IMG/VR virus record: IMGVR_UViG_3300042384_000211
Location: 32,001-96,000 of that record
DNA: 64,000 bases
DNA from: a virus
Strand: one strand, 5' to 3'
Shown: positions 1 through 64,000 of the stretch, piece after piece
Layout: every line of letters starts with the position of its first letter
Position numbering within the stretch: position 1 is the stretch's first letter
Made by a program: the position numbers and the translations under genes
The notes under the pieces: model-generated
Databases searched by the model: none
Told to the model about the DNA's origin: nothing
Seen by the model: the letters and a program-made list of their open reading frames with translations, nothing else

Positions 1-173
1 CCTACAAGATCTTGCAGATATTCGCTGTCGATGTGAAACTCTTGATCATCTTCACAGTCAATTAGTCCTTGATCAATAAATGAACGTAGACTTTCTATCA
101 AGTTTACCATATCTTCCTTGTCAAGGTGTTCTTGAACTAATCGGTCAAATACAAATATAACGCGATTTCCCAT
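1..173 (-). CDS. hypothetical phage protein (partial, runs off window start)
   Basis: ATG at 171-173 overlaps the stop of the upstream ORF; frame MGNRVIFVFDRLVQEHL... is open to position 1. Confidence 0.6.
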   Translation of the reverse strand, partial: MGNRVIFVFDRLVQEHLDKEDMVNLIESLRSFIDQGLIDCEDDQEFHIDSEYLQDLV

Positions 174-403
174 TATACTGTCTTTCCTAAAACGCTGTAG
201 ATCAGCTGATTTACTAATTGATCGTAAGGTTGACCGCGCACATGTTTAGCCAAATAAATTTCATTAACTAAATCAACAGCGTTCGCTGAGTCAACGTGAG
301 CAGGCATCGATTCTTTGCGACTTTTAAGCTCTTCAACTAAATCTTCAGTGTTAAAATCATCTAAGTCAACCCAACCACTTTCTTCAATAGTTACATATGG
401 CAT
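173..403 (-). CDS. hypothetical phage protein
   Basis: 76-aa ORF with AAGGAG RBS. Confidence 0.75.
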   Translation of the reverse strand: MPYVTIEESGWVDLDDFNTEDLVEELKSRKESMPAHVDSANAVDLVNEIYLAKHVRGQPYDQLVNQLIYSVLGKTV

Positions 404-417
404 GATAACTCCTTAAA

Positions 418-786
418 TTATTTAACTCGATTATAAATATCTACAGGAAAACAATTATTACTACTAGTATCAACTACTATAGATAGACCGCTGTTAGTTA
501 CTTTAAGCTGGTAATCAGTTCCAAAAAATTCGTTTCCTGTAGCTGAAATAGTAGGAACATTTTCATTTTTTATACAAAGACTTGATACAAATACGTCTTC
601 GCCGCGATGCCCTACGGTCTTAAAAATGTAGTTATTAGTTTTAGATTTCCACACACCATCATAAATTCCTCTAACAACAAATTCTTTAGGAATAGGTTGA
701 TAGTCAGCTGAATAGGCTTGTCCTATTACAATAGTTAAAATCGTTAACGAAAATAATATACGCTTTAACATAAACATATTATACAC
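418..786 (-). CDS. hypothetical exported protein
   Basis: N-terminal hydrophobic signal peptide ending AYSA. Confidence 0.6.
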   Translation of the reverse strand: MYNMFMLKRILFSLTILTIVIGQAYSADYQPIPKEFVVRGIYDGVWKSKTNNYIFKTVGHRGEDVFVSSLCIKNENVPTISATGNEFFGTDYQLKVTNSGLSIVVDTSSNNCFPVDIYNRVK

Positions 787-1223
787 TAAAACATTTCTTC
801 TGTCAAGTACTCAGCGTATACACGATCAACAGCATCGTTCAATTGGTCCAAACTAATGCCGTGTTCTTCATAACCATCTGCTACCATATTGTAGTAGCTA
901 TTACTTGGTAAGCTAAGTTGCTCATCTGGATACATTAAGTAGGTCATAGCAGTATGAGTCACACCATCAATTAATACTGTGACCAACTGTTTAGTGTAGA
1001 ACTTTGGAAATCCTTCTAAACGGTCTAATGCCTGTTCGCAGTCTTTGGTAATTTCCCAACCCACACCTAAGGTAAAATTGCCCGTATCAGGAACCACAGT
1101 GGCAAACTGCTTAAACTCAAAGCGAAAGTCTGGTAACACCGCGGCACCTAAACTTTGAGCTTTAGGGCAACGAAATCTCATCTCTTCTAAATTGGTATTC
1201 ATACCATATGCTAGATATTTCAT
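786..1223 (-). CDS. gamma-glutamylcyclotransferase (AIG2-like)
   Basis: YLAYGMN N-terminal motif and LDRLEGFP..Y motif. Confidence 0.85.
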   Translation of the reverse strand: MKYLAYGMNTNLEEMRFRCPKAQSLGAAVLPDFRFEFKQFATVVPDTGNFTLGVGWEITKDCEQALDRLEGFPKFYTKQLVTVLIDGVTHTAMTYLMYPDEQLSLPSNSYYNMVADGYEEHGISLDQLNDAVDRVYAEYLTEEMF

Positions 1224-1810
1224 AATTTAAGTGTACCGCCTTTTGCCTGTGTGTAAAAAATATGACGTCCTACTTTGGTAGTGCGTTTTGTATGGTCTGC
1301 CCAATATGGGTCTTTGATATAGTCTGCATGGTAGAATAAACTGGTTTTAAGTGTTGGAATTCTAATGCCTTGATCTAATACCTCTGCTGCTACCTGCCGA
1401 CTTTCGACCCAATTAGCACCAGTATTCTGCAACCAAGCACGTCGTTTGACTCGAGTCCATGAAAACTGTGCAGGAGCATAAACTACTTTACAAATATCTC
1501 GCCCCCAATAGCCAGTGCGCGAACGATTTAGTGTAACCTGTGCTACTGCTATTTTACCTAACTTATCCTCTACTCCGGCTTCATAGTAGATGTTGCGTGC
1601 TAAACAGTCAAACTCCTGTTTAGAGTATTTAATTACTGCACGATCTTGTTCTACAATCACTGCTTGTTTAATATCTTGAACATCTTCTGCGATGGCCACT
1701 ACTGCATCTTCTATCACTGCTATGCGCTCATCAGTGATCCATTGATGATATAGAACCTGTGCTACAAATATTGCCACTCCTGCTGCTAAATACTTTTGAT
1801 TTAATGTCAT
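1220..1810 (-). CDS. cell wall hydrolase, SleB/Hydrolase_2 family, with N-terminal TM anchor
   Basis: CLARNIYYEA, AVAQVTLNR, QFSW, FYHADY, VGRHIFY motifs. Confidence 0.9.
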   Translation of the reverse strand: MTLNQKYLAAGVAIFVAQVLYHQWITDERIAVIEDAVVAIAEDVQDIKQAVIVEQDRAVIKYSKQEFDCLARNIYYEAGVEDKLGKIAVAQVTLNRSRTGYWGRDICKVVYAPAQFSWTRVKRRAWLQNTGANWVESRQVAAEVLDQGIRIPTLKTSLFYHADYIKDPYWADHTKRTTKVGRHIFYTQAKGGTLKL

Positions 1811-1843
1811 TATTAGCTTTCTTAACTGTTTAAGACAAGTACT

Positions 1844-1872
1844 ATTATACTATCGTGTTATCAAAAAGTCAA
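1844..1872 (-). promoter_or_regulatory. sigma70-type early promoter
   Basis: TTGACT-N17-TATAAT. Confidence 0.8.
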
Positions 1873-1909
1873 TCAAATTTGATAAATATTTGATATAGGA
1901 ACAAACAAG

Positions 1910-2365
1910 ATGTCAGCAAAAATTATACAAACTATGGTCAGACCTAATTTGGAAAGTATATTTTTTAGAGAATTACGTGACGATTTTCTATTAAACAAAA
2001 ATATAGATTTTCAGGACGATAGATTATTTGTTCAACCAGAATTACGTGAGTGGCTTGAGGAAATTTCATTAGATGAGATTTATCTTCGACAAGATGAACT
2101 AAGACCGGATTTACGATTAATAATTGCAGATATCAAAAATAATGAAAATTTCGATGAGTTAGTTCCTGACTTCAATCCCTTTTCGTTAACTGACACAAGA
2201 ATACAACTATTTAATTCAGAATCTGATATGCGACTATCGGGACGAATACTTAAATGCATTCCGATAATATCGGAATGCATCGATGACATAAGAAAATTAG
2301 AAAATACTATAACGTTACAATTTTTTATCGACGATCAATTAATAGAAACTATTGAGTTTAAATAA
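1910..2365 (+). CDS. hypothetical protein
   Basis: 151-aa ORF with AGGA RBS, preceded by ATAAATA late-type motif and followed by a terminator. Confidence 0.7.
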   Translation: MSAKIIQTMVRPNLESIFFRELRDDFLLNKNIDFQDDRLFVQPELREWLEEISLDEIYLRQDELRPDLRLIIADIKNNENFDELVPDFNPFSLTDTRIQLFNSESDMRLSGRILKCIPIISECIDDIRKLENTITLQFFIDDQLIETIEFK

Positions 2366-2388
2366 AAAAGCCCCGCAAGGGGCTTTTT
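2364..2388. terminator. bidirectional intrinsic terminator
   Basis: AAAAAAGCCCC-GCAA-GGGGCTTTTT between convergent genes. Confidence 0.9.
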
Positions 2389-2412
2389 ATGGGTCTGTAG
2401 ACTTACTGCTGA

Positions 2413-2661
2413 TTAAGCAATAAATGCGCGAGCACGTGAACCGTTAACATCACGAGCAGTCACAGTGTACGCAGTTTTACCTGTTGTGTTCACTGTAGTT
2501 TTAACATTCAAACCACATTTACGGAACTCTGACATACGAGCTGGTAAGTTTTTAATACCATAGTTAGCCGACGCTTGAGCTGCAGTTAAAGTCTTACCTG
2601 TACCACGTAAATACTTTTCTAAGAATGCTACTTGATTTGTTACTTTAGCTAAATTTGCCAT
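2413..2661 (-). CDS. small winged-helix-type DNA-binding protein
   Basis: LTAAQA..YGIKNLPARMSEFRKCG pattern; GGAG RBS; own promoter. Confidence 0.6.
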   Translation of the reverse strand: MANLAKVTNQVAFLEKYLRGTGKTLTAAQASANYGIKNLPARMSEFRKCGLNVKTTVNTTGKTAYTVTARDVNGSRARAFIA

Positions 2662-2718
2662 TAGTTATTTCTCCATAACGATTAATAAAAGTTTTGCTTA
2701 AACCTTAAGCATGTGTAC

Positions 2719-2747
2719 ATTATATACTCAGATAATGACTTTGTCAA
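2719..2747 (-). promoter_or_regulatory. sigma70-type early promoter
   Basis: TTGACA-N17-TATAAT. Confidence 0.85.
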
Positions 2748-2754
2748 CCACTTT

Positions 2755-3789
2755 TTAATCAAAATTTAACTTAAATTGATCTCGAAATTCTTGGCTTAAA
2801 AAGTATTCAGAATTTTGTTTTAATCTAGGTTTAATGCAATTGTATAATTCTACTAGATCCATCTCAACCAAACGATCCACTTGGATTAATGCTAATTGAA
2901 TGCGTTGTCGTGTATTCAATACTGAATCATAACCATGATCAATAATATCATCAAATGTATCTATACCAATATTTCTAAGAAATTGCACCGCACCTGGACT
3001 AGCAATTAACACAAATAGTTGTCCTGTTACAATAGGCTTAAATGTCTTTTCACTAAGCATACAGACATTATTGCTAATTGTAGTTTCTGTAACTAAATTT
3101 ACATATGATTCTAAGAATGCTGGGTGATTGACACTGATGTCAATTCCTTTAGTAGCATCTTCTGCTACGAAACTAACATTATCAGGTAAAGACTTATACG
3201 CTTCACGTTCTTCGTTGGTTAGTAATTCTCTAACGTGATGGTGAGGGTATGGGCGGTTACCAAAAGAAAATACTAGGTCTTTAAAATAAGGTTTATCTTT
3301 GAGATATAGATATGTTAATATTCTATGTTCATTTGTAGTACCATTTAAGCAACTAATTTTATGTTTTTTTATTTTGTTTGAAAATTGATGCCAAAACAAT
3401 TTAGGGTCATAAGAAAACGCCGTTGTATTTGGTGAACTTGTCCAGACCGCCCAAAAAGGAAAAAATCTAATCATAGGATCACATTGTGAATTTTTAAAAT
3501 AACTATAATCGCTAGTAATTACAAATGTTTTTTTAGATAGATTTAATTTCTTAATTTCTTCTAAAGCATTATCCGCTTTAAAAGTATTAACAGCACAATC
3601 AACTATTACATTAGTGATTTGAGGGTTGTTCTGAAGTATTTTTTCTAAATTTAAATCTTGATATGCAACATCTGAATTAAGTATAACTAAACTGTTATCA
3701 GGCAGAAATCTCATCCACAAATATTCTACATAATCAGTTTTTATGTCAATTATTGTGTGTATATTTTGTGTATCTAAACAATAGATCAT
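2755..3789 (-). CDS. putative glycosyltransferase-like protein (TET..SEKTFKP family), paralogue 1
   Basis: C-terminal NLVTET...LSEKTFKPI...GIDTFDDIIDHGYD is shared with 33906..34988 and 41062..42189. Confidence 0.55.
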   Translation of the reverse strand: MIYCLDTQNIHTIIDIKTDYVEYLWMRFLPDNSLVILNSDVAYQDLNLEKILQNNPQITNVIVDCAVNTFKADNALEEIKKLNLSKKTFVITSDYSYFKNSQCDPMIRFFPFWAVWTSSPNTTAFSYDPKLFWHQFSNKIKKHKISCLNGTTNEHRILTYLYLKDKPYFKDLVFSFGNRPYPHHHVRELLTNEEREAYKSLPDNVSFVAEDATKGIDISVNHPAFLESYVNLVTETTISNNVCMLSEKTFKPIVTGQLFVLIASPGAVQFLRNIGIDTFDDIIDHGYDSVLNTRQRIQLALIQVDRLVEMDLVELYNCIKPRLKQNSEYFLSQEFRDQFKLNFD

Positions 3790-4061
3790 ACTGTGGTGGG
3801 CATACCTATCTGAATATTAATCTCAGTTACACTATCTACACGGAAACTGCGCCAAGCCTGTTTGTCTATACACCATACGCTAAGTGTAGCAGATTCCTTT
3901 TCAGTAGCTTCTTTAACCGGTGTTTTACGCTCATACGCAGGCACAAGGTCTGCTCTAAGGGTACAGGGCATAGTACGCACCTCACCGTTTACTTTGGTGA
4001 ATGTTACTTCGCATACACGGTCTCTTAATTTTCCTAACAATTCTTCTTTAGTCAGTTTCAT
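3786..4061 (-). CDS. SH3/WYL-like small phage protein
   Basis: VTFTKVNGEVRTMPCTL...WRSFR motif; start moved to MKLTK, which has an AAGGA RBS. Confidence 0.7.
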   Translation of the reverse strand: MKLTKEELLGKLRDRVCEVTFTKVNGEVRTMPCTLRADLVPAYERKTPVKEATEKESATLSVWCIDKQAWRSFRVDSVTEINIQIGMPTTV

Positions 4062-4114
4062 ACGATTCCTTTCGATTGATTTGGTAAATGCACCCATGCC
4101 CCATCCTAATAACA

Positions 4115-4564
4115 TTATTCTGCCGTTCCTTTCAACGTCTCAAATGTAATTTCTTTGGCACGCTCGTCTAATGCTTTGCGTTCTAGTTCGGCTACAGTAC
4201 GCAATAGGTCCTGCATTAGATCAACAATAACCTCGCGGCCATCTGCTGTTAAATGACAATATTCACGCCCGACTGGACTACTGTGCCATAGTTTGGAGTT
4301 GGTAATTAATCCCTGTAATGCACCGTACACAACATCTTTATTAGCCTGCTGGGCTAGTTTGTAATTCTTTGTCATAATTGCGTCCTTAAACTTTAAATTA
4401 TACAAATCAAGTGACTTAGTTGGTTTTCTCAGTCGCTGGAGTCGTTGCCATAGTCGCACATATCGCCATAGTTTATCTAATAGTATCATGCTTACCCACA
4501 TAACACTTAATCCAACTGCTGTTACTAGAATTAGCCCCAATGTCGACCATAATCCACTGTACAT
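4115..4564 (-). CDS. hypothetical membrane-anchored protein
   Basis: N-terminal TM segment, AGGAG RBS; a possible second start at MTKNY. Confidence 0.55.
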   Translation of the reverse strand: MYSGLWSTLGLILVTAVGLSVMWVSMILLDKLWRYVRLWQRLQRLRKPTKSLDLYNLKFKDAIMTKNYKLAQQANKDVVYGALQGLITNSKLWHSSPVGREYCHLTADGREVIVDLMQDLLRTVAELERKALDERAKEITFETLKGTAE

Positions 4565-4594
4565 AATGTTCTCCTACATTACATTAATATACTA

Positions 4595-5941
4595 TCATTT
4601 AATGGCATTGTCAAATTGTTCGATAACTTTTGCTAAATCATCTGCTACTTTCTTGTCTGTTCTAAATTCAGCAAAGCGTGGTAGGAATAATGAATATTTT
4701 GTGTTGTTACCCGTTGGGGGCATAATGCTGTTGCCTTTAACTGTGACAATCGTACCTATTAATTTATCACGATTGTTATGTACTTCTAAACGTACTTCAT
4801 CTGTAAAGCCACTGATGTTTACTTCAAGTAAACCATCGCTTGATTGGCAAACAATAGAACCAAACGTTGCTTCGTTTTTACCATTGCCAGCATTAAATCC
4901 CATTATAACCAAATCAACGTCGATATCAAGTTTCATTTTAACTTGGTCTTTGCTGGTGGTATCTTTCCAAATACCTGTAGCATTTTTAATAATTGTACCT
5001 TCCATGCCAAGGTCTAACATTTCACGATAGTGAGCAAGTGCTTCTTCCATGTTGTGTACAATACGTGTGTCGATAAGCTCAATACATTCTGCTCGTAATG
5101 TTTGTATCGCTAATTCAGCAAAGCGAAGTTGATAAGGTACATTATAAGTACCTTTAGAAACTACTGAAGTTAGAGCTATTTGGTCCCATACTAGGTATAC
5201 AATCTCATCGTTTGACCCAATATCGCCACCTTTTTGTACCTTATTTAAGATACCATTGCCAATTTGACGTGGTAGAACTACACCATCACGTTTAACTAAC
5301 AATTCACCGTGTGACTGTGTACCTACTGGGAATGTTTTTTGTACGTCAGCAATTAAATGTGCAAAGTGTTGCTGTGGAAATAATGAACCTGCACGACTTA
5401 GAATTTGTACTTCGCCATCTGCTGTGTGATTTACATTGGCAAACATACCATCTGCTTTAAGCTGACTATAAACGCCATTTGCCCAACTAAACTCATCTAA
5501 CTTGGCAGCTTTTGGTAGTGCGCAACGCATATACGGAAACTCTGGAATTAAATTCTTCCATACTTTATTGGCTGTTGACTCACCGAAGCCAGCACGCAGG
5601 TCACGATCCACAACCTTAGCAATTACTTTTGCATTGTCTGCTGATACACATTCGAGTATAAGTTTAAGCTGATTAATACCAGCGGTGCCAGTAATTTGGC
5701 GTGTGCTTAACGTTTCTAATAACGAAAATGCTTCTGACATGGTCATGAAGTCAATGCGCATTTTAGTTTCGTACGGGGGGATTTTCTTAATGTAGAAGTT
5801 TACAGTTGGGTCGTAGGCAAGGCGAACAACTTCTTGTAATTCTCGATTGTCTTTATGCTGTGTAAGGATAGCAATTTTTGCATTCTTACTAGGTTCGTTA
5901 GCAACTTCTTCTAAAATAGCGTTTATCATGTATACACTCAT
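4595..5941 (-). CDS. ATP-dependent DNA ligase (T4 gp30-like)
   Basis: KADG adenylation motif, HGEL, EGTIIK, LFLPRF..FRTDK. Confidence 0.95.
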   Translation of the reverse strand: MSVYMINAILEEVANEPSKNAKIAILTQHKDNRELQEVVRLAYDPTVNFYIKKIPPYETKMRIDFMTMSEAFSLLETLSTRQITGTAGINQLKLILECVSADNAKVIAKVVDRDLRAGFGESTANKVWKNLIPEFPYMRCALPKAAKLDEFSWANGVYSQLKADGMFANVNHTADGEVQILSRAGSLFPQQHFAHLIADVQKTFPVGTQSHGELLVKRDGVVLPRQIGNGILNKVQKGGDIGSNDEIVYLVWDQIALTSVVSKGTYNVPYQLRFAELAIQTLRAECIELIDTRIVHNMEEALAHYREMLDLGMEGTIIKNATGIWKDTTSKDQVKMKLDIDVDLVIMGFNAGNGKNEATFGSIVCQSSDGLLEVNISGFTDEVRLEVHNNRDKLIGTIVTVKGNSIMPPTGNNTKYSLFLPRFAEFRTDKKVADDLAKVIEQFDNAIK

Positions 5942-5959
5942 TTATTAATTTATAAGTGT

Positions 5960-5988
5960 ATTATACAGCCATTTTGCCATCTTGTCAA
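5960..5988 (-). promoter_or_regulatory. sigma70-type early promoter
   Basis: TTGACA-N17-TATAAT. Confidence 0.85.
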
Positions 5989-5989
5989 C

Positions 5990-6166
5990 CTAAGATTTGC
6001 CCCAGTTGACCTGTAACCATATACGTTCCATTACGTAATGAAGTGCCGCTAACACTATATGAATTGCAATTGCTTGCCCGAGTCCTGTCCACAATGCTGT
6101 AATTGCCAAAGCCGCAAATCGATAACTTAGTGTGCGAGCAAGGGTTCGTATATGTGTTTCTGTCAT
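5990..6166 (-). CDS. DUF2061-like small membrane protein (58 aa, not in ORF track)
   Basis: MTETHIRTLARTLSYR...HYVMERIWLQVNWGKS; ATGA overlap with the halogenase stop. Confidence 0.75.
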   Translation of the reverse strand: MTETHIRTLARTLSYRFAALAITALWTGLGQAIAIHIVLAALHYVMERIWLQVNWGKS

Positions 6167-7767
6167 TTATATATTGTGCTTTTTAGAAATGCGTAATGTG
6201 TAGGTAATGCATCGACAACTTTAACAGTTTGTGCTCGGTGTTCGCGCCATGTGTTCCATGTATTAGTAGCCATATCAACGGGTTCGCTGTACTGATTATT
6301 ATTAAAATCTACTCTGCTACTATCAATAACGTTGTGCCCCATGCCTGCAATGATATATGCTATTCCGCCCATGTCGTTGCCTACTACACGCGACCTATGA
6401 AGTCGATATGCAATGTCATTGTATGAACCTAATACGCCAGCTTTAAAATCATACATCTGTTGTGAATATGTAGTTTCTTCACTAACATGATTCCAGTATG
6501 CACTATCATTACGCATAGACAAGGCATAGTGCTGACTGATAAAGTCTTTAAATCCTGTAATTTGTTCACGAAATGCAAAATTAAATGCATCAACATCAAA
6601 CCGCGTAACTCTGCCATTGCGCATTTTGAGTAGATTTACCATCTTAATAATACATTCATGTGTAAGCATTAAACCAGTTGATTCAAGTGGCTCAATGAAT
6701 CCATTTGATAGACCTATACCAATAACATTCTTTTCCCAGGTACGTTCATGTACACCATGTTTAATAGCAATATGTCGAACTTCCATTGCGTCAACACGTG
6801 CAACATCTTGTACTGTCATTCTATTAGATTTTAAATGATTTTTAAATTGTTCTTCTGCTTGTTCTTTTGTTGCAAATTTACTTGAGTAAACATACCCCGT
6901 GCCAAGTCTATCCCACAAAGGGATATTCCAAACCCATCCTGCTTCAATTGCAGTACAACTTGTAACGCACTCCATTTCTTTATCTTTATCGATATATGGA
7001 ATAACACCTGCTACTGCGCTATCATTTAATAGTGTGTCATGGAATGATATGAATGGAACTTTTAATGTTTGTTCGAGTAACAGTGATCTAAAACCCGTAC
7101 AGTCAATAAACAAATCTGCTGTTAGCTCACCATTCTTTTCAGTTACAATAGTATCAATGTGTCCTTTTGCATCCATTGTTGCGGTTAACACGTTATCTAG
7201 AATATGTGTCATACCCACCGGCAAACATAAATGGTCACGTAGATAATTACCAAATAGAGTTGCATCCATATGATATGCTGTGTCGGATTTAAAATTAAAT
7301 CCACGTATTAGATGATCCTCATTCTTTGTCATTTTATTTGCATCAGTCATTATAACCTGATCGTGATAAAATTCTGCAAATGAATATGGATCAATATTAG
7401 GTAGTGTTGCGGCACCAATAAACCATTCCATTAGACCTCTGGGCTTATCAGTAAAGTCATATCTACCAAACGGGTAATGAAATACTTGTGGCTTTTCTGT
7501 TGGGTTTTCTCTAAAATCGATAAACTTAATTGATGTCTTATATGTTGCGTTACAGTGCTTCATCCAATCTTCATCTTTAAGACCAAGATAGTGAAGGAAT
7601 TCGTTTATCTGTCCGATTGTACTTTCGCCTACTCCAATTGTTGGGATATTGGGCGACTCGATTAGAGTAAGTTTAACGTGTGGTAATTGTTTTGATATAG
7701 CAGCCGCTGTCATCCATCCCGAACTGCCACCACCTACAATAGTTATTCTTTCAATTTTGTTTCTCAT
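6163..7767 (-). CDS. flavin-dependent tryptophan-halogenase family protein
   Basis: GGGSSG FAD motif, IGVGEST, FIDCTGF, WVWNIP (WxWxIP), FIEPLESTG. Confidence 0.9.
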   Translation of the reverse strand: MRNKIERITIVGGGSSGWMTAAAISKQLPHVKLTLIESPNIPTIGVGESTIGQINEFLHYLGLKDEDWMKHCNATYKTSIKFIDFRENPTEKPQVFHYPFGRYDFTDKPRGLMEWFIGAATLPNIDPYSFAEFYHDQVIMTDANKMTKNEDHLIRGFNFKSDTAYHMDATLFGNYLRDHLCLPVGMTHILDNVLTATMDAKGHIDTIVTEKNGELTADLFIDCTGFRSLLLEQTLKVPFISFHDTLLNDSAVAGVIPYIDKDKEMECVTSCTAIEAGWVWNIPLWDRLGTGYVYSSKFATKEQAEEQFKNHLKSNRMTVQDVARVDAMEVRHIAIKHGVHERTWEKNVIGIGLSNGFIEPLESTGLMLTHECIIKMVNLLKMRNGRVTRFDVDAFNFAFREQITGFKDFISQHYALSMRNDSAYWNHVSEETTYSQQMYDFKAGVLGSYNDIAYRLHRSRVVGNDMGGIAYIIAGMGHNVIDSSRVDFNNNQYSEPVDMATNTWNTWREHRAQTVKVVDALPTHYAFLKSTIYK

Positions 7768-8993
7768 ACTACTTTCCTTAGTTGCAATGCAGAATCGATA
7801 TCATCTGTACCAAATGTACGTTCGCATTGATGACAATCCCAACACTGATTTCTACACGTTGTTAATAGTTTCTCTAACTTCTTACCCGGAGCAGTCGACC
7901 ATATGCCAGTATAAATTGTGTAAGTTGTTTTATAATCTTCTTTAGTAAATCGTGTATCAATCCAACCAGGAATCCAATCGTGTAACGGTGCAAGATTATT
8001 ATCGACTATATCTTTATAGTTATCTGCGTATACTGTGTTGCCAATATTTGTGTTCTGTTGATCTAGTTTTTGTGTCTTATAAAACCATACTGCTTTAGCA
8101 TACTTGGCATCTTTAGCAAGGAATGGTGCTTGAGTTAATCGTCCGGAGAATTTAAATATATCAACTAGATCTAAAAATTGATTTAATGTTTTTGCATCAA
8201 CAGCAACTAAGTCAATGCCCACTCGCGGTAATTGTTTAAATGCTTCCGAACCACGCCAGCCATTACACGAAAGATTGGCGGCATCTCTAAAATACTCAGT
8301 GCTTATAACTTCGCCTACGCTATCGTGTTCTTTCTTAAACGGGCAATGGTAAACACATGCTTCGGCAATCAGCAATGATGTTAGTAATTTCTTTTGGGGG
8401 TTTTTGCCATTAAGATAGTCCTGTGCCTTCTTAATCTTTTTAAGTTCTTTAATGTTTCTATTTAAACTTCTGTCTAATAAAATAGTATTGTATCCAAGAT
8501 ACGCATAGTCAATAAATTGCTGTGCGTCGGATACAATTTGATTTACTGTGCTTTTCCATCGCATATCAGGGCAGCGTGTTTGTAACTCACCTGTACGCAA
8601 TATGTGTTCGCTTGACATAGTACAACTACGTAATCCACGATCATAATATGAACCAATCCATTGCACAAACTGTTGTCTAATTTCGTAATTGAATATTACT
8701 TCGTGCGGTACTTCAACAGTGTTAAATGTAAGTGATATTTCAACACCAAGTTCTTCTTGTATTTTAAATAGGTAATCAATGTGAGTGTCCGATGCTTCGA
8801 CTCCCATTGGATTTCCACATCGTTTATCTACACCATTGTAATTATAGTAAAAGTATTTGCCAAAGTAGATATCGTGAATATTGTCTAAAAATTCAGGACT
8901 TGCATTCTTAAACATTGTATAATAAGCATCAGCATGTTCTTCTGAGAGTCTATCCCAGTGTGCCATTGAAAATCGTTTCGAGTATGTGGTCAT
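7764..8993 (-). CDS. peptidase U32-like Fe-S/TIM-barrel protein
   Basis: LLDRSLNRN, EACVYHCP, FKFSGR, C-terminal CRNQCWDCHQC; start placed at MTTYS just below a sigma70 promoter. Confidence 0.65.
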   Translation of the reverse strand: MTTYSKRFSMAHWDRLSEEHADAYYTMFKNASPEFLDNIHDIYFGKYFYYNYNGVDKRCGNPMGVEASDTHIDYLFKIQEELGVEISLTFNTVEVPHEVIFNYEIRQQFVQWIGSYYDRGLRSCTMSSEHILRTGELQTRCPDMRWKSTVNQIVSDAQQFIDYAYLGYNTILLDRSLNRNIKELKKIKKAQDYLNGKNPQKKLLTSLLIAEACVYHCPFKKEHDSVGEVISTEYFRDAANLSCNGWRGSEAFKQLPRVGIDLVAVDAKTLNQFLDLVDIFKFSGRLTQAPFLAKDAKYAKAVWFYKTQKLDQQNTNIGNTVYADNYKDIVDNNLAPLHDWIPGWIDTRFTKEDYKTTYTIYTGIWSTAPGKKLEKLLTTCRNQCWDCHQCERTFGTDDIDSALQLRKVV

Positions 8994-9029
8994 ACTAATA
9001 TTATACACGAAACGATTGTGTATTACAAC

Positions 9030-9437
9030 CTATTGCGGGTTATTTGCTTGCACCTGTGCAATATTCCACGCTAGTACTGCGGCAGGATCATCTTTTGGTA
9101 TTGCACCTTTAACTGCTGTTATGTGTGTTGACCACGGACCAACATTGCTAATTGTACCCGTTGCTTGCAATTCTTTATATAACATATCCAATTGATTACC
9201 AATGTCTGTATATGCAATCGAACGTGCAATTTTATATGCATTTTCAGTAAACCCCGGCATTGATAACATATCAAATGCTTTAAATGTCTGTGTGTCTGCA
9301 TCATAGGTGTGCGATGATGTTGTATCGTCTGGGCAATCAATCCAACTAAAATCTGGGGATACTTCAAATTCACTACCAATCTCTACTACGTCACAAACTC
9401 TACCTAATTCTGCACTATGTATTAATGCTCTTTTCAT
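9030..9437 (-). CDS. tail fibre assembly/accessory protein
   Basis: AYTDIGNQLDMLY...ITAVKGAIPK motif typical of myophage fibre-associated genes; position after fibre genes. Confidence 0.55.
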   Translation of the reverse strand: MKRALIHSAELGRVCDVVEIGSEFEVSPDFSWIDCPDDTTSSHTYDADTQTFKAFDMLSMPGFTENAYKIARSIAYTDIGNQLDMLYKELQATGTISNVGPWSTHITAVKGAIPKDDPAAVLAWNIAQVQANNPQ

Positions 9438-9451
9438 TTTACTGCACTCCT

Positions 9452-10114
9452 TTATTTATATTCCCATACAACTACTAGCCCATTCATCCCACCTTGGCCA
9501 CCTAAATTTTCGTTTGTAACACCGCCTGTACCACCTGCTCCAGGTGCCGCTGTTCTTGTTCCACCAGGATTTTGATGTCGTCCAGTTAAATTAGAATTTC
9601 CGCCCCAATAACTAGGGCCGCCTTTACCTATTGCTCCGTTGCCCATAGAATTACCATGACCGGTTCCGGATCCACCGTATAGATTAATATCGCCGCCAGA
9701 TCCAACACCACCAAACCCACCTGTATGACCAAGATTCTGATTAGATCCATATCCACCAGTGGCAGAACAGTATGCACCAAATGAACTTGTACCACCAGCG
9801 TTGCCGCCAGAATAAGCTGCTAATAGGCCGCCGCCACCTACTGTAACTGCAACAGTAGAAACTGCGGTTACATCCAGCCTCTTTTCACTAAATCCACCAC
9901 CACCACCACTTTCACAGTATGATGACCCACCACCACCACCACCAACAACTTTAACTACAATATTCGTACAGCCAGATGGTTTAGTCCATGTGCCTGATGC
10001 TGTAAAGGTCGATATAGATAATAACTTACCTGTACTAATCGAGCTGTCAAAATTAGATAATTGTATCGAATTATCTGAAAAAGTAATACCATTCATACCT
10101 AATGTGATTGCCAT
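9452..10114 (-). CDS. glycine-rich tail fibre tip/adhesin protein, paralogue 3
   Basis: FTASGTWTKP..VVGGGGGG, GGTSSFG, GLVVVWEY glycine-rich domain. Confidence 0.75.
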   Translation of the reverse strand: MAITLGMNGITFSDNSIQLSNFDSSISTGKLLSISTFTASGTWTKPSGCTNIVVKVVGGGGGGSSYCESGGGGGFSEKRLDVTAVSTVAVTVGGGGLLAAYSGGNAGGTSSFGAYCSATGGYGSNQNLGHTGGFGGVGSGGDINLYGGSGTGHGNSMGNGAIGKGGPSYWGGNSNLTGRHQNPGGTRTAAPGAGGTGGVTNENLGGQGGMNGLVVVWEYK

Positions 10115-10123
10115 GTTATTCCC

Positions 10124-10795
10124 TCAACTATATGCATAAACGATAACAAGACCGGACTCGCCATTTGCAATACCAGCGCCGCCGCTGCCATCATTTGTTC
10201 TACCACCAGGCCCGCCTGTTCCTGGTGATCCGTTATATAATTTATTACTTGTGGTGGCTCGATTTACTGTGCCACTCGACCCAAAGAATGTTCCGCCGCC
10301 TTGACCACCAGGGAAATGGCCACCACTATTTGTGTGACCTGTTCCGACTCCGCCATATAGATTTATACTTCCGCCACTGCCTAATCCCGGGTTGCCGCCA
10401 CAGTGAGAACCTCCTGTATTTGCACCATCACCACCAGTTGCAGAACAGTATGCACCAAATGAACTTGTACCACCAGCTGCGCCAGCTGCGTAGTAACTAA
10501 CCGAGGAACCACCACCGCCTACTGTAACTGCAACTGTGGCAACTGCTGTGACATCAATAACCTTTTCCGAATAACCGCCACCGCCACCACTTTCGCAATA
10601 CCCAGCGGCGCCACCGCCACCGCCCACAAGTTTAACTAACACAGACGTACACCCAGCAGGTTTGGTCCAAGTACCCGTTGTAGTAAATGAAGTTATATTA
10701 ATAATTCTACCCTCATCTATCGTACTGTCAAATTTGGTACTTTGACTCGTAGAATCAGGAAAAGTGATTCCTGTTGCGGTTAATGTAATTGCCAT
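10124..10795 (-). CDS. glycine-rich tail fibre tip/adhesin protein, paralogue 2
   Basis: same architecture as its neighbours. Confidence 0.75.
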   Translation of the reverse strand: MAITLTATGITFPDSTSQSTKFDSTIDEGRIINITSFTTTGTWTKPAGCTSVLVKLVGGGGGAAGYCESGGGGGYSEKVIDVTAVATVAVTVGGGGSSVSYYAAGAAGGTSSFGAYCSATGGDGANTGGSHCGGNPGLGSGGSINLYGGVGTGHTNSGGHFPGGQGGGTFFGSSGTVNRATTSNKLYNGSPGTGGPGGRTNDGSGGAGIANGESGLVIVYAYS

Positions 10796-10804
10796 GATAA
10801 TTCC

Positions 10805-12124
10805 TTATCTATATTCATATACAACAACTAATCCCGAGGCACCTGCACTGCCTACCCATCCTTGCATTGCTCCGCCACATCCACCAGCGCCAGGCGCTGA
10901 ATAGCCAACATCAGCATTAGTGGAATGTGATGCTCTTTTTCCGCCACCCCAATAACCCGCTCCGCCGGTGCCAACTGCTTCTCTGCCGCCAGTATCTCCG
11001 TGGCCAGTCCCTGTGCCACCTAGAAAGTTGACATCACCACTAGAACCAACCCCACCGTGGCCACCTGTATGACTTGCATGTTGGTTTGCTCCATACCCGC
11101 CGGTGGCGGAGCAGTAAGACCCAAATGAACTTGTACCACCGTTTCCACCTGCTGCGTAGTAACCAACAGCACTCCCACCGCCGCCTACTGTAACTGCAAC
11201 AGTAGATATTTGTGCAACATCTATTACTTTTTCTGAGTAACCACCGGCGCCGCCACTTTCGCAGTATGATGCTGCGCCGCCACCGGCGCCGACTACTTTA
11301 ACAATAATTCGAGTACACGCCGGTGGTTTAATCCAGGTACCTGAACTCGTAAATGTTGTAGTAGACATTAGTTTTCCGGCATCTTTTGCACTGTCAAAAT
11401 TAGTACTTTGACTCGTAGAATCAGGAAAAGTAATTCGTTCCGAATCAGATGGATTAGACAATAACCTCTGCATTGACGGGTGTGTTCCGTCAATGCAGTC
11501 GATCCTCGGATAGAAAAATTCAAGATGGGTAGTAGCCTCTGCACAATAGTAATGATATGTTCGATGCACCGCAGTAGTTGTTCCTGCTACCCACCTACAA
11601 TCGTTTGGTACATTACCTGCATTCCACCCAACTCTTCCTGAGGTGGTATAATATCCACTGTCGTCGTGTGGCAACCGACTATAATATGTTGCTGGATAAC
11701 AATGACCCACAAAAAGATACCATTGATTTTGTGTTAACGCAGAAGTTCCGCGATAATCAAAATATGGGTTGGTATTTACAACATCATTATCTAATCCTAC
11801 TGTAGAACCCGAACTGCTTTGTAGACCAAAGTAGAATGTTCCGCCGCCAGTTGCTGATGTTCGTTTAACCCAGACAGAAAATCTATATAATTTAGATGAA
11901 TCGATAGATACTCCACTAGTGTTCCATCCGCCGTCGGCTCCACTATTGCCCGATGGAACTGATTGCCAAACCATTGCAGCATTGCCCCAGGGATCCGTGC
12001 CAATATATCTGTTTTGTTCTCCAGTATCACCATTTGCAGAAAATATACCAACACTGCCAGATCCAGCAGTCCAAGATGATGGGTCTAATAGATTATAGTT
12101 AGAAGTAGTTAAGCTAACTGCCAC
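10805..12124 (-). CDS. tail fibre protein with N-terminal carbohydrate-binding-like domain and glycine-rich domain, paralogue 1
   Basis: C-terminal ~210 aa paralogous to the two downstream genes. Confidence 0.75.
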   Translation of the reverse strand: MAVSLTTSNYNLLDPSSWTAGSGSVGIFSANGDTGEQNRYIGTDPWGNAAMVWQSVPSGNSGADGGWNTSGVSIDSSKLYRFSVWVKRTSATGGGTFYFGLQSSSGSTVGLDNDVVNTNPYFDYRGTSALTQNQWYLFVGHCYPATYYSRLPHDDSGYYTTSGRVGWNAGNVPNDCRWVAGTTTAVHRTYHYYCAEATTHLEFFYPRIDCIDGTHPSMQRLLSNPSDSERITFPDSTSQSTNFDSAKDAGKLMSTTTFTSSGTWIKPPACTRIIVKVVGAGGGAASYCESGGAGGYSEKVIDVAQISTVAVTVGGGGSAVGYYAAGGNGGTSSFGSYCSATGGYGANQHASHTGGHGGVGSSGDVNFLGGTGTGHGDTGGREAVGTGGAGYWGGGKRASHSTNADVGYSAPGAGGCGGAMQGWVGSAGASGLVVVYEYR

Positions 12125-12125
12125 G

Positions 12126-12884
12126 TTAAAGTCCTTTTAACTGATTTACTTCAGCCCTTAATTCTTTAATTGCTTCGATTAATAACGGAATTAATTTTTC
12201 GTATTGTACAGTAAGGTAGTTTTCGCCCGAACTACTTGTACCATCTTCAGCAATATCAAATGGAGCAGGTTTGACTGCTTCTGGTTGTACTTGTTGTACA
12301 TCTTGTGCAAACACGCCAACTTGTTGTGAGTAATCATTATACCCAAACTGTTCAGCTAATGCATTTTGTGTGTACATTAGTCCAGTAAGTTGATCTACTT
12401 TGTCTAATGGGTTTTCAATTGTTTTGAAATTTGTTTTTAATCGTTTGTCTGAATAAAATGCTGTAATGGCATTTGTTGCACGTATCTCACCTGTTATTCC
12501 ACTTGCAGCAGTACCTATACCAAGTGACTGCACTTGCGTTGTACCTGATGCCACTATTGTTGCTGTAGATAAAGATGCGGCTGTTGCAGCGGCAAGCGAC
12601 GAAGTTGTACTAACTGTAAGCGTAGTTACTCCTAATGTAGCAATGTTTATTGCTCCAGCAACATATAAATTACCGCCAATGCCCACACCGCCTGTTACTA
12701 TTAAGGCACCCGAGGCCGAACTAGTACTTGCTGTACTATTTGTAACTGCTAAACTTGCCGCTGTTAAGTTTGTACCAGCTGTAGTATTGCGCACCCAAGC
12801 TGTTTTGGTACTATTATAAGTGTATGTAATTCCATTTGCTGTTACTTGTTGCCCATTGGTTGGACCAGTTGGAAATCCTGCCAT
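12126..12884 (-). CDS. tail fibre protein with C-terminal intramolecular chaperone (peptidase S74)
   Basis: YSDKRLK...GVFAQDVQ...YEKLIPLLIEAIKEL. Confidence 0.9.
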   Translation of the reverse strand: MAGFPTGPTNGQQVTANGITYTYNSTKTAWVRNTTAGTNLTAASLAVTNSTASTSSASGALIVTGGVGIGGNLYVAGAINIATLGVTTLTVSTTSSLAAATAASLSTATIVASGTTQVQSLGIGTAASGITGEIRATNAITAFYSDKRLKTNFKTIENPLDKVDQLTGLMYTQNALAEQFGYNDYSQQVGVFAQDVQQVQPEAVKPAPFDIAEDGTSSSGENYLTVQYEKLIPLLIEAIKELRAEVNQLKGL

Positions 12885-12886
12885 GA

Positions 12887-15733
12887 TTAAAATCTTCCTA
12901 TTGCTACTTCAATTAATTTAATTTCGTTAGTTTCGATTGTTTCTAAGCTCTTACCTATTATACAACCCGGAGTATATTCACTCATACTTAATCGTTGTGC
13001 TGTACCATGAGTGCTACTGGAAACTAATCTATCACCTTTATTTACCGGCCCCTTTACTTGACATGGTACTCTTCCGGTTAGTGCAACTGCTACTCCGATA
13101 ATATCATTATTCATTAGATATGCAGGATTTGTAGTTACGACCCCAGCAACCGTAGGATCATGCGAGTTGGTTGATATTGTAACTTCCTGTAATCCTCCAA
13201 ATATTAAAACAGTACCTGGGTTATACTCATTATCTGATGTATATTTTTCTGCCAAATCGGCATATTGAGCCGAAGTTGATTTTGCAAATATAGTATTAAA
13301 TGTAGCACCACTAGCTCCGATATTCCCTACTCCATTTGTACCACCATTAATAATGGCAGTAGTAGGACTACCAGTAATAGTATGTGCTCCAGAACTAAAT
13401 GTAGTACCTATAGATCCGGCGCCCGAAATACTTAACGTGGTTCCGGTTACCGTAGATACTGCAACATTTAGCGGAGTTGATGTTATATCAACCCATTGGC
13501 TACTATCGCCATCATTTACATATGAGAATGTTATATCTGTTGCAGTATCGTACCATACATCATTTGATTTTGGGCTACTTGGAGCAGTGATACCAGCAGT
13601 ATAGACAGGTATTGCGGCATTGGCACCAGTAACTGAATTAGTAACTGTGGTAATTGCGGCATCAGTATAACCTTTAAGTGCTGTGTTAGCAGTAACTATA
13701 GCAGCATTGGCACCTGCTATTTGATTTGACTGTATAGTATTAGCCGCATCAACATATCCTTTCATGTTGGTGTTGGCTGTGGTTACTGATGAACTAGTAG
13801 TCGATATCTGACCATCAACATAACCCTTCATGTTGGTGTTTGCTGTAGTGACATTTGCCTGTACGTTGCCAATCATTGATGTCAGTGATGCACTTAAATT
13901 AGCATCATTACCTAATGCAGCTGCCAGTTCATTTAATGTGTCTAATGTGCTCGGAGCGCCATTAACTAAACTAGTAATCTGGCCGTCAACATAACCTTTC
14001 ATGTTAGTGTTGGCAGTGATTATTTGACCGTTTTGAGTTGCAGCATTTGAGGTTAATGTGGTATTGATAGCATCAATATAACCTTTCATGTTGGTATTAG
14101 CAGTTGTGATTGCACTCGAAGTAGTTGATATCTGTTCGTCAACATAACCTTTCATGTTGGTGTTAGCAGTGGTCGTGGTACTTATTTGTCCGTCAACATA
14201 CCCTTTCATGTTAGTATTAGCTGTGGTAACTAAATTATCAGTATAGCCTTTGAGATTGGTATTAGCAGTTGTGATTGCACTCGAAGTAGTTGATATCTGT
14301 TCGTCAACATAACCTTTCATGTTGGTGTTAGCAGTGGTCGTGGTACTTATTTGTCCGTCAACATACCCTTTCATGTTAGTATTAGCTGTGGTAACTAAAT
14401 TATCAGTATAGCCTTTGAGATTGGTATTAGCAGTTGTAATACTTGAGTTTACTGTAGTAATCTGCCCATCAGTATAACCTTTTAAATTAGTATTAGCTGT
14501 GGTAAATGCTGTTGACAGTGTGGTGATTATAGAAACGCCGTTAGCGTAATTATGCGCATCTGAATATAGTGCACCTGCAAATATATTACCAGCTACACCT
14601 ATGCCACCAACTATCTGCATAGTGCCCGTAGCAGTGCTTGTACTAGCAACTTCGGCGTTGGCTAAAACTACACCATTACCTGAGAAATAACGTAAACTCG
14701 CTGCACCGCCAAACGCAGAAGAATTGTTAAATTGTATTTGTGAATCTGCTCCCCCTGGAGTGCCGCCGCCAGCAGCTAAGTTAGTACCTACACCTGCACT
14801 TAATCCTGATAGATCAAAATATCCGCCGCGAGCTGTTCCGCCTCCTTCGAAAATTCTTAATCTATTTTGGAATACATCAATAACAACATTGCCAGCTAAA
14901 GTAGTATTGGTCGCTGACGGAGCTAGGTTAAGTTGTCCACCCTCGTCACCACCCGGGGATGTAACAAATAATTCTGTAGTCGTAACTGGTCCGGAGAATG
15001 TTGCACCACTCAGATTTGCCTTAGTTGTATTCAGCGATGCTATTGATGCAGACTGTGCTCCGGCATTAGCAAACAATGTGGCTATGTCACCTGCTTGTAC
15101 AGCGGCATTTGATGTGAGTGTTGTTAGTGACCCTGCTTGCACACCTGCATTAGCAAATAATGTAGCAATATCTCCTGATTGAACAGCCGCATTTGATGTT
15201 AATGTAGCTAATGATCCGCTTACTGTACCTAGGTTAGAAGTTAGGGTAGAATTAATTGCATCAACATACCCTTTCATTGCTGTGTTGGCTGTGGTGACGT
15301 TTGATTGGACATTAGAAATTAATGATGTTAATGTAACACTTAAATTGGCATCACTACCGAGAGCATTAGCAATTTCATTTAATGTATCTAAGGTTGCGGG
15401 AGCACCGTTAACTAGATTAGTAATTTGTCCGTCAATATAACCTTTTAATGCAGTGTTGGCAGTTACTATTTGCCCACTTAATGCTCCTGCATTAGCTATA
15501 ACCCCTGCTAATATACTAACACCATTGGCATAATTGTAATTTGCTGCTGATATATTACCAGTTACAACCAGCGAGCTTAATGTACCCACAGAAGTAATAT
15601 TACCCTGCGTATTTGCTGACAAATTACCAGATACTGTAGGGGTACTAGTTGATCCATCGGATACTACCTGCCCTGCAATAGATATTTTCTTTGATACATT
15701 GTCAAATTTAAATGAACGTATACGTGACGACAT
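12887..15733 (-). CDS. long tail fibre protein with coiled-coil TANTNMKGYVD repeats
   Basis: GAPATLDTLNE motifs, repeats, C-terminal YADLAEKY...GRVPC domain. Confidence 0.85.
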   Translation of the reverse strand: MSSRIRSFKFDNVSKKISIAGQVVSDGSTSTPTVSGNLSANTQGNITSVGTLSSLVVTGNISAANYNYANGVSILAGVIANAGALSGQIVTANTALKGYIDGQITNLVNGAPATLDTLNEIANALGSDANLSVTLTSLISNVQSNVTTANTAMKGYVDAINSTLTSNLGTVSGSLATLTSNAAVQSGDIATLFANAGVQAGSLTTLTSNAAVQAGDIATLFANAGAQSASIASLNTTKANLSGATFSGPVTTTELFVTSPGGDEGGQLNLAPSATNTTLAGNVVIDVFQNRLRIFEGGGTARGGYFDLSGLSAGVGTNLAAGGGTPGGADSQIQFNNSSAFGGAASLRYFSGNGVVLANAEVASTSTATGTMQIVGGIGVAGNIFAGALYSDAHNYANGVSIITTLSTAFTTANTNLKGYTDGQITTVNSSITTANTNLKGYTDNLVTTANTNMKGYVDGQISTTTTANTNMKGYVDEQISTTSSAITTANTNLKGYTDNLVTTANTNMKGYVDGQISTTTTANTNMKGYVDEQISTTSSAITTANTNMKGYIDAINTTLTSNAATQNGQIITANTNMKGYVDGQITSLVNGAPSTLDTLNELAAALGNDANLSASLTSMIGNVQANVTTANTNMKGYVDGQISTTSSSVTTANTNMKGYVDAANTIQSNQIAGANAAIVTANTALKGYTDAAITTVTNSVTGANAAIPVYTAGITAPSSPKSNDVWYDTATDITFSYVNDGDSSQWVDITSTPLNVAVSTVTGTTLSISGAGSIGTTFSSGAHTITGSPTTAIINGGTNGVGNIGASGATFNTIFAKSTSAQYADLAEKYTSDNEYNPGTVLIFGGLQEVTISTNSHDPTVAGVVTTNPAYLMNNDIIGVAVALTGRVPCQVKGPVNKGDRLVSSSTHGTAQRLSMSEYTPGCIIGKSLETIETNEIKLIEVAIGRF
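14091..14437. repeat. 165-bp (55-codon) tandem duplication within the tail fibre gene
   Basis: unit starts TTGGTATTAGCAGTTGT at 14091, 14256 and 14421; the copies appear identical. Confidence 0.85.
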
Positions 15734-16698
15734 TATTCTGCTACCTCAATTGTTTTAACCACTGCGGTCCAGCGGATTGTTTTATTTGCTGCACCTGTAA
15801 CATACAAGTTTATACTATTATTTGTGTCGTCTGCTCTAGCATCAACATCCCACGTTGCATCATCTTGTGCTACAACAATTTCGTACACATCGCCAACGTC
15901 AGCTACTGTACCTGAAAAATTATCCGCACAGCCTTCTAATTCCCATGCGGCAGATTCACCGGTGGCATCAGTTCTTCTTGCTACGATATGTATATCATAC
16001 AGTACCGTGGTATTTGTATTTACAGGCATTCTTGTACCTGCACCTACTGTTAGTATCTCTGTTTCTGTAGCATTAGTTGTTGTGCCGTGTAGGACATATT
16101 GACGTGTTACATACGTTCCTGTTCCCTGTGACACAAACCCAGTGACATTAATACTACCTGCGGTAACTGCACCAGAAACGTTTGCATTGGGCGGATTGAA
16201 ATCATTATTTTTACCTAACTCTACAGTGGTTCCATCACTGGTAAACATCCATTTACCATTGGTGTCTACACTGATAGATTCACTACCGATGTGGATTGTA
16301 CTACCGCTAAACCACCCCTCACGCCAACGTTGGGTTGGGCTGCCTAGATCAAACGTGACATTTGCTGCAGGTAGCAGACTGCCAGTAACATAGACATTAC
16401 TTAATGTACTTCCGCCGCCAATGTTACCAAATATTGTACCTGCTTTAATATTAGCATATTCACTAATTGTAATATTAGCATCAGTTCTACCCGAATTCGT
16501 AGTAAATGCTGTAGCAAAAGTATTAGCACTTTCATCCCAAAATAGTGCTATATTAGCCACTGTACCATTGGTACGATTCATTACAAAACCAATATCAATA
16601 TTTGCCTCAGTGCTGTTTTTATTCAACACGGTGATGGGATCTGAAATCGTGGTAACGACTGTGTTAATTTGATCTAAGCGCGGTCTGGTTAATGCCAT
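15733..16698 (-). CDS. virion structural/tail fibre-associated protein
   Basis: FDLGSPTQRWR fibre motif; late promoter TATAAATA at 16725-16732. Confidence 0.7.
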   Translation of the reverse strand: MALTRPRLDQINTVVTTISDPITVLNKNSTEANIDIGFVMNRTNGTVANIALFWDESANTFATAFTTNSGRTDANITISEYANIKAGTIFGNIGGGSTLSNVYVTGSLLPAANVTFDLGSPTQRWREGWFSGSTIHIGSESISVDTNGKWMFTSDGTTVELGKNNDFNPPNANVSGAVTAGSINVTGFVSQGTGTYVTRQYVLHGTTTNATETEILTVGAGTRMPVNTNTTVLYDIHIVARRTDATGESAAWELEGCADNFSGTVADVGDVYEIVVAQDDATWDVDARADDTNNSINLYVTGAANKTIRWTAVVKTIEVAE

Positions 16699-16736
16699 TG
16701 TATATGCTCTTTATCTTATTGTAGTATTTATACGAG

Positions 16737-16758
16737 AATAGGACCCGAAGGTCCTATT
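16737..16758. terminator. intrinsic terminator
   Basis: AATAGGAC-CCGAAG-GTCCTATT hairpin. Confidence 0.8.
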
Positions 16759-16777
16759 GTCTATAACAATATTACTA

Positions 16778-19700
16778 TTACGCTTGTGATTCTGTAAACG
16801 AAATTTGAATTTCTCCGCTGGCTGCAGTAGCAGTAATTGATGTAATGTTAATAGCCAATATCTCTGGACCATCTGGATAAACACCATTACCTGGAATTGC
16901 CGAAGTAACTAATTGTTTAACACGACTTAAATCCAGCACCCCAGAGTTCGTTTGGTTAACCGGAATAGCAAACAAACGTTCACCACCCGAGGCATACGTA
17001 CCACTTATGTACGACGGACTAGTTGAAAATTGAGTGAAACTTGGTTGAAATCCATTTGCCGCAGTATTTAAGTTAATCCATGTTGTTGCAGTAGCAGTAA
17101 TATTAGTTGGATTTAGAATACCTTCAATTAAGAAACGTGCGTTAGTACCAGTGTAGTTAACAACCATATCATTTAACTCTAATTGCGCACGATTAATTAA
17201 GTCACGTGTACCTAAGTCACCAATAATTGTATTACTTACACTAGGTGTTAAACGCATCAAGAATGCTGTTTTAACTCCGTTAGTTGTTGCTGGGAATGTA
17301 TAGTTCTGCGCACTGTAAGTAAATGAATAGCCTCGATCTTCATCAAATCCACCATCCATAATTACTGCAGAACCCCAGTGGTTTAACGTTGGTGCTGAGG
17401 TACAACTTAATACAGTTACCCCAGTACCCTCAGTATGACTTTCAGCAGTACCCATAGTAAATGATTTACTACTACCATCTTGCCATAGTGTAAATGCCGA
17501 TGCGCGAGTTAAATTGCCTAATCGATTTAAACTATAATCAATTGATGAATATTTAATAACTTCATTATCAACTACTACGTATACTGGATATGCCACTGAT
17601 GCTGGCGGAAATTGTGTTGCATCAACTAAATCCATTGATGTATCACCTGCAGAAATTGTAGCAATTAATTTATCTGTTGCGCTTTCATTATTTGCTGCAT
17701 AACGTACCGGTAAATTACCGGAACGCATATATGCTTCGTCATTCACGTTATTGTTTTTAATACGATGAACCATGATAAATGCACCATTCGGCCCACGTAA
17801 ACCATACTCAACAAAACCAGCACCGTACCACGCATATTGAATCATTAACATCTGCATCTTTGTTATATCGAGTTGGAAACCACTCGGACCAGTACCATCA
17901 ATTTTATCTAAATTAAACTGAGATTGTGGAATACGGAATTCATTTACTAATGCCATTTTAACACGAATTTGATTAGATGCGCCACGCCACGGTGGACTAA
18001 CTGTCATAGTATTGTTATCTGTGATGCTTGTAACAATATGACCCATGCCACGAATAACTACGCGACTATATTTGGTTAATTGTTCTGCAAAACGACATGT
18101 GCCATCACCAACAATTAAATTACTGCCAACTTCTGTAGTAACAAATCCGCAAAGTTGTAATGTGGCTGAACGTAATACTACATTTAAATTAGTACCAGTG
18201 TATTCCCAATATGCACCATTTTGATCATCATATATACCAGCACGTACAGTAGCCCCGTGCCAGCTAGCTAAATTAACTTTTGGTTGTACATCCATTTTTG
18301 GAGTTGCTGATCCTAACGTTTCTTGAGCAGTAACAGTAAATGAAGAATCACTTGTGATACTAGTTACACGATAATAATTATCATATCCACTTGTTGCAAT
18401 ATTGTTTAATTTAATATTAGCACCGATTTGTAAATAATGTTCATTTTCTGTAGTAATAGTAATAGTACTACTTAATGCAGTTGTACCATCGGCTGATATG
18501 TTGGCTACATCAAAGTTAGTTGATAATAGTGTACCTGAGCTCCAAAATAATCCCTTGCCAGATTGATAACGGAAGTATTTTTTACTTTGTCTTGCAGCCA
18601 TTGCGCCATGATGTGGAGTACCTGAACCAATATTTACACCGCCATCAAACGGTCTATGAATAAAGAAAGCACTTGCTTTAATATAGATTTTAGCAGTTAA
18701 ACTACCAGACACAGCAGCTCCGGATTTTCCTTGATATGTAAATGTAGTTGGAGTAGGGATACTTAAGATTGTAAATGAGCCATCACCCCATGCTACGTTA
18801 GTACCAGATAATAAATCAACGTTGATTGGTGTACCTGGACTCATACCGTGCGCATATGGTGTTGTGACTGTAATTGTACTCGGTGTTGCTTCATCACTAA
18901 CAATAGTTGATAATGGAATTGCAGCACCAGTAAATAATGCCGCCTTACGAATTTGTGTATCGTAACGATTCAATTGATAACCGATATTTAAATTAGTTGT
19001 TCTACGTGGATAATAGAACATATGATTAGTCTCAGCTGTCTGAAGTTGATACATCCCTTCCGTGTTAGCATTACTATGATTTGTTGTACTTATAAATGAA
19101 TGACTAACACCACCGTGTGCATTAACATTCATTCCAATTTGTGGAACGTATGTGCTACCAGCTTGATATAAACCAGTCATTCGTATAGCAATACTTCCTA
19201 CTGGAGCTGCCGAAATAGCAGTAGTTCCTACAGTACCACGACTAATTGTGGCGGCATTGGCTACTGCTGTTCCGATTGTAGTAGCTTTAACAATTTCAAC
19301 GTTTGATCCAGATCCTGTTAATGCATCAAAGTTAAGTTTTTGGATTACTGATCCTGATAATAAATTATCAGCACCTACAGTATTCATCCAACTACGATTT
19401 ATTGACATGTTAACATTACTTTCGATACTTGTAATAATACCAACTTCAACATTGCTTATTAAACGTACACTTTGACCACTTGTAATGTTAACATTACCGG
19501 AGTTTGTATTTAAACGTCGACGGGTAACTGTTAAATTTGTTGATGTACCGCCAGCAGTTACAGTCATCAATTCCCATAGGTCAGTAGTATCGGTTTGAAC
19601 CATAATAGTCGCACCTGTGGCAATAGCTGTACCGGATCCAACTACCAATGTAGTTGTAGCACCAGACGAAATTGTAGTTGTTACTGTTGTTGTATCAGCG

Positions 19701-20446
19701 AGACCCAGATATGCTAATAATAGTTGATCGTTTACAGCAAATCCAGCAGTATTAGCTACTGTTAGACTACGTTGATTACTATTAATTACGTTAGCTGTAG
19801 TATATGTTTGAACGTTTGCGCCTGCTACATATGGATTAACAATTAACATGTAATCATTTTGTGTCCAGTTTGGTGACGCAACACCGGTTTGATTCATTAA
19901 CGTAATACTTGTTGTACCAGTACTTGTAATTGGAGTTTGTCCAATAAATGTTACATACCCTGCGGTATTAGAAGTAAGTTCACTACCCGGTAATTCATAT
20001 AAACTTGGAATATCGTTATTTAAAAATATCGATTGCCATTTAGTATTTTGTAACCCATACTCAAAGTCAGCATCGATTAATGATTTTGGGTTTGATACCC
20101 GCATCCGTTCAATAGCATCAGTACCAAATGGCCATGGTCGTATTGTTTGACTTTCTGCTTCGACGTATACACCTAGACTATCAGCTGCACTCATCGTGGC
20201 GGTACTGGTTGTAAATATTAGGGTAGTGACACCATCTTGCCCTTGCGGGAAATCTGCATCATATGCCGCTGACCATGTTACTACGCCGCCTAATAATGGA
20301 TCAGCAAAGTTATATATAAAAGTTTGATCTGTAGCATTTAATATTGTTAAAATATCTGAAATATCATAATTGCCTGATATTTTAACTTTTCCAACTCCTG
20401 CGCCACCTGGTGTAAATACGTAATTTTTAATTTGTTGTCTTGCCAT
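16778..20446 (-). CDS. large virion structural protein (1222 aa)
   Basis: Thr/Ser-rich beta-repeat composition; within the late structural operon; SLIDADFEYGLQ and KYFRYQSGKG motifs. Confidence 0.7.
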   Translation of the reverse strand: MARQQIKNYVFTPGGAGVGKVKISGNYDISDILTILNATDQTFIYNFADPLLGGVVTWSAAYDADFPQGQDGVTTLIFTTSTATMSAADSLGVYVEAESQTIRPWPFGTDAIERMRVSNPKSLIDADFEYGLQNTKWQSIFLNNDIPSLYELPGSELTSNTAGYVTFIGQTPITSTGTTSITLMNQTGVASPNWTQNDYMLIVNPYVAGANVQTYTTANVINSNQRSLTVANTAGFAVNDQLLLAYLGLADTTTVTTTISSGATTTLVVGSGTAIATGATIMVQTDTTDLWELMTVTAGGTSTNLTVTRRRLNTNSGNVNITSGQSVRLISNVEVGIITSIESNVNMSINRSWMNTVGADNLLSGSVIQKLNFDALTGSGSNVEIVKATTIGTAVANAATISRGTVGTTAISAAPVGSIAIRMTGLYQAGSTYVPQIGMNVNAHGGVSHSFISTTNHSNANTEGMYQLQTAETNHMFYYPRRTTNLNIGYQLNRYDTQIRKAALFTGAAIPLSTIVSDEATPSTITVTTPYAHGMSPGTPINVDLLSGTNVAWGDGSFTILSIPTPTTFTYQGKSGAAVSGSLTAKIYIKASAFFIHRPFDGGVNIGSGTPHHGAMAARQSKKYFRYQSGKGLFWSSGTLLSTNFDVANISADGTTALSSTITITTENEHYLQIGANIKLNNIATSGYDNYYRVTSITSDSSFTVTAQETLGSATPKMDVQPKVNLASWHGATVRAGIYDDQNGAYWEYTGTNLNVVLRSATLQLCGFVTTEVGSNLIVGDGTCRFAEQLTKYSRVVIRGMGHIVTSITDNNTMTVSPPWRGASNQIRVKMALVNEFRIPQSQFNLDKIDGTGPSGFQLDITKMQMLMIQYAWYGAGFVEYGLRGPNGAFIMVHRIKNNNVNDEAYMRSGNLPVRYAANNESATDKLIATISAGDTSMDLVDATQFPPASVAYPVYVVVDNEVIKYSSIDYSLNRLGNLTRASAFTLWQDGSSKSFTMGTAESHTEGTGVTVLSCTSAPTLNHWGSAVIMDGGFDEDRGYSFTYSAQNYTFPATTNGVKTAFLMRLTPSVSNTIIGDLGTRDLINRAQLELNDMVVNYTGTNARFLIEGILNPTNITATATTWINLNTAANGFQPSFTQFSTSPSYISGTYASGGERLFAIPVNQTNSGVLDLSRVKQLVTSAIPGNGVYPDGPEILAINITSITATAASGEIQISFTESQA

Positions 20447-20448
20447 TT

Positions 20449-20853
20449 TTATGTCCCGAAAATAATAGAATTTGCTAACAATCTAGCTTTTAATGTTGCT
20501 GATAATTTATCGTACTGTAATGTTGAATCTGTTAATTTAGCATTTGTGATAGTTCCGTCACTTGGTATTCCAGAATCTAATACATCACCATATACTATCA
20601 CGTGCCATGTATTTAACCATGCACTCGTTGGTGCTGTATTAAATACGATGGTGGCATTATTGAAATAATAATCTACCCCAGGAATTAATACGTTGCCTAC
20701 TGCCACTGCAATAGTAGCATTGGGATTACTAACTGTGTATGCTTGTCCGGATACAGTAGTGTTAAATGTTGATAAATTTCCATTAAATTGAGAAGAAATA
20801 TTATCTAACTTAACAAAATTTCCTACCTGTGGTGTTTGACCTATGTAAGCCAT
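20449..20853 (-). CDS. virion structural protein
   Basis: MAYIG N-terminus shared with its neighbour; PSDGTITNAKL fibre motif. Confidence 0.65.
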   Translation of the reverse strand: MAYIGQTPQVGNFVKLDNISSQFNGNLSTFNTTVSGQAYTVSNPNATIAVAVGNVLIPGVDYYFNNATIVFNTAPTSAWLNTWHVIVYGDVLDSGIPSDGTITNAKLTDSTLQYDKLSATLKARLLANSIIFGT

Positions 20854-20861
20854 ATATTCTC

Positions 20862-22793
20862 CTAAACTCTACCAACAACTACTTCAATTACGCCTTCCGG
20901 GCCATCAAAGTTTTCTAATGCTTTACCAATTACTGATCCAACATGTGGATTGGCTTCTGCTCTTGCTCGGCCATTGCCTGCACTTACCATCATGTCACCT
21001 TTGCGCACAGTACCTTGTACTAGGCATGGAACACGACCTGTTAATGCTAGTGCCACTACATTATCACCCACTAATCCAGTGTTCATTAAGTGCGCTGGTG
21101 CAGTAGATACTACTCCTGCAACACGTGAGCACATGTCTGTGTCACATTGTAAAACTTCAAACTCTCCACCAAAGTGTAATACTGTACCCGGAGCATAGGC
21201 TGCATCTGCTTGATAATTTTCTGCCAAGTCAGCGTATTGTGCTGATGTTGCTCGAGCATGCACAGTGTTAAATGTCGACCCAACTGCACCAATATTACCT
21301 ACACCAGTTGTGCCGCTTTTAACGATTGCTGGAGTAGTAATTTGAGTAGTAAATGTTGGGCTTGTACCAAATACTAACGCACCTGTACCAGTTTCATCTG
21401 TTACAGCAGCTAATAAGTTAGCACTTGATGGAGTTCCTAAGAACGTTGCTATACCTGTACCAAAGCTAGTAATACCAGTACCACCACTTGCAACCGGTAA
21501 TGTGCCTGTGGTCAATGCACTTGTACTTGTTGCGTATACTGCGCCACCATTTGTAAATGATGTTAAACCAGTGCCGCCTTGTGCTGTGCCTACTGCGGTA
21601 AATCCTGTGCCTAATGCACCACCTGTTAATGTGCCAACACTTGTAATGTTAGTTTGTGCAGCTGTTTGTAATGTACCTGTTAAGTTTGTTGTGAAGATAT
21701 TACCTGCATATACATTACCTACAACACCCACGCCACCTTTAACCTGCAATGCACCTGTGGTAGTCGACGTTGACGTAATTGTACTGTATACAAAATTAAT
21801 GCCATAGCTAGATATCGTAGTTTGTACACTTAGGTTAGCTAAGTTACCAACTGTAGTAATACTAGTACCACCAGCAATTGTACCAAAAATATTATCAGCA
21901 GTAATATTACCAACTATTAGATTGGCATAGTTAAAACTAACATTGCCAGTATCAATAACCGTAGTTGGTTGTACAGTTAAATTATCAAATAATTTATAGT
22001 CACCATCTGTAATATCACGGAACAAACCTGTGTATCGTTGTGTACCATCATTGTATGTACTTGTGAATCCAGTATCTAAGCTATCACCTAAGTTGTTATT
22101 GGCCAAGAACACAAACGGAGTATCAATAATTAAACTATCAGATGATGTAGTATTAAATGCACCAGCTACTGTAAACGCACCAGCTACATCTAAACTGCCA
22201 CCAACAAATATATCTTTTGTAACACCAACACCGCCACCAACTATTAATGCTCCGGTAGTAGTATTGGTTGATTGAGTTGTACCTGTTGCATGTATAGTAC
22301 CACCAACATGCAATGCCTGACTAATACCTGCGCCGCCGGTGACTACTATTGCACCAGTTGTAGTTGATGTTGACGTTGGGCTGTCTGTTACTTTTAATCT
22401 AGTATTGCCCGATACAGTAAGTCCTAGTGTAGTTGTACTCGGCCAGTATATACCTGTTGATGGTGCATCAGCTGCACGAATTGACGGATCAACTGTAGTA
22501 CCTACAGGGAAAGAATTTGACGTAAGATTAATTGTAGTTAATGCACCAGCTTTATAACTAATATTAATATTGTTTGTGCCACTAGCTGGAGCAGAAACAA
22601 ATAATAAAGTTTTATTCTGCGCTGTGTAATCAACTTCTGGAACCTGCACAGTACTGCCAACAAATACTAGTATATCTGCGGCTTTACTAACTGCACGATT
22701 TAACGTAAATTCAAGGTCAGAGGCATTCCCGCTAAGTTGTTGGGTACTGGTAGCAACCGTAGATTGCTGAGGTTGTAAACCAATATAAGCCAT
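20862..22793 (-). CDS. tail fibre protein
   Basis: STTTGALxVxGGxG repeats; C-terminal YADLAENY domain paralogous to 12887..15733. Confidence 0.85.
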   Translation of the reverse strand: MAYIGLQPQQSTVATSTQQLSGNASDLEFTLNRAVSKAADILVFVGSTVQVPEVDYTAQNKTLLFVSAPASGTNNINISYKAGALTTINLTSNSFPVGTTVDPSIRAADAPSTGIYWPSTTTLGLTVSGNTRLKVTDSPTSTSTTTGAIVVTGGAGISQALHVGGTIHATGTTQSTNTTTGALIVGGGVGVTKDIFVGGSLDVAGAFTVAGAFNTTSSDSLIIDTPFVFLANNNLGDSLDTGFTSTYNDGTQRYTGLFRDITDGDYKLFDNLTVQPTTVIDTGNVSFNYANLIVGNITADNIFGTIAGGTSITTVGNLANLSVQTTISSYGINFVYSTITSTSTTTGALQVKGGVGVVGNVYAGNIFTTNLTGTLQTAAQTNITSVGTLTGGALGTGFTAVGTAQGGTGLTSFTNGGAVYATSTSALTTGTLPVASGGTGITSFGTGIATFLGTPSSANLLAAVTDETGTGALVFGTSPTFTTQITTPAIVKSGTTGVGNIGAVGSTFNTVHARATSAQYADLAENYQADAAYAPGTVLHFGGEFEVLQCDTDMCSRVAGVVSTAPAHLMNTGLVGDNVVALALTGRVPCLVQGTVRKGDMMVSAGNGRARAEANPHVGSVIGKALENFDGPEGVIEVVVGRV

Positions 22794-22794
22794 A

Positions 22795-23127
22795 TTATGT
22801 TATCTCCATGATGCTCAAAACTGCGTCAAGTGATGATGCCGAATCACTTTTAATTTTAACTGAATCACCTTCAGCTAAAATAATTTTTTGTTCGCCGCCA
22901 ATCGGCACTAACGCACCACCCGCGGATATCGGAGCAGCTTTAACAACGTAATGTTCGTTTGTTCCGTCATTTACTGTAATATCAACTGCTACCGTAGCAC
23001 CCGATGTATTACAAACAGTTAGCCCAACTATTACCGCAGTGGTATCTGCTGCAACAGTGTAGCCGCCAATTGCCGTTAATGATGTACCTACGTTTCTACT
23101 TAATTTTCTATAAAATGTATTTGCCAT
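22795..23127 (-). CDS. small virion structural protein
   Basis: in structural operon; beta-sandwich-like sequence. Confidence 0.65.
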   Translation of the reverse strand: MANTFYRKLSRNVGTSLTAIGGYTVAADTTAVIVGLTVCNTSGATVAVDITVNDGTNEHYVVKAAPISAGGALVPIGGEQKIILAEGDSVKIKSDSASSLDAVLSIMEIT

Positions 23128-23131
23128 ATAA

Positions 23132-24592
23132 TTATCCTAATGCGATCGCTAAAGCGGTTGCGTCATCCGTTGTTGCTACTATTGCTCCACCTACTGTAAT
23201 TTGGTTTGTAGTGTCGTTAAAAGTTAAATTTGCGCTACCACCAAAATCGTTTCCGTTATTATATTGTATGTATGAATCCGAACCAGCTACAATAGCAGCT
23301 TTTGTTTGTGTGCCACCGCCACCAAATGTAATCTCTGGTGCATTTATAGTACCGGTGCCATTTAAATTAAAATCTATATTACCGTCTGTGCTTGCTGACA
23401 ATGTAATAGTTGCACGACCTAAATCTCTATTAGTAGATAATACTAAATTGTATGCACCAAAACTTGAAATATTAGCTGCTGTACTACCATCACCTACATA
23501 AAGATGTGATAGTGCAGTAACAACGCCTATTCCGCTTGGGTTAAGTTCAATGTTACCATCATCACTTTGTACTAATGTAATTTTTGGAGCATTTGCACCT
23601 GTGTCATTGGTAGTTAACGTTAAATCATAACTACCTTTAGATGTAACTACGCCAGCGGCACTACCACTACCAACAGTAACATTTCCTGTAACTGCAAGTG
23701 CTGTTAATGTGCCCACGGCGGTAATTGCTGTTTGACTTGCAGTTTGTATATTACCAGTTAAATTAGTTGCATAGACTTCAGCCCATTTCTGATCGGCGCT
23801 ACCTAACTGATAAGTTGAATCTGTATTCGGAATAACATTGCTGTTTACATCTGCACCAAATACAACATTATCTGTATTACTATCACCAAGTGTTAGTGTG
23901 CCACCGTTGAGTGTGCTTAAACCATGTACAGTTAAATTACCTTGTACTGTTGCATCACCAGCAACACTTAATGATGTTAAGTTACCAACTGTGGTAATAT
24001 TTGTTTGACTTGCTGTTTGAATTGTGCCTGTTAGATTAGTAGCAAACACATTGGCCCATTTCTGTCCCGAGCTGCCTAAATGATAAGTTGCATCCGTGTT
24101 TGGAATAATACTACTATTAATATCAGCACCAAATACAACATTATCAGTATCAGTATCACCAAGGGTTAGTGTCCCACCGTTGAGAGTAGTTAGACCTTGT
24201 ACTGTTAGGTTGCCAAAGACTGTAGCAGCACCTGCAACACTCAATGATGTTAAGTTACCAACTGTGGTTAAACTTGAATTTACCACTGCTGCACCAAGTG
24301 TGGTTGCATTTAGAACTGATGTACCGTTAATGGCGTATCTATTACCTGCGGCTAAACTAACACCATCTGCGTCAACTGTATGTTCAGTCGTGCCATCCAC
24401 AACAATATAAACTGTTGACCCACTGCCAGTGTCGTTGATAGAAATACTGCTGTCGTTTTTTGTAATCTGACTAACGCCAACACTACCTGAGATGTTTACG
24501 TTACCGGATGTATTGATATCGCCTGTTGCGGCATCGATTGTTAGGGCACCGACCGTGAGTCCGTTGTGGACCACGAAGTTTTTGTTAGCCAT
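23132..24592 (-). CDS. tail fibre/baseplate-associated structural protein
   Basis: internal ~90-aa duplication; start MANKNF follows late promoter TATAAATA at 24631-24638. Confidence 0.7.
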   Translation of the reverse strand: MANKNFVVHNGLTVGALTIDAATGDINTSGNVNISGSVGVSQITKNDSSISINDTGSGSTVYIVVDGTTEHTVDADGVSLAAGNRYAINGTSVLNATTLGAAVVNSSLTTVGNLTSLSVAGAATVFGNLTVQGLTTLNGGTLTLGDTDTDNVVFGADINSSIIPNTDATYHLGSSGQKWANVFATNLTGTIQTASQTNITTVGNLTSLSVAGDATVQGNLTVHGLSTLNGGTLTLGDSNTDNVVFGADVNSNVIPNTDSTYQLGSADQKWAEVYATNLTGNIQTASQTAITAVGTLTALAVTGNVTVGSGSAAGVVTSKGSYDLTLTTNDTGANAPKITLVQSDDGNIELNPSGIGVVTALSHLYVGDGSTAANISSFGAYNLVLSTNRDLGRATITLSASTDGNIDFNLNGTGTINAPEITFGGGGTQTKAAIVAGSDSYIQYNNGNDFGGSANLTFNDTTNQITVGGAIVATTDDATALAIALG

Positions 24593-24665
24593 TGTTCCAT
24601 ATCTCCCAAATGTGCTATTTGCTTTATAGTTATTTATACAAATCAACAAAGTAATAGAGGTCAAA

Positions 24666-24691
24666 AAAATAGCACCCGAAGGTGCTATTTT
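24666..24691 (-). terminator. terminator of groESL
   Basis: AAAATAGCAC-CCGAAG-GTGCTATTTT. Confidence 0.85.
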
Positions 24692-24715
24692 AAGAACAAT
24701 TAACTAGTCAGTTAA

Positions 24716-26631
<1,916 letters not shown>

Positions 26632-26635
26632 TTCT

Positions 26636-26690
26636 TACTCCTTTATTAAGCAAATAAAATTTTCGTTCCGCCCTATTATAGGCACGAAAC
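26636..26690 (-). promoter_or_regulatory. ROSE-like 5' UTR structure (putative RNA thermometer) of groES
   Basis: 5' hairpin with GCCUAUAAUAGGG core, then UUUGCU able to pair with the AGGAG SD; shared with the dnaK leader. Confidence 0.6.
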
Positions 26691-26719
26691 AACTAGTATA
26701 TACTAGAAAAATATTTATG

Positions 26720-27223
26720 TCAACTGTTTTTGATTAATTTATAATTAGAAAACTGTCCAACAATCAACGGTAATATTTCGTCAGCGTGTTCATCGGTTAA
26801 GTTGCTTAAGATACGATTTAAGTAAGCAGGCAACACCTGAAAATTGTCTGGATGGTTAATTTGAGCATCAGTCCAACCAAGTGCCTTGGCTCTAGATTTA
26901 GGAACAATATGATCCAATTGCGGCTCATGCCATTCCCATTCGCAACCGGTTTCTACTTTGTTGTCGCCGCGACCCCAATCATACAATCGAATAATTCCTG
27001 TACCACTGGTCCAAGTATCTGGTGCCTTTTGGTACATAAGTTCTGTTTCGGCATCTGTCCAGCGATACTTAGATTTATAGTATCCAAATATCACTACACG
27101 TTTCAAATCACGAGTCTCGCAAAATTCATTAAACAGATCGATTGTATAATACGTACTGTCGTCAAAACTTGTACAAGGCTCGCGATTTACAATGCTCTCA
27201 TTGATTATATCGTGCTGTTTCAT
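26720..27223 (-). CDS. HNH endonuclease-domain protein
   Basis: LDHIVPKS...NHPDNFQVL...LN. Confidence 0.75.
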   Translation of the reverse strand: MKQHDIINESIVNREPCTSFDDSTYYTIDLFNEFCETRDLKRVVIFGYYKSKYRWTDAETELMYQKAPDTWTSGTGIIRLYDWGRGDNKVETGCEWEWHEPQLDHIVPKSRAKALGWTDAQINHPDNFQVLPAYLNRILSNLTDEHADEILPLIVGQFSNYKLIKNS

Positions 27224-27224
27224 A

Positions 27225-28427
27225 TTAGACCAATGCTAGTTTAAACTGTTTAAATCCAGTTGGCCAAGTTGGTTCTGTCCAATTAATTTCTGGAGCATAT
27301 TTCTTACAAACTTGCCAAATGCCGTGCGCAATAATCATTTCCTCTGGAACACGGCTGTTATTATAATCACTCCAAGTTTGATGTTTGTAAGCATCTTTGA
27401 TATTTTTGTGTAACTGGTTACCCATGTTATTTTTCTGCCAACGTTTACGTAATGCATTCATTAACGCATAATCAACGACATCATCTGTTTCAACAATTCG
27501 TTGGTATTTAAGAAATTCACTAATACCCCAAGTATTAGCAGTTTGGAACTTGCTAGTTGGAAATAACTGCGCATTTAATGTTGTAGCACGTGTAAAATGA
27601 TCTTGGCCATACCTGATACGATAATTAATCATGTTACCGATGCCAGTAAGTACTAGTGCAAAGCTACCCGTACTCTTGTCTGTTTTTTCAGTAACAGTTA
27701 CTCCTAAATTAGCAAACAATTCGCTAAGTTCATAACTAATTGCATCTTCTGCTTCACTAGGCATGCCTGCATCACGTGCAGCTTGCTCACGTTGCACACG
27801 GATACGATAGCGGTCAAACTCACTAGCAACCAAGCTGTGAATGTTAATAGCTGCGTACTGTGCTACGTCCCAAAACTCATCATCACTTTCAATATAGCTG
27901 ATAGGCACTTGCTCAATACCTAATATAATACAAGCCAAAATACGGTGTTGAGCATCGTTAACAAACAAACGGCCGTTACTGTCTAACCGACCAACGCCAG
28001 GTAATACCAGCCCTGGATTAAAACGGAAGATAATATCACCAAAGATATGACGCAAGAATACGTCACGTTGTTTTTCAGCATTTTTAACTAGAATTACAAT
28101 ATCATGCAAACTAGTTGGATCATAGTTAAGTGGTTTTGTTTCAAGTTTTTTAGCCGCATCTGCTAGGCTGTTGTACTCCGGCAAATCAATGCCCAGTAAT
28201 GGATTGTCGGTACCCATCAGTACTAACTTATTAAGTGAAAAGATTACTACTTCTACAAGAGTAGGACGCTTTCCTAGCGACCGAGTATTAACATACTCCG
28301 GAATACGTGCTAGACGAGCTTTTTGTTCTGTTAAGGTCAACGAGTTCCATGGCACACGGTTTGCTTTTGGGCCAAGTACTTTGAATAAGTCCGCACCGAA
28401 TTGTGCTGAGATTTTTGGATGGTACAT
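27225..28427 (-). CDS. ParB/Srx-like (DGQHR-type) domain protein
   Basis: LFVNDAQHRILA...VPISYI; own promoter at 28518-28545 (TTGACA-N16-TATAAT). Confidence 0.55.
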   Translation of the reverse strand: MYHPKISAQFGADLFKVLGPKANRVPWNSLTLTEQKARLARIPEYVNTRSLGKRPTLVEVVIFSLNKLVLMGTDNPLLGIDLPEYNSLADAAKKLETKPLNYDPTSLHDIVILVKNAEKQRDVFLRHIFGDIIFRFNPGLVLPGVGRLDSNGRLFVNDAQHRILACIILGIEQVPISYIESDDEFWDVAQYAAINIHSLVASEFDRYRIRVQREQAARDAGMPSEAEDAISYELSELFANLGVTVTEKTDKSTGSFALVLTGIGNMINYRIRYGQDHFTRATTLNAQLFPTSKFQTANTWGISEFLKYQRIVETDDVVDYALMNALRKRWQKNNMGNQLHKNIKDAYKHQTWSDYNNSRVPEEMIIAHGIWQVCKKYAPEINWTEPTWPTGFKQFKLALV

Positions 28428-28560
28428 ATAATTTCCTTTATATAAAAGTACGCTTGATCAACAATGCGTATTACTGCAATTAAAAATAAAGTGTTTGATA
28501 TCACAAACACAAATACAATTATACACGATTTTGCATAATTGTCAACCTCTTTTTGGTCGT

Positions 28561-28583
28561 AAAAAACCCGCCGAAGCGGGTTT
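28561..28583 (-). terminator. terminator after tmRNA
   Basis: AAACCCGC-TTCG-GCGGGTTTTTT on the minus strand. Confidence 0.9.
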
Positions 28584-28945
28584 GGTTATTTCTGTTGCCA
28601 GGTAAGTCCTACCCCGGTTGTTTTAGACTAAGCTAAAACAGCAGCATCAGTACGTGAACCGAAGCGGAAGCCACGACCCATAGATACTTTTGCTACACCA
28701 TTTGTATTTGCTTTTTCTGCATTTACGATTTTTGCATTTAACGTGACCCCACGTGTTGCCCTTTATCCTATCTCACGCTGTCGAAACCTGGTCAGGCCCA
28801 TTAGTAAGTACATTAACCCGTTTGCGCTACGGTAACCCGCGGAAGGTCGTCATCTAGAATGACTCCGCATATATTGATTAAGTGGCATTAATGTACTTAC
28901 TGGTGGACCTGGGCGGAATCGAACCGCCGTCCAACATGCCTTACT
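28584..28945 (-). ncRNA. ssrA: circularly permuted (two-piece) tmRNA
   Basis: T-arm/acceptor end GGCGGTTCGATTCCGCCCAGGTCCACCA (ends 28901) precedes the 5' end GGGCCTGACCAGGTTTCGAC (starts 28799); 7-bp acceptor stem with G3.U; tag ORF 28720-28628; outer boundaries approximate. Confidence 0.9.
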
Positions 28946-28968
28946 TTAAGAGTTATACAACAATTTCT

Positions 28969-29211
28969 TTAATCAGTTGCCTTTTCCATGTAAGGAAGTT
29001 TACCCAACATGTGTAAACGCAACATTTGATGTTTTTTGTCAACCGCCACTTCTTCTGTTACACTAGCACCTTCGAGAACTTCTTTATCTTTAACAGGTGC
29101 CGCATATGAACGTTTGGCTAGTTGCTGTTGATTAACAACATTGCTCTGTTCATCTGCCTGTGCTACACCTACTGCTAATAGTGCTACGAATACTAAACTA
29201 CGTGCTAACAT
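28969..29211 (-). CDS. small secreted/periplasmic protein
   Basis: signal peptide ending AQA; GGAG RBS; internal repeat LAKRSY / LGKLPY. Confidence 0.7.
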   Translation of the reverse strand: MLARSLVFVALLAVGVAQADEQSNVVNQQQLAKRSYAAPVKDKEVLEGASVTEEVAVDKKHQMLRLHMLGKLPYMEKATD

Positions 29212-29311
29212 TTCAACTTCTCCTCTGTGTATACTATTAATTATACACAGACGAGGCCGAAAATCATGTGTTAGCTAACATACATCAGTATATGCTACTC
29301 AGCATACTAGA

Positions 29312-29383
29312 TTACTTAGCACAAATAGGACAGGTACACTCTAGCTTATGCCATAACCAAAATTTGGTCTGTTTAGATTTCAT
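29312..29383 (-). CDS. putative 23-aa Cys-rich micropeptide
   Basis: MKSKQTKFWLWHKLECTCPICAK; ATGA-coupled to the upstream micro-ORF. Confidence 0.4.
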   Translation of the reverse strand: MKSKQTKFWLWHKLECTCPICAK

Positions 29384-29445
29384 TTACTCTTTCTACGTGC
29401 AGTAGCACGAATACTTCTTGGGTGATGCGCTCTGAATTTAGCCAT
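29380..29445 (-). CDS. putative 21-aa basic micropeptide
   Basis: MAKFRAHHPRSIRATARRKSK; GGAG RBS; TAAATA late-type motif upstream. Confidence 0.5.
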   Translation of the reverse strand: MAKFRAHHPRSIRATARRKSK

Positions 29446-29477
29446 GTCAATCTCCCGGATTATAAAACTATTTAGTA

Positions 29478-29789
29478 TTAACTAGTGATGCCAGCACGGG
29501 CTTTAATAGCTGCCAAACTTAAGTTTGGTTTGGTTAACTTAACAGCATAGTTAAGATTGTATTTCTCATCTGCTAGAGTAATAGCTTCTGCAAATTTAGG
29601 ATTCTGCATTAACTCAGTTGTTTTAAGATAGGTCACAGCATCGGCCTTAGACATTGCTTCTGGAAGTTCCATAAGCTCAATATCGGTATGCCCAGCTTTA
29701 ATTAACATCTTAACACGGCTTACAAAGTCATTAGCAAAACGTACTTTAGTAAGACCATCTTGAGTTGAAACACCTGTTACTTTAAACAT
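29478..29789 (-). CDS. hypothetical phage protein
   Basis: ORF with AGGAG RBS. Confidence 0.8.
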   Translation of the reverse strand: MFKVTGVSTQDGLTKVRFANDFVSRVKMLIKAGHTDIELMELPEAMSKADAVTYLKTTELMQNPKFAEAITLADEKYNLNYAVKLTKPNLSLAAIKARAGITS

Positions 29790-29800
29790 AATTACTCCTA

Positions 29801-29989
29801 TTAATTAAGGTCCATCGTGTTATATTCTTTGATTAGGGCCACTAACTCATCTTCAGTATTACACATGACTTTAGCAGTTTTCCAATCTTCTTTTTTGTCG
29901 TTACCACTGACTTCTACCATCCAACCGTTGTCATAACGATAAACAGTAAAACTGTCATTTACCTTTGCTAACTTAGTTAATTTTGCCAT
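29801..29989 (-). CDS. hypothetical phage protein
   Basis: ORF with AGGA RBS. Confidence 0.75.
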   Translation of the reverse strand: MAKLTKLAKVNDSFTVYRYDNGWMVEVSGNDKKEDWKTAKVMCNTEDELVALIKEYNTMDLN

Positions 29990-29999
29990 TTACTTTTCC

Positions 30000-30194
30000 T
30001 TAGTTAATTTGAACTGCACGTTGAACATGGCAGTGATTTGCACCACCATTCATGTTTTTAACCAATTGTTCGGCCGCACCTTGATAAGGAGCATCTACCA
30101 CAGTGGTATAGTTACTAGGACCCGAACTCATCCAAGCACCACCTTCATTAATATTATTAGTAAGAACTTTATATGTAACTTCAAATCTTGGCAT
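30000..30194 (-). CDS. hypothetical early protein
   Basis: AGGAG RBS; promoter at 30230-30258. Confidence 0.75.
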   Translation of the reverse strand: MPRFEVTYKVLTNNINEGGAWMSSGPSNYTTVVDAPYQGAAEQLVKNMNGGANHCHVQRAVQIN

Positions 30195-30229
30195 TTTTAT
30201 CTCCTGTTGTTTAATTAACTTACAAACCT

Positions 30230-30258
30230 ATTATACAATCATTTAACCATTTTGTCAA
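30230..30258 (-). promoter_or_regulatory. sigma70-type early promoter (repeat family)
   Basis: TTGACA-N17-TATAAT. Confidence 0.85.
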
Positions 30259-30264
30259 CCAAAA

Positions 30265-30885
30265 TTAGCGTTTAGTAATAACCTCATCTGCTAGACCATA
30301 TGCTACTGCTTCGTCGGCACTTAAGAACGTATCAAACTTCATTGCTTCGTAAAGTTCATCATATGTTTTGCCAGCCGTGTTATGACGTGCATATAGTTCT
30401 GTTAAGCGTTTGTTAATGCGCACTGACTCTTCAAAGCTACGTTTAGCATCTTCAAACTGTAGATCTTGTACGTGTACTGAACCACGTGTGCCCGGAGTAC
30501 CCGAACTAACACGGTGAATCATTGTACGTGCTTCTGGCAATACAATACGCTTGCCTGCGGCTCCTGCTTGAGCTAAGAAACTACCCATTGAACATGCTTG
30601 TCCAAGTACAATAGTTGATACATCACATTTAATAAACTGCATTGTATCATAAATTGCTAAGCCAGCAGTTACGCTACCACCCGGGCTATTGATGTAAAAC
30701 AAAATGTCTTTCTCTGGGCTTTCGCTTTCTAAGAACAGCATCTGCGCTACAATTAAACTAGCAGTATGCTCGTTAACATCAGTATCCAACATGATGATAC
30801 GATCTTTAAGTAAGCGTGAATAAATGTCGTAGCTACGTTCGCCTTGACTTGTACGTTCTACTACCATTGGGACTAAAGTTGACAT
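30265..30885 (-). CDS. clpP: ATP-dependent Clp protease proteolytic subunit
   Basis: [20 protein letters not shown], catalytic Ser (ACSMG), His (MIH) and Asp (DTFL). Confidence 0.96.
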
Positions 30886-30995
30886 GTAATTCCTTTTGTT
30901 GAAATAAATCTACCATTGGTATCTCTTGGACGCATCCGTGCCCAAAACGATTTTGGTGATAGTGACATTAATTTTTTATAATCACTTAATAACAT
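30873..30995 (-). CDS. 40-aa hypothetical protein (not in ORF track)
   Basis: AGGAG RBS; MLLSDYKK...[12 protein letters not shown]; overlaps the clpP start. Confidence 0.55.
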
Positions 30996-31008
30996 ATTGC
31001 TCCTTTAT

Positions 31009-31260
31009 TTAATGACGTTCCTGACGCTCTTTACAAAAAACACAAAGACGCACACCTGGAATTGCAAGACGTCGTGCTAGCGGAATCTCATCACCGCATT
31101 CTTCACACTCTTCTGCACTGGGTTCTGCGGCTTGTTTAGCCAATTGACGTCGAACATTAGCAATAGCATTCATGTTATTATGAATAGCATGAAGTTGTCC
31201 CATTTCTGCTTCTTCTTCATTATTATACGAGAAATCGTCTTGCAAGTCTAGTTCTTTCAT
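31009..31260 (-). CDS. TraR/DksA C4 zinc-finger protein
   Basis: CEECGDEIPLARRLAIPGVRLCVFC. Confidence 0.9.
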   Translation of the reverse strand: MKELDLQDDFSYNNEEEAEMGQLHAIHNNMNAIANVRRQLAKQAAEPSAEECEECGDEIPLARRLAIPGVRLCVFCKERQERH

Positions 31261-31275
31261 TTACTTTCCTTCTAA

Positions 31276-31596
31276 TTAGTCGGCACGTGAACCAGCATAA
31301 GCACGGAAGCCATATTTAGTTAATACGTCCGCATAAGCACGTGCACCTTCTTCTAACACATCCATACTTTGACCATGGTAGTTACCTGGGCTCCACAAGT
31401 TCAAACATTTAGGACGATAGTCTTTCTTAAAACCAACACCAAGTAAGCCTTTAGCTTCTGTTGAGTTAGTACGGTCTACGTACACGTTAACCCAAGCAAA
31501 ACCACAGTAGGCCATTTCGCCGTGTGTTTTAAGAAAAGCGTTTTGAGCGTTAGTTGCTGCTGTTTGTGCTTCGTTGTGAATAGCTTGAAAGTTCAT
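31276..31596 (-). CDS. conserved early phage protein
   Basis: CGFAWV and C-terminal SRAD motif; AGGAG RBS. Confidence 0.8.
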   Translation of the reverse strand: MNFQAIHNEAQTAATNAQNAFLKTHGEMAYCGFAWVNVYVDRTNSTEAKGLLGVGFKKDYRPKCLNLWSPGNYHGQSMDVLEEGARAYADVLTKYGFRAYAGSRAD

Positions 31597-31629
31597 TTAT
31601 TGCTCCTGTGTTGTTAGTGTATGTGTAAC

Positions 31630-31658
31630 ATTATACATTCATTTAACCAAAATGTCAA
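31630..31658 (-). promoter_or_regulatory. sigma70-type early promoter (repeat family)
   Basis: TTGACA-N17-TATAAT. Confidence 0.9.
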
Positions 31659-31729
31659 CCAAAATCTTACATACTCCAATATGTTCAGTTGTATAAAATT
31701 TGTATAAATAATACTACAAAGGAGTCAAA

Positions 31730-32347
31730 ATGTCAACTATTCCGTTCAGTTATTATCTCTATCATAGACTAACAGGTCTAAAATATTATGGCATTAAACA
31801 TGCTAATGGTTGTAATCCATCTGATCTGTGGACTAAATATTTTTCTTCTTCAATCAGAGTAAAACAATTAATTACAGAATACGGCAAAGATTCGTTTGAT
31901 GTAAAGATACGCAAAACATTTAACTCGTCGCATGACGCATTGATTTGGGAACATAAAGTTTTACGTAGACTCAACGCATCACAAAACCCTACATGGATTA
32001 ATAGACATAACGGTGGTAACAAATTTCGTTCCCCAATATCTCACACTGATAAAACTAAACAATTAATTTCTAAAAAAACTAAAGGAAGAAAATTCAGTGA
32101 TGACCATCGCAAAAAAATTAGCGAGGCATCGTTAACAGACAGAAAACATCGTAAACAAGCAGGATGGAAAATGCCACTAACTGCTGTAGACAACATGTTG
32201 CTGACTCGTCAACGGAAAATAGATTCTGGTGAAATCAATCCATATTCCACAGAAAGAAATGCTAAAATGGCCCTTTCAAAAACAGGAAAAAAACGTAAAT
32301 ATTTGCCCGATGGAACATTTATTATGATAGATCCTAATAACTTATGA
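31730..32347 (+). mobile_element. free-standing GIY-YIG-like homing endonuclease with NUMOD3 repeats
   Basis: YYLYHRLTGLKYYG; HTDKTKQLIS and SDDHRKKIS; antisense to neighbours; late promoter TATAAATA at 31703-31710. Confidence 0.8.
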
Positions 32348-32626
32348 TGACCAATAAGTTTCTGATGCTACTGAACAGTAGTAAGGAGTGTTAACACTTT
32401 GACGAACAGGTTTACCCGACATCAAATTAGTAACATTTTCATACTTTTCAATATTGGCACGGAAGTCACTAATTTCTGCTACAGCAAAATCTTCTTTACG
32501 ATAGCCCATTTTGGCCATACGTGTTAAGAACGCTTTAGCGGCGGCTTCTGTAGCATAGTATTCTTTACCGTATGCTTTAGCTCGTATTGTTTTAGTTGTT
32601 TCTTTGTTGTAGACTACGTATGCCAT
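32342..32626 (-). CDS. conserved early phage protein
   Basis: ends NLMSGK...TPYYCSVASETYWSS; own promoter. Confidence 0.8.
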   Translation of the reverse strand: MAYVVYNKETTKTIRAKAYGKEYYATEAAAKAFLTRMAKMGYRKEDFAVAEISDFRANIEKYENVTNLMSGKPVRQSVNTPYYCSVASETYWSS

Positions 32627-32658
32627 TTGTTCTTCCTTATTAACAGTTTATGTATAGC

Positions 32659-32687
32659 ATTATACAGTCATTTTACCAAAATGTCAA
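32659..32687 (-). promoter_or_regulatory. sigma70-type early promoter (repeat family)
   Basis: TTGACA-N17-TATAAT. Confidence 0.9.
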
Positions 32688-32917
32688 CCAAAATATTTCC
32701 AAAGTAGGCCAGCAAGTGCTGTGGCCATCATAATACCATTAACCACAATCAAGCTAGCTTTGCCCCAACGTATGCTGACTATTAACCAGCATAGACCACC
32801 AAAACATAGTAGGATCGGACCTTGTGGGTAGTAGCCTAGGCTATTGACGGCAGTGCCTAGAATTAGAATAGCAGTACCAATCCATTCTAGCCACTTATTA
32901 ATGCTGTCATTTTCCAT
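32684..32917 (-). CDS. small 3-TM membrane protein
   Basis: three hydrophobic segments. Confidence 0.75.
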   Translation of the reverse strand: MENDSINKWLEWIGTAILILGTAVNSLGYYPQGPILLCFGGLCWLIVSIRWGKASLIVVNGIMMATALAGLLWKYFG

Positions 32918-33099
32918 TAGGCCAATGCCCCGTCTTCAACAAATTCCAATTCCATTAATGCTTCCTCTACTGAGTCAAACCCACAGACATCATAGCACGT
33001 GCGATAGTGTTTAACATAGTAGGGGCCTGCACCCGGACTTGCATTTGTATCGATACCAACTTCACCAATACCTTTAATTTGTTTAATCATTTTATCCAT
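32917..33099 (-). CDS. hypothetical protein
   Basis: start MDKM with AAGGAG RBS. Confidence 0.7.
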   Translation of the reverse strand: MDKMIKQIKGIGEVGIDTNASPGAGPYYVKHYRTCYDVCGFDSVEEALMELEFVEDGALA

Positions 33100-33109
33100 G
33101 CTATTCTCC

Positions 33110-33538
33110 TTACCAAGAACTATTATAAAATACACGTAAGCCTAAGAACAACTGACTACGTGCTTCTCGAATAAACTTCAAGTCATCTTCACGATAGTAA
33201 TCATCTGCAGGATCACCAAAGAAGAACCCACTGGTACCTGGTAGAGCACCATGCTCAATGTCCTCTTCTAACATGTCAATATCTTCCCAGGTCAGTTCAA
33301 GCTCGATACCATTGAACGTTTCGTCGTCGTTGTTATCGCGCGGGCACCCCTTGCTCTGCCAAAGTTCTTCCATCCAACCATGCAAGTTGGGGTGTTTGCG
33401 CCAATAGGCAATTTCAATTGGTTTGGTTACTTTGGCGTTAACGTAGTCACCAGTTTCTGGATCAAAGTCGCCGTCGGCCCAAAACTCTTTTTGTTGCCCT
33501 TCTCTGGCGGCAACGTAAGCATACATGTCTAAGCCCAT
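33110..33538 (-). CDS. conserved phage protein (MGLDMY...YWRKH...GFFFG...YNSSW family)
   Basis: recognisable motif pattern; function unknown. Confidence 0.8.
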   Translation of the reverse strand: MGLDMYAYVAAREGQQKEFWADGDFDPETGDYVNAKVTKPIEIAYWRKHPNLHGWMEELWQSKGCPRDNNDDETFNGIELELTWEDIDMLEEDIEHGALPGTSGFFFGDPADDYYREDDLKFIREARSQLFLGLRVFYNSSW

Positions 33539-33819
33539 TAAGCGGCCTTCCTTTCGTCTTTCATCATGTTAAACATAATGTACTTGGCAACGTTCATATA
33601 TTGACGAGCACGGTTAGCAGTTTCTGGACTTACCCATCCATCTTTATTAAACTCTGGGTCCATGATCTGTTGTGCATCACTTAACATACCAGCAGCAAAC
33701 ATCAACTCTGTACCTGGAAAAGCCTGTGTAGCCACAAGGTGTTTAACAGAACCTTCCGTCATACCGTATGCTTGTATTTCCCAATCTAAATCAGCTTGTG
33801 TTTTAATTGTAGTTGTCAT
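33538..33819 (-). CDS. hypothetical early protein
   Basis: GGAG RBS; first gene after the promoter. Confidence 0.75.
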   Translation of the reverse strand: MTTTIKTQADLDWEIQAYGMTEGSVKHLVATQAFPGTELMFAAGMLSDAQQIMDPEFNKDGWVSPETANRARQYMNVAKYIMFNMMKDERKAA

Positions 33820-33851
33820 ATTTTGCTCCGTGTTGTTAGTTTATGTGTAAC

Positions 33852-33880
33852 ATTATACAGTCATTTAACCAAAATGTCAA
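33852..33880 (-). promoter_or_regulatory. sigma70-type early promoter (repeat family)
   Basis: TTGACA-N17-TATAAT. Confidence 0.9.
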
Positions 33881-33905
33881 CCAAAATTTTTTAATAAATA
33901 CTGTT

Positions 33906-34988
33906 ATGAATAATTCAATACACGTATATGCTGATACTGATGTTGCCGAGTGGCACGTTAATACACTTAATCATAGTCAGATTATAGTTTATAGAGATCT
34001 GGAAGAATTTAAACTAGTATCTGTTGCTGAAAAGAAACATGCAGTATTTCATGCATGTTTTCCTTACTATTCTGACGCTGAAAATGCTATAGATAGAGTA
34101 ATATTAGAATTATTAGATCACTGTATAACGATAACAGTCTTAGTGTTAGAAGTACATACTCCTATTGTTGATTTTATGAATAGATTTCAGCAACCACAGA
34201 TGCGATATATTGTTTGCGGATCAGTTGAAGGAATAGTGACATATCCGTGGATGGGCTGGTTTGCTACTACTAGCACGTTTTATAAGACCAGTAATGTTCT
34301 AGATCGATTGACCCCATATGAACCAAAACCTAAATATTTTGATATACTATTAGGTCAGCCAAAACCACATAGAGATAGAGTATATCATTATATAAAAAAT
34401 AATAATTTAGATAGTCAAGTAACAATGACCTATTTATTAGACCATTGGACTAAATCGATTAAGGCACACGGAGATGATGGGTTCATACTTGACGAGCCCG
34501 GATTAGTTGCGCCCAACGAAGAGTTTAATTGGACTGTTACTACAGTGAACTATTATGGTCAGCCTATGAGCCTAAGTCAGGTTGTACCTATTCAAATTTA
34601 TAATGAAACTGCTTATACTGTAATTGCTGAAACTAATTTAGAAAATCATTATACATTTTTTACTGAAAAAACATGTAAGCCTATACTAGCAGAACGTTTG
34701 TTTATTATGCTAGGTGGGCAATATTATCTACGTAACTTGCGCAGTCTAGGATTTCAAACGTTTGATGGGATCATCGACGAAAGTTATGATCTGGAACCAG
34801 ACGGCAATCAACGTTGGGCTATGGCCATAGAACAAATGAAGTATCTATTCAAACAACCGCAGGCTGATATATTGGCCAAAGTTAAACCTATTACAGAACA
34901 TAACAGACGAGTGATATTAGAAACCGATTGGATGGGCATGTTAGGAGACTCTCTTAGAAATTTTATCACCAGCAACAACCGGCCTTAA
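33906..34988 (+). CDS. putative glycosyltransferase-like protein, paralogue 2
   Basis: VIAET...FFTEKTCKPI...GFQTFDGIIDESYD; start moved to the ATG 5 nt after ATAAATA. Confidence 0.55.
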   Translation: MNNSIHVYADTDVAEWHVNTLNHSQIIVYRDLEEFKLVSVAEKKHAVFHACFPYYSDAENAIDRVILELLDHCITITVLVLEVHTPIVDFMNRFQQPQMRYIVCGSVEGIVTYPWMGWFATTSTFYKTSNVLDRLTPYEPKPKYFDILLGQPKPHRDRVYHYIKNNNLDSQVTMTYLLDHWTKSIKAHGDDGFILDEPGLVAPNEEFNWTVTTVNYYGQPMSLSQVVPIQIYNETAYTVIAETNLENHYTFFTEKTCKPILAERLFIMLGGQYYLRNLRSLGFQTFDGIIDESYDLEPDGNQRWAMAIEQMKYLFKQPQADILAKVKPITEHNRRVILETDWMGMLGDSLRNFITSNNRP

Positions 34989-35011
34989 ATACAGTACAAG
35001 GAGATTTATCA

Positions 35012-35251
35012 ATGATTAAATTTATCAAAAACTTATTTGGCTTTGGATCTGCAGATGCCTACACGCCAAAAGAAACAGTTAGGGAAGCTACGTCACCTAA
35101 GCCGGCTAATAAAAAACGTCGCCCATATCGTGGCAACAAAGTTAAACCAGCATTAGTCACCGAAGGTAAAACTAAAGGTAGTAACAATACAGTTAAACCA
35201 GCACAGGTTGCCAAAGTAAAATCACAAACGCCAGCACCTAAAAAGAAATAG
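35012..35251 (+). CDS. small Lys-rich protein with N-terminal amphipathic helix
   Basis: MIKFIKNLFG; AGGAG RBS. Confidence 0.7.
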   Translation: MIKFIKNLFGFGSADAYTPKETVREATSPKPANKKRRPYRGNKVKPALVTEGKTKGSNNTVKPAQVAKVKSQTPAPKKK

Positions 35252-35263
35252 TATTAGCTCAAC

Positions 35264-35289
35264 AAAAAGCACCTTGCGGTGCTTTTTTT
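35264..35289. terminator. bidirectional terminator
   Basis: AAAAAGCACC-TTGC-GGTGCTTTTTTT. Confidence 0.85.
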
Positions 35290-35518
35290 ACGATGTTAAT
35301 TTGTACCAAATGAACTCTTCATCAGTCATATATTGATTTAATACCACTGGATCTTCTCCAGCTGGTCCGTGGATAAATCTAACGCCGTGATAATATTTCT
35401 TCCACCAAACGCTTACACCACTATCCATCTTAGCAGGCAACCAAGCAAACTTTGTTACCCATTGCCAATTGCTGTCCCACATACTTCCCCAATAATCAGT
35501 GTACCCTGTACCCATCAT
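35288..35518 (-). CDS. Trp-rich hypothetical protein
   Basis: FAWLP..WWKKYY; coupled to uvsE. Confidence 0.65.
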   Translation of the reverse strand: MMGTGYTDYWGSMWDSNWQWVTKFAWLPAKMDSGVSVWWKKYYHGVRFIHGPAGEDPVVLNQYMTDEEFIWYKLTS

Positions 35519-36552
35519 AATATTCCTAAATCAATTGCACGTTGATGTAAACTAAAACTTGCTAGATTTTTACCCTTGCTCTCGCACATGATATCTGCCC
35601 ATGCTAGATGTTCCAATGCCCAGTCGTTAACTGCAGTGTTCCAATAGAAGTCACTGTGTGCTCGCAGTTTGCTTTTCTTGTAGCCCTGTTCTAATAATAA
35701 ATTATAATCAGGTTTTACCTCAACATCATGATCAACGAGATAATCTTCACGACTAATGCTATAATGTACAACAGGACGGACGCCACGCCAAGCATCCAGA
35801 ATGCGTTGGATACGCGAGTCCGTAGCGTTGATATATTCCCCCTCACGAACAAAATGGTGATGGACATCGAGCACAATAGGAATACCATGATCGCTAAGAA
35901 CAAGACAGTCGTCCAGGCCATGCTTCATTTCCTCATTTTCGATAGTTAAGGTATTTCGTGCTTCGACACTTAGTCGGGGGTATACATCGCGTATGCCCTG
36001 TGCGCCACGTCGACCTGCGATGTGTACGTTGCATTTAAAGTCTTGGAATCGTTGACCATAGCCCATCCAACGGATCATGTCCGCATGGTACTCAAATTCT
36101 TCTATACTTCTGTGAACAATGTCGTCATTATCACTTGCAAGTACTGTGAATTGACCAGGGTGAAAAGATAAGCGCACATCAAGCCTACGAGCAAGCTCAC
36201 CCACCTTACCCAGGGCCTGCTCGCAATAACTAATGACATCAGGCTTGCGCCAAAAATAACTCCAATCAGACTGAGTGTATACTGGTAATATATCAGAGCT
36301 GATACGAACCATCCTAAGGTTGCCATTTAATGTTCCAATTCGTTCTATTAACTTACGTGTTGATTCTATGTTACCTACCATTAGGTCCCATAGTTTTTCT
36401 TCGGCAACTTCCTTAGTTTGGCGGTTAAGCCATGCTACTGTTGTACTGCCAGTGTTATACTGTTTAGCATCATCTGTGGGTTTAATACCAAGAACCTGAT
36501 CTGGGCTATCGATCCACTTGCAGGCAAAGCCAATGCGTTTTGTAGTATTCAT
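35515..36552 (-). CDS. uvsE: UV damage repair endonuclease
   Basis: RIGFAC, RISSD, RLSFHPGQF, TIENEE, DVHHH, AHSD, DIMCESK. Confidence 0.93.
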   Translation of the reverse strand: MNTTKRIGFACKWIDSPDQVLGIKPTDDAKQYNTGSTTVAWLNRQTKEVAEEKLWDLMVGNIESTRKLIERIGTLNGNLRMVRISSDILPVYTQSDWSYFWRKPDVISYCEQALGKVGELARRLDVRLSFHPGQFTVLASDNDDIVHRSIEEFEYHADMIRWMGYGQRFQDFKCNVHIAGRRGAQGIRDVYPRLSVEARNTLTIENEEMKHGLDDCLVLSDHGIPIVLDVHHHFVREGEYINATDSRIQRILDAWRGVRPVVHYSISREDYLVDHDVEVKPDYNLLLEQGYKKSKLRAHSDFYWNTAVNDWALEHLAWADIMCESKGKNLASFSLHQRAIDLGIL

Positions 36553-36558
36553 AAAGCT

Positions 36559-36587
36559 ATTATACTACCAAACTATTATTTTGTCAA
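36559..36587 (-). promoter_or_regulatory. sigma70-type promoter giving a likely leaderless uvsE mRNA
   Basis: TTGACA-N17-TATAAT ends 6 nt before the ATG. Confidence 0.75.
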
Positions 36588-36591
36588 GTGA

Positions 36592-37641
36592 TTATTCTAT
36601 AATACCAAACTTGGCCCAGCGATGTCCGCCTAGGCAAACCCATCCTATAGGTGATCCAACGTCGGGAAACTCATTCCATGCTATTTGACCACGGACTCCT
36701 TCGATATTAGGAACTTTCTTAACTGAACTCATCAACGTTTCGCCAACGGTTATACTATTAACTCTAACACCACCGTCGACATCACACACAATATTATCTT
36801 TGCTGTTTACTCCAATTACCAGTTCTTGCCTACGAGGTAATCCTATATATCCACGATCCCGTCCTCTCTTGTTAGCAACAATTTCAACTTCTTCATCCCA
36901 AACTGCCAGCGCAGCACTAGGGTCTAAAGTGTTAACTCCCACACGTCCTTTGGTTACATACAATGTTTCACTGAGTAGATTTTCGCCGGAGGATTGAAAA
37001 TCACGAACAACGCCTAATTTTTGAATATTAGTATCAACGATATGATAGCCAAGTTGATTGCCCTTGACTACTTCTTTGCCGCCTTGCGTAATTTTATCTA
37101 GATCAAGTCCTTCTGTTTGTATGCGGCTGAAGACAGTATCTGTAAATCCTTGGAAGAATTCTGTATTAAGATTATCGCGTACAGTTTTTTCTGTAGTTAT
37201 AACTAATTTTTTAAAAGCAGGTGAATCAGAGGGAATATCACCGTTGATTATTAAATCCCCTTCAACAACTAATTTTCCTTTGATAGTGGCTTCAGGTGCC
37301 CAAAGTGCCCCTTCAAATGCAGTAGCATGATCCATAATGGTCATTTGGACACTTGTGGCAAGATCTTCTATGCCGGTGCTGCCAAACTTTTCAATTATGC
37401 CGCCACTAACTTGATCTCCAGTAAGTTTTAGCCCGCTAAAATTTATGCTAGAATGCAGAATGCTGCGTTCTGGAAATGACTGCAGTTGGATTAGGCTATT
37501 TACCTTAGATTCAACTATCTTATCAATAAGAGGTTTAATTTCAAGTTGACTTAATTGGCGCTGTAAACTTTGTTCTAAATCTGCTTTGAGCGATTCCAAT
37601 AATGCAGCCACGATTGGCTGCAGTTGTTGATTGATATCCAT
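36592..37641 (-). CDS. putative virion/tail-associated protein
   Basis: N-terminal coiled coil, GRVGVNT..P, C-terminal PIGWVC...WAKFG. Confidence 0.5.
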   Translation of the reverse strand: MDINQQLQPIVAALLESLKADLEQSLQRQLSQLEIKPLIDKIVESKVNSLIQLQSFPERSILHSSINFSGLKLTGDQVSGGIIEKFGSTGIEDLATSVQMTIMDHATAFEGALWAPEATIKGKLVVEGDLIINGDIPSDSPAFKKLVITTEKTVRDNLNTEFFQGFTDTVFSRIQTEGLDLDKITQGGKEVVKGNQLGYHIVDTNIQKLGVVRDFQSSGENLLSETLYVTKGRVGVNTLDPSAALAVWDEEVEIVANKRGRDRGYIGLPRRQELVIGVNSKDNIVCDVDGGVRVNSITVGETLMSSVKKVPNIEGVRGQIAWNEFPDVGSPIGWVCLGGHRWAKFGIIE

Positions 37642-37659
37642 ATTATTCTCGAGTGTAAA

Positions 37660-38391
37660 TTAAAAACTAATTGATATTACATGCTCATAATTTTTTCTAA
37701 TGAGACTTTTATACATTAAATTCTTGTGTACTAAAAAATTCTTAGCACCTGCGTCTATGCTAAATTTAGCCATTTGTTTAAAAAACATAGCGCGACGATT
37801 AAACGGGCCGTACATTTTACTAACATTTCCCTGCAGTTCGTAGACTATGGTAGTCCATGCATTTCTGTCATTATAATCATAGTTATGATATTCTAAGAAT
37901 ATCTTATGTTCATTGTGATTGTGTACTACCAACGGTTGACTGAATTCTCGATCTTTGAAATCTTGATTCTTATAATCGCGTAAGGTTGTAACAATAAGAT
38001 CTTTAGCTAAACTTGCTAATAATTCTATAGATTGACGCTGTTCATCTTCAGTTTTAGCAAAGGTAAAATATTCATCACCAGCAACTACCCAACTAAATTG
38101 TTTTTTGTATTGTGCCAAGTCTGCAAAATTTATCAAAGTATATTTGATACCTTGTTTATTAAGATATTCTTTAGTTTCTTCGTTCACTTCTGTAACAAAT
38201 ATTTGTTTGTTCGTAACGCCTAGGATTAATCCACTAAAGCCCACAAATAGAATACTGTTGGAATCGATGTTATAGTGTTGAGATATAGAGCTAATAATTT
38301 CTTGCTTTTTCGCTATAATATCTTGTCGCTTTGGATTGAAATCTAACGCATTAACTGATATATTTGTATAAGTTTCATAACTGTAAGGCAT
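37660..38391 (-). CDS. methyltransferase-like protein (degenerate SAM fold)
   Basis: SILFVG in the motif-I position; weak. Confidence 0.35.
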   Translation of the reverse strand: MPYSYETYTNISVNALDFNPKRQDIIAKKQEIISSISQHYNIDSNSILFVGFSGLILGVTNKQIFVTEVNEETKEYLNKQGIKYTLINFADLAQYKKQFSWVVAGDEYFTFAKTEDEQRQSIELLASLAKDLIVTTLRDYKNQDFKDREFSQPLVVHNHNEHKIFLEYHNYDYNDRNAWTTIVYELQGNVSKMYGPFNRRAMFFKQMAKFSIDAGAKNFLVHKNLMYKSLIRKNYEHVISISF

Positions 38392-38422
38392 ATTATTTCC
38401 ATGTGTTACAGATATTTAGCTG

Positions 38423-39337
38423 TTATTCTCTAATTAAGTCTAAGGTAACACAGTGGAATCCACCGCCAAGTGTTCTAGCATGGCGCATCTGTAAGGGTAT
38501 GGTAGTAAATCCTGCACGCTCTAAATCTTCAATGAGTTTATACTGTTGTCGATCAACAATAACTGTATTAGGATCTACACTTAACATATTCATTCCAATC
38601 CATTTGCTAGCGTAAGGATATTGATAAAAGTCTTGAGCTTCTACATCAGCAACCCATAGCTTAGTCCAACCATCAAATGCACGTGGGCAATTTTGAGGTG
38701 TTACTCTGCTGGCATTTAATGCCACAAAGCCTTCTCGTAAAGGAGTAATAGTGCTGTCAATGTGTACTCCGCTGTAGAAATTGCAGGTCTCAATAGTAAT
38801 GTCTGGTAGTTGCTGTTGTAGCCAATCGGCCGCTGGTTGATTACCACTGTCGCTTAACAAGTACAGCCAAGTGCGGCCTAATCGTGACACATTAGCCGCA
38901 TCCATAACCATGCCCTGCCCGCGTGGCATATGATGTACACTGCCAGCATAGTCTAAGACAAAATCTAATGCTTCAATTTCTTGATCTCTACAAGGATACA
39001 TCATTGCAGGATCAATGACACGGTCACCTGCTATTAGTAATCTATCACGAGGGCAATAGTTATACATACCTTTGCGAGCTACAAAATCTAAGTCATGCGG
39101 GCGATATACAGTTATACCTAGTTTAGTTAATACATCAGCTAGATCCTGTAGATCCTCGTTGGCTTCATCTATGATATGTTGGGGGACTGCACCACTAGGT
39201 ACAGGAGTTTCCTTCCATAGAGTTTTTTCTCCCTCTTTGGCAAACACTGGATCATTTGAGGGCCAGTTAGCATTAGTAGCTGAACCAACTACTACGCTTT
39301 TTAATTTGCCCCATTCGTTATTACTGTTTATTTTCAT
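38423..39337 (-). CDS. amidinotransferase (glycine/inosamine-phosphate type)
   Basis: NEWGKLKSVVVG, CPRD, HIDST, GGGFHC.T.D catalytic motifs. Confidence 0.9.
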   Translation of the reverse strand: MKINSNNEWGKLKSVVVGSATNANWPSNDPVFAKEGEKTLWKETPVPSGAVPQHIIDEANEDLQDLADVLTKLGITVYRPHDLDFVARKGMYNYCPRDRLLIAGDRVIDPAMMYPCRDQEIEALDFVLDYAGSVHHMPRGQGMVMDAANVSRLGRTWLYLLSDSGNQPAADWLQQQLPDITIETCNFYSGVHIDSTITPLREGFVALNASRVTPQNCPRAFDGWTKLWVADVEAQDFYQYPYASKWIGMNMLSVDPNTVIVDRQQYKLIEDLERAGFTTIPLQMRHARTLGGGFHCVTLDLIRE

Positions 39338-39828
39338 ACGTGTCCTGTAACTTGTAGTGTATATCTTGGCGTTAATCCTAAATTGGCTGCCATGTGTGGT
39401 GTATCATAAGGCCAGATAACACAAAATCCTCGAGGCCACTCTACTACAGGGTTACCATCTAATTCTAAGTAGTGTCCACTAGCCCAGGGTTCTAAAAATA
39501 CAACGGCTCTACGAATTGCATGCTCTTGCTCCTGCAGATTGTATACTTCAACATATCTTTTGTAGGTGTCTTGATGAGTGGGCAATACAGTGCCAGTGTC
39601 CATACGATAGTAGCTGGTGCCGATGTCTTTCCATCCTAACGTGATAAAATGTTCTACAAACTTGTGATTCCAACTGGGTTGCTGTTTACGCATATCGCAC
39701 ATAGCACCAGTAAACTTAGGACTGTATCCCTGGGCTAGCCACTGTCGAGTATCGTCAGTATTGTTAAATGGTTCTTGAACGTAGTCTAGCTGTTTATATT
39801 CATCGTCCCAAAACGGATTAATTATCAT
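39334..39828 (-). CDS. 2OG-Fe(II) oxygenase-like protein
   Basis: LPTHQD...PHMAAN...RYTLQ (HxD..H..R). Confidence 0.7.
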   Translation of the reverse strand: MIINPFWDDEYKQLDYVQEPFNNTDDTRQWLAQGYSPKFTGAMCDMRKQQPSWNHKFVEHFITLGWKDIGTSYYRMDTGTVLPTHQDTYKRYVEVYNLQEQEHAIRRAVVFLEPWASGHYLELDGNPVVEWPRGFCVIWPYDTPHMAANLGLTPRYTLQVTGHV

Positions 39829-41059
39829 GTAATCGGGTGTTTCCGTAATGTATAACTTTATAGTTAGAGTTTTCAAATTTACGCCAAGGATCTAAGATCA
39901 CACTCTGCGGGCCCGGCACAAAATATAATTGTTGCACTGTCTGCTCACCTGTGTATCCATAAGTAATTTGTCTGTTATGTGCTAGCAATACTACTGCATC
40001 AGTACCATCATAAATTAAATCTCCTGTTAACGGATCGCTGTAGCTGAACTCTGCACCTAATTCTTTAAGGTAATGTCCGATTAGCAAACTGTAACTACCA
40101 TCTAGATAATCCACGTCGGGCTTGTAGGCTTTTCCGTGTATAACAATCGGCAGACTATGTTCATTACTCAGATTTTTAAGGTACACAGCAAGATTCTCTG
40201 CTTGCTTTTCACGAGCGTGCATGACTGTGTCAAATATGTCGTAGCCCAAATCTAAATTCTCAGCTAGCCAACGCAGGGCAATGTTGTCACGTGGATGGCA
40301 AGGTCCTGCATCACCCATGCCTGCTGTTAGGTACTTTTTACTGACAATACGCATAGTTGCATTTGATAGTGCATCTGTAACAACATCAACATTAATGTTA
40401 CCACTTTTTACTGCAACATCTTGTATCATGTTTACCAGTCCGACTTTGGTACTGATAAATGTATTGTAGAAAATTTTGATAGCTTCTGCTTCGTCCCAAG
40501 TGCCAATAGCGTAGCGCGGATCGTTTTCCATAAGGGGTGCGTAGAAGTCACGCAATAACTGTGCATCACCAGTTAGACTACCATCTTCAGTGCCGACAAT
40601 AATCATTTCTGGGTTGACCATATCCCATTCAACACTGCCCATGGCGATAAGATATGGATTGTAGATAAAACGTGCATTGGTAATATGTTGGCGTAGGTCA
40701 CGACGTGTTGTGCCAGGAAGCACTGTACTAATTAACACCACAAGCTGATCCGGTGTAGCATATTGGTTGATATCTGCCAGCACTTGACGTACGATAGTGT
40801 AATCGAAATCTTTATTAGGCAAATGTGTAATTGGTTGTGACCCATCATAAATTGGGTCGTGCGGTGTTTGTACTGCTACAAACACAATATCTTTGTTTCG
40901 AACTGCTGATTCTAGCGTATCAGATATTGTGATCTTATCACTGACTCGTGGGTAAATATCATAGCCAGTAACGTCATAGTGAGTAGACATTACTTCTGCG
41001 CAGGCTAGCCCGAGTTTACCGATTCCGATGAATCCTACTTTTTTTAATTGAGACGACAT
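39818..41059 (-). CDS. UDP-glucose/GDP-mannose dehydrogenase family protein
   Basis: GFIGIGKLG, AVQTP, STVLPGT, GPCHPRD. Confidence 0.9.
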   Translation of the reverse strand: MSSQLKKVGFIGIGKLGLACAEVMSTHYDVTGYDIYPRVSDKITISDTLESAVRNKDIVFVAVQTPHDPIYDGSQPITHLPNKDFDYTIVRQVLADINQYATPDQLVVLISTVLPGTTRRDLRQHITNARFIYNPYLIAMGSVEWDMVNPEMIIVGTEDGSLTGDAQLLRDFYAPLMENDPRYAIGTWDEAEAIKIFYNTFISTKVGLVNMIQDVAVKSGNINVDVVTDALSNATMRIVSKKYLTAGMGDAGPCHPRDNIALRWLAENLDLGYDIFDTVMHAREKQAENLAVYLKNLSNEHSLPIVIHGKAYKPDVDYLDGSYSLLIGHYLKELGAEFSYSDPLTGDLIYDGTDAVVLLAHNRQITYGYTGEQTVQQLYFVPGPQSVILDPWRKFENSNYKVIHYGNTRLHDN

Positions 41060-41061
41060 TA

Positions 41062-42189
41062 ATGCTCCAAATTAATCATGCTTACGAATTTTTAAATAGA
41101 ACTATTTTTAAAAAATTAGCTCTTTATACCTTACCAAACGGTGTGTATCCATCCGGTGATGTAAAGGATTACAATGAATTTGATATACATGTATTTAACT
41201 ACTCTGTTGACTTCAAAAAAATATTTTTGTATGATCAAGAACCTGTGATAGAACCGTTTGCGACTGCCTTGCTTAACATTGCAAACCCCAGGGGACTGGA
41301 TATTCTAGCAACAAGTGAAAAATCCTCGTTAGTTGATAACTTATGTATTAGCCGTTCGTTACCAAAATTGTATTACTTTTGGCACGGTTTCGCAGCATTA
41401 GATTGGTATCGTGGGTTCTATGCTCTAAACTATAACAAGCAGATCGTTAAAAAATATACATATGATTATATAACATTTAATCGATTGGTATCAAATGATC
41501 GTAGCTATCGTTGCTACTTTGTTAGCCAATTAGCCGCAGAAATGCTATTAGAACACGGCCAAGTCAGCTTTGGCCTAACTACAGAACAGGCCAGTTGGCA
41601 AGAAGAAATTACTAATCCTTACACTAAACTATCAGCTAAGGCTGTCGAACACATTAAACTACACCTGCCTAGCACACCTTTTATCATTGATAAAGAAAAT
41701 GTATTAGGGGGAGCCAGTGCAGATATTCCTCGCTGTGCTGACAACAGTTTTTGGCATATAGTTACAGAAACTGTGTTTTACTATGACAAACTACACCTAA
41801 CAGAAAAGATATTCAAACCTATTGCAATGAAACAGCCGTTCATGTTACTGGCCGCACCGGGCAATTTAGCCTACTTGAAAAGCTACGGATTCAAGACCTT
41901 TGACAGTATCATTGACGAAAGTTATGATCTTATACAAGATCCAGACCAACGTACAGAAGCAGTAGTCAAACAGTTAGCCTGGTATTGTGCATTAACAGCA
42001 GAAGAAAAACAACAGGTTATAGAGGCTATAGCGCCAATCGTAGAGTACAATTTTCATCATTTCTACGGTGAATTTAAGCATATTATAACTAGAGAATTGT
42101 TAGATAATTGTAAGGCTTTGTTCAAAGAAATAGACTACGATGACAGCACTGTAGCCTACGAAGATATTCATCACGTGTTGACTAACTAA
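41062..42189 (+). CDS. putative glycosyltransferase-like protein, paralogue 3
   Basis: HIVTET...LTEKIFKPI...GFKTFDSIIDESYD. Confidence 0.55.
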   Translation: MLQINHAYEFLNRTIFKKLALYTLPNGVYPSGDVKDYNEFDIHVFNYSVDFKKIFLYDQEPVIEPFATALLNIANPRGLDILATSEKSSLVDNLCISRSLPKLYYFWHGFAALDWYRGFYALNYNKQIVKKYTYDYITFNRLVSNDRSYRCYFVSQLAAEMLLEHGQVSFGLTTEQASWQEEITNPYTKLSAKAVEHIKLHLPSTPFIIDKENVLGGASADIPRCADNSFWHIVTETVFYYDKLHLTEKIFKPIAMKQPFMLLAAPGNLAYLKSYGFKTFDSIIDESYDLIQDPDQRTEAVVKQLAWYCALTAEEKQQVIEAIAPIVEYNFHHFYGEFKHIITRELLDNCKALFKEIDYDDSTVAYEDIHHVLTN

Positions 42190-42203
42190 TTTATTTAAAC
42201 TCC

Positions 42204-42211
42204 TATAAATA
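42204..42211 (+). promoter_or_regulatory. T4-type late promoter
   Basis: TATAAATA upstream of the membrane/lipase cassette. Confidence 0.7.
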
Positions 42212-42238
42212 CTTGTATAATAATTCAAGGAGTAGACT

Positions 42239-42520
42239 GTGGGCGACATATTCAAAATCATCGGAGACCTAGGGTTTCCTATCGCAGTAGCATTAGCAGG
42301 CGGCTATTTTGTTTACCTAACAATCAAATTACTACTACAAGGTGTACTAGGTAGTATCAAAGGCATGGCCGGTATCATCACAGCATTAGACAATCGCGTT
42401 AAAACAATGAATCATGAAATTATCAGAATAGACACACAAGTTAGTTCAGCACTAGGACTACGCCCCGACCTTGAAAGAATAGCCAGAGCCGACGGAAAAA
42501 CAGATGCTCGGAGAGATTAA
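42239..42520 (+). CDS. YvrJ/holin-like single-TM coiled-coil protein
   Basis: GFPIAVA TM segment plus coiled coil; paralogue of 43993..44316. Confidence 0.6.
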   Translation: MGDIFKIIGDLGFPIAVALAGGYFVYLTIKLLLQGVLGSIKGMAGIITALDNRVKTMNHEIIRIDTQVSSALGLRPDLERIARADGKTDARRD

Positions 42521-42681
42521 TGTTTAAACTACCTCATCAGGAATGGTTGGAGCAACAACCAAAGCACACACAAGAATGGCTTAAGAAACAATCTATCTGG
42601 AATGACACTGATATAATTAAAGCATTTGCTTTTGGAGTATTTGTTGGATTAATAATAGGAGTAGTATTATGTCTGCAATAA
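42520..42681 (+). CDS. 53-aa C-terminally anchored membrane protein (not in ORF track)
   Basis: MFKLPHQEWL...AFAFGVFVGLIIGVVLCLQ; overlaps both neighbours. Confidence 0.6.
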   Translation: MFKLPHQEWLEQQPKHTQEWLKKQSIWNDTDIIKAFAFGVFVGLIIGVVLCLQ

Positions 42682-43445
42682 ACATGCGCCCGTTTACTGA
42701 GCAGGCTTGGTTGTTTGCTAAGATTAGTGAACTTGCTTACTTAGATGAAAAGGAAGGTCGAGCGGCATTTAAAGAACTTGGGTTTAAATCAACCCTAATA
42801 GATGTTAAAGGTAGTCAAGCATATTGGTTAGAAAACAAAACTGACTTAGTTATTGCCTGCCGTGGCACACAGCCTACAGAGTTTGCTGATATTGCCAGTG
42901 ACTTAAAAGCCCGTCCAGTAAAAAGCAACTCAGGTGTAAAATGGATCCATCGTGGATTTAAAGAAAGTGTAGATAACATTTGGCCCGAACTAAAAGATCT
43001 TGCCGATGATCACGGTAAGACACGTACAGTATGGTGTACAGGGCACAGTCTAGGAGCCGCAATGGCCACATTAGTTGCTTATCGTCTACAGTATTCAGAA
43101 GATTGCCCTAGTCCACAGGCTTTGTTTACCTTTGGTAGTCCAAAAGTTGGCACTAAAAATTATATTAACAAAATTGAAGCAACAGGTGTACTACATTTCC
43201 GCTTTGTTAACAATGCCGATATCGTAGCACGTGTTCCACCTTGGCCATACAAACACTTTGGTGGTATGTATTATATGAATCACTATGGTCACTTACGTGC
43301 TCCAACAGCGTGGCAGGTAACTAAAGACGTGTGGCGTGGATTCTTAGTAGGACTTAAACGTCGAGAAATCAACTTCTTTACCAATCACAGCATTACACGC
43401 TATGCCGAAATCTTAGAGCGTTGGAAAAATGGGGACAATGGATAA
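42669..43445 (+). CDS. lipase class 3 (alpha/beta hydrolase)
   Basis: CRGT, HRGF, TGHSLG (GxSxG), FGSPKVG, DIVARVP, HS. Confidence 0.92.
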   Translation: MSAINMRPFTEQAWLFAKISELAYLDEKEGRAAFKELGFKSTLIDVKGSQAYWLENKTDLVIACRGTQPTEFADIASDLKARPVKSNSGVKWIHRGFKESVDNIWPELKDLADDHGKTRTVWCTGHSLGAAMATLVAYRLQYSEDCPSPQALFTFGSPKVGTKNYINKIEATGVLHFRFVNNADIVARVPPWPYKHFGGMYYMNHYGHLRAPTAWQVTKDVWRGFLVGLKRREINFFTNHSITRYAEILERWKNGDNG

Positions 43446-44002
43446 TGGCTTTACATGATACAGTAATTAAAATGGTAACACGTCAGAAGAAAGACGTAGT
43501 TGAAGAGGACGTTTCAGCTACAGAAAAACTTATTAAAAGTAAAGCTGGTCTAGTAATTAATATCTTTGCGGCATTGTTAGCATTCAACATGTGGCTACAA
43601 GGCAGTCTTAATAGCAAGGTAATGAACAACACTATACAGGCCAACGACATCTGGGCTTTTTATCAAGCTAAAAGTATTAAGCAAACACAGTATGAGCTAG
43701 CCGCACAACAAATTACAGATCCTGCTAAAGCTAAAAAGTTTACTGATAAAGCTGCAAGTTATGAACTAGGTGAAGAAGGCAAACCAGCACTATTCAAACA
43801 GGCCAAGGCATTAGAAGCAGATCGTGATCATTATAAACAACAATTACCTTGGGTAGGTTATGCTTCAACAGCATATCAACTAAGCATTGTATTATTGTCA
43901 GCAAGTATCTTAAGTGTTAGTATGGCTTTGTTCTGGGGTAGCTTTTTTATGGCAGGTGCAGGCATATTCTTAATGTTACAAGGGATTTTATTATGGATGT
44001 AG
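43445..44002 (+). CDS. DUF4337-like membrane protein
   Basis: ANDIWAFYQAKSIKQ motif, TM segments. Confidence 0.75.
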   Translation: MALHDTVIKMVTRQKKDVVEEDVSATEKLIKSKAGLVINIFAALLAFNMWLQGSLNSKVMNNTIQANDIWAFYQAKSIKQTQYELAAQQITDPAKAKKFTDKAASYELGEEGKPALFKQAKALEADRDHYKQQLPWVGYASTAYQLSIVLLSASILSVSMALFWGSFFMAGAGIFLMLQGILLWM

Positions 44003-44316
44003 TAGATTTAGTAAACAAATATGGCTTTCCCATTGTTATGGCAGTGGGCATGGGATTCATCATCAAATTCGTATTCGAATGGGCCACAAAAGAGGTAAAA
44101 CCAGTCATTTCAGACGCAAATACTGTGCTTATTGCCTTGATTGATCGCATACGTATGTTAGACAACGATTTAATACGTTTGAATCAAAAAGTAAACACTG
44201 TGTTACATCTACGTGGTAAGACAATTGAATTTGAACGTGTAGAAGCCGAGAAAGAAATTAATAAAGCACATTTAAAGAATGAAGACGATAAAACTGCAAG
44301 TGGTGGCAGTGACTAA
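43993..44316 (+). CDS. YvrJ/holin-like single-TM coiled-coil protein
   Basis: GFPIVMA TM segment; ALIDRIRMLDNDLIR matches ALDNRVKTMNHEIIR of the paralogue. Confidence 0.6.
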   Translation: MDVVDLVNKYGFPIVMAVGMGFIIKFVFEWATKEVKPVISDANTVLIALIDRIRMLDNDLIRLNQKVNTVLHLRGKTIEFERVEAEKEINKAHLKNEDDKTASGGSD

Positions 44317-45104
44317 TCAACATTAATATCGCTGTTGCTAACTGTTACAGCGATTTTTTGTGCTTCTGGAAAACGTGTACGAGTATTTTTACTACCAAGC
44401 AACACAATCACACGTTGTCCTAACTCAGTATCAAGTAGCATAACCACACAACCGCCACTTTCATTTATATAACCTGTTTTACTTACTCTTACATCATTAC
44501 TATTTCTAACCATTGGATTGGTGTTGCCAAATTGCCACCAACGACGTTTAACTTTGATACTTACATTAGGTTTACCACTAGCTTCGGTAATCTCTGTATA
44601 TTCGTTTGCGGCTAGGACTAATTTACCTAAATCACGGGCATTACTCACATTGCCTGCGTCTAATCCTGTAGGGTCGGCAAATGTGGTACTTGTCATGCCT
44701 AATACAAACGCAATATGATTCATTTCAGCTATACAACGAGCTAGACCACCCGGATAATTTGCGCCTAATGTATATGCGGCAAAGTTATCACTCTTGACAA
44801 TAGCAAGATCAATTAATTCACCACGAGTCAGCTGTTTAACGCTGCGCGGTAACCGAGTGTGATACTTATTAACCATTCTACGATCAAGTGTGATCATTTC
44901 ATCTAAGTTTTGGTTGGCATCTAACACCACCATCACTGTCATTAGTTTAGTAATGCTGGCAATAGGCTGTACACGATCAGCATTCTTTTCTAGTATAACT
45001 TCGCCTGTGTTATCTGCTACTAAAAAACTTTTAGCAGTAATAGGCTTTGCTACTACTGCGGTGCAGAATAGTAGCAGTATGATGAAACTACTTGCTCGTA
45101 GCAT
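44313..45104 (-). CDS. pbpG: D-alanyl-D-alanine endo/carboxypeptidase (peptidase S11, PBP7-like)
   Basis: signal peptide; SITK, SDN and KTG motifs. Confidence 0.85.
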   Translation of the reverse strand: MLRASSFIILLLFCTAVVAKPITAKSFLVADNTGEVILEKNADRVQPIASITKLMTVMVVLDANQNLDEMITLDRRMVNKYHTRLPRSVKQLTRGELIDLAIVKSDNFAAYTLGANYPGGLARCIAEMNHIAFVLGMTSTTFADPTGLDAGNVSNARDLGKLVLAANEYTEITEASGKPNVSIKVKRRWWQFGNTNPMVRNSNDVRVSKTGYINESGGCVVMLLDTELGQRVIVLLGSKNTRTRFPEAQKIAVTVSNSDINVD

Positions 45105-47100
45105 GATATGTTCCATCAAAATTTGCAGGAACACCCTGTTCCATACGCTCAATCATTAGTTCATAATAATGTTTAATATCAACATCATCGTTGTTGACTA
45201 ATTTTTTAGCCCATACAATAGCCTTGCCCCACGAACCTCGAGTATATTCTTTGCGATACTCTTCGTGCATATACAGATTAGTACGACCAACTGTATAAAT
45301 GTCAAGACCAATTGTTTTACCTTTAACAGCAATGTTATCTAGCCATACTACAGGAAATGCATCTTTACAATACTCAGCAGTTTTAGGACCAATGATTAGT
45401 AGGACACCATATGATTTAGTCTGTCCTTCTAGTCGAGCCGCTGTACTTACACTGTCACCTAATACGTCATAGCCAAACTTGCTCTTAGCACCAATGTTAC
45501 CAATTAAGGTTTCACCAGTGTTGACACCCGCACCCATACCAACTGGCGGACGACCACTGGCTACAAGTTCTACGTTAAAGTCCTCAATGGCTTTGATCAT
45601 TTCAAGTGCTGTCTGTACAGCAGTCTTGGCGTGATTAGCATCATCTAATGGAGCACCGTGTACGTGTAGTGACGCATCACCAATGAACTTAATCAGAGTA
45701 CCGTCGTTCTTAAGTACAGGAATACTCAGTGCTGTCATGTAGTCGTTCATGATCTGTGTGAGACCTTCTACATCATCTCCAAAACTTTCACCGAGTGTAG
45801 TAAAGCCACGTAGGTCAGTCATAACAATTGATAACTCTCGACGTTCACCACCTAACTTAATTAAGTCTGGATTCTTTTGCAAGCGTTCAACAATAGTAGG
45901 GTTAACATAACTACCAAATTGTTTCTTGATCTGTTGTTTCTGTAGGAACTCTGATACAAACTTAACGCCGTAAGCATGTAGCATAACTAGAACTATGCCT
46001 GCCGTTGGTACAATAGCATCAATTAAAAATTTGTAGTGCGAGAACAGGTACATACTAGCAGGAATTAAACTAGCAGTTAATACAATACCTACACCAAGTC
46101 CTACATAGACCCAACGGCTTAAGAACAAGATGATCAAACTGATAGCGATAAGTGCCAACAGTTCAGCACCAGGTGCCCAATCGGGACGTTCAATGTTTAC
46201 ATTGTTGGCTAATGTGCCAATTACAGCGGCCTGCATATCTTGAGGCCACACGTTACCTTTACTTGTTGCTACAGGATTATTAGTACCTGCGGCTGTAGTG
46301 CCCACAATAACAATATTGCCACCAAAATCGTCGGGCAAATCAACTGCCGATACTTGACGATTAGTCTGACTCCAGTCTACCCAGATACGTCCTTGACTGT
46401 CTGTACTGATAGGATTAAAGCCAGGAATACGCATCTTCTCTACACCTTGCGCATTTAACTTAACTTGGAAAGTATTAGTGTTGACTAAGACTCGCAGAAC
46501 TTCTAATGGTATACTAGGATATACATTATTGTCGTAGCCCACAAACAATGGCAGTCTACGGTTAACCCCGTCTATTTCTGGAAATGTGTTAGCAATACCA
46601 ACACCAACAGCATTCTGCTCTAAACTAGGAATGTTAGCAATGATGCCTGGATATTGTACAATAGTGTCAATGTACTCTGAGCCAATAACAGCACTACCTG
46701 GCTTACGTGGAATATTCTTAGTTGCTTGGCCGGGCATGTTGGTTAAGATAACAGGAAAGTCTGTTAATGCTTCAGCAAGGTAAGCATCACCACCTTGTCG
46801 ATCAGTCTCTGGCATCATAACAGTCCAAACAACCAGACCAGCATTATGACTATACAGGTCGCTGATCAGGTCTGCGTAAACATCACGTTTGAATGGCCAC
46901 TGTCCAAACTTGTCTAGAGTGGCTTCATCTATGTTTACAGTGTAGATATTATTTTCTACCGGGGGTTGACTGGTAATAAGCTGATCAAAATATCGTAATT
47001 TAACGCTTTCTACAAACGTAGGACCAGTAATAGTAATACCGACAATCAGTGCTAGGGTTAGGACCGCAGTCCAAGGTGAGAGTAAGATTTTTTTAAGCAT
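45088..47100 (-). CDS. CHASE2-domain class III adenylate cyclase
   Basis: VNIDEATL..GQWP CHASE2 domain, 3 TM segments, TDLRGFT, KFIGDA, YDVLGDSVSTAARLE. Confidence 0.93.
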   Translation of the reverse strand: MLKKILLSPWTAVLTLALIVGITITGPTFVESVKLRYFDQLITSQPPVENNIYTVNIDEATLDKFGQWPFKRDVYADLISDLYSHNAGLVVWTVMMPETDRQGGDAYLAEALTDFPVILTNMPGQATKNIPRKPGSAVIGSEYIDTIVQYPGIIANIPSLEQNAVGVGIANTFPEIDGVNRRLPLFVGYDNNVYPSIPLEVLRVLVNTNTFQVKLNAQGVEKMRIPGFNPISTDSQGRIWVDWSQTNRQVSAVDLPDDFGGNIVIVGTTAAGTNNPVATSKGNVWPQDMQAAVIGTLANNVNIERPDWAPGAELLALIAISLIILFLSRWVYVGLGVGIVLTASLIPASMYLFSHYKFLIDAIVPTAGIVLVMLHAYGVKFVSEFLQKQQIKKQFGSYVNPTIVERLQKNPDLIKLGGERRELSIVMTDLRGFTTLGESFGDDVEGLTQIMNDYMTALSIPVLKNDGTLIKFIGDASLHVHGAPLDDANHAKTAVQTALEMIKAIEDFNVELVASGRPPVGMGAGVNTGETLIGNIGAKSKFGYDVLGDSVSTAARLEGQTKSYGVLLIIGPKTAEYCKDAFPVVWLDNIAVKGKTIGLDIYTVGRTNLYMHEEYRKEYTRGSWGKAIVWAKKLVNNDDVDIKHYYELMIERMEQGVPANFDGTYHATSK

Positions 47101-47111
47101 AAGATTATTTA

Positions 47112-47363
47112 TTATCTGCTTTGACGTAATCGATCTAAATATTCTCGGCCAATCTTACCCTCTTCAAGTTCTTGCAGTGCAGCACTAACAGTACGATTAC
47201 GGTATTTTAGGTTTGAATCAGCATTCTGTGCAATACGTCTAGTAGACTCAATCTCACGTGCTCGTGTAGCGGCAATTAAAATCATTTCAAATCTATTACC
47301 CCCTACATTAACCAATGCCCGATCTACGTCAATTTCTGTGCCTAATTTATCGATGTAACTCAT
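47112..47363 (-). CDS. rpoZ: RNA polymerase omega subunit
   Basis: GNRFEMILIAATRAREI...AALQELEEGKI; promoter at 47396-47424. Confidence 0.85.
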   Translation of the reverse strand: MSYIDKLGTEIDVDRALVNVGGNRFEMILIAATRAREIESTRRIAQNADSNLKYRNRTVSAALQELEEGKIGREYLDRLRQSR

Positions 47364-47588
47364 TGCTGTTCCTTATATTGTTTAATAGTACAACTATTAT
47401 ACAGTCGTTAGAAATAAAAGTCAAGAGAAAGCCCACTTAGTTGGCTTTTTAATTGTATTTTTAAATGGCGACAATAAGAAAAATTTATAAGCAGTAGGCA
47501 TGACTGTTTCATGAAGTCAAGAGAAATTTAATCAAATATATTTTAAGTGTTAAATACTATGCAAGTCCAACTTTTATGAAAGGTTTAT

Positions 47589-47885
47589 ATGAAATTAATC
47601 TTAACAGTATTATTATTAGGTAGTTGTATTACAGCAAATGCTAATCAAGCACTAGCACAAAAAAGTGGTTGTCTGGCATGTCACGCAGTTGATCGTAAAA
47701 TCATAGGACCATCATATCAAGATGTTGCTAAGAAATACAAAGGTCAAGACGTCGAAGCAAAATTAGTAGACAAGGTTAAGAAGGGTGGTAGCGGAGTATG
47801 GGGTCCCATGCCTATGCCAGCACACAGTCCACAGGTTAAAGACGAAGATATTAAAACACTTGTTAAATGGGTGTTAGCGCAGTAA
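47589..47885 (+). CDS. class I cytochrome c (c551/c552-type)
   Basis: signal peptide, CLACH haem motif, GP, WGPMPMP axial Met. Confidence 0.93.
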   Translation: MKLILTVLLLGSCITANANQALAQKSGCLACHAVDRKIIGPSYQDVAKKYKGQDVEAKLVDKVKKGGSGVWGPMPMPAHSPQVKDEDIKTLVKWVLAQ

Positions 47886-47886
47886 T

Positions 47887-47912
47887 AAAAAGCCCCTTAA
47901 TTGGGGCTTTTT
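47887..47912. terminator. bidirectional terminator
   Basis: AAAAAGCCCC-TTAATT-GGGGCTTTTT. Confidence 0.85.
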
Positions 47913-47916
47913 GTTT

Positions 47917-48483
47917 TTATAGTTTACCAACTAGGTCCAAACTTGGTGCTAGTGTAGCACTACCTTCTTGCCATTTAGCCGGGCATACTTCACCCGGATG
48001 TTCACGTGTGTATTTTGCCGCTTTAACTTTACGTAATAGTTCTTTTGCATCACGACCAACACCACCTGGATTAATCTCAATAATCTGTACTACGCCATCT
48101 GGGTCAATAACAAATGTACCACGGTCAGCCAGGCCTTCTAAAGGAATAAGCACACCAAACTGTTCACTTAGCTGATGATTAGGATCACCAATCATTGTAT
48201 ATGTGATGTTACGGATTGTGTCTGTAGCATCTGCCCATGCTTTGTGTACAAAGTGTGTGTCTGTGCTTACGCTGTATACTTCTACACCTAATGCTTTAAA
48301 GTCACTAGCGTATACGTCTTGCAAGTCTGCTAGCTCTGTTGGGCAGACAAATGTAAAGTCTGCTGGATAGAAAAACACCACTGACCAATGGCCTTTTAAA
48401 TCTTGCTCTGTTACTTCTACAAACTGACCTTGACGATATGCTTGTGCTTTGAACGCTTGTACTTCTTTACCGATTAAACTCAT
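47917..48483 (-). CDS. ahpC: alkyl hydroperoxide reductase C (2-Cys peroxiredoxin)
   Basis: [29 protein letters not shown]. Confidence 0.96.
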
Positions 48484-48636
48484 TTACTTCTCCTTATTAA
48501 ATTGTTAATGTACATATATTATATATTAAAATTTTTAATAAAAAAAGCCCGATTAATAGGTTTTTTTAATTGTATTTTTTAATGACCGCAATAAGTTTTG
48601 TTTATAGGTTATGAAGTAACAATGATAAATAACTGT

Positions 48637-49104
48637 ATGAAACATATACATCACATCTTACCTCAATACCTAGGCGGCACTGACGATCCTAGTAACCTAA
48701 TAGAACTTACTGTAGAAGCTCACGCAGAAGCGCATCGCTTATTATACGAGCAACACGGCAATTGGCAAGACTATTGTGCGTGGCAAGCATTGTCCGGACG
48801 TATTGGGCAAGAAGAAATATTAAGGATGAAACAAGGTATGGCTAATAAAGGTAGAAAGCGTACACCAGAACAGATTGAAAATATTAAAGCAGCCGCAAGG
48901 AAACGAGTCGAAAGACATCGCGCTGATGGTACATTAGAACGTGCAGCTATTAAGCAAAGTGCATCAATGAAGGGAAAAGTAAAATCTGAAGAACATATAG
49001 CTAATTGGGCGGCTAGTCGAAAAGGGCATGCGGTATCTGAAGAAACACGAGAAAAAATAAGAAAGACATTAGCAGAAACTAGAGCCAATAAAAAAGCTCT
49101 ATAA
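48637..49104 (+). mobile_element. free-standing HNH homing endonuclease with NUMOD3-like repeats
   Basis: HHILP..GGTDDPSNLIEL...H..AH; start moved to the ATG 5 nt after ATAAATA. Confidence 0.8.
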
Positions 49105-49117
49105 AAGAGCTTTTATT
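49087..49117. terminator. bidirectional terminator between HNH and pqqA
   Basis: AAAAGCTCT-ATAAA-AGAGCTTTT. Confidence 0.75.
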
Positions 49118-49132
49118 ATCATGTGTTAAATC

Positions 49133-49204
49133 TTAACGATTCATTACATAAAGAGTCACTTCAAAACCGAAACGCATTTCTGTTGCTGCTGGTGTAGTCC
49201 ACAT
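49133..49204 (-). CDS. pqqA: pyrroloquinoline quinone precursor peptide PqqA (23 aa, not in ORF track)
   Basis: MWTTPAATEMRFGFEVTLYVMNR with W-x-x-P and the invariant E-x-x-x-Y; AGGAGA RBS; downstream terminator. Confidence 0.93.
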   Translation of the reverse strand: MWTTPAATEMRFGFEVTLYVMNR

Positions 49205-49351
49205 AATAATTCTCCTAGATAAAAGTCTAAAACAACGTTGTGTTGTTACTAGTACTTATACATATAATAACACCAATATGGCCTAAATAACATACGTAAA
49301 ATCATTAAAGACCGATAATTTTCTTGCGATTAGTTTAGATTGCTATATCTG

Positions 49352-49525
49352 TTATTTTTTCAAACACTGTGCGTGTACTTTAAATGTATCAAATTTTAAC
49401 CAATAGGTCAATGATTGTTTAGCATCTTCACATTGCGTTTCATTGGCAAATTCAAGTGTAACCTTGCCCGGTATATCTTTTGGGTCAGTTATGTTTACCA
49501 CTAGTATCAATAGTATCCAACTCAT
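49352..49525 (-). CDS. small exported protein with two Cys
   Basis: MSWILLILVV...F....QC......C; ATGA-coupled to the upstream gene. Confidence 0.6.
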   Translation of the reverse strand: MSWILLILVVNITDPKDIPGKVTLEFANETQCEDAKQSLTYWLKFDTFKVHAQCLKK

Positions 49526-50289
49526 TGGATTATGTGATTCCAGTAGACTATAGCCCAACGCCCATCGTCGTGTTCAACAAGCGCACTACAACTTTCTACC
49601 CAGTCACCATCGTTCATATAGATCATACCGTTGGGCATGTGTTTGATTTCCGGAGTATGTATATGTCCGCAGATTACACCATCGTATCCACGTTTGGCCG
49701 CATAGTCAGTTAGATTAGTTTCAAATTTAAATACAAAGTCTATTGCTTTCTTAACTTTATGTTTGAGATACTTACTAAGACTCCAATAGCCAAATCCCAA
49801 CTTACTTCTGCAGTAGTTAAAATAGTTGTTAAACCATAAAGCTACATCGTAGGCCTTATCACCTAAAAATCCAATCCATGGTGCTAACCTAGTAATACCA
49901 TCAAACATATCGCCGTGTGTAATTAGAAACAATTCTCCATCTACACTGCGATACTCTGCTTGATTAACAATACGTATACGGCCTAGACTAAAATGATGTT
50001 GTACCAGAGGACGGAGGAATTCGTCATGGTTACCGGTCACATAGGTTACATTACATCCTCGTTTACTGTAGCCTAGTATTCGTCGAATAACATTAGTGTG
50101 CGATTGTTTCCATGCCCACTTGTTCTGTTGTATCTTCCACCCATCAATGATGTCACCTATTAGGAATAGATTATCACAGGTGTGATGTTTGAGAAAGTTA
50201 TTCAGCAATTCAGCTTTAGCATCTTTAGTGCCAAGGTGAAAGTCAGATATACAAATTGTTTTGTATCTAATTAAGGGAACAGTGACCAT
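49522..50289 (-). CDS. metallophosphoesterase, LpxH/PlcP-like
   Basis: ISDFHLG, GDIIDGW, GNHDE, HGD, CGHIH, NDGDWVES. Confidence 0.88.
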   Translation of the reverse strand: MVTVPLIRYKTICISDFHLGTKDAKAELLNNFLKHHTCDNLFLIGDIIDGWKIQQNKWAWKQSHTNVIRRILGYSKRGCNVTYVTGNHDEFLRPLVQHHFSLGRIRIVNQAEYRSVDGELFLITHGDMFDGITRLAPWIGFLGDKAYDVALWFNNYFNYCRSKLGFGYWSLSKYLKHKVKKAIDFVFKFETNLTDYAAKRGYDGVICGHIHTPEIKHMPNGMIYMNDGDWVESCSALVEHDDGRWAIVYWNHIIQ

Positions 50290-50360
50290 ATGCCAATGGC
50301 CGCCATGATCGCTAATATACCACTAATTTCTTTTACAGCTTCTATAAAAATCTCAAACAT
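50271..50360 (-). CDS. 29-aa single-TM micropeptide
   Basis: MFEIFIEAVKEISGILAIMAAIGIWSLFP; AGGA RBS; fills the operon gap. Confidence 0.45.
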   Translation of the reverse strand: MFEIFIEAVKEISGILAIMAAIGIWSLFP

Positions 50361-50371
50361 AGTTTTTCCTA

Positions 50372-51799
50372 TTAGAAGTTGTACTGCAATTGCACACGTA
50401 GGGCATCTGCTTTAAAGTTAGCATAGTCTTGTTTTGCTATTGTAGTAGCAGTTGCTCCTGTTACTAAATTGCTACGGTTCATCATATGATAGTAAGCCAC
50501 AAGTTCAACTTCTGGAGCAATTTGCCATTCAGCTCCTATCTCCCAATCGTTAACCTTGTTCATCGGTGAGTTAGTTTCTGCTTTTGACGCACCATCAAAG
50601 TATTGCCATCTAACAAATGGAATTAAAGTACCATTAGTATCTAACACTTTGAAGTTGTCAATCTTATACATAGTTTGAATGTAGCCACCGTTTAAGTTAG
50701 TTTCTTTGATAATACCATCAGTGCTAGCAGTAGTATCTAAGCCAGGAGTTTTACCCCAGTTCCACTCACCTTGTAGACCTAATGGCTGTGGGTACATCAT
50801 AAAACTTACACCCACACGTTGATCTTTAAAACCAGTTGTGTTGCCTGCTTCTAATGTTGGTGTTTTAGTTGCGTAAACATTGTTGCCCATATTTTTTCTA
50901 TATGCACTACCTGTTCTTACATACTTGCCCGAGTAACCTTGTACACCAGCTTCGTAGATTTGACCGCTTTCGGTTTTCCATGGGTAAGTAGCACGTGCCA
51001 CAACGTGGTAGTTGTCATTACGATCTTGTTGGTTAGCACCTTGACCATTATAAACACCCAAGGCAACCATACCGTAGTTACCCGAATGTTTTAAACCGCC
51101 GTCTTGAATTTCTTTAAAGAGCTTTTGAACGTTGTCCGGTGTGTAGTAATAAAACGCACCCAAATCACGCTCGTCACGTACTGCACTATTAAATGCGTCA
51201 GCGCGATCAAGTGCTAGACGATTTTGTGAAGATTGTAAGTTTTCAAAGCCATATGGTACTTTACTTTGTCCAACACGAACGCGGTGTACTTTGTCTTTGG
51301 TCAAGTTAACATCACCATAAGCATCACGCAGTTGCGCTACGTTACCTGTGGTACCTGCTGTACTAGCAAAGTCAGGTTGAATATAATAATCCAAACGCTC
51401 ACCAGCTGAACCAGAAATGATCACACGTGCTCGACGGATAAGAAAGTTTTTGTCTTGATCAGCAAGAGAGTTTTTATTACCTACAGATCGATCTGACCAA
51501 AGGTTGACTCCTTCGTCACCACTAAGCATAGTAGTATTGCGCACTTGTAAATAGCCACGAATGTTCATTTTACTAGCCGCATGTACAGTGGTATCTTTTT
51601 CTTTTTTAACTGCGCCTATTTCACCAGTATGGCCTTTGTTTAGCAGTGCGCCTTCTTCTTCTGTAAGTACACCTTTCATAACCAGTGCATTAACAATGTC
51701 TGTGGTACTGTCTGCGTGAGCTTGTTTTAATCCTGCCATTGATAGTGCAAATGCTATTACTACATAATACATTATTGATTTAACTTGTTGTATGGTCAT
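50372..51799 (-). CDS. phosphate-selective porin (OprO/OprP-like)
   Basis: signal peptide, LVMKGVLTEEE N-terminal helix, IRRAR, GQSKVPYGFE, RDLG, C-terminal Phe. Confidence 0.8.
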   Translation of the reverse strand: MTIQQVKSIMYYVVIAFALSMAGLKQAHADSTTDIVNALVMKGVLTEEEGALLNKGHTGEIGAVKKEKDTTVHAASKMNIRGYLQVRNTTMLSGDEGVNLWSDRSVGNKNSLADQDKNFLIRRARVIISGSAGERLDYYIQPDFASTAGTTGNVAQLRDAYGDVNLTKDKVHRVRVGQSKVPYGFENLQSSQNRLALDRADAFNSAVRDERDLGAFYYYTPDNVQKLFKEIQDGGLKHSGNYGMVALGVYNGQGANQQDRNDNYHVVARATYPWKTESGQIYEAGVQGYSGKYVRTGSAYRKNMGNNVYATKTPTLEAGNTTGFKDQRVGVSFMMYPQPLGLQGEWNWGKTPGLDTTASTDGIIKETNLNGGYIQTMYKIDNFKVLDTNGTLIPFVRWQYFDGASKAETNSPMNKVNDWEIGAEWQIAPEVELVAYYHMMNRSNLVTGATATTIAKQDYANFKADALRVQLQYNF

Positions 51800-51836
51800 T
51801 AATATTCCCCTTATATATATTATTTAAACACACAAA

Positions 51837-51865
51837 GATTACAGTAATGTTACAAATAGATTAAA
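51837..51865 (-). promoter_or_regulatory. Pho-box-like direct repeats
   Basis: TTTAATC-N4-TGTAACA-N4-TGTAATC at 11-nt period, upstream of the porin. Confidence 0.65.
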
Positions 51866-51885
51866 TTTTTAATACACATAGCCAA

Positions 51886-51912
51886 AATAAAACCCGCCTC
51901 AGCGGGTTTATT
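51886..51912 (-). terminator. intrinsic terminator
   Basis: AAACCCGC-CTCA-GCGGGTTT. Confidence 0.8.
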
Positions 51913-51924
51913 GTTTTGAAGTAG

Positions 51925-52086
51925 TTAGATCCTAACCACTGACCACTTACCATTGAACGGCTTACCTTCGGCCTTGTGTTTCAGTATCTTCGTAAACTCT
52001 TTTTTCTTAAGTTTAACAATGGTTTCTGTATCATGGTCGAGACAAGCACGATATAACTTAGTGAGTAATTTACTCTGTTTCATCAT
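51925..52086 (-). CDS. 53-aa basic protein (not in ORF track)
   Basis: MMKQSKLLTKLYRACLDHD...KWSVVRI; AGGAGG RBS; followed by a terminator. Confidence 0.7.
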   Translation of the reverse strand: MMKQSKLLTKLYRACLDHDTETIVKLKKKEFTKILKHKAEGKPFNGKWSVVRI

Positions 52087-52157
52087 GATGTCCTCCTTGT
52101 GTACTATTTACACTAATTGTTAAAATAAAAGATTACAATTTAGATTACATATAGATT

Positions 52158-52184
52158 AAAAAAGCCCCAGTTAAGGGGCTTTTT
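52158..52184 (-). terminator. terminator of porin gene
   Basis: AAAAAAGCCCC-AGTTAA-GGGGCTTTTT. Confidence 0.85.
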
Positions 52185-52208
52185 AATTATTAGACTAAGA
52201 AGTAAATC

Positions 52209-53420
52209 TTAGAAGAATAAGATAGCACCTGCTGATACTGAACGTGATTTACCTTCTGCACCGTTTTGTGCTTCTGATTTAACGTCTGAGTATTCAGCAA
52301 CTAAGTTCACGTGTTTTGTGAGTGGGTGATAAGCACCAACAGTCCACATTTCGTTTTTCGAAACTAAAGCTGTAGCTGTTTCGCCACTGTTACGATCTAA
52401 TTTACTTTGACCATAACTTAGACCAAGTTTGGTAGCAGTAGGCAATGTGTATGTACCTTGCACGTAGCCGCCATTTGAATCACGACGTTTACCTGTAGCA
52501 TCAAAGCCGTCTAGTAATTGTAGTGAACGGCCAATACCTTTACCATCAAAGTAGTAAGCAGTTAACCCGTATGGACCAGCAGACAAGTTTGTACCAACGT
52601 CCCATGCATAAGCACGGCTGTCGGCGTTAGCACCAGATAGGCCTTCAACTTTTTGTGAAATAGCACTTGACCAAACTTTAGCAGCAATAGGGCCTGCTAG
52701 TGAGTAAGATACTTTACCTTCGAATGCTGGTTGAGCGCCGCCACGTCCTGTTGAAGTAGCTGAAGCAGCTTGTACACCTGCTGTTACTGCATTTAAGTCA
52801 GCTGTTTGAGCATTCCATGCTTGTGTTACACCAGCAGTGAATTGGAAGCCGTCGAAGTTTGGTGATGTGTAGGCAACTTGTGATTTCCAGTCAGCGTACA
52901 TATAACCAGTCCCAATACGACCTAACGTTGTTGTGTTACCAGCTAGTGCACCAGCGCCTGCACCAACACCCAGCAATGTCATGTCGTTAAGGATTGCATC
53001 AGAAGCGTAGATACCTAAATCTTTACCTAGTTTTACACTACCCCATGATTTATCACCGATGGTTAAGAATGCTTGACGATTTTCTTGGTTAGCTGTTTGA
53101 ATACCGGCTTGTGTTGTAGAAGCACCCGGATTGATAGCAATTGTAAAACCGATGTCTAGATCATTTTGACGTGACTTACCAGAAACTGATAATACGTTTG
53201 GTAATAAACCAGTTGTGATATTTGATTCGTTACGTTGACCTGTAGCATTAGGTCCACCTAGACCACCAACTACTGCACTGCCTGTGCCGCGTGTGTTTGT
53301 GTAGTAAGCGTTTACAACGCCACCGATGTCTAGTGTCCAATCACCAGCTGGAATTTGAATGCCAGCGTGAGCAGTTGAATACATACTTGCTAATAATGTT
53401 GCTAATAATAATTTCTTCAT
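52209..53420 (-). CDS. outer membrane porin (Gram-negative type)
   Basis: MKKLLL signal peptide with AAGGAG RBS, amphipathic beta strands, C-terminal Phe. Confidence 0.85.
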   Translation of the reverse strand: MKKLLLATLLASMYSTAHAGIQIPAGDWTLDIGGVVNAYYTNTRGTGSAVVGGLGGPNATGQRNESNITTGLLPNVLSVSGKSRQNDLDIGFTIAINPGASTTQAGIQTANQENRQAFLTIGDKSWGSVKLGKDLGIYASDAILNDMTLLGVGAGAGALAGNTTTLGRIGTGYMYADWKSQVAYTSPNFDGFQFTAGVTQAWNAQTADLNAVTAGVQAASATSTGRGGAQPAFEGKVSYSLAGPIAAKVWSSAISQKVEGLSGANADSRAYAWDVGTNLSAGPYGLTAYYFDGKGIGRSLQLLDGFDATGKRRDSNGGYVQGTYTLPTATKLGLSYGQSKLDRNSGETATALVSKNEMWTVGAYHPLTKHVNLVAEYSDVKSEAQNGAEGKSRSVSAGAILFF

Positions 53421-53571
53421 TACGATACTTCTCCTTTTATTGGATAACACTAATATGTTATACTATCAGTGTATAGTATTTATAATGATGTGTCAACCTT
53501 TTGTTGTTTTTTGATAACATTGTTGTAAAAATACAACAGTTATTAATACCGTTACAGTATCGATTCTGCTG

Positions 53572-54927
53572 TTATTGCCCTTGTATTACAGTTATTGCCT
53601 GACAGGCACTAGCGCAACTACTATTAATACTGTAAAACTGTTGCACTGTACCTTGCTGATTTAAGTTTAAACTTCTAGCACCTGCTCCACTTAGAGTAAT
53701 GTCAGCCATGTGTGCAGCACTGCCCTGTTGAGTTATGTCTACTGTCTTATTACCGCCACTTACTGTCAAATCTAAGTGGTGATTGCCTGCGTCTTTCTGC
53801 AAGACCGAGACTGTATTAGCATTATTGTTAACTGTCGCGTATACACCCTTGGCGCCGCCTGTACTCTGCTGGATAACATCAACGTTATTATTGTTACCGA
53901 GAATATTTAAATCGGTATAGTTTGCAACAGTTGACGCTGTACCAGATTGGGTTATATCAACTGTATTTGAACTACCATTTCCGTAGTAGTCAACATAGTT
54001 ATTTCTTGTGCCGGTTTGATTTACCACAATGGTATTGTTGTTGCCTATCTGTTCAATGTACACCTGACTGTCCTGTGTTGTCCTATTGATAAAGGCCTGC
54101 ATAGAAGCTGATTTTTCAACGTCTATAGAAAAGGCGGCTGAACTACCGCCACAACATAAACTAGGAGCAACTGGTTCTGCAGGTGGAGCAGTAGACCCGG
54201 CATTAGGAGCCACAGCACCAAATGTCTGCCCATTCAATGCAGTAGTGCCCTGAATTTCATCTATAAACAACATCGGGCTTAGTGCTGTATCACCAAGATT
54301 AAATGAGGCAAATCCTAATATGTACGTACCAGTTTCTGGCACTGTAAAGCGAGCCTGTTGCCACCCAGTTGAACCATAAGAACCTGTAGCATAGTTACCT
54401 GTACCAGGATTAGTAAATCCCAGTAGAGCATAGCGTTGTTGACTGTTGTTTAAGTTAGGAGTAATACCACCATTGGTAGCATGTGTCAGAGTCATCATAC
54501 TGCCGTCATTAAAGGGTGTATAGTCCGTACTTAAATAATTCCAACCAAATGTATATGTGGTTCCTGCTTGTAGAGATATTTCTCGTTTGATCCAAGAAGC
54601 ATTAGTAGGAGTAGCATTACCACCACCTCCATTTTGACTTTGAAATGTTAAGTAGTTTCTTATGGCTGTATTTTCTACTGAAGTTAATCCTAACTGAGTA
54701 GTGGCCGTATTGAACTGCACACTGCCTGTGGGTTGAAGACGACCCATCTTTGTACCATAAGGATTCACTGTCCAATTCTTTCCGCCACCGGGACTGACAC
54801 TGGTAGTGCCCAATACTGTAACATCACCGCCGCTTGCGGTCCAGCCAGTTAAATTGCCAGACTCAAACCCCAACTGGGCCAGAGCATTATTACATATGAA
54901 TAACATAACAAGTGCAATTAATCTCAT
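53572..54927 (-). CDS. secreted protein with N-terminal beta-sandwich domain and C-terminal curlin-like repeats
   Basis: signal peptide; repeats IEQIGNNNTIVVNQTG and ITQQG. Confidence 0.75.
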   Translation of the reverse strand: MRLIALVMLFICNNALAQLGFESGNLTGWTASGGDVTVLGTTSVSPGGGKNWTVNPYGTKMGRLQPTGSVQFNTATTQLGLTSVENTAIRNYLTFQSQNGGGGNATPTNASWIKREISLQAGTTYTFGWNYLSTDYTPFNDGSMMTLTHATNGGITPNLNNSQQRYALLGFTNPGTGNYATGSYGSTGWQQARFTVPETGTYILGFASFNLGDTALSPMLFIDEIQGTTALNGQTFGAVAPNAGSTAPPAEPVAPSLCCGGSSAAFSIDVEKSASMQAFINRTTQDSQVYIEQIGNNNTIVVNQTGTRNNYVDYYGNGSSNTVDITQSGTASTVANYTDLNILGNNNNVDVIQQSTGGAKGVYATVNNNANTVSVLQKDAGNHHLDLTVSGGNKTVDITQQGSAAHMADITLSGAGARSLNLNQQGTVQQFYSINSSCASACQAITVIQGQ

Positions 54928-56012
54928 CTGCGTAACACTCCAGAATTCTGTTTAATACGCACTACATTACCACCCGGATCACCCGAACCAATTATAGCCG
55001 AAGCTATGTTGTCATCATGTGTAATTTCAATCGAAGTATTACTTTCGTAGCCCTGTGTTTTAACTTCAGCATAGTGATCTTCGCTTTGGCGGAACGCAAC
55101 GCCTCGACCACGTGCTTGAATAGTATCACCGTCGGGTCGTTCCCATCTCACACAGATATTAGTTGTTGGATTACAACCGGTTTTGCCGCTATCGAAACTG
55201 TAAGGTAGTACCACAGCCTTAGCGTCGGGTTCGTTGTCCATACGCTGTGACATTTGACTGACCTGTATAGCTTCCAATTCTTCTTGTTCTAGTTCGCGTT
55301 TACTTTTTGCCGCGTCTTTACTAGCTCGAATAATTTCTGGCGGGCGAGCAATAATAAGACTGTTGCCAATCTTACCTTCAACTGTATTAATAATAACCGG
55401 AGGACTAGGCATCATGTTAGCACTGGTTACATAGGTACCTTCAAATGCTTTGTCTAGGGTAACTATGCCAGCAAGTGTACTGACTTCAATCTTGCCTACT
55501 TTACATAAGTTTTCTTCTAGCTCGTATTCTTTGATCTTTTCGCCTTCTTTACAGCTAGGTACAAGAATTACTAGACTCTGCCCTGCTTCGTCTACAGTCA
55601 TGTTAAAGTCTGTACCTCGAACAGCAATTGATGCTGTGGGGGTTTTAATGTCTACTCGTTGTGGATTATTTTTAGCAATTTGTCCACTGGCATAACGTAC
55701 TGTGCCCATACCTACTTTAAGAGCTAGCTTGCCTGCATCGGATTTTTTAGGATCAAAAACAAAGTCGTCTATCATTAGTCGACTGTTTTCTGTTATTTTT
55801 ACTTTGGTGTCATCTTTAAATGTAATGTTGCTAACACAGCCGCCTGTAACATAGGTATCCATACTTTCTATGGCGGCACCTTTATTACCAGGCAGGGTCT
55901 GTTTAGCACGCTCTATTGAGCAAGCGGTACCTTTAGTATCGCTTACTGTCCCAATGCCCGCCCATGCGTTAGTAACTGCTACTAAGCATGCTATTGCAAG
56001 CAATAGTTTCAT
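54924..56012 (-). CDS. FecR-domain periplasmic protein
   Basis: F.D.TKVKITENS.L.ID, KTPTASIAVRGTDF. Confidence 0.85.
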   Translation of the reverse strand: MKLLLAIACLVAVTNAWAGIGTVSDTKGTACSIERAKQTLPGNKGAAIESMDTYVTGGCVSNITFKDDTKVKITENSRLMIDDFVFDPKKSDAGKLALKVGMGTVRYASGQIAKNNPQRVDIKTPTASIAVRGTDFNMTVDEAGQSLVILVPSCKEGEKIKEYELEENLCKVGKIEVSTLAGIVTLDKAFEGTYVTSANMMPSPPVIINTVEGKIGNSLIIARPPEIIRASKDAAKSKRELEQEELEAIQVSQMSQRMDNEPDAKAVVLPYSFDSGKTGCNPTTNICVRWERPDGDTIQARGRGVAFRQSEDHYAEVKTQGYESNTSIEITHDDNIASAIIGSGDPGGNVVRIKQNSGVLRR

Positions 56013-56015
56013 TGA

Positions 56016-56801
56016 CTATCTCACTATTGCTGATACTGGACTTACTATAGCGCCGCTACTCGAACGAACAGTAATTGTATTATTATTACCGGTTGTGCTG
56101 ATATTAAATGTAGTATCATTTGTACCTTGTTGCTGTGTAGTAATACTGTTAAAATCACCTGTAGTTGAGGTAACTAAACTATGACCAGCACTACCTGCAG
56201 CATCAATTTGTTGTATATTGAATATGTTGTTACTACCACTAATAGTGTTGGTAATATCAGCGTTGCTAGTAGTTACAGTAGTGGTCAATTGGTTACTACC
56301 ACCGTTAATAGTAGTTGATAATGCATTATCACTACCAACAATATTAGTAATCAACATATTAGTACTACCAGTAACAGTTTCAGTAACAGTATTACGCATA
56401 CCATTAGTGTTAGTATCACCGATTGTAAGTTTGCTTTGATTACCGTCACCAGTTAGAGTACTTGTAAAGCTATTATTTCCACCTTTGATGTTGTACTGTG
56501 ATTGGTTATCATCGCCGGTTTGTGTAATAGTAACACCGTTATTGCTACCGTTAATTGTAGCATAATTACTTGTACTAGGTGCTGTTACTGTTAATGTACT
56601 TAGACCTGTTGCGTCAACTGCTACACTACCAGCAATACCACCAACATCGTTTGTGCCGCCGACTTGTTCAATTGTAACAATATTGGTGCTACCTAATTGT
56701 TCAATGTAAACACGGTTAGGTCCTGTTGGACCTGCGGCCATCAATGATGTTGATAACGCTAAAAACATCATACTTACTGTTGCTTTTAAATTATATTTCA
56801 T
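56016..56801 (-). CDS. curlin-repeat (CsgA/CsgB-like) secreted protein
   Basis: signal peptide; repeated Q.G..N units. Confidence 0.75.
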   Translation of the reverse strand: MKYNLKATVSMMFLALSTSLMAAGPTGPNRVYIEQLGSTNIVTIEQVGGTNDVGGIAGSVAVDATGLSTLTVTAPSTSNYATINGSNNGVTITQTGDDNQSQYNIKGGNNSFTSTLTGDGNQSKLTIGDTNTNGMRNTVTETVTGSTNMLITNIVGSDNALSTTINGGSNQLTTTVTTSNADITNTISGSNNIFNIQQIDAAGSAGHSLVTSTTGDFNSITTQQQGTNDTTFNISTTGNNNTITVRSSSGAIVSPVSAIVR

Positions 56802-56834
56802 CGTCGTGCTCCTTGGATTTTTAAAATCCTATTA

Positions 56835-57701
56835 TTATTTTATTGTTTCTAACAGCGGGTATGTTATACCATCTGTTTGTACTACAGGCTTAGGTTCTTC
56901 TTTGTAAGACCAATGCCCTTTACGAACCCCTTCTCGAATAGTAGCAATCACGGCCGCTTTTACTGCTAGGCTTGTTGCTTTATTGATACTTTCATTGATA
57001 CTCATACCAGTTTCAGCTTCGACGGCTTTTGTGCCTTCTTCAACAAACTTTAATACACCAAGTTTGTCCATGTAGCTTAATACTGTTTTAGTAACTGTTA
57101 CAGTTGTTAATACTTCACCTGTATTAACACTTACTGTTCTTAATGTAACCGTTACTGTATCACTTTGGTATTGCGTTTGTGCGCCAATACCTAGTATACG
57201 AACACCACTACCACCCGTAAGCAGGTTACTATCGTAGCCTGTTATACTTCCTTCAACAATAACACCAGCAAACATCATTGGTGGTAATGCCTTAGCTTCA
57301 CGACCTTGATATTGTTCACGCATCTGACGAATCATCTGACGTTCTTTAATCAAATTGTCTAACCCTACACGTTCTAACACAGTAAACCAACGTTGGTCGC
57401 CTACATCTTGTAGGGCGCCAATTAGGTATGCTTCTGCACCTTGCGATACTGCTGTACTAAAACTAGCCACGTTGGGTACATTTTTACGCTGTCCGGTTTT
57501 ATCTAAGAAACTATATACTGCTACCGGAACGGGGCCGCCGCTCGGAGGTAATACCTTATTCTCTGGTTTAGTAAAGTATGTTTCACGTACTATCTCAGGT
57601 TTATCAAATTGCTCACTTGTTATTTGTTCACGGATAGCACTACTTGTTGCACATCCTGTTAACAGTGCGGTTATTAATAAGGATATAAGTGTTTTATTCA
57701 T
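56835..57701 (-). CDS. csgG: curli secretion channel CsgG-like lipoprotein
   Basis: lipobox LTGC; AVYSFLDKTGQRK, FSTAVSQGA, WFTVLERVGLDNLIKERQ. Confidence 0.9.
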   Translation of the reverse strand: MNKTLISLLITALLTGCATSSAIREQITSEQFDKPEIVRETYFTKPENKVLPPSGGPVPVAVYSFLDKTGQRKNVPNVASFSTAVSQGAEAYLIGALQDVGDQRWFTVLERVGLDNLIKERQMIRQMREQYQGREAKALPPMMFAGVIVEGSITGYDSNLLTGGSGVRILGIGAQTQYQSDTVTVTLRTVSVNTGEVLTTVTVTKTVLSYMDKLGVLKFVEEGTKAVEAETGMSINESINKATSLAVKAAVIATIREGVRKGHWSYKEEPKPVVQTDGITYPLLETIK

Positions 57702-57710
57702 GTATATTCC

Positions 57711-58208
57711 TTAAAAATAAAATGAGCCTGCAGGCACTTTCATTGTTGTAATATTATTAACGTTAGCTAGGTCCTGTATAGTGATGATAATTAACCCATT
57801 ATCATTACCTGCACCCAAACTCCATTGAATACTATTTCCGCCTAAGTTTGGAATATTACCGCATACTACACCCGCTGTAGTACAAGTAGCACCTTCTCCA
57901 AACATACTGTCAGTTAGTTGTTTAGCCAACTGACTATAAATTCTTGATTCCAGATTAGCAATAAAGCGTGCCTGCGGAGTATTAAGTGCAGCAGATTCTG
58001 CTTTATCTCGAATAGCTTCTGCGGCAGATTCGCGCTTGTCTTTTGCTTGATCCTCTAATTGTTTAATCGTAAGGGCATGTATACCAAATCCTTGTCCGTG
58101 AAATGCCGGACTATTAAAGGTGTGTACCATTTCTGCGGCCTGCGCAATATTAGCGCCAGCAGTTAGCACGACGACCATTAAAAGATTGTAGAACATAGAT
58201 TTAATCAT
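57711..58208 (-). CDS. csgF: CsgF-like curli assembly protein
   Basis: signal peptide followed by MVHTFNSPAFHG; F..NLESRIYSQLAKQL...MFGE; directly upstream of csgG. Confidence 0.75.
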   Translation of the reverse strand: MIKSMFYNLLMVVVLTAGANIAQAAEMVHTFNSPAFHGQGFGIHALTIKQLEDQAKDKRESAAEAIRDKAESAALNTPQARFIANLESRIYSQLAKQLTDSMFGEGATCTTAGVVCGNIPNLGGNSIQWSLGAGNDNGLIIITIQDLANVNNITTMKVPAGSFYF

Positions 58209-58279
58209 GTGAAAGCCCCTGTTAGTATTATTTAACGGGGGCTCATTGATAAATTATAGTGTATTATTACTTAACCGTT

Positions 58280-58606
58280 TTAGTCGGATACTACTGCTTC
58301 TGCTTCGTTAATACGTCTGATAATTTCTTCGTAAAATGTATCTACCTCACCACCAAATTTACCTATTAGATAATTAGCAGCATCTCGACAGTAACTATAC
58401 TGTTTAGACTGGTATCCGTTAATAAACTCATGATGTAATTTAACCCACGATTCTAATTGTGGCATGTCAGTTAGCGTTATTTTATCTGCAGGTATAACAC
58501 AAAATACTGCCAATGGTTGGCCTTCGACATCTATTGTTTCTAGATCTAGTACTGTGTATTTTTCTCGGAGTTTTCCTGCATTTTCTTTACCGAATATAAT
58601 TTCCAT
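58280..58606 (-). CDS. stand-alone protein resembling the C-terminal tail of the class III cyclase
   Basis: aligns by eye with the last ~100 aa of 45088..47100. Confidence 0.55.
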   Translation of the reverse strand: MEIIFGKENAGKLREKYTVLDLETIDVEGQPLAVFCVIPADKITLTDMPQLESWVKLHHEFINGYQSKQYSYCRDAANYLIGKFGGEVDTFYEEIIRRINEAEAVVSD

Positions 58607-59143
58607 TTATCTTTTCTCCGTAATGCCTGCTTGTTTGTACACATATTGTACTGCCTGTGCTTGACTTACTGCGTCTTCTAATGCATTGTGTAGGCCTGCT
58701 TTGTTCTTTTCACGTGGGTCACCTAGACTACTTAATAAGGTGCGACTGTCTCGAATCTGCCAAAACTGCCACGGACATGGTAAGCCCATCTGACGATATA
58801 GGTTCTCTAAAATAACAATGTCAAACACAGGACCCTGTGCCCAGATATTATCTGCCCCTACTATAAATCTATTTAATTCTTTTGAAAACTGTTCTAACGA
58901 GATACGATTACCTTCACCAAGTGCTTCTTCACGGACATCTTCTGCTTGATTACCCCACCAAGCAATAGTATTATCATCAACGTGACGCCCTAAGGTGATT
59001 TGCTCATCGATGTCAATACGGAAGTAGATACCGTCTACAATGTCATTTTGATTGTAAGGACTAAACTTGCAAGCACCAAATGTACAGATAGTAGCATCTG
59101 GGCGGGTTGACAAAGTTTCCAAATCGATCATTATATCGGACAT
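58607..59143 (-). CDS. DEDDh 3'-5' exonuclease
   Basis: MIDLETL, WAQGPVFD, RDSRT, HNALEDA. Confidence 0.9.
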   Translation of the reverse strand: MSDIMIDLETLSTRPDATICTFGACKFSPYNQNDIVDGIYFRIDIDEQITLGRHVDDNTIAWWGNQAEDVREEALGEGNRISLEQFSKELNRFIVGADNIWAQGPVFDIVILENLYRQMGLPCPWQFWQIRDSRTLLSSLGDPREKNKAGLHNALEDAVSQAQAVQYVYKQAGITEKR

Positions 59144-59622
59144 TATTTGTCACCTTTCAATAATTTTACAGTTTCAGCATGTGCTACACGTTTACGCAAA
59201 CTTGAACTAGAGAAACTGTGATCGCGACCATTAAACACTAGTTCAATGCCACGCACAAAACATTCTGCTTTTCCGGTAAACTCACTGTGCTCATATTCTA
59301 CACCTAGGATACGTACATCTAACGGCAATATTAATAACAGGTCAATTAGGTCTTGTTCTGTTTGATAGATTGCAACTTCATCTACATAACGACACGCGGC
59401 TAATTGGATCTGACGTTCAACAATACTTTGAATAGGTTTATTCTTAGTATCAGGACGGTCGATAGTTGGATCTGTTTGTAGGCCACAAATTAGGTAATCG
59501 CAGTGATTTTTAGCTTCACTTAGCATGGCTATATGCCCGGCGTGCAACATGTCAAAGGTACTAAAGGTTATGCCAATTTTTTTACCATCGGCTTTGAGTT
59601 CTTTGATTTTGTTAAAGATCAT
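59143..59622 (-). CDS. cytidylyltransferase (TagD-like)
   Basis: FDMLHAGH (HxGH), SSSSLR. Confidence 0.88.
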   Translation of the reverse strand: MIFNKIKELKADGKKIGITFSTFDMLHAGHIAMLSEAKNHCDYLICGLQTDPTIDRPDTKNKPIQSIVERQIQLAACRYVDEVAIYQTEQDLIDLLLILPLDVRILGVEYEHSEFTGKAECFVRGIELVFNGRDHSFSSSSLRKRVAHAETVKLLKGDK

Positions 59623-59924
59623 GCATCTGGCTCTAGTTTAATCACCAAAGGAAATCCATTAGTGCGAGCTAACTGTGTAACTTCTACACCTTTTTGTTCT
59701 GCCATTTCGTAGGGCAAAACTGCTACTGCGGCTGACCCTTCATCATGAATCTTTTTAGTTATTTCTGAAGCTGTGTCGGCAGAATGATTGAACACTACCA
59801 TAAGGCTTTCAATAACAAATTCCATAGTAGTTACATTATCGTTGAGATACAGCACTTTGAACATAGGAGGTTCTTTCACACCCATATTTACCTGTGGCTT
59901 TACTCTGGTTACGGCTTTGCCCAT
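59619..59924 (-). CDS. clpS: ClpS N-end-rule adaptor
   Basis: PPMFKVLYLNDNVTTMEFV...IHDEG...YEMAEQK. Confidence 0.92.
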   Translation of the reverse strand: MGKAVTRVKPQVNMGVKEPPMFKVLYLNDNVTTMEFVIESLMVVFNHSADTASEITKKIHDEGSAAVAVLPYEMAEQKGVEVTQLARTNGFPLVIKLEPDA

Positions 59925-59987
59925 ATATGCTTCTCTCTATTTGTGTTGATAATAGGTGGAGTTTCCTCCACCCTTATAGTTATTATA

Positions 59988-60452
59988 CTATTTTTCGAAT
60001 GAAATTGCAACCTTTTGTCTAACTGGCTCAGGTATAAATTGAACCAATTTAACTGTTAGGATGCCATTTTTAACGTGCGCTGAGTTGACTTCTACTCCTT
60101 CAGCAAGTTTGATACGTTTGACAAAATCACGAGCAGCGATACCACGATGAATGTACTCTACTGGATTTTCGCGTAATTCTTCAAATGCCTCTTCTAAGCT
60201 AACTTCACGGTTAGTGCCACGGATAACTAATTCACCGTTTTCGATTTCTACATCTAATTCGTCTTCAGCAAAACCAGCTACTGCTAGTTCAATAGCGTAG
60301 TTATTTTCGTTTAGTTTAATTAGATTAAACGGTGGGTAGCCACTGTCCTTACCACGTTGCTCTAAGTGTTGCAGTTGTGCAAACAAATCATCAAAGCCAA
60401 TAGCAAATTTATAGATGCTAGGGATATCAAGGGTTGTGTAAACTTGTTTCAT
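59988..60452 (-). CDS. small heat shock protein (IbpA/Hsp20)
   Basis: IGFD, YPPFN, IELAVAGF, YIHRGIA.RDF, NGILTV. Confidence 0.93.
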   Translation of the reverse strand: MKQVYTTLDIPSIYKFAIGFDDLFAQLQHLEQRGKDSGYPPFNLIKLNENNYAIELAVAGFAEDELDVEIENGELVIRGTNREVSLEEAFEELRENPVEYIHRGIAARDFVKRIKLAEGVEVNSAHVKNGILTVKLVQFIPEPVRQKVAISFEK

Positions 60453-62371
60453 TATTTACTCTCCTTGTTAACTTCTGTGAATTCAGCATCCACAACACCA
60501 TCTTGCGCATCCGTTGGTGTCTGCTGACCCGGCTCAACTGTTGCTGACTCTTGTGCTTGTTTAGCTTGGTAGATTGGTGCTACTGGTTCTGCTAATTTTA
60601 CCATTGCTGATTTAATTGCTTCTGCATCATCACCTTTAATGGCTTCTTCTACAGCGGCAATAGCATCATTGATTGCAGTATGTTGTTCAGCAGTTACCGA
60701 GTCACCAGCTTCTTCTACAGTTTTCTTAACATCGTGAACCTGTGCTTCAGCTTGGTTACGTGCATCAACTAATTCACGCAATTTTTTATCTGCATCGGCA
60801 TTAACTTCTGCATCCTGTACCATTGCATCAATTTCTTCTTCAGTTAAACCTGAGTTAGCTTTGATAGTAATCTTGTTTTCTTTGCCAGTTGCTTTATCTT
60901 TAGCACTTACTTTTAAGATACCATTAGCATCAATGTCAAGAGTAATTTCAATTTGTGGTTGACCACGACGTTGCGGTTCGATACCTTCTAAGTTGAACTG
61001 GCCAAGTACTTTATTGTCTTTGACAAACTCACGCTCACCTTGTGCTACCATAACAGTAACAGCTGGTTGATTGTCCTCTGCTGTAGAGAATGTTTGGCTT
61101 GCTTTGGTAGGAATGGTTGTATTTTTCTTAATCAGCTTGGTCATAATACCACCCATTGTTTCAATACCCAATGATAGTGGAGTTACGTCTAGTAACAATA
61201 CATCAGTTTTATCGCCGCCTAGTACAGCACCTTGAATAGCCGCACCGACTGCTACAGCTTCATCTGGGTTAACGTCTTTACGTGGAGCCTTACCAAAGAA
61301 TGCTTCAACAGCTTCTTGTACTTTAGGCATACGTGTTTGACCACCGACTAAGATAACATCGTCAATGTCACTAATGCTAATACCAGAGTCTTTAACAGCA
61401 ATCTTACATGGATCAATTGAACGTTTGATTAAATCTTCAACTAGACCTTCAAACTTGCTACGTGTTAGTTTAACTGATAAGTGTTTAGGACCAGTAGCAT
61501 CAGCAGTAATGTATGGTAAGTTTACATCTGTCTGTGTTGAACTTGACAATTCAATCTTAGCCTTCTCAGCTGATTCTTTAAGACGTTGTAAGGCCAGCAT
61601 GTCTTGTTTTAAGTCAATGCCAGATTCTTTCTTAAACTCGTCTACCAAGTATTCCATAATACGTTGGTCAAAGTCTTCACCGCCTAAGAATGTATCACCA
61701 TTAGTTGACAATACTTCAAATTGTTTTTCACCGTCGATGTCACTGATTTCAATAATACTAATATCAAATGTACCACCACCTAGGTCATACACAGCAATCT
61801 TACGGTCTTTTTTATCACCTTTATCGCAACCAAATGCTAGTGCAGCCGCAGTTGGTTCGTTGATAATACGCAATACTTCTAAGCCTGCAATACGACCTGC
61901 ATCTTTAGTTGCTTGACGTTGGCTGTCATTGAAGTAAGCAGGTACTGTAATAACTGCCTGCGTTACACTGTAACCCAAATAGTCTTCTGCTGTTAATTTC
62001 ATTTTGCGCAGAACTTCTGCTGAAATTTGTGGAGGTGCTAGTTTGTCACCGTTGACTTCGACCCATGCATCACCATTTTCGTTTTTAACGATTTTGTATG
62101 GCATTAGGTCAATGTCTTTTTGTACTGCTGGCTCGTCAAACTTACGACCAATTAGTCGTTTGCTGGCGTAGATTGTGTTTTTTGGATTAGTAACTGCTTG
62201 GCGTTTAGCACTAGCCCCCACAATGATTTCATCGCCGTAGGCAACGATACTTGGTGTAGTACGAGCACCTTCGTTATTTTCAATTACACGTGATTTATTG
62301 TTTTCAAGAATTGCGACGCAACTATTTGTAGTTCCAAGGTCTATGCCCAGAACAGGTGATTTTCTTGTCAT
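60452..62371 (-). CDS. dnaK: molecular chaperone DnaK
   Basis: [29 protein letters not shown]; start MTRK has an AGGAG RBS. Confidence 0.98.
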
Positions 62372-62375
62372 ATAT

Positions 62376-62434
62376 TTCTCCTTTAAGTTAAGCAAGAATA
62401 AATTAATTACGAACCCTATTATAGGCATTCGTAT
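62376..62434 (-). promoter_or_regulatory. ROSE-like 5' UTR structure (putative RNA thermometer) of dnaK-hsp20
   Basis: UACGAA-UGCCUAUAAUAGGG-UUCGUA hairpin, then UCUUGCU able to pair with AGGAGA. Confidence 0.6.
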
Positions 62435-62464
62435 TACTATTTATCATTAAAGTATAACACTTCT

Positions 62465-63214
62465 TTATTTTTTTGTCAACAATTTTTGCCACTTTTCTCT
62501 ATTATAATTAGTTTTACCGTGGCAGGCTTTACATAACGGAATAAGATTTTCTAATAGATTATTTGTTTTATTGTAATCTATATGATGTATATCTAATTCT
62601 TCTGTTACAGTATTACATAGTTGACAAGTCAGATTATGTGCTTCTTTAATTTTATATTTTAATTCTTTATTAAATTCTAAACCGTATTCGCCATTGGATA
62701 TTCCGCCCAGCCAATTTGGATGATTTTCTTTCTTGGGTGTATTTTGTGTTTGCTTTTCTTTTTGCTCAGGTGTATATGCCCATTTGCCTTGTTTGGTTTC
62801 TCTGAGATGTTGTTTGGTTTCTTCGGAATGAGTGTGTCCGAAAAATCCATTATTTTCGCCAAGCCTGGCTTGGGGATTTTCTGCCAGATATTGCGTTAAA
62901 CTTTTACTAATTTTTTCAGCAACACCCGGAAAAGTCGAAGGATTATTAGTAGATGATAACTCACTCATCTTTTTCCTAAATTCAGCAGCAAATTCTTCAC
63001 CTACTCGTTGTTCCCACGAGATTGATTTTTGCCAATATTTGTGACATTCACGAGAACAGGCGAGTTTTCGCCTGTCTGTTGTCACAGGAAGATTGTAATC
63101 TTCACTGTTTTTATCGCCTATCATTCTTATTGGGAAGTGATTATTACATTGGGGATTAATACATTTTTTATTTTGAATGTATGTATATTTTCTATCGAAG
63201 TTAAACTTAGCCAT
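62465..63214 (-). mobile_element. HNH homing endonuclease with NUMOD3 and Zn-finger motifs
   Basis: HSEETKQHL, NWLGG, CQLC...DIHHIDYNKTNN..NLIPLCKACH. Confidence 0.85.
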
Positions 63215-63269
63215 ATATTTTTCCTGGTGCTAAGTTTATTTATCAGTTCTAAGTCAATACCTATTATTC

Positions 63270-63506
63270 TTAATAAAGTTTTGCTGGTAAGTGTTGGCTA
63301 GATAGTTTCTTTTTCCAACGTTGTTTTGCAGCTGCTTTTTTGCGTTTTTTAGCCACAGTTGGTTTTTCATAAGATTCGCGATCACGCAATTCTTGTAACA
63401 ATCCAGAATCTTGAACTTTCTTTTTTAATTTACGAATAGCTTGCTCTACGTTGTCGTTTTTAACGTAAACAGTGCATCCATAGACTTGTGTATTATCGAG
63501 TGACAA
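63270..63506 (-). CDS. rpsU: ribosomal protein bS21
   Basis: VEQAIRKLKKKV...ELRDRESYEKPT..KKRKK. Confidence 0.88.
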   Translation of the reverse strand: MSLDNTQVYGCTVYVKNDNVEQAIRKLKKKVQDSGLLQELRDRESYEKPTVAKKRKKAAAKQRWKKKLSSQHLPAKLY

Positions 63507-63530
63507 ATTAAATTTCCTTAGGTAAAATAT

Positions 63531-63836
63531 TTATACTTCTTGTGGAGTTGCATCAAAATTTTGAAAATAATCTAATAAATTATTTACTTGTAGATTATTA
63601 GTGTCCTTAACCAATGTGCAGTCTAAATTATCATTAATATCATTTAACCAACTTGAATCATCTATATCTTGTTTGTACAAGTAAACATCATAATTTTTAG
63701 CACTAACTTTACAAAACATGCCTATGTTAATAACATCGTCAGTGTCTGCATCAATTATTAGGACTGTGTGACTATTTGGTGACTTTGGTTCAATGCTAGG
63801 GTGAGTTATAAATCTACTGTTTGTTTGGTGAGTCAT
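63531..63836 (-). CDS. hypothetical protein
   Basis: 101-aa ORF in operon orientation. Confidence 0.65.
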   Translation of the reverse strand: MTHQTNSRFITHPSIEPKSPNSHTVLIIDADTDDVINIGMFCKVSAKNYDVYLYKQDIDDSSWLNDINDNLDCTLVKDTNNLQVNNLLDYFQNFDATPQEV

Positions 63837-63999
63837 TTAGATACCTTTGAATTTGCTCTTGTTCTGTATCGGTAAGTAATTCGATATCATACTCACCAAG
63901 GTCAATCTTTTCAATAAGATGTTTGATATATAGCTGATCATAGGCAAATTGATCAGTTTTTTCTTTGTCTACTTCTATCCACTTTTTATCGTTCCATTT
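63814..63999 (-). CDS. hypothetical protein (partial, 3' end)
   Basis: open frame KWNDKKWIEVDK...YLNDSPNKQ* entering from the window end. Confidence 0.6.
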   Translation of the reverse strand, partial: KWNDKKWIEVDKEKTDQFAYDQLYIKHLIEKIDLGEYDIELLTDTEQEQIQRYLNDSPNKQ

Positions 64000-64000
64000 A

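Follow-up and report, generated by a model that had tools for sequence, protein, structure and literature searches.

Zaragoza-Solas et al. 2020 (PMC7029224) were the first to note a curli (type VIII secretion) region in phages, and Wittmers et al. 2022 (PMC9599517) described it together with FecR and adenylate cyclase genes, which they took to regulate the curli. In the pelagiphages HTVC008M (gp014–019) and Melnitz (gp99–104), its six genes lie side by side on one strand, in the order csgF, csgG, curlin, FecR, second curlin, cyclase. We found no mention in the literature on this region of CHASE2 or of a bacterial FecR/CHASE2/type I secretion context. The pairing of CHASE2 cyclases with FecR proteins has been published for Campylobacterota and Burkholderia (PMC9239204, PMC5192318); in Campylobacterota the cyclase genes are grouped with that of an outer-membrane protein bearing a FecR domain (PMC9239204), and in S. 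meliloti CyaK/CyaD signalling requires the outer-membrane protein NsrA (PMC7529298).

The locus described here lies in a window of 64,000 nucleotides, meaning the whole stretch of DNA that was analysed. It is best explained as a copy of the published viral curli block that is split and comes from fresh water, and we hold that reading as a whole with as much confidence as doubt. The gene order is that of the pelagiphages, and identity to Melnitz and HTVC008M is 34–47%. However, the window's cyclase is parted from the operon by a 6.5-kb cargo island and adjoins omega-like and DD-carboxypeptidase genes, and a stand-alone copy of the cyclase C-terminus precedes csgF. An earlier note on this DNA had reported csgF, csgG, a curlin, FecR and a curlin fusion (58208–53572) and a CHASE2 cyclase; all are on the minus strand where it placed them (Table 1), and the block of about 6.5 kb that it saw between them does hold porins, redox and further cargo genes. 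Its statement that csgF and csgG were reported from marine myophages with no function assigned is outdated, since Wittmers et al. 2022 already had FecR, curlins and a cyclase in the viral block. The gene block is therefore already published as viral curli and is not new; what we add is the bacterial FecR/CHASE2/type I secretion context of the phage cyclase. The source phage is large and T4-like, and its source is lake water rather than a marine site; its clade has records of up to 357 kb.

Table 1. Features of the curli–cyclase locus, with positions in the window.
Feature	Position	Strand	Evidence
CHASE2 class III adenylate cyclase	45088..47100	-	CHASE2 1.2e-37; Guanylate_cyc 1.4e-17
Cargo island splitting the block	47112..53450		Pfam and NCBIfam matches
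Curlin fusion	53572..54927	-	Variable N-terminal domain ~18-255; C-terminal curlin beta-solenoid 285-450
Exported FecR-fold protein, 362 aa	54924..56012	-	Pfam FecR 1.2e-10; AF2 pLDDT 82.9
Curlin-like fibre subunit, 261 aa	56016..56801	-	Signal peptide; repeats with 11/22-residue period
csgG, outer-membrane lipoprotein pore	56835..57701	-	Pfam CsgG 8.2e-49; NCBIfam CsgG 1.3e-52; lipobox LLTGC
csgF-like curli assembly protein	57711..58208	-	Pfam CsgF 6.2e-10; signal peptide
Regulatory spacer before csgF	58209..58279	-	TTAAATA 58235-58229 in hairpin loop
Cyclase C-terminal paralogue, 108 aa, cytoplasmic	58280..58606	-	Matches last ~100 cyclase residues

All parts of the block are identifiable and intact. 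The csgF gene adjoins csgG in all relatives, and the mature N-terminus of its product (TFNSPAFHGQG) is similar to the CsgF plug motif. Common to the phage block and the curli of E. coli and Alphaproteobacteria (CsgA/B/E/F/G) are the CsgG lipoprotein, CsgF and curlin-repeat subunits with Sec signals. The phage block differs in having no csgE, csgC or csgD, in the large variable N-terminal domain on one curlin, and in encoding a FecR protein within the operon.

There is no Pfam match for the smaller curlin. Its profile aligns with the curlin part of the fusion at an hhalign probability of 98.6% (E 6.5e-16), its autocorrelation has maxima at 11 and 22 residues, and its counterpart in Melnitz and HTVC008M is annotated as a curlin-repeat protein. 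The fusion matches Curlin_rpt at 3.3e-4 (just over the cut-off), the CsgA NCBIfam at 1.8e-3 and the PDB 8c50 curlin at E 7.7e-4. AF2 predicts a beta-solenoid for its C-terminal 165 residues (pLDDT 80–93), which aligns with 8enq, a fibril of E. coli CsgA, at Z 14.1 but with a poor rmsd (8.5 Å), and which SufB/SufD beta-helices match with higher scores than 8enq (Z 14–16). The N-terminal domain is poorly modelled (pLDDT <50), and the length of the fusion among relatives runs from 372 to 759 aa.

The FecR-fold protein consists of a beta-sandwich (residues 20–220), a long helix (225–260), a disordered linker and a small beta domain (285–355), and its length is constant (360–370 aa) across 88 phage copies. 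In the AF2 model, residues 49–218 resemble the cell-surface signalling domain (CCSSD) of PupR (6ovk, Z 15.2), and residues 17–113 resemble the periplasmic anchoring domain of the RTX adhesin MpIBP (5ix9, Z 7.0). A curlin-like C-terminus is faintly supported. The periplasmic FecR fold is common to this protein and FecR/PupR anti-sigma cell-surface signalling, but the phage protein has no cytoplasmic anti-sigma domain or transmembrane helix, and a FecI or FecA partner is missing from the phage. This domain content does not support calling the protein an ‘iron regulator’, as the literature does.

In the spacer before csgF, a hairpin stem forms where AGCCCC (58243–58238) pairs with GGGGCT (58219–58214). 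The TAAATA that the earlier note saw upstream of csgF is present at 58234–58229, i.e., 26 nt ahead of the gene, and is kept in seven of nine diverged relatives. Across this genome, TAAATA lies in the −70 to −5 region of 38 of 165 genes versus 3.7% of random windows, an approximately six-fold enrichment that is therefore more than chance. The note's term late-type draws on a likeness to the late promoter of T4 (TATAAATA), and by that analogy TAAATA may serve as a late promoter here.

The cyclase has a transmembrane helix (residues 4–30), a periplasmic CHASE2 domain, a transmembrane cluster (308–382), a cytoplasmic catalytic domain and a conserved C-terminal tail. Invariant residues are the metal-binding Asp429 and Asp475, Lys471 and Arg556. 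Asp occupies the substrate position, and the transition-state Asn is exchanged for Ser, as in 57 of 98 phage cyclases but only 1 of 80 bacterial ones, so the activity or product of the enzyme is uncertain; the product would presumably be cAMP. The gene begins 11 nt past the omega-like gene, which has a sigma-70-like TTGACT-17-TATAAT at 47424–47396, and through it the cyclase appears to have its own promoter. Given this and the 6.5-kb distance, co-expression with the apparently late operon need not hold. The intervening island contains two porins, an LpxH/PlcP-like metallophosphoesterase, HNH, AhpC, cytochrome c and the omega-like gene. Its content varies even between relatives of ~90% identity, and it is absent from Melnitz and HTVC008M.

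Operon parts and cyclase co-occur strictly in phages, which bears out the neighbourhood that the earlier note had expected for csgG, FecR and the CHASE2 cyclase: beyond the two pelagiphages, every IMG/VR contig with enough sequence carries both, with a gap of about 0 to 16 kb. When loci are anchored on FecR (n = 33), the cyclase is downstream on the same strand in 22 and 10–16 kb further on in three, and in the remaining eight the contig ends within 4.2 kb of the operon. When anchored on the cyclase (42 loci with at least 9 kb upstream), csgF, csgG and FecR are within 10 kb in 40, and csgG is 13–16 kb upstream in the other two. The linkage is kept despite inversions at four loci, and three loci have a stop–start overlap between FecR and the cyclase. 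However, the phage copies all derive from one or few acquisitions, so their co-occurrence may partly reflect descent rather than joint function.

The 80 closest bacterial homologues of the cyclase are mainly alphaproteobacterial and align over the full length. A FecR-domain ORF lies within 8 kb at 31 of these 80 loci (directly adjacent in 24), in agreement with the FecR–CHASE2 pairing that the note had described for bacteria, and ABC and HlyD genes for type I secretion stand beside the cyclase at 29–31 of the 80. Several of the FecR-domain neighbours are 1200–2500 aa long, with N-terminal FecR plus cadherin, Laminin-G and RTX repeats. Operons of this kind (FecR-RTX adhesin/ABC/HlyD/CHASE2) are seen in Bradyrhizobium, SAR116, Thalassospira, Roseovarius and others; a SAR116 genome, for example, has the order ABC-C39, HlyD with a cNMP-binding domain, CHASE2 cyclase, FecR. 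Their cyclases share 30–37% identity with that of the phage, C-terminal tail included, and the FecR-domain protein is the direct neighbour. Judging from these neighbourhoods, the bacterial pair goes with another surface-adhesin secretion system, and so is likewise coupled to machinery that places a filamentous protein on the cell surface. The differences are that secretion is type I there and type VIII in the phage, that in bacteria the FecR domain is often part of the adhesin, and that the active site has S/T and Asn there versus Asp and Ser in the window's cyclase. None of the 80 bacterial loci has csgG, csgF or a curlin, and none of seven sampled alphaproteobacterial csgG loci has FecR or a cyclase within 9 kb. 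Since the two sets of genes are separate in bacteria, the phage block joins curli secretion to a FecR/CHASE2 sensor pair.

The NsrA–CyaK/CyaD1/CyaD2 and Campylobacterota systems (CHASE2 cyclase, PDE, FecR outer-membrane protein, TPR) also need, or are clustered with, an outer-membrane/periplasmic partner (PMC7529298, PMC9239204). That partner is a beta-barrel outer-membrane protein, whereas the phage has a CsgG pore and a soluble FecR. Those systems have a known cAMP phosphodiesterase and Clr/CRP receptor, neither of which was found in the phage; the metallophosphoesterase of the cargo island is of the LpxH/PlcP-like kind.

We favour, at about even confidence, a composite in which periplasmic FecR reports to the cyclase. 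One unit would be alphaproteobacterial-type curli (CsgG lipoprotein pore, CsgF and two curlins, one with a variable N-terminal domain), equipping the infected cell's outer membrane with a pore and fibres, probably at a late stage of infection. The other would be a sensor pair: the exported FecR-fold protein and the periplasmic CHASE2 of the inner-membrane cyclase. Its bacterial counterpart sits in type I secretion operons of giant RTX adhesins, often with N-terminal FecR, and in phages CsgGF and the curlins would have replaced the type I system and the adhesin. FecR may then tell CHASE2 the state of the secretion pore or surface fibre, altering cytoplasmic cAMP synthesis, and host factors would read the cAMP. 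The FecR–CHASE2 contact is one that we infer, as are the direction of signalling, its ligand and its downstream output. Export signals on all five operon proteins and the cyclase topology fit such a sensor, and the evidence supports secretion-coupled or surface-coupled cAMP signalling by the phage block. The interpretation in the earlier note, a surface sensor relaying through FecR to CHASE2, is partly supported; the curlin or the pore would be its putative input, and the suggested tuning of lysis timing or CRP regulons is speculative. Neither this contig nor five related records yielded a cNMP-binding protein, which counts against the sensor reading, as does the opposite direction of control proposed by Wittmers et al. 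2022.

Another explanation, rather unlikely but carrying real weight, is that fibre production is the point: the fibres would clump cells together (‘sibling capture’) or protect an infected cell against other phages, and FecR and the cyclase would act as upstream regulators instead of sensors. This was proposed by Wittmers et al. 2022 and Zaragoza-Solas et al. 2020, and it suits a full secretion set with two curlins, one of whose variable N-terminal domain resembles an adhesin tip; the cNMP-binding domain on SAR116 HlyD also suggests cAMP control of secretion there. However, CsgG and CsgF have no cytoplasmic part able to read cAMP, no cNMP-binding protein was found in this contig or five related records (two at least 92% complete), no CsgD-like regulator was found in phage records, and Melnitz-infected OM43 cultures did not clump (Buchholz et al.). 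Because CHASE2 is an extracytoplasmic input domain, this explanation must still name a periplasmic signal. It is decidedly less probable that cyclase and FecR are a self-contained pair raising cAMP to redirect host metabolism, with unrelated curli genes staying close because both entered a variable genome region together. In its favour, the operon–cyclase junction is an insertion hot spot where gaps range between 6 nt and 16 kb, a promoter of its own seems to serve the window's cyclase, and the bacterial pair apparently works without csgG. Against this, the FecR gene sits between both curlins and shares 4 nt with the start of the second, in lineages of 33–90% identity; linkage outlasts inversions, the whole block has moved between phage families (PMC9599517), and in bacteria, too, the pair is tied to machinery that secretes a surface adhesin.

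We consider it very unlikely that CsgG, with or without CsgF, is simply an ungated channel for solute uptake or lysis-timing leakage (Buchholz et al. 2022; proposed in PMC9004378 and PMC7029224) and that the curlin-like proteins form no fibres. A gene for a CsgE gate was not recognised and the adjacent island has two more porin genes, but alphaproteobacterial curli systems are likewise without csgE (PMC9599517), and the operon conserves two signal-peptide curlin-repeat proteins, one modelled as a beta-solenoid. The Buchholz paper took csgA and csgB as missing, whereas both curlins are present. That the operon proteins and cyclase are ordinary virion components, an outcome that the earlier note had considered, is scarcely credible: nothing was found in its support, and tail-fibre and structural genes are elsewhere in the window. 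Each of the five operon proteins begins with an export signal (CsgG also with a lipobox), which marks them as non-virion proteins; at least four membrane segments are present in the cyclase, and the family assignments are to envelope proteins.

The range given in the earlier note ended at 58606 and took in 58280–58606, which encodes the cytoplasmic paralogue of the cyclase C-terminal part, which has no hydrophobic segment. A jackhmmer search from this protein reaches the C-terminal parts of ~98 phage cyclases plus 12 small ORFs (106–128 aa), and its tblastn matches fall within cyclase genes. Its pairwise BLASTP match to the window's cyclase is weak (E 0.055, residues 568–656), and it is found upstream of csgF in some lineages only.

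Comparative genomics gives good support to a functional link between the CHASE2 class III adenylate cyclase and the curli operon. The window comes from a single viral contig of 140.8 kb (CheckV completeness approximately 40%) with T4-like gene content, including tail fibres, a large virion protein, GroEL, DnaK and DNA ligase. The operon is tightly packed: gaps from the 108-aa ORF at its 5' end to the curlin fusion are 3–71 nt, and the FecR and fusion genes overlap by 4 nt. The cyclase lies 6.5 kb downstream of the fusion on the same strand, beyond a cargo island of two porins, an LpxH/PlcP-like metallophosphoesterase, an HNH gene (opposite strand), AhpC, cytochrome c and an RNA polymerase omega-like gene. 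The earlier note had described these operon genes, the cyclase and their separation correctly, and both coordinates and domain matches agree with it.

Features of the curli–cyclase region and other features of the window (positions in the window)
Feature	Position	Strand	Evidence or remark
108-aa ORF	58280-58606	-	cytoplasmic; homologous to last ~100 residues of the CHASE2 cyclase
csgF	57711-58208	-	Pfam CsgF 6e-10
csgG	56835-57701	-	Pfam 8e-49; NCBIfam 1e-52 (below equivalog cut-off); lipobox LTGC
261-aa repeat protein (curlin)	56016-56801	-	profile match to the curlin part of the fusion
FecR-domain protein	54924-56012	-	Pfam 1e-10
Curlin fusion, 451 aa	53572-54927	-	C-terminal half is curlin repeats; Curlin_rpt 3e-4, just above cut-off
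Two outer-membrane porin genes	50372-53450	-	OprO/P-type 1e-38; Porin_4-type 6.5e-21; TAAATA 5' of each
Metallophosphoesterase	49522-50289		LpxH-type 7.8e-13, far below cut-off
RNA polymerase omega-like gene	47112-47363	-	Rpb6 6e-10; rpoZ 5e-6; 11 nt upstream of the cyclase
CHASE2 cyclase, 670 aa	45088-47100	-	CHASE2 1.2e-37; class III cyclase domain 1e-17
D-Ala-D-Ala carboxypeptidase gene	44313-45152	-	Peptidase_S11 3e-40; likely start overlaps the cyclase gene end
tmRNA gene, permuted type	28537-28993	-	ARAGORN

If the cyclase belongs with the operon, csgG, FecR and the cyclase should be neighbours in related phages, as the earlier note had proposed, and they are. Two relatives in culture, Melnitz (which infects OM43) and HTVC008M (which infects SAR11), carry csgF, csgG, curlin, FecR, curlin and cyclase as contiguous, co-oriented genes with gaps of less than 20 nt, and the order csgF-csgG-curlin-FecR(-curlin), likewise co-oriented, recurs in more than 100 IMG/VR loci. 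Among 33 IMG/VR loci anchored on FecR, 25 are linked to a cyclase, which is downstream on the same strand in 22 and 10–16 kb further along the contig in 3; in the other 8, the contig ends within 4.2 kb of the operon. With the cyclase as anchor there are 80 loci, 42 of which extend at least 9 kb upstream; in 40 of these 42, csgF, csgG and FecR all occur within 10 kb, and the remaining 2 have a same-strand csgG 13–16 kb upstream. The operon is still within 10 kb of the cyclase in four loci where it is inverted or lies on the cyclase's other side.

Where they share a strand, FecR and the cyclase are 6 nt to 8 kb apart (median approximately 2.1 kb, i.e., one curlin gene), and operon–cyclase gaps among relatives range from 0 to 16 kb. 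At the short extreme, loci L032-L034 have no second curlin, and the FecR stop overlaps the cyclase start. This variable spacing marks the junction before the cyclase as a hot spot for cargo insertion, and the content of the window's island differs even from that of relatives at approximately 90% identity.

All five operon products carry a single N-terminal hydrophobic segment of the signal-peptide type. CsgG has the family matches and lipobox of the outer-membrane lipoprotein pore of type VIII secretion. The mature CsgF N-terminus reads TFNSPAFHGQG, which resembles the plug motif of E. coli CsgF. The operon ORFs gave no family match for csgE, csgC/H or csgD, but these genes do not define the alphaproteobacterial-type subtype, because alphaproteobacterial curli systems also lack csgE, csgC and csgD (PMC9599517).

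The 261-aa protein, with a period of 11/22 residues, has no Pfam match, and its assignment as a curlin comes only through its profile match to the fusion (98.6% probability, E 6.5e-16). The C-terminal 165 residues of the fusion match a solved curlin (8c50, E 8e-4) and are predicted to form a 14-strand solenoid (pLDDT 80–93), which aligns to the E. coli CsgA fibril 8enq with Z 14.1 but a poor rmsd of 8.5 Å, and other beta-helices align too. Secreted curlin-repeat subunits with a predicted beta-solenoid fold are therefore present. No fold can be assigned to the N-terminal ~250 residues of the fusion (AF2 pLDDT below 50), which have a weak NCBIfam match to a PEP-CTERM-associated family and nothing else; this part varies greatly in length among relatives, whose fusion proteins are 372–759 aa.

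The AF2 model of the FecR protein (pLDDT 83) has a sandwich, then a long helix, a disordered linker and a small beta domain. Residues 49–218 align to the PupR cell-surface-signalling domain 6ovk (Z 15.2, rmsd 2.7 Å over 135 residues), and residues 17–113 align to the "cell surface anchoring domain" of a Marinomonas RTX ice-binding adhesin, 5ix9 (Z 7.0; rmsd 2.2 Å, 73/76 residues superposed). The protein has no anti-sigma domain and no transmembrane helix, its cleavable signal peptide being the sole hydrophobic segment, so it has the FecR fold but is not an iron-citrate anti-sigma factor. It shares with FecR-type anti-sigma factors the periplasmic FecR/CCSSD fold but not the features of that functional family, and the region holds no sigma factor or TonB-dependent receptor (i.e., FecI/FecA partners). 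A pattern scan of bacterial genome contigs found no close bacterial relatives of the protein. We also considered its C-terminus as a curlin-like fibre tether, but the hhalign match (probability 50%, E 1.6e-4) is too weak for this, with a curlin HMM scoring a median of 4.6 bits and a maximum of 11.4 on FecR C-termini (shuffles approximately 0). An "I.I.Q" motif is conserved at the C-terminal end and we judge it to be real.

The cyclase has a transmembrane helix at residues 4–30 and a transmembrane cluster at 308–382, with CHASE2 spanning residues 15–325, a layout in which CHASE2 is periplasmic and the catalytic domain cytoplasmic. Invariant across phage cyclases are the two metal-binding residues (Asp429 and Asp475), the substrate Lys471 and the transition-state Arg556. 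In the window's cyclase, the second substrate position is Asp, giving the canonical adenine pair Lys/Asp, and Ser (VSTAAR) occupies the place of the transition-state Asn of class III cyclases (VNxAxR). In mammalian cyclases, mutating this Asn lowers activity but does not abolish it. The two positions switch in a coupled manner among the phage cyclases of loci L003-L118: 57 of 98 phage cyclases are Asp/Ser, 39 are Thr/Asn and 1 is Ser/Asn. Among the 80 nearest bacterial homologues, 1 is Asp/Ser and 72 have Ser or Thr with Asn. The Asp/Ser switch might alter activity or nucleotide specificity.

Those 80 bacterial homologues are mainly from Alphaproteobacteria (SAR116, Bradyrhizobium, Rhodospirillaceae, Thalassospira, Roseovarius and others); at 30–37% identity, their alignments run to the very end of the phage cyclase. 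The pairing of FecR with CHASE2 cyclases in bacteria, on which the earlier note drew, can be seen in their neighbourhoods: 31/80 have an ORF matching the phage FecR profile within 8 kb, and in 24/80 it directly adjoins the cyclase (20 on the same strand, 4 divergent). Together with the gene overlap in L032-L034, this is the genomic evidence for a putative physical and functional coupling of FecR with CHASE2. Secretion genes are also common beside the bacterial cyclases, with an ABC exporter in 31/80 and an HlyD-family gene in 29/80, and 53/80 have FecR and/or ABC/HlyD genes nearby. The usual order is (FecR adhesin), ABC, HlyD, cyclase, and several of the FecR neighbours are proteins of 1200–2500 aa whose FecR domain, close to the N-terminus, precedes cadherin-like, Big, Laminin-G and RTX repeats.

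None of csgG, csgF or curlin occurs within 8 kb of the cyclase in any of the 80 loci, and five genomes bearing the FecR/cyclase pair gave no CsgG match. Conversely, 7 of 401 alphaproteobacterial genomes searched encode a CsgG 39–48% identical to that of the phage, and at these 7 loci csgF and curlin-like genes are present, whereas neither FecR nor a cyclase lies within 9 kb. In this limited sample, the two sets of loci are disjoint, so the phage block fuses two units that bacteria keep apart.

The genome of the closest bacterial cyclase (L119, from SAR116) has, in this order, an ABC gene with a C39 domain, HlyD, the CHASE2 cyclase and a small FecR protein. Its HlyD-family membrane-fusion protein (L119 3462-5822, +), encoded directly upstream of the cyclase, has an N-terminal cyclic-nucleotide-binding domain, making this locus a candidate cAMP-gated type I secretion system.

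In phages and bacteria alike, then, FecR domain and CHASE2 cyclase are linked to machinery for putting a filament on the cell surface. In LapA/MpIBP-type RTX adhesins, the N-terminal domain remains periplasmic and acts as a plug, with the remainder exposed outside, and both the likeness of the phage FecR to the 5ix9 anchor and the N-terminal position of FecR in bacterial giant adhesins fit this picture. We know of no CHASE2 domain for which a ligand or mechanism has been established. A secreted surface filament, a FecR domain and a CHASE2 cyclase recur as a triad in bacteria and phages, which provides a concrete hypothesis; should it hold, this would be a virus that equips the host envelope with an outside-in signalling path of its own. 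The earlier note had interpreted the block as a trans-envelope signalling system: the cyclase–operon link and the bacterial FecR-CHASE2 pairing favour this, while the sensor mechanism, its direction and its outputs stay interpretive. A path from surface structure to FecR to CHASE2 to cAMP is plausible, but the arrow can equally point the other way, with cAMP controlling secretion. The SAR116 HlyD protein makes such an arrow possible. In the phage, no cAMP reader was found: its CsgG and CsgF have no cytoplasmic domain, and a cNMP-binding domain was not found in the contig or in five related records, two of which are at least 92% complete (328 and 357 kb).

Returning to the outside-in direction, a more ambitious reading, which we consider unlikely, is that FecR/CHASE2 is a general sensor of surface-appendage state that serves two unrelated secretion systems and that the phage uses to time its late programme. 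The two hosts of the sensor would be type I secretion of giant RTX adhesins in Alphaproteobacteria and type VIII (curli) secretion in phages. During infection, FecR would lie beneath the CsgG pore or be threaded through it, mirroring the N-terminal anchor of an RTX adhesin in its channel. The input would be the load of fibres, blocked secretion or contact with another cell or particle; it would be converted to cAMP or another cyclic nucleotide by which the phage would time its late programme, and the phage-specific Asp/Ser active site might change the nucleotide made.

Promoter motifs bear on when the block might be expressed. A TAAATA lies 26 nt 5' of csgF within a hairpin loop and is kept in 7/9 diverged relatives. 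The motif occurs within -70..-5 of 38/165 genes, compared to 3.7% of random windows, and by analogy is plausibly the core of a T4-type late promoter. The omega-like gene is preceded by a sigma-70-like site (TTGACT-17-TATAAT, 11/12 match), and since the cyclase follows 11 nt on, its expression in this phage may be timed differently from that of the operon. In one freshwater metatranscriptome sample, RNA contigs of relatives (90–95% likeness) cover csgG, curlin, the FecR 5' end and the 3' half of the cyclase. This hints only weakly that the block is expressed, as the library may contain DNA, the contigs show neither strand nor level, and stretches without cover are uninformative. Very deep cover with many joints on the Porin_4 gene (52.4–53.4 kb) probably includes porins of other organisms.

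The window's sequence was found in 22 lake water metagenome runs, 13 of them with at least half of the sampled words, and the phage is freshwater. This is a small extension of the published marine picture, in which the block was absent from freshwater fonsimyophages (PMC7029224). That study (Zaragoza-Solas et al. 2020) reported csgF, csgG and three unnamed neighbours in pelagimyophages. Buchholz et al. 2022 (PMC9004378) discussed whether CsgGF in Melnitz might be a pore that times lysis, and took csgA and csgB to be missing; the GenBank record of Melnitz, however, already names genes for a curlin, FecR and the cyclase. Wittmers et al. 2022 (PMC9599517) described a viral T8SS region with CsgA/B-like fibres, FecR and adenylate cyclase in podo- and myoviruses, with an alphaproteobacterial origin, transfer between viral families and metatranscriptome expression; in their interpretation, FecR is an iron-related regulator and the cyclase regulates curli. 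They estimate that the block makes up approximately 0.1% of the assembled viral proteins in GOV2.0, an ocean survey, and the viral curli block is among the most widespread multi-gene cargo units of aquatic phages. The block itself is thus already published, and the window adds a freshwater habitat, a split arrangement and the Asp/Ser active-site variant, not a new kind of system. Our literature search found no paper tying CHASE2 to curli-bearing phages.

Several neighbouring genes deserve mention. ORFs of 106–128 aa like the 108-aa protein lie 5' of csgF in L003-L008, L027, L054, L058, L068, L071 and L073, and the homology covers the end of the catalytic domain and the conserved tail of the cyclase. 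The 108-aa protein could act on the cyclase as a decoy or regulator, and is perhaps the counterpart of the short "histidine kinase" reported 5' of csgF in podoviruses. In the ESM Atlas, it falls with viral hypothetical clusters only, and the nearest named cluster (Guanylate_cyc, 0.86) is a lead only. The metallophosphoesterase was considered as the module's cAMP phosphodiesterase (cf. Campylobacterota), but with LpxH-type proteins as its best matches and no PDB match, it more closely resembles PlcP/LpxH and was rejected as a component of the module.

An omega-like gene is also found near the cyclase in L040, L065, L075 and L087; that of the window has a terminator-like hairpin upstream in addition to its near-consensus sigma-70 promoter. 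A D-Ala-D-Ala carboxypeptidase gene lies directly 3' of the cyclase in 12/91 related loci, a possible clade-specific peptidoglycan link. Related phage records with the same block (G417 and G418) are 328–357 kb at 92–100% completeness, so the curli-bearing T4-like clade has jumbo members whose genomes are over twice as large as those of HTVC008M or Melnitz. The window's tmRNA gene encodes the tag peptide AEKANTNGVAKVSMGRGFRFGSRTDAAVLA.

Follow-up and report, generated by a model that had tools for sequence, protein, structure and literature searches.

What would a phage gain from carrying the gene for the peptide precursor of a cofactor when the enzymes that convert this precursor are not found on its sequenced genome? 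PqqA is a ribosomally made peptide in which a glutamate and a tyrosine are cross-linked on the way to PQQ, and one PqqA is destroyed for each PQQ formed. A gene of this kind lies in an IMG/VR virus record, a linear sequence of 140,799 bp, of which bases 32001-96000 were analyzed here as one stretch of 64,000 nucleotides (hereafter, the window, to which all coordinates refer unless stated otherwise). Completeness of the record was estimated with CheckV at about 40%, so that the genome would amount to roughly 350 kb.

An earlier, sequence-only reading of the window had presented the gene as a case of a phage that supplies only the precursor and thereby boosts methanol oxidation by its host. PqqA and methanol dehydrogenase were, however, already reported in T4-like Lake Baikal viruses of Methylophilaceae by Coutinho et al. 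2020 (Microbiome 8:163, PMC7678222), who proposed the viral PqqA as an auxiliary gene sustaining PQQ-dependent methanol oxidation. Viral pqqA, with the same proposed role, has thus been in print since 2020, and the novelty implied for the present case was overstated. The result obtained for the window is confirmatory, and the more useful general point is the under-annotation of viral pqqA together with its spread across phage lineages.

Identity of the 72-nt ORF

The ORF lies at positions 49133..49204, exactly where the sequence-only reading had placed it, on the minus strand, which that reading had left unstated. It comprises 23 codons and a TAA stop, 72 nt in all, and encodes the peptide MWTTPAATEMRFGFEVTLYVMNR, in which both residues of the cross-link, Glu15 and Tyr19 (E-V-T-L-Y), are intact within 23 amino acids. 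The assignment to PqqA, which had been made from the letters alone with a profile search suggested as the check, passed with both curated models: the Pfam model for PqqA (PF08042) matched the window peptide with 37.9 bits (cut-off 21.1, E 1.7e-9) across all 19 model positions, and the NCBIfam equivalog TIGR02107 with 37.1 bits (cut-off 20, E 2e-9) across all 21 positions. When all six frames of the 140.8-kb record were searched, no other ORF matched PqqA. Beyond the model scores, the gene has the further marks of the family, that is, a short peptide with Glu-X3-Tyr, an ATG start with a ribosome-binding site, and a pattern of selection on the peptide (see below). An association with pqqBCDE is missing, a feature that is typical of operonic copies and does not define the family. 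By all these sequence features, the window ORF is a genuine PqqA and not a chance match.

Genomic setting

Were the locus a host-phage chimera, or the record a misfiled bacterial contig, pqqA would be a host gene and the question of its benefit to a phage would not arise. There are grounds for this suspicion. Many neighbors of pqqA are of cellular type (a CHASE2 adenylate cyclase, an RpoZ-like protein, a cytochrome c, AhpC, a metallophosphoesterase, and porins), as do DnaK and GroEL in the same window, and such misfiling does occur in public databases. Two GenBank records named Acinetobacter phage MD-2021a (CAKLQF020000010.1, CAKLQH020000055.1 = L008) contain ordinary bacterial pqqABCDE operons beside ppk; they look like bacterial contigs filed as phage and were rejected as viral examples.

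In the present record, however, pqqA is flanked on either side by genes for virion proteins and phage replication. The window encodes tail-fibre proteins, a 1222-aa virion structural protein (phrog_5838, E 1e-223), and a phage-type ATP-dependent DNA ligase, and the parts of the record beyond the window, taken on both sides, encode a clamp loader, a DnaB-like helicase, the large subunit of ribonucleotide reductase, another helicase, a Lon-like protease, and tail proteins. The GC content is even at about 0.39, without a break near pqqA; homing endonucleases are scattered among the genes, as happens in large lytic phages; and DNA contigs from independent lake metagenomes leave no bin of the 3 kb around pqqA uncovered. 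Furthermore, the neighbors of the window gene (the CHASE2 cyclase, the RpoZ-like protein, AhpC, the HNH endonuclease, FecR, and CsgG/F) recur at 45-85% aa identity in the viral loci L103, L044 (from a 72-kb IMG/VR contig), L122, L030, and L077, and were seen in 0 of the 120 host-genome pqqA loci among the matches listed. Because the neighbors recur beside pqqA in other viral contigs and never in these host loci, a host-phage chimera is very unlikely, and pqqA is encoded by the phage, within a bona fide phage genome that shows no host junction, as the earlier reading had assumed. A megablast search of the window segment 40000-60000 against GenBank phages produced no match, and so no close cultured relative of this phage is known.

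The immediate surroundings of pqqA consist of mobile and host-like genes. An HNH-type homing endonuclease (48598..49104, plus strand; phrog_655, E 4.2e-19) lies outside the pqqA unit, between pqqA and the gene for an AhpC-type peroxiredoxin (47917-48483, minus strand). In two related viral contigs (L122 and L030), the ahpC homolog (64% aa identity) is located immediately 3' of pqqA, which is thus directly upstream on the same strand with no endonuclease in between; a homing endonuclease beside pqqA was found in the window, L077, and L103. From this comparison, a pqqA-ahpC pair seems to have been split by a mobile endonuclease gene, which is present in some relatives and absent from others, as a mobile insertion would be. 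In one contig from an RNA run, position 47902 is joined to 48559, a sign of a variant genome without ahpC at that spot.

Next to ahpC, a class I cytochrome c of the c551/c552 type is encoded on the plus strand (47589-47885; 98 aa with a signal peptide; best PDB match 2d0s_A, E 1.6e-30), up to 76% identical to genes in 60/61 sampled genomes of the host family. It is close in size to the small soluble cytochrome cH of Methylophilus and might, next to pqqA, contribute another phage-borne component to the electron chain of methanol oxidation. The RpoZ-like (RNA polymerase omega/Rpb6) protein (47112-47363) and the 670-aa CHASE2-domain adenylate/guanylate cyclase (45088-47100), both on the minus strand, are conserved beside pqqA in L044 and L103. 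This pair is unusual phage cargo.

Host type and habitat

Species-representative genomes were searched with a back-translated pattern for the core EMRFGFEVT[L/M]Y, and at least 120 stretches matched. Among 80 listed genome loci, 63 were named Methylophilaceae or one of its genera (Methylotenera, Methylophilus, Methylobacillus, Methylovorus, Ca. Methylopumilus, and others), 16 were named at higher ranks that include Methylophilaceae, and one came from an Acidovorax MAG. The window peptide is identical at 21/23 positions to the commonest host PqqA among the matches listed, MWTTPAATEMRFGFEVTMYVMNK, from which it differs by Leu18 and Arg23 in place of Met and Lys. The core motif is therefore almost confined to this family, and the sequence-only reading was right to compare the peptide with Methylophilaceae PqqA. 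The locus was recovered from at least 22 lake-water metagenome runs of 2020-2025. Going by pqqA itself, the one host-like cytochrome c, and the habitat, the window phage is most likely a large tailed lake phage that infects freshwater Methylophilaceae, a host assignment to which no CRISPR-spacer or tRNA match adds; more generally, pqqA can serve as a handy host-family marker for uncultured phages.

The sampled genomes of this family invariably contain pqqA (81/81), in 1-12 copies with a median of 5, and even the streamlined genomes of ~1.3 Mb have 2-3 copies. In contrast to pqqA, pqqC is a single-copy gene in 80/81 of these genomes, and thus the hosts already amplify precursor dosage relative to the enzymes, an arrangement that fits the destruction of one PqqA per PQQ. 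As far as gene counts can tell, the multiple host copies show that the dosage of the precursor gene matters.

Missing pathway partners

Model searches of the 140.8-kb record for pqqB (TIGR02108), pqqC (TIGR02111), pqqD (PF05402), pqqE (TIGR02109), and PQQ-dependent alcohol dehydrogenase (TIGR03075) found none of these genes, and a tblastn search of the record with a bacterial PqqB-E set gave no match. The absence of pqqB-E, which had been claimed for the window, thus extends to the whole record. Elsewhere, pqqB-E genes flank 0/120 viral pqqA loci versus 27/120 host loci (among the matches listed); the flanks of the other 93/120 listed host loci lack pqqB-E as well. The maturation pathway that is absent from the phage sequence is available in the predicted host family, as attested by pqqC in 80/81 genomes and by PqqB/C/D/E beside pqqA at the 27 host loci.

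Supply of the precursor and nothing else is a property of the record and not necessarily of the phage: pqqB-E or xoxF could sit in the unsequenced part, because the record is ~40% complete and related Lake Baikal phages encode methanol dehydrogenase (PMC7678222). Going by its published description, Baikal VP_266 from that study resembles the window in that PqqA is found in a large freshwater phage with a predicted Methylophilaceae host from lake water. Unlike the window phage, the Baikal populations encode methanol dehydrogenase and, in VP_139, radical-SAM proteins; none were found in the 140.8 kb of the window record.

Spread and selection of viral pqqA

The pqqA pattern was detected in at least 120 IMG/VR contigs. 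In a tBLASTn search of GenBank phages with the peptide, one of the checks that had been suggested earlier, homologs were found in ten real GenBank phage records, nine of them from Methylophilales/Methylophilaceae phages and one from an uncultured spring phage; the ORF is intact in P19250A, Venkman, MEP301, MEP401/402, four Melnitz isolates, and MW202481. Its omission from the ORF track of the window is plausible in light of these records, since in all ten (10/10) the homologous ORF either lacks annotation or is covered by an erroneous antisense "hypothetical protein." The antisense CDSs over the PqqA ORF at 74848-74943 of Melnitz-1 (MZ577095.1) and at 2067-2195 of MW202481.1 are probably mis-calls. 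None of the publications on Melnitz (PMC9004378), MEP401/402 (PMC10580990), MEP301 (PMC8024684), and Venkman (PMC8163748) refers to pqq among the phage genes. The gene is shorter than the usual ORF-calling length, and surveys of auxiliary genes (AMGs) undercount it.

The viral loci were clustered by common neighbor proteins, yielding at least 7 multi-member groups and 12 singletons. Among the matches listed, one group brings 68 loci together with P19250A, Venkman, and MEP301; another, of 19 loci, has no cultured member; the group of the window contains 17 loci; and Melnitz and MEP402 are singletons. Judging from these neighborhoods, pqqA sits in several unrelated phage backbones. The cultured methylophages (P19250A, Venkman, MEP301, MEP401/402, and Melnitz) share with the window a PqqA of 23-24 aa with a Shine-Dalgarno sequence and the motif E-V-T-[L/M]-Y, 73-91% aa identity to the window peptide, and no pqqB-E nearby, whereas their backbones (genomes of 35-44 kb, and 141 kb in Melnitz) and pqqA neighborhoods are different. 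In Melnitz, pqqA lies between tRNA-Arg and tRNA-Leu.

Across 215 distinct homologous genes, the entropy of the third codon position is 2-4 times that of positions 1 and 2, in viral and host copies alike, and the bias also holds in codons outside the searched pattern; the peptide is thus under purifying selection in the viral copies. The nearest relative of the window gene is viral (L077, 63/69 nt identical and encoding the same peptide), whereas the best host gene among the matches listed is identical at 59/69 nt; the window pqqA is accordingly neither a fresh capture nor a case of att-like identity.

These comparisons bear on three explanations under which the phage would not be feeding the host pathway. 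In the first of these, pqqA is a neutral passenger (a "moron"), host DNA that was recently captured and brings the phage no benefit. Such a passenger could well look like the window gene, which is tiny, adjoins a mobile homing endonuclease, lies in a variable accessory region rich in host-like genes (AhpC, cytochrome c, and porins), and has many dispersed host copies from which it would be easily picked up. However, the 59/69 match to the best listed host gene indicates that the capture is not recent, the variation biased to third positions shows selection on the peptide in viral copies, and the gene persists in at least 7 unrelated neighborhood groups, including 35-44-kb genomes in which space is scarce. 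The TATAAT box of the viral copies (see below), which occurs in no listed host copy, argues in the same direction, and we consider a passenger unlikely.

Alternatively, pqqA might provide a patch of DNA homology for integration or recombination at host pqqA, resembling attP, with its coding capacity incidental. The several target copies per host genome and the Cro/CI-type regulators and recombinases near pqqA in some small methylophages would be in keeping with such a function. Against it, the 140.8-kb record yielded neither a tyrosine nor a serine recombinase, and thus no integrase; the mismatches to the best listed host gene (59/69 nt) are scattered and leave no long exact core; conservation tracks the codon structure; and pqqA is also present in Melnitz, a phage classed in the T4-like family Kyanoviridae. 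A homology patch is therefore about as improbable as an assembly artefact, and more so than a passenger.

In the third explanation, the phage peptide is a decoy or inhibitor that binds host PqqD/PqqE and blocks or redirects PQQ synthesis. PqqA does bind PqqD tightly, an established piece of biochemistry that makes a decoy conceivable, although nothing speaks for one directly. The window peptide is identical to the commonest listed host PqqA at 21/23 positions and keeps both Glu15 and Tyr19, one of which a decoy would be expected to lose. The Leu that replaces Met between Glu and Tyr is the residue normally found there in functional PqqA of other bacteria (Klebsiella PqqA). Overall, a decoy appears highly improbable, somewhat less so than a homology patch.

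The closest cellular counterparts of the window gene are the stand-alone pqqA genes of Methylophilaceae chromosomes, which are of equal length, 21/23 identical in their commonest peptide, mostly devoid of adjacent pqqB-E, and followed by a strong hairpin 3'. They differ from the window gene in their chromosomal setting, in their neighbors, and with respect to the TATAAT box, which was seen upstream of none of the 120 listed copies.

Expression signals

A Shine-Dalgarno sequence, AGGAGA (49211..49216, minus strand), precedes the ATG of pqqA with a 6-nt spacer, in agreement with the ribosome-binding site that the earlier reading had pointed out. Motifs of this kind are present at the matching distance in 109/115 viral and 108/112 host copies among the matches listed. 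Further upstream, 50 nt 5' of the ATG, there is a weak candidate for a -10-like box, TATAAG (49255..49260, minus strand), without a convincing -35 element. Among the matches listed, an exact TATAAT was found 30-50 nt upstream of 46/117 viral copies (39%), compared with 5% of control windows and 0/120 host copies; by analogy with these viral copies, TATAAG may be taken as a weak promoter candidate for the window pqqA. A consensus scan called no two-hexamer promoter at TATAAG. The scan itself was discarded: it returned 5 sites against a shuffle mean of 5.2, and the sole site near pqqA overlaps the start codon.

Downstream, a hairpin followed by a U-run (49087..49120, minus strand), with a 9-bp inner stem AAAAGCUCU/AGAGCUUUU and a 5-nt loop, is a candidate intrinsic terminator that begins ~13 nt past the pqqA stop codon. 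The hairpin is genuine yet modest, with a minimum free energy of -13.6 kcal/mol (z -1.85) that was reached by 9/200 shuffled sequences. Structure at this place is common to the viral copies, in which the 60 nt after the stop codon fold with a mean of -14.8 kcal/mol versus -7.9 kcal/mol when shuffled (among the matches listed). The stop codon of the converging plus-strand ORF, the homing endonuclease at 48598-49104, falls within the hairpin, making it a candidate bidirectional terminator common to pqqA and the endonuclease ORF. Thus, the hairpin and U-run on which a terminator of pqqA's own had been proposed are present, but they are not private to pqqA.

Two freshwater metatranscriptome runs contained contigs that match pqqA (summed depth >500), most of which diverge just beyond the ORF; these represent other pqqA copies and were not counted as expression of the window phage. 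One 170-nt metatranscriptome contig (X23 record 3) aligns with positions 49124-49248 at 118/125 identical nucleotides (94%) and extends into phage-specific flanks on both sides; it carries neither strand nor level, and DNA carry-over in the library is possible. This one short contig is a weak hint that the phage pqqA is transcribed. Over the homing-endonuclease and phosphoesterase genes, RNA contigs were absent, and the contig data are unusable as a silent-stretch control.

Proposed role of phage pqqA

The reading that we favor, with a probability of about 0.75, is that the phage pqqA supplies the consumed precursor to the PqqBCDE of the host and so keeps PQQ-dependent methanol oxidation going during infection. 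Under this scheme, which is built from gene content and sequence conservation, the phage pqqA transcript would be translated into PqqA in the infected cell, host PqqD/PqqE would cross-link its Glu15 and Tyr19, and a host peptidase, PqqB, and PqqC would complete PQQ. As one peptide would be used per PQQ, and PqqA and its mRNA are presumably short-lived whereas the enzymes would outlast the failure of host transcription, supply of the precursor would be the step that a phage can sustain with 72 nt. The new PQQ would then load periplasmic methanol dehydrogenase (XoxF/MxaF) and thereby provide energy for phage production. To expect a boost of host methanol oxidation, as the sequence-only reading did, seems reasonable on this basis.

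One point against the scheme concerns demand. As a cofactor, PQQ is stable and tightly bound, so that a need for new PQQ within one infection cycle is not obvious unless new apo-dehydrogenase is made, and the 140.8 kb of sequence yielded no dehydrogenase gene.

The supply of precursor would have an analog in cyanophage psbA, which encodes the D1 protein of photosystem II, in that in both cases the phage would carry only the part of a host energy system that turns over fast or is consumed, and would leave the remainder to the host. The two differ in that D1 is a protein of full length, replaced after damage, whereas PqqA is a peptide destroyed stoichiometrically to make a cofactor, and they have no sequence or structural relation.

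A wider and much more tentative proposal, to which we give well below even odds, is that pqqA is a signature auxiliary gene of the phages of PQQ-dependent methylotrophs, independently acquired by many unrelated backbones and placed under a phage promoter on every occasion, and that in the window phage it belongs to a host-derived island of pqqA, ahpC, and cytochrome c that keeps the periplasmic chain from methanol dehydrogenase to cytochrome running. If true, precursor-peptide supply, and not enzyme supply, would be the rate-limiting and phage-targeted step of the cofactor pathway, and the phage would be the first virus found to provide nothing but substrate to a RiPP-type cofactor pathway. 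In lakes and coastal seas, methanol and other C1 compounds are consumed to a major extent by Methylophilaceae (the OM43, LD28/Ca. Methylopumilus, and Methylotenera groups). If phages sustain PQQ synthesis in these bacteria with a 72-nt gene, infected cells would keep oxidizing methanol, with a bearing on C1 carbon flux, and the consumed precursor peptide would prove to be limiting for a cofactor pathway.

Other cargo of the window phage

A block on the minus strand (53572-58208) encodes CsgF, CsgG, an unassigned 261-aa ORF, a protein with a FecR domain, and one with curlin repeats; the viral locus L103 has this block and the CHASE2 cyclase at 30-57% aa identity, and Melnitz and pelagimyophages are known to have the csgGF pair as well. 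ARAGORN predicted a permuted two-piece tmRNA (28537-28993, minus strand) with the tag peptide AEKANTNGVAKVSMGRGFRFGSRTDAAVLA; a two-piece tmRNA is also present in the OM43 phage Melnitz (PMC9004378). A further HNH-type homing endonuclease, with NUMOD3 and HNH domains (62465-63214, minus strand), is interspersed among the accessory genes. A tryptophan-halogenase-like protein (6163-7767), GroEL (24716-26335), and DnaK (Hsp70, 846 bits; 60452-62428) are all encoded on the minus strand of the window, as is the Lon-like ATP-dependent protease (L249) at 4471-6465 of the record. The chaperone and protease set of the window phage is typical of very large phages.
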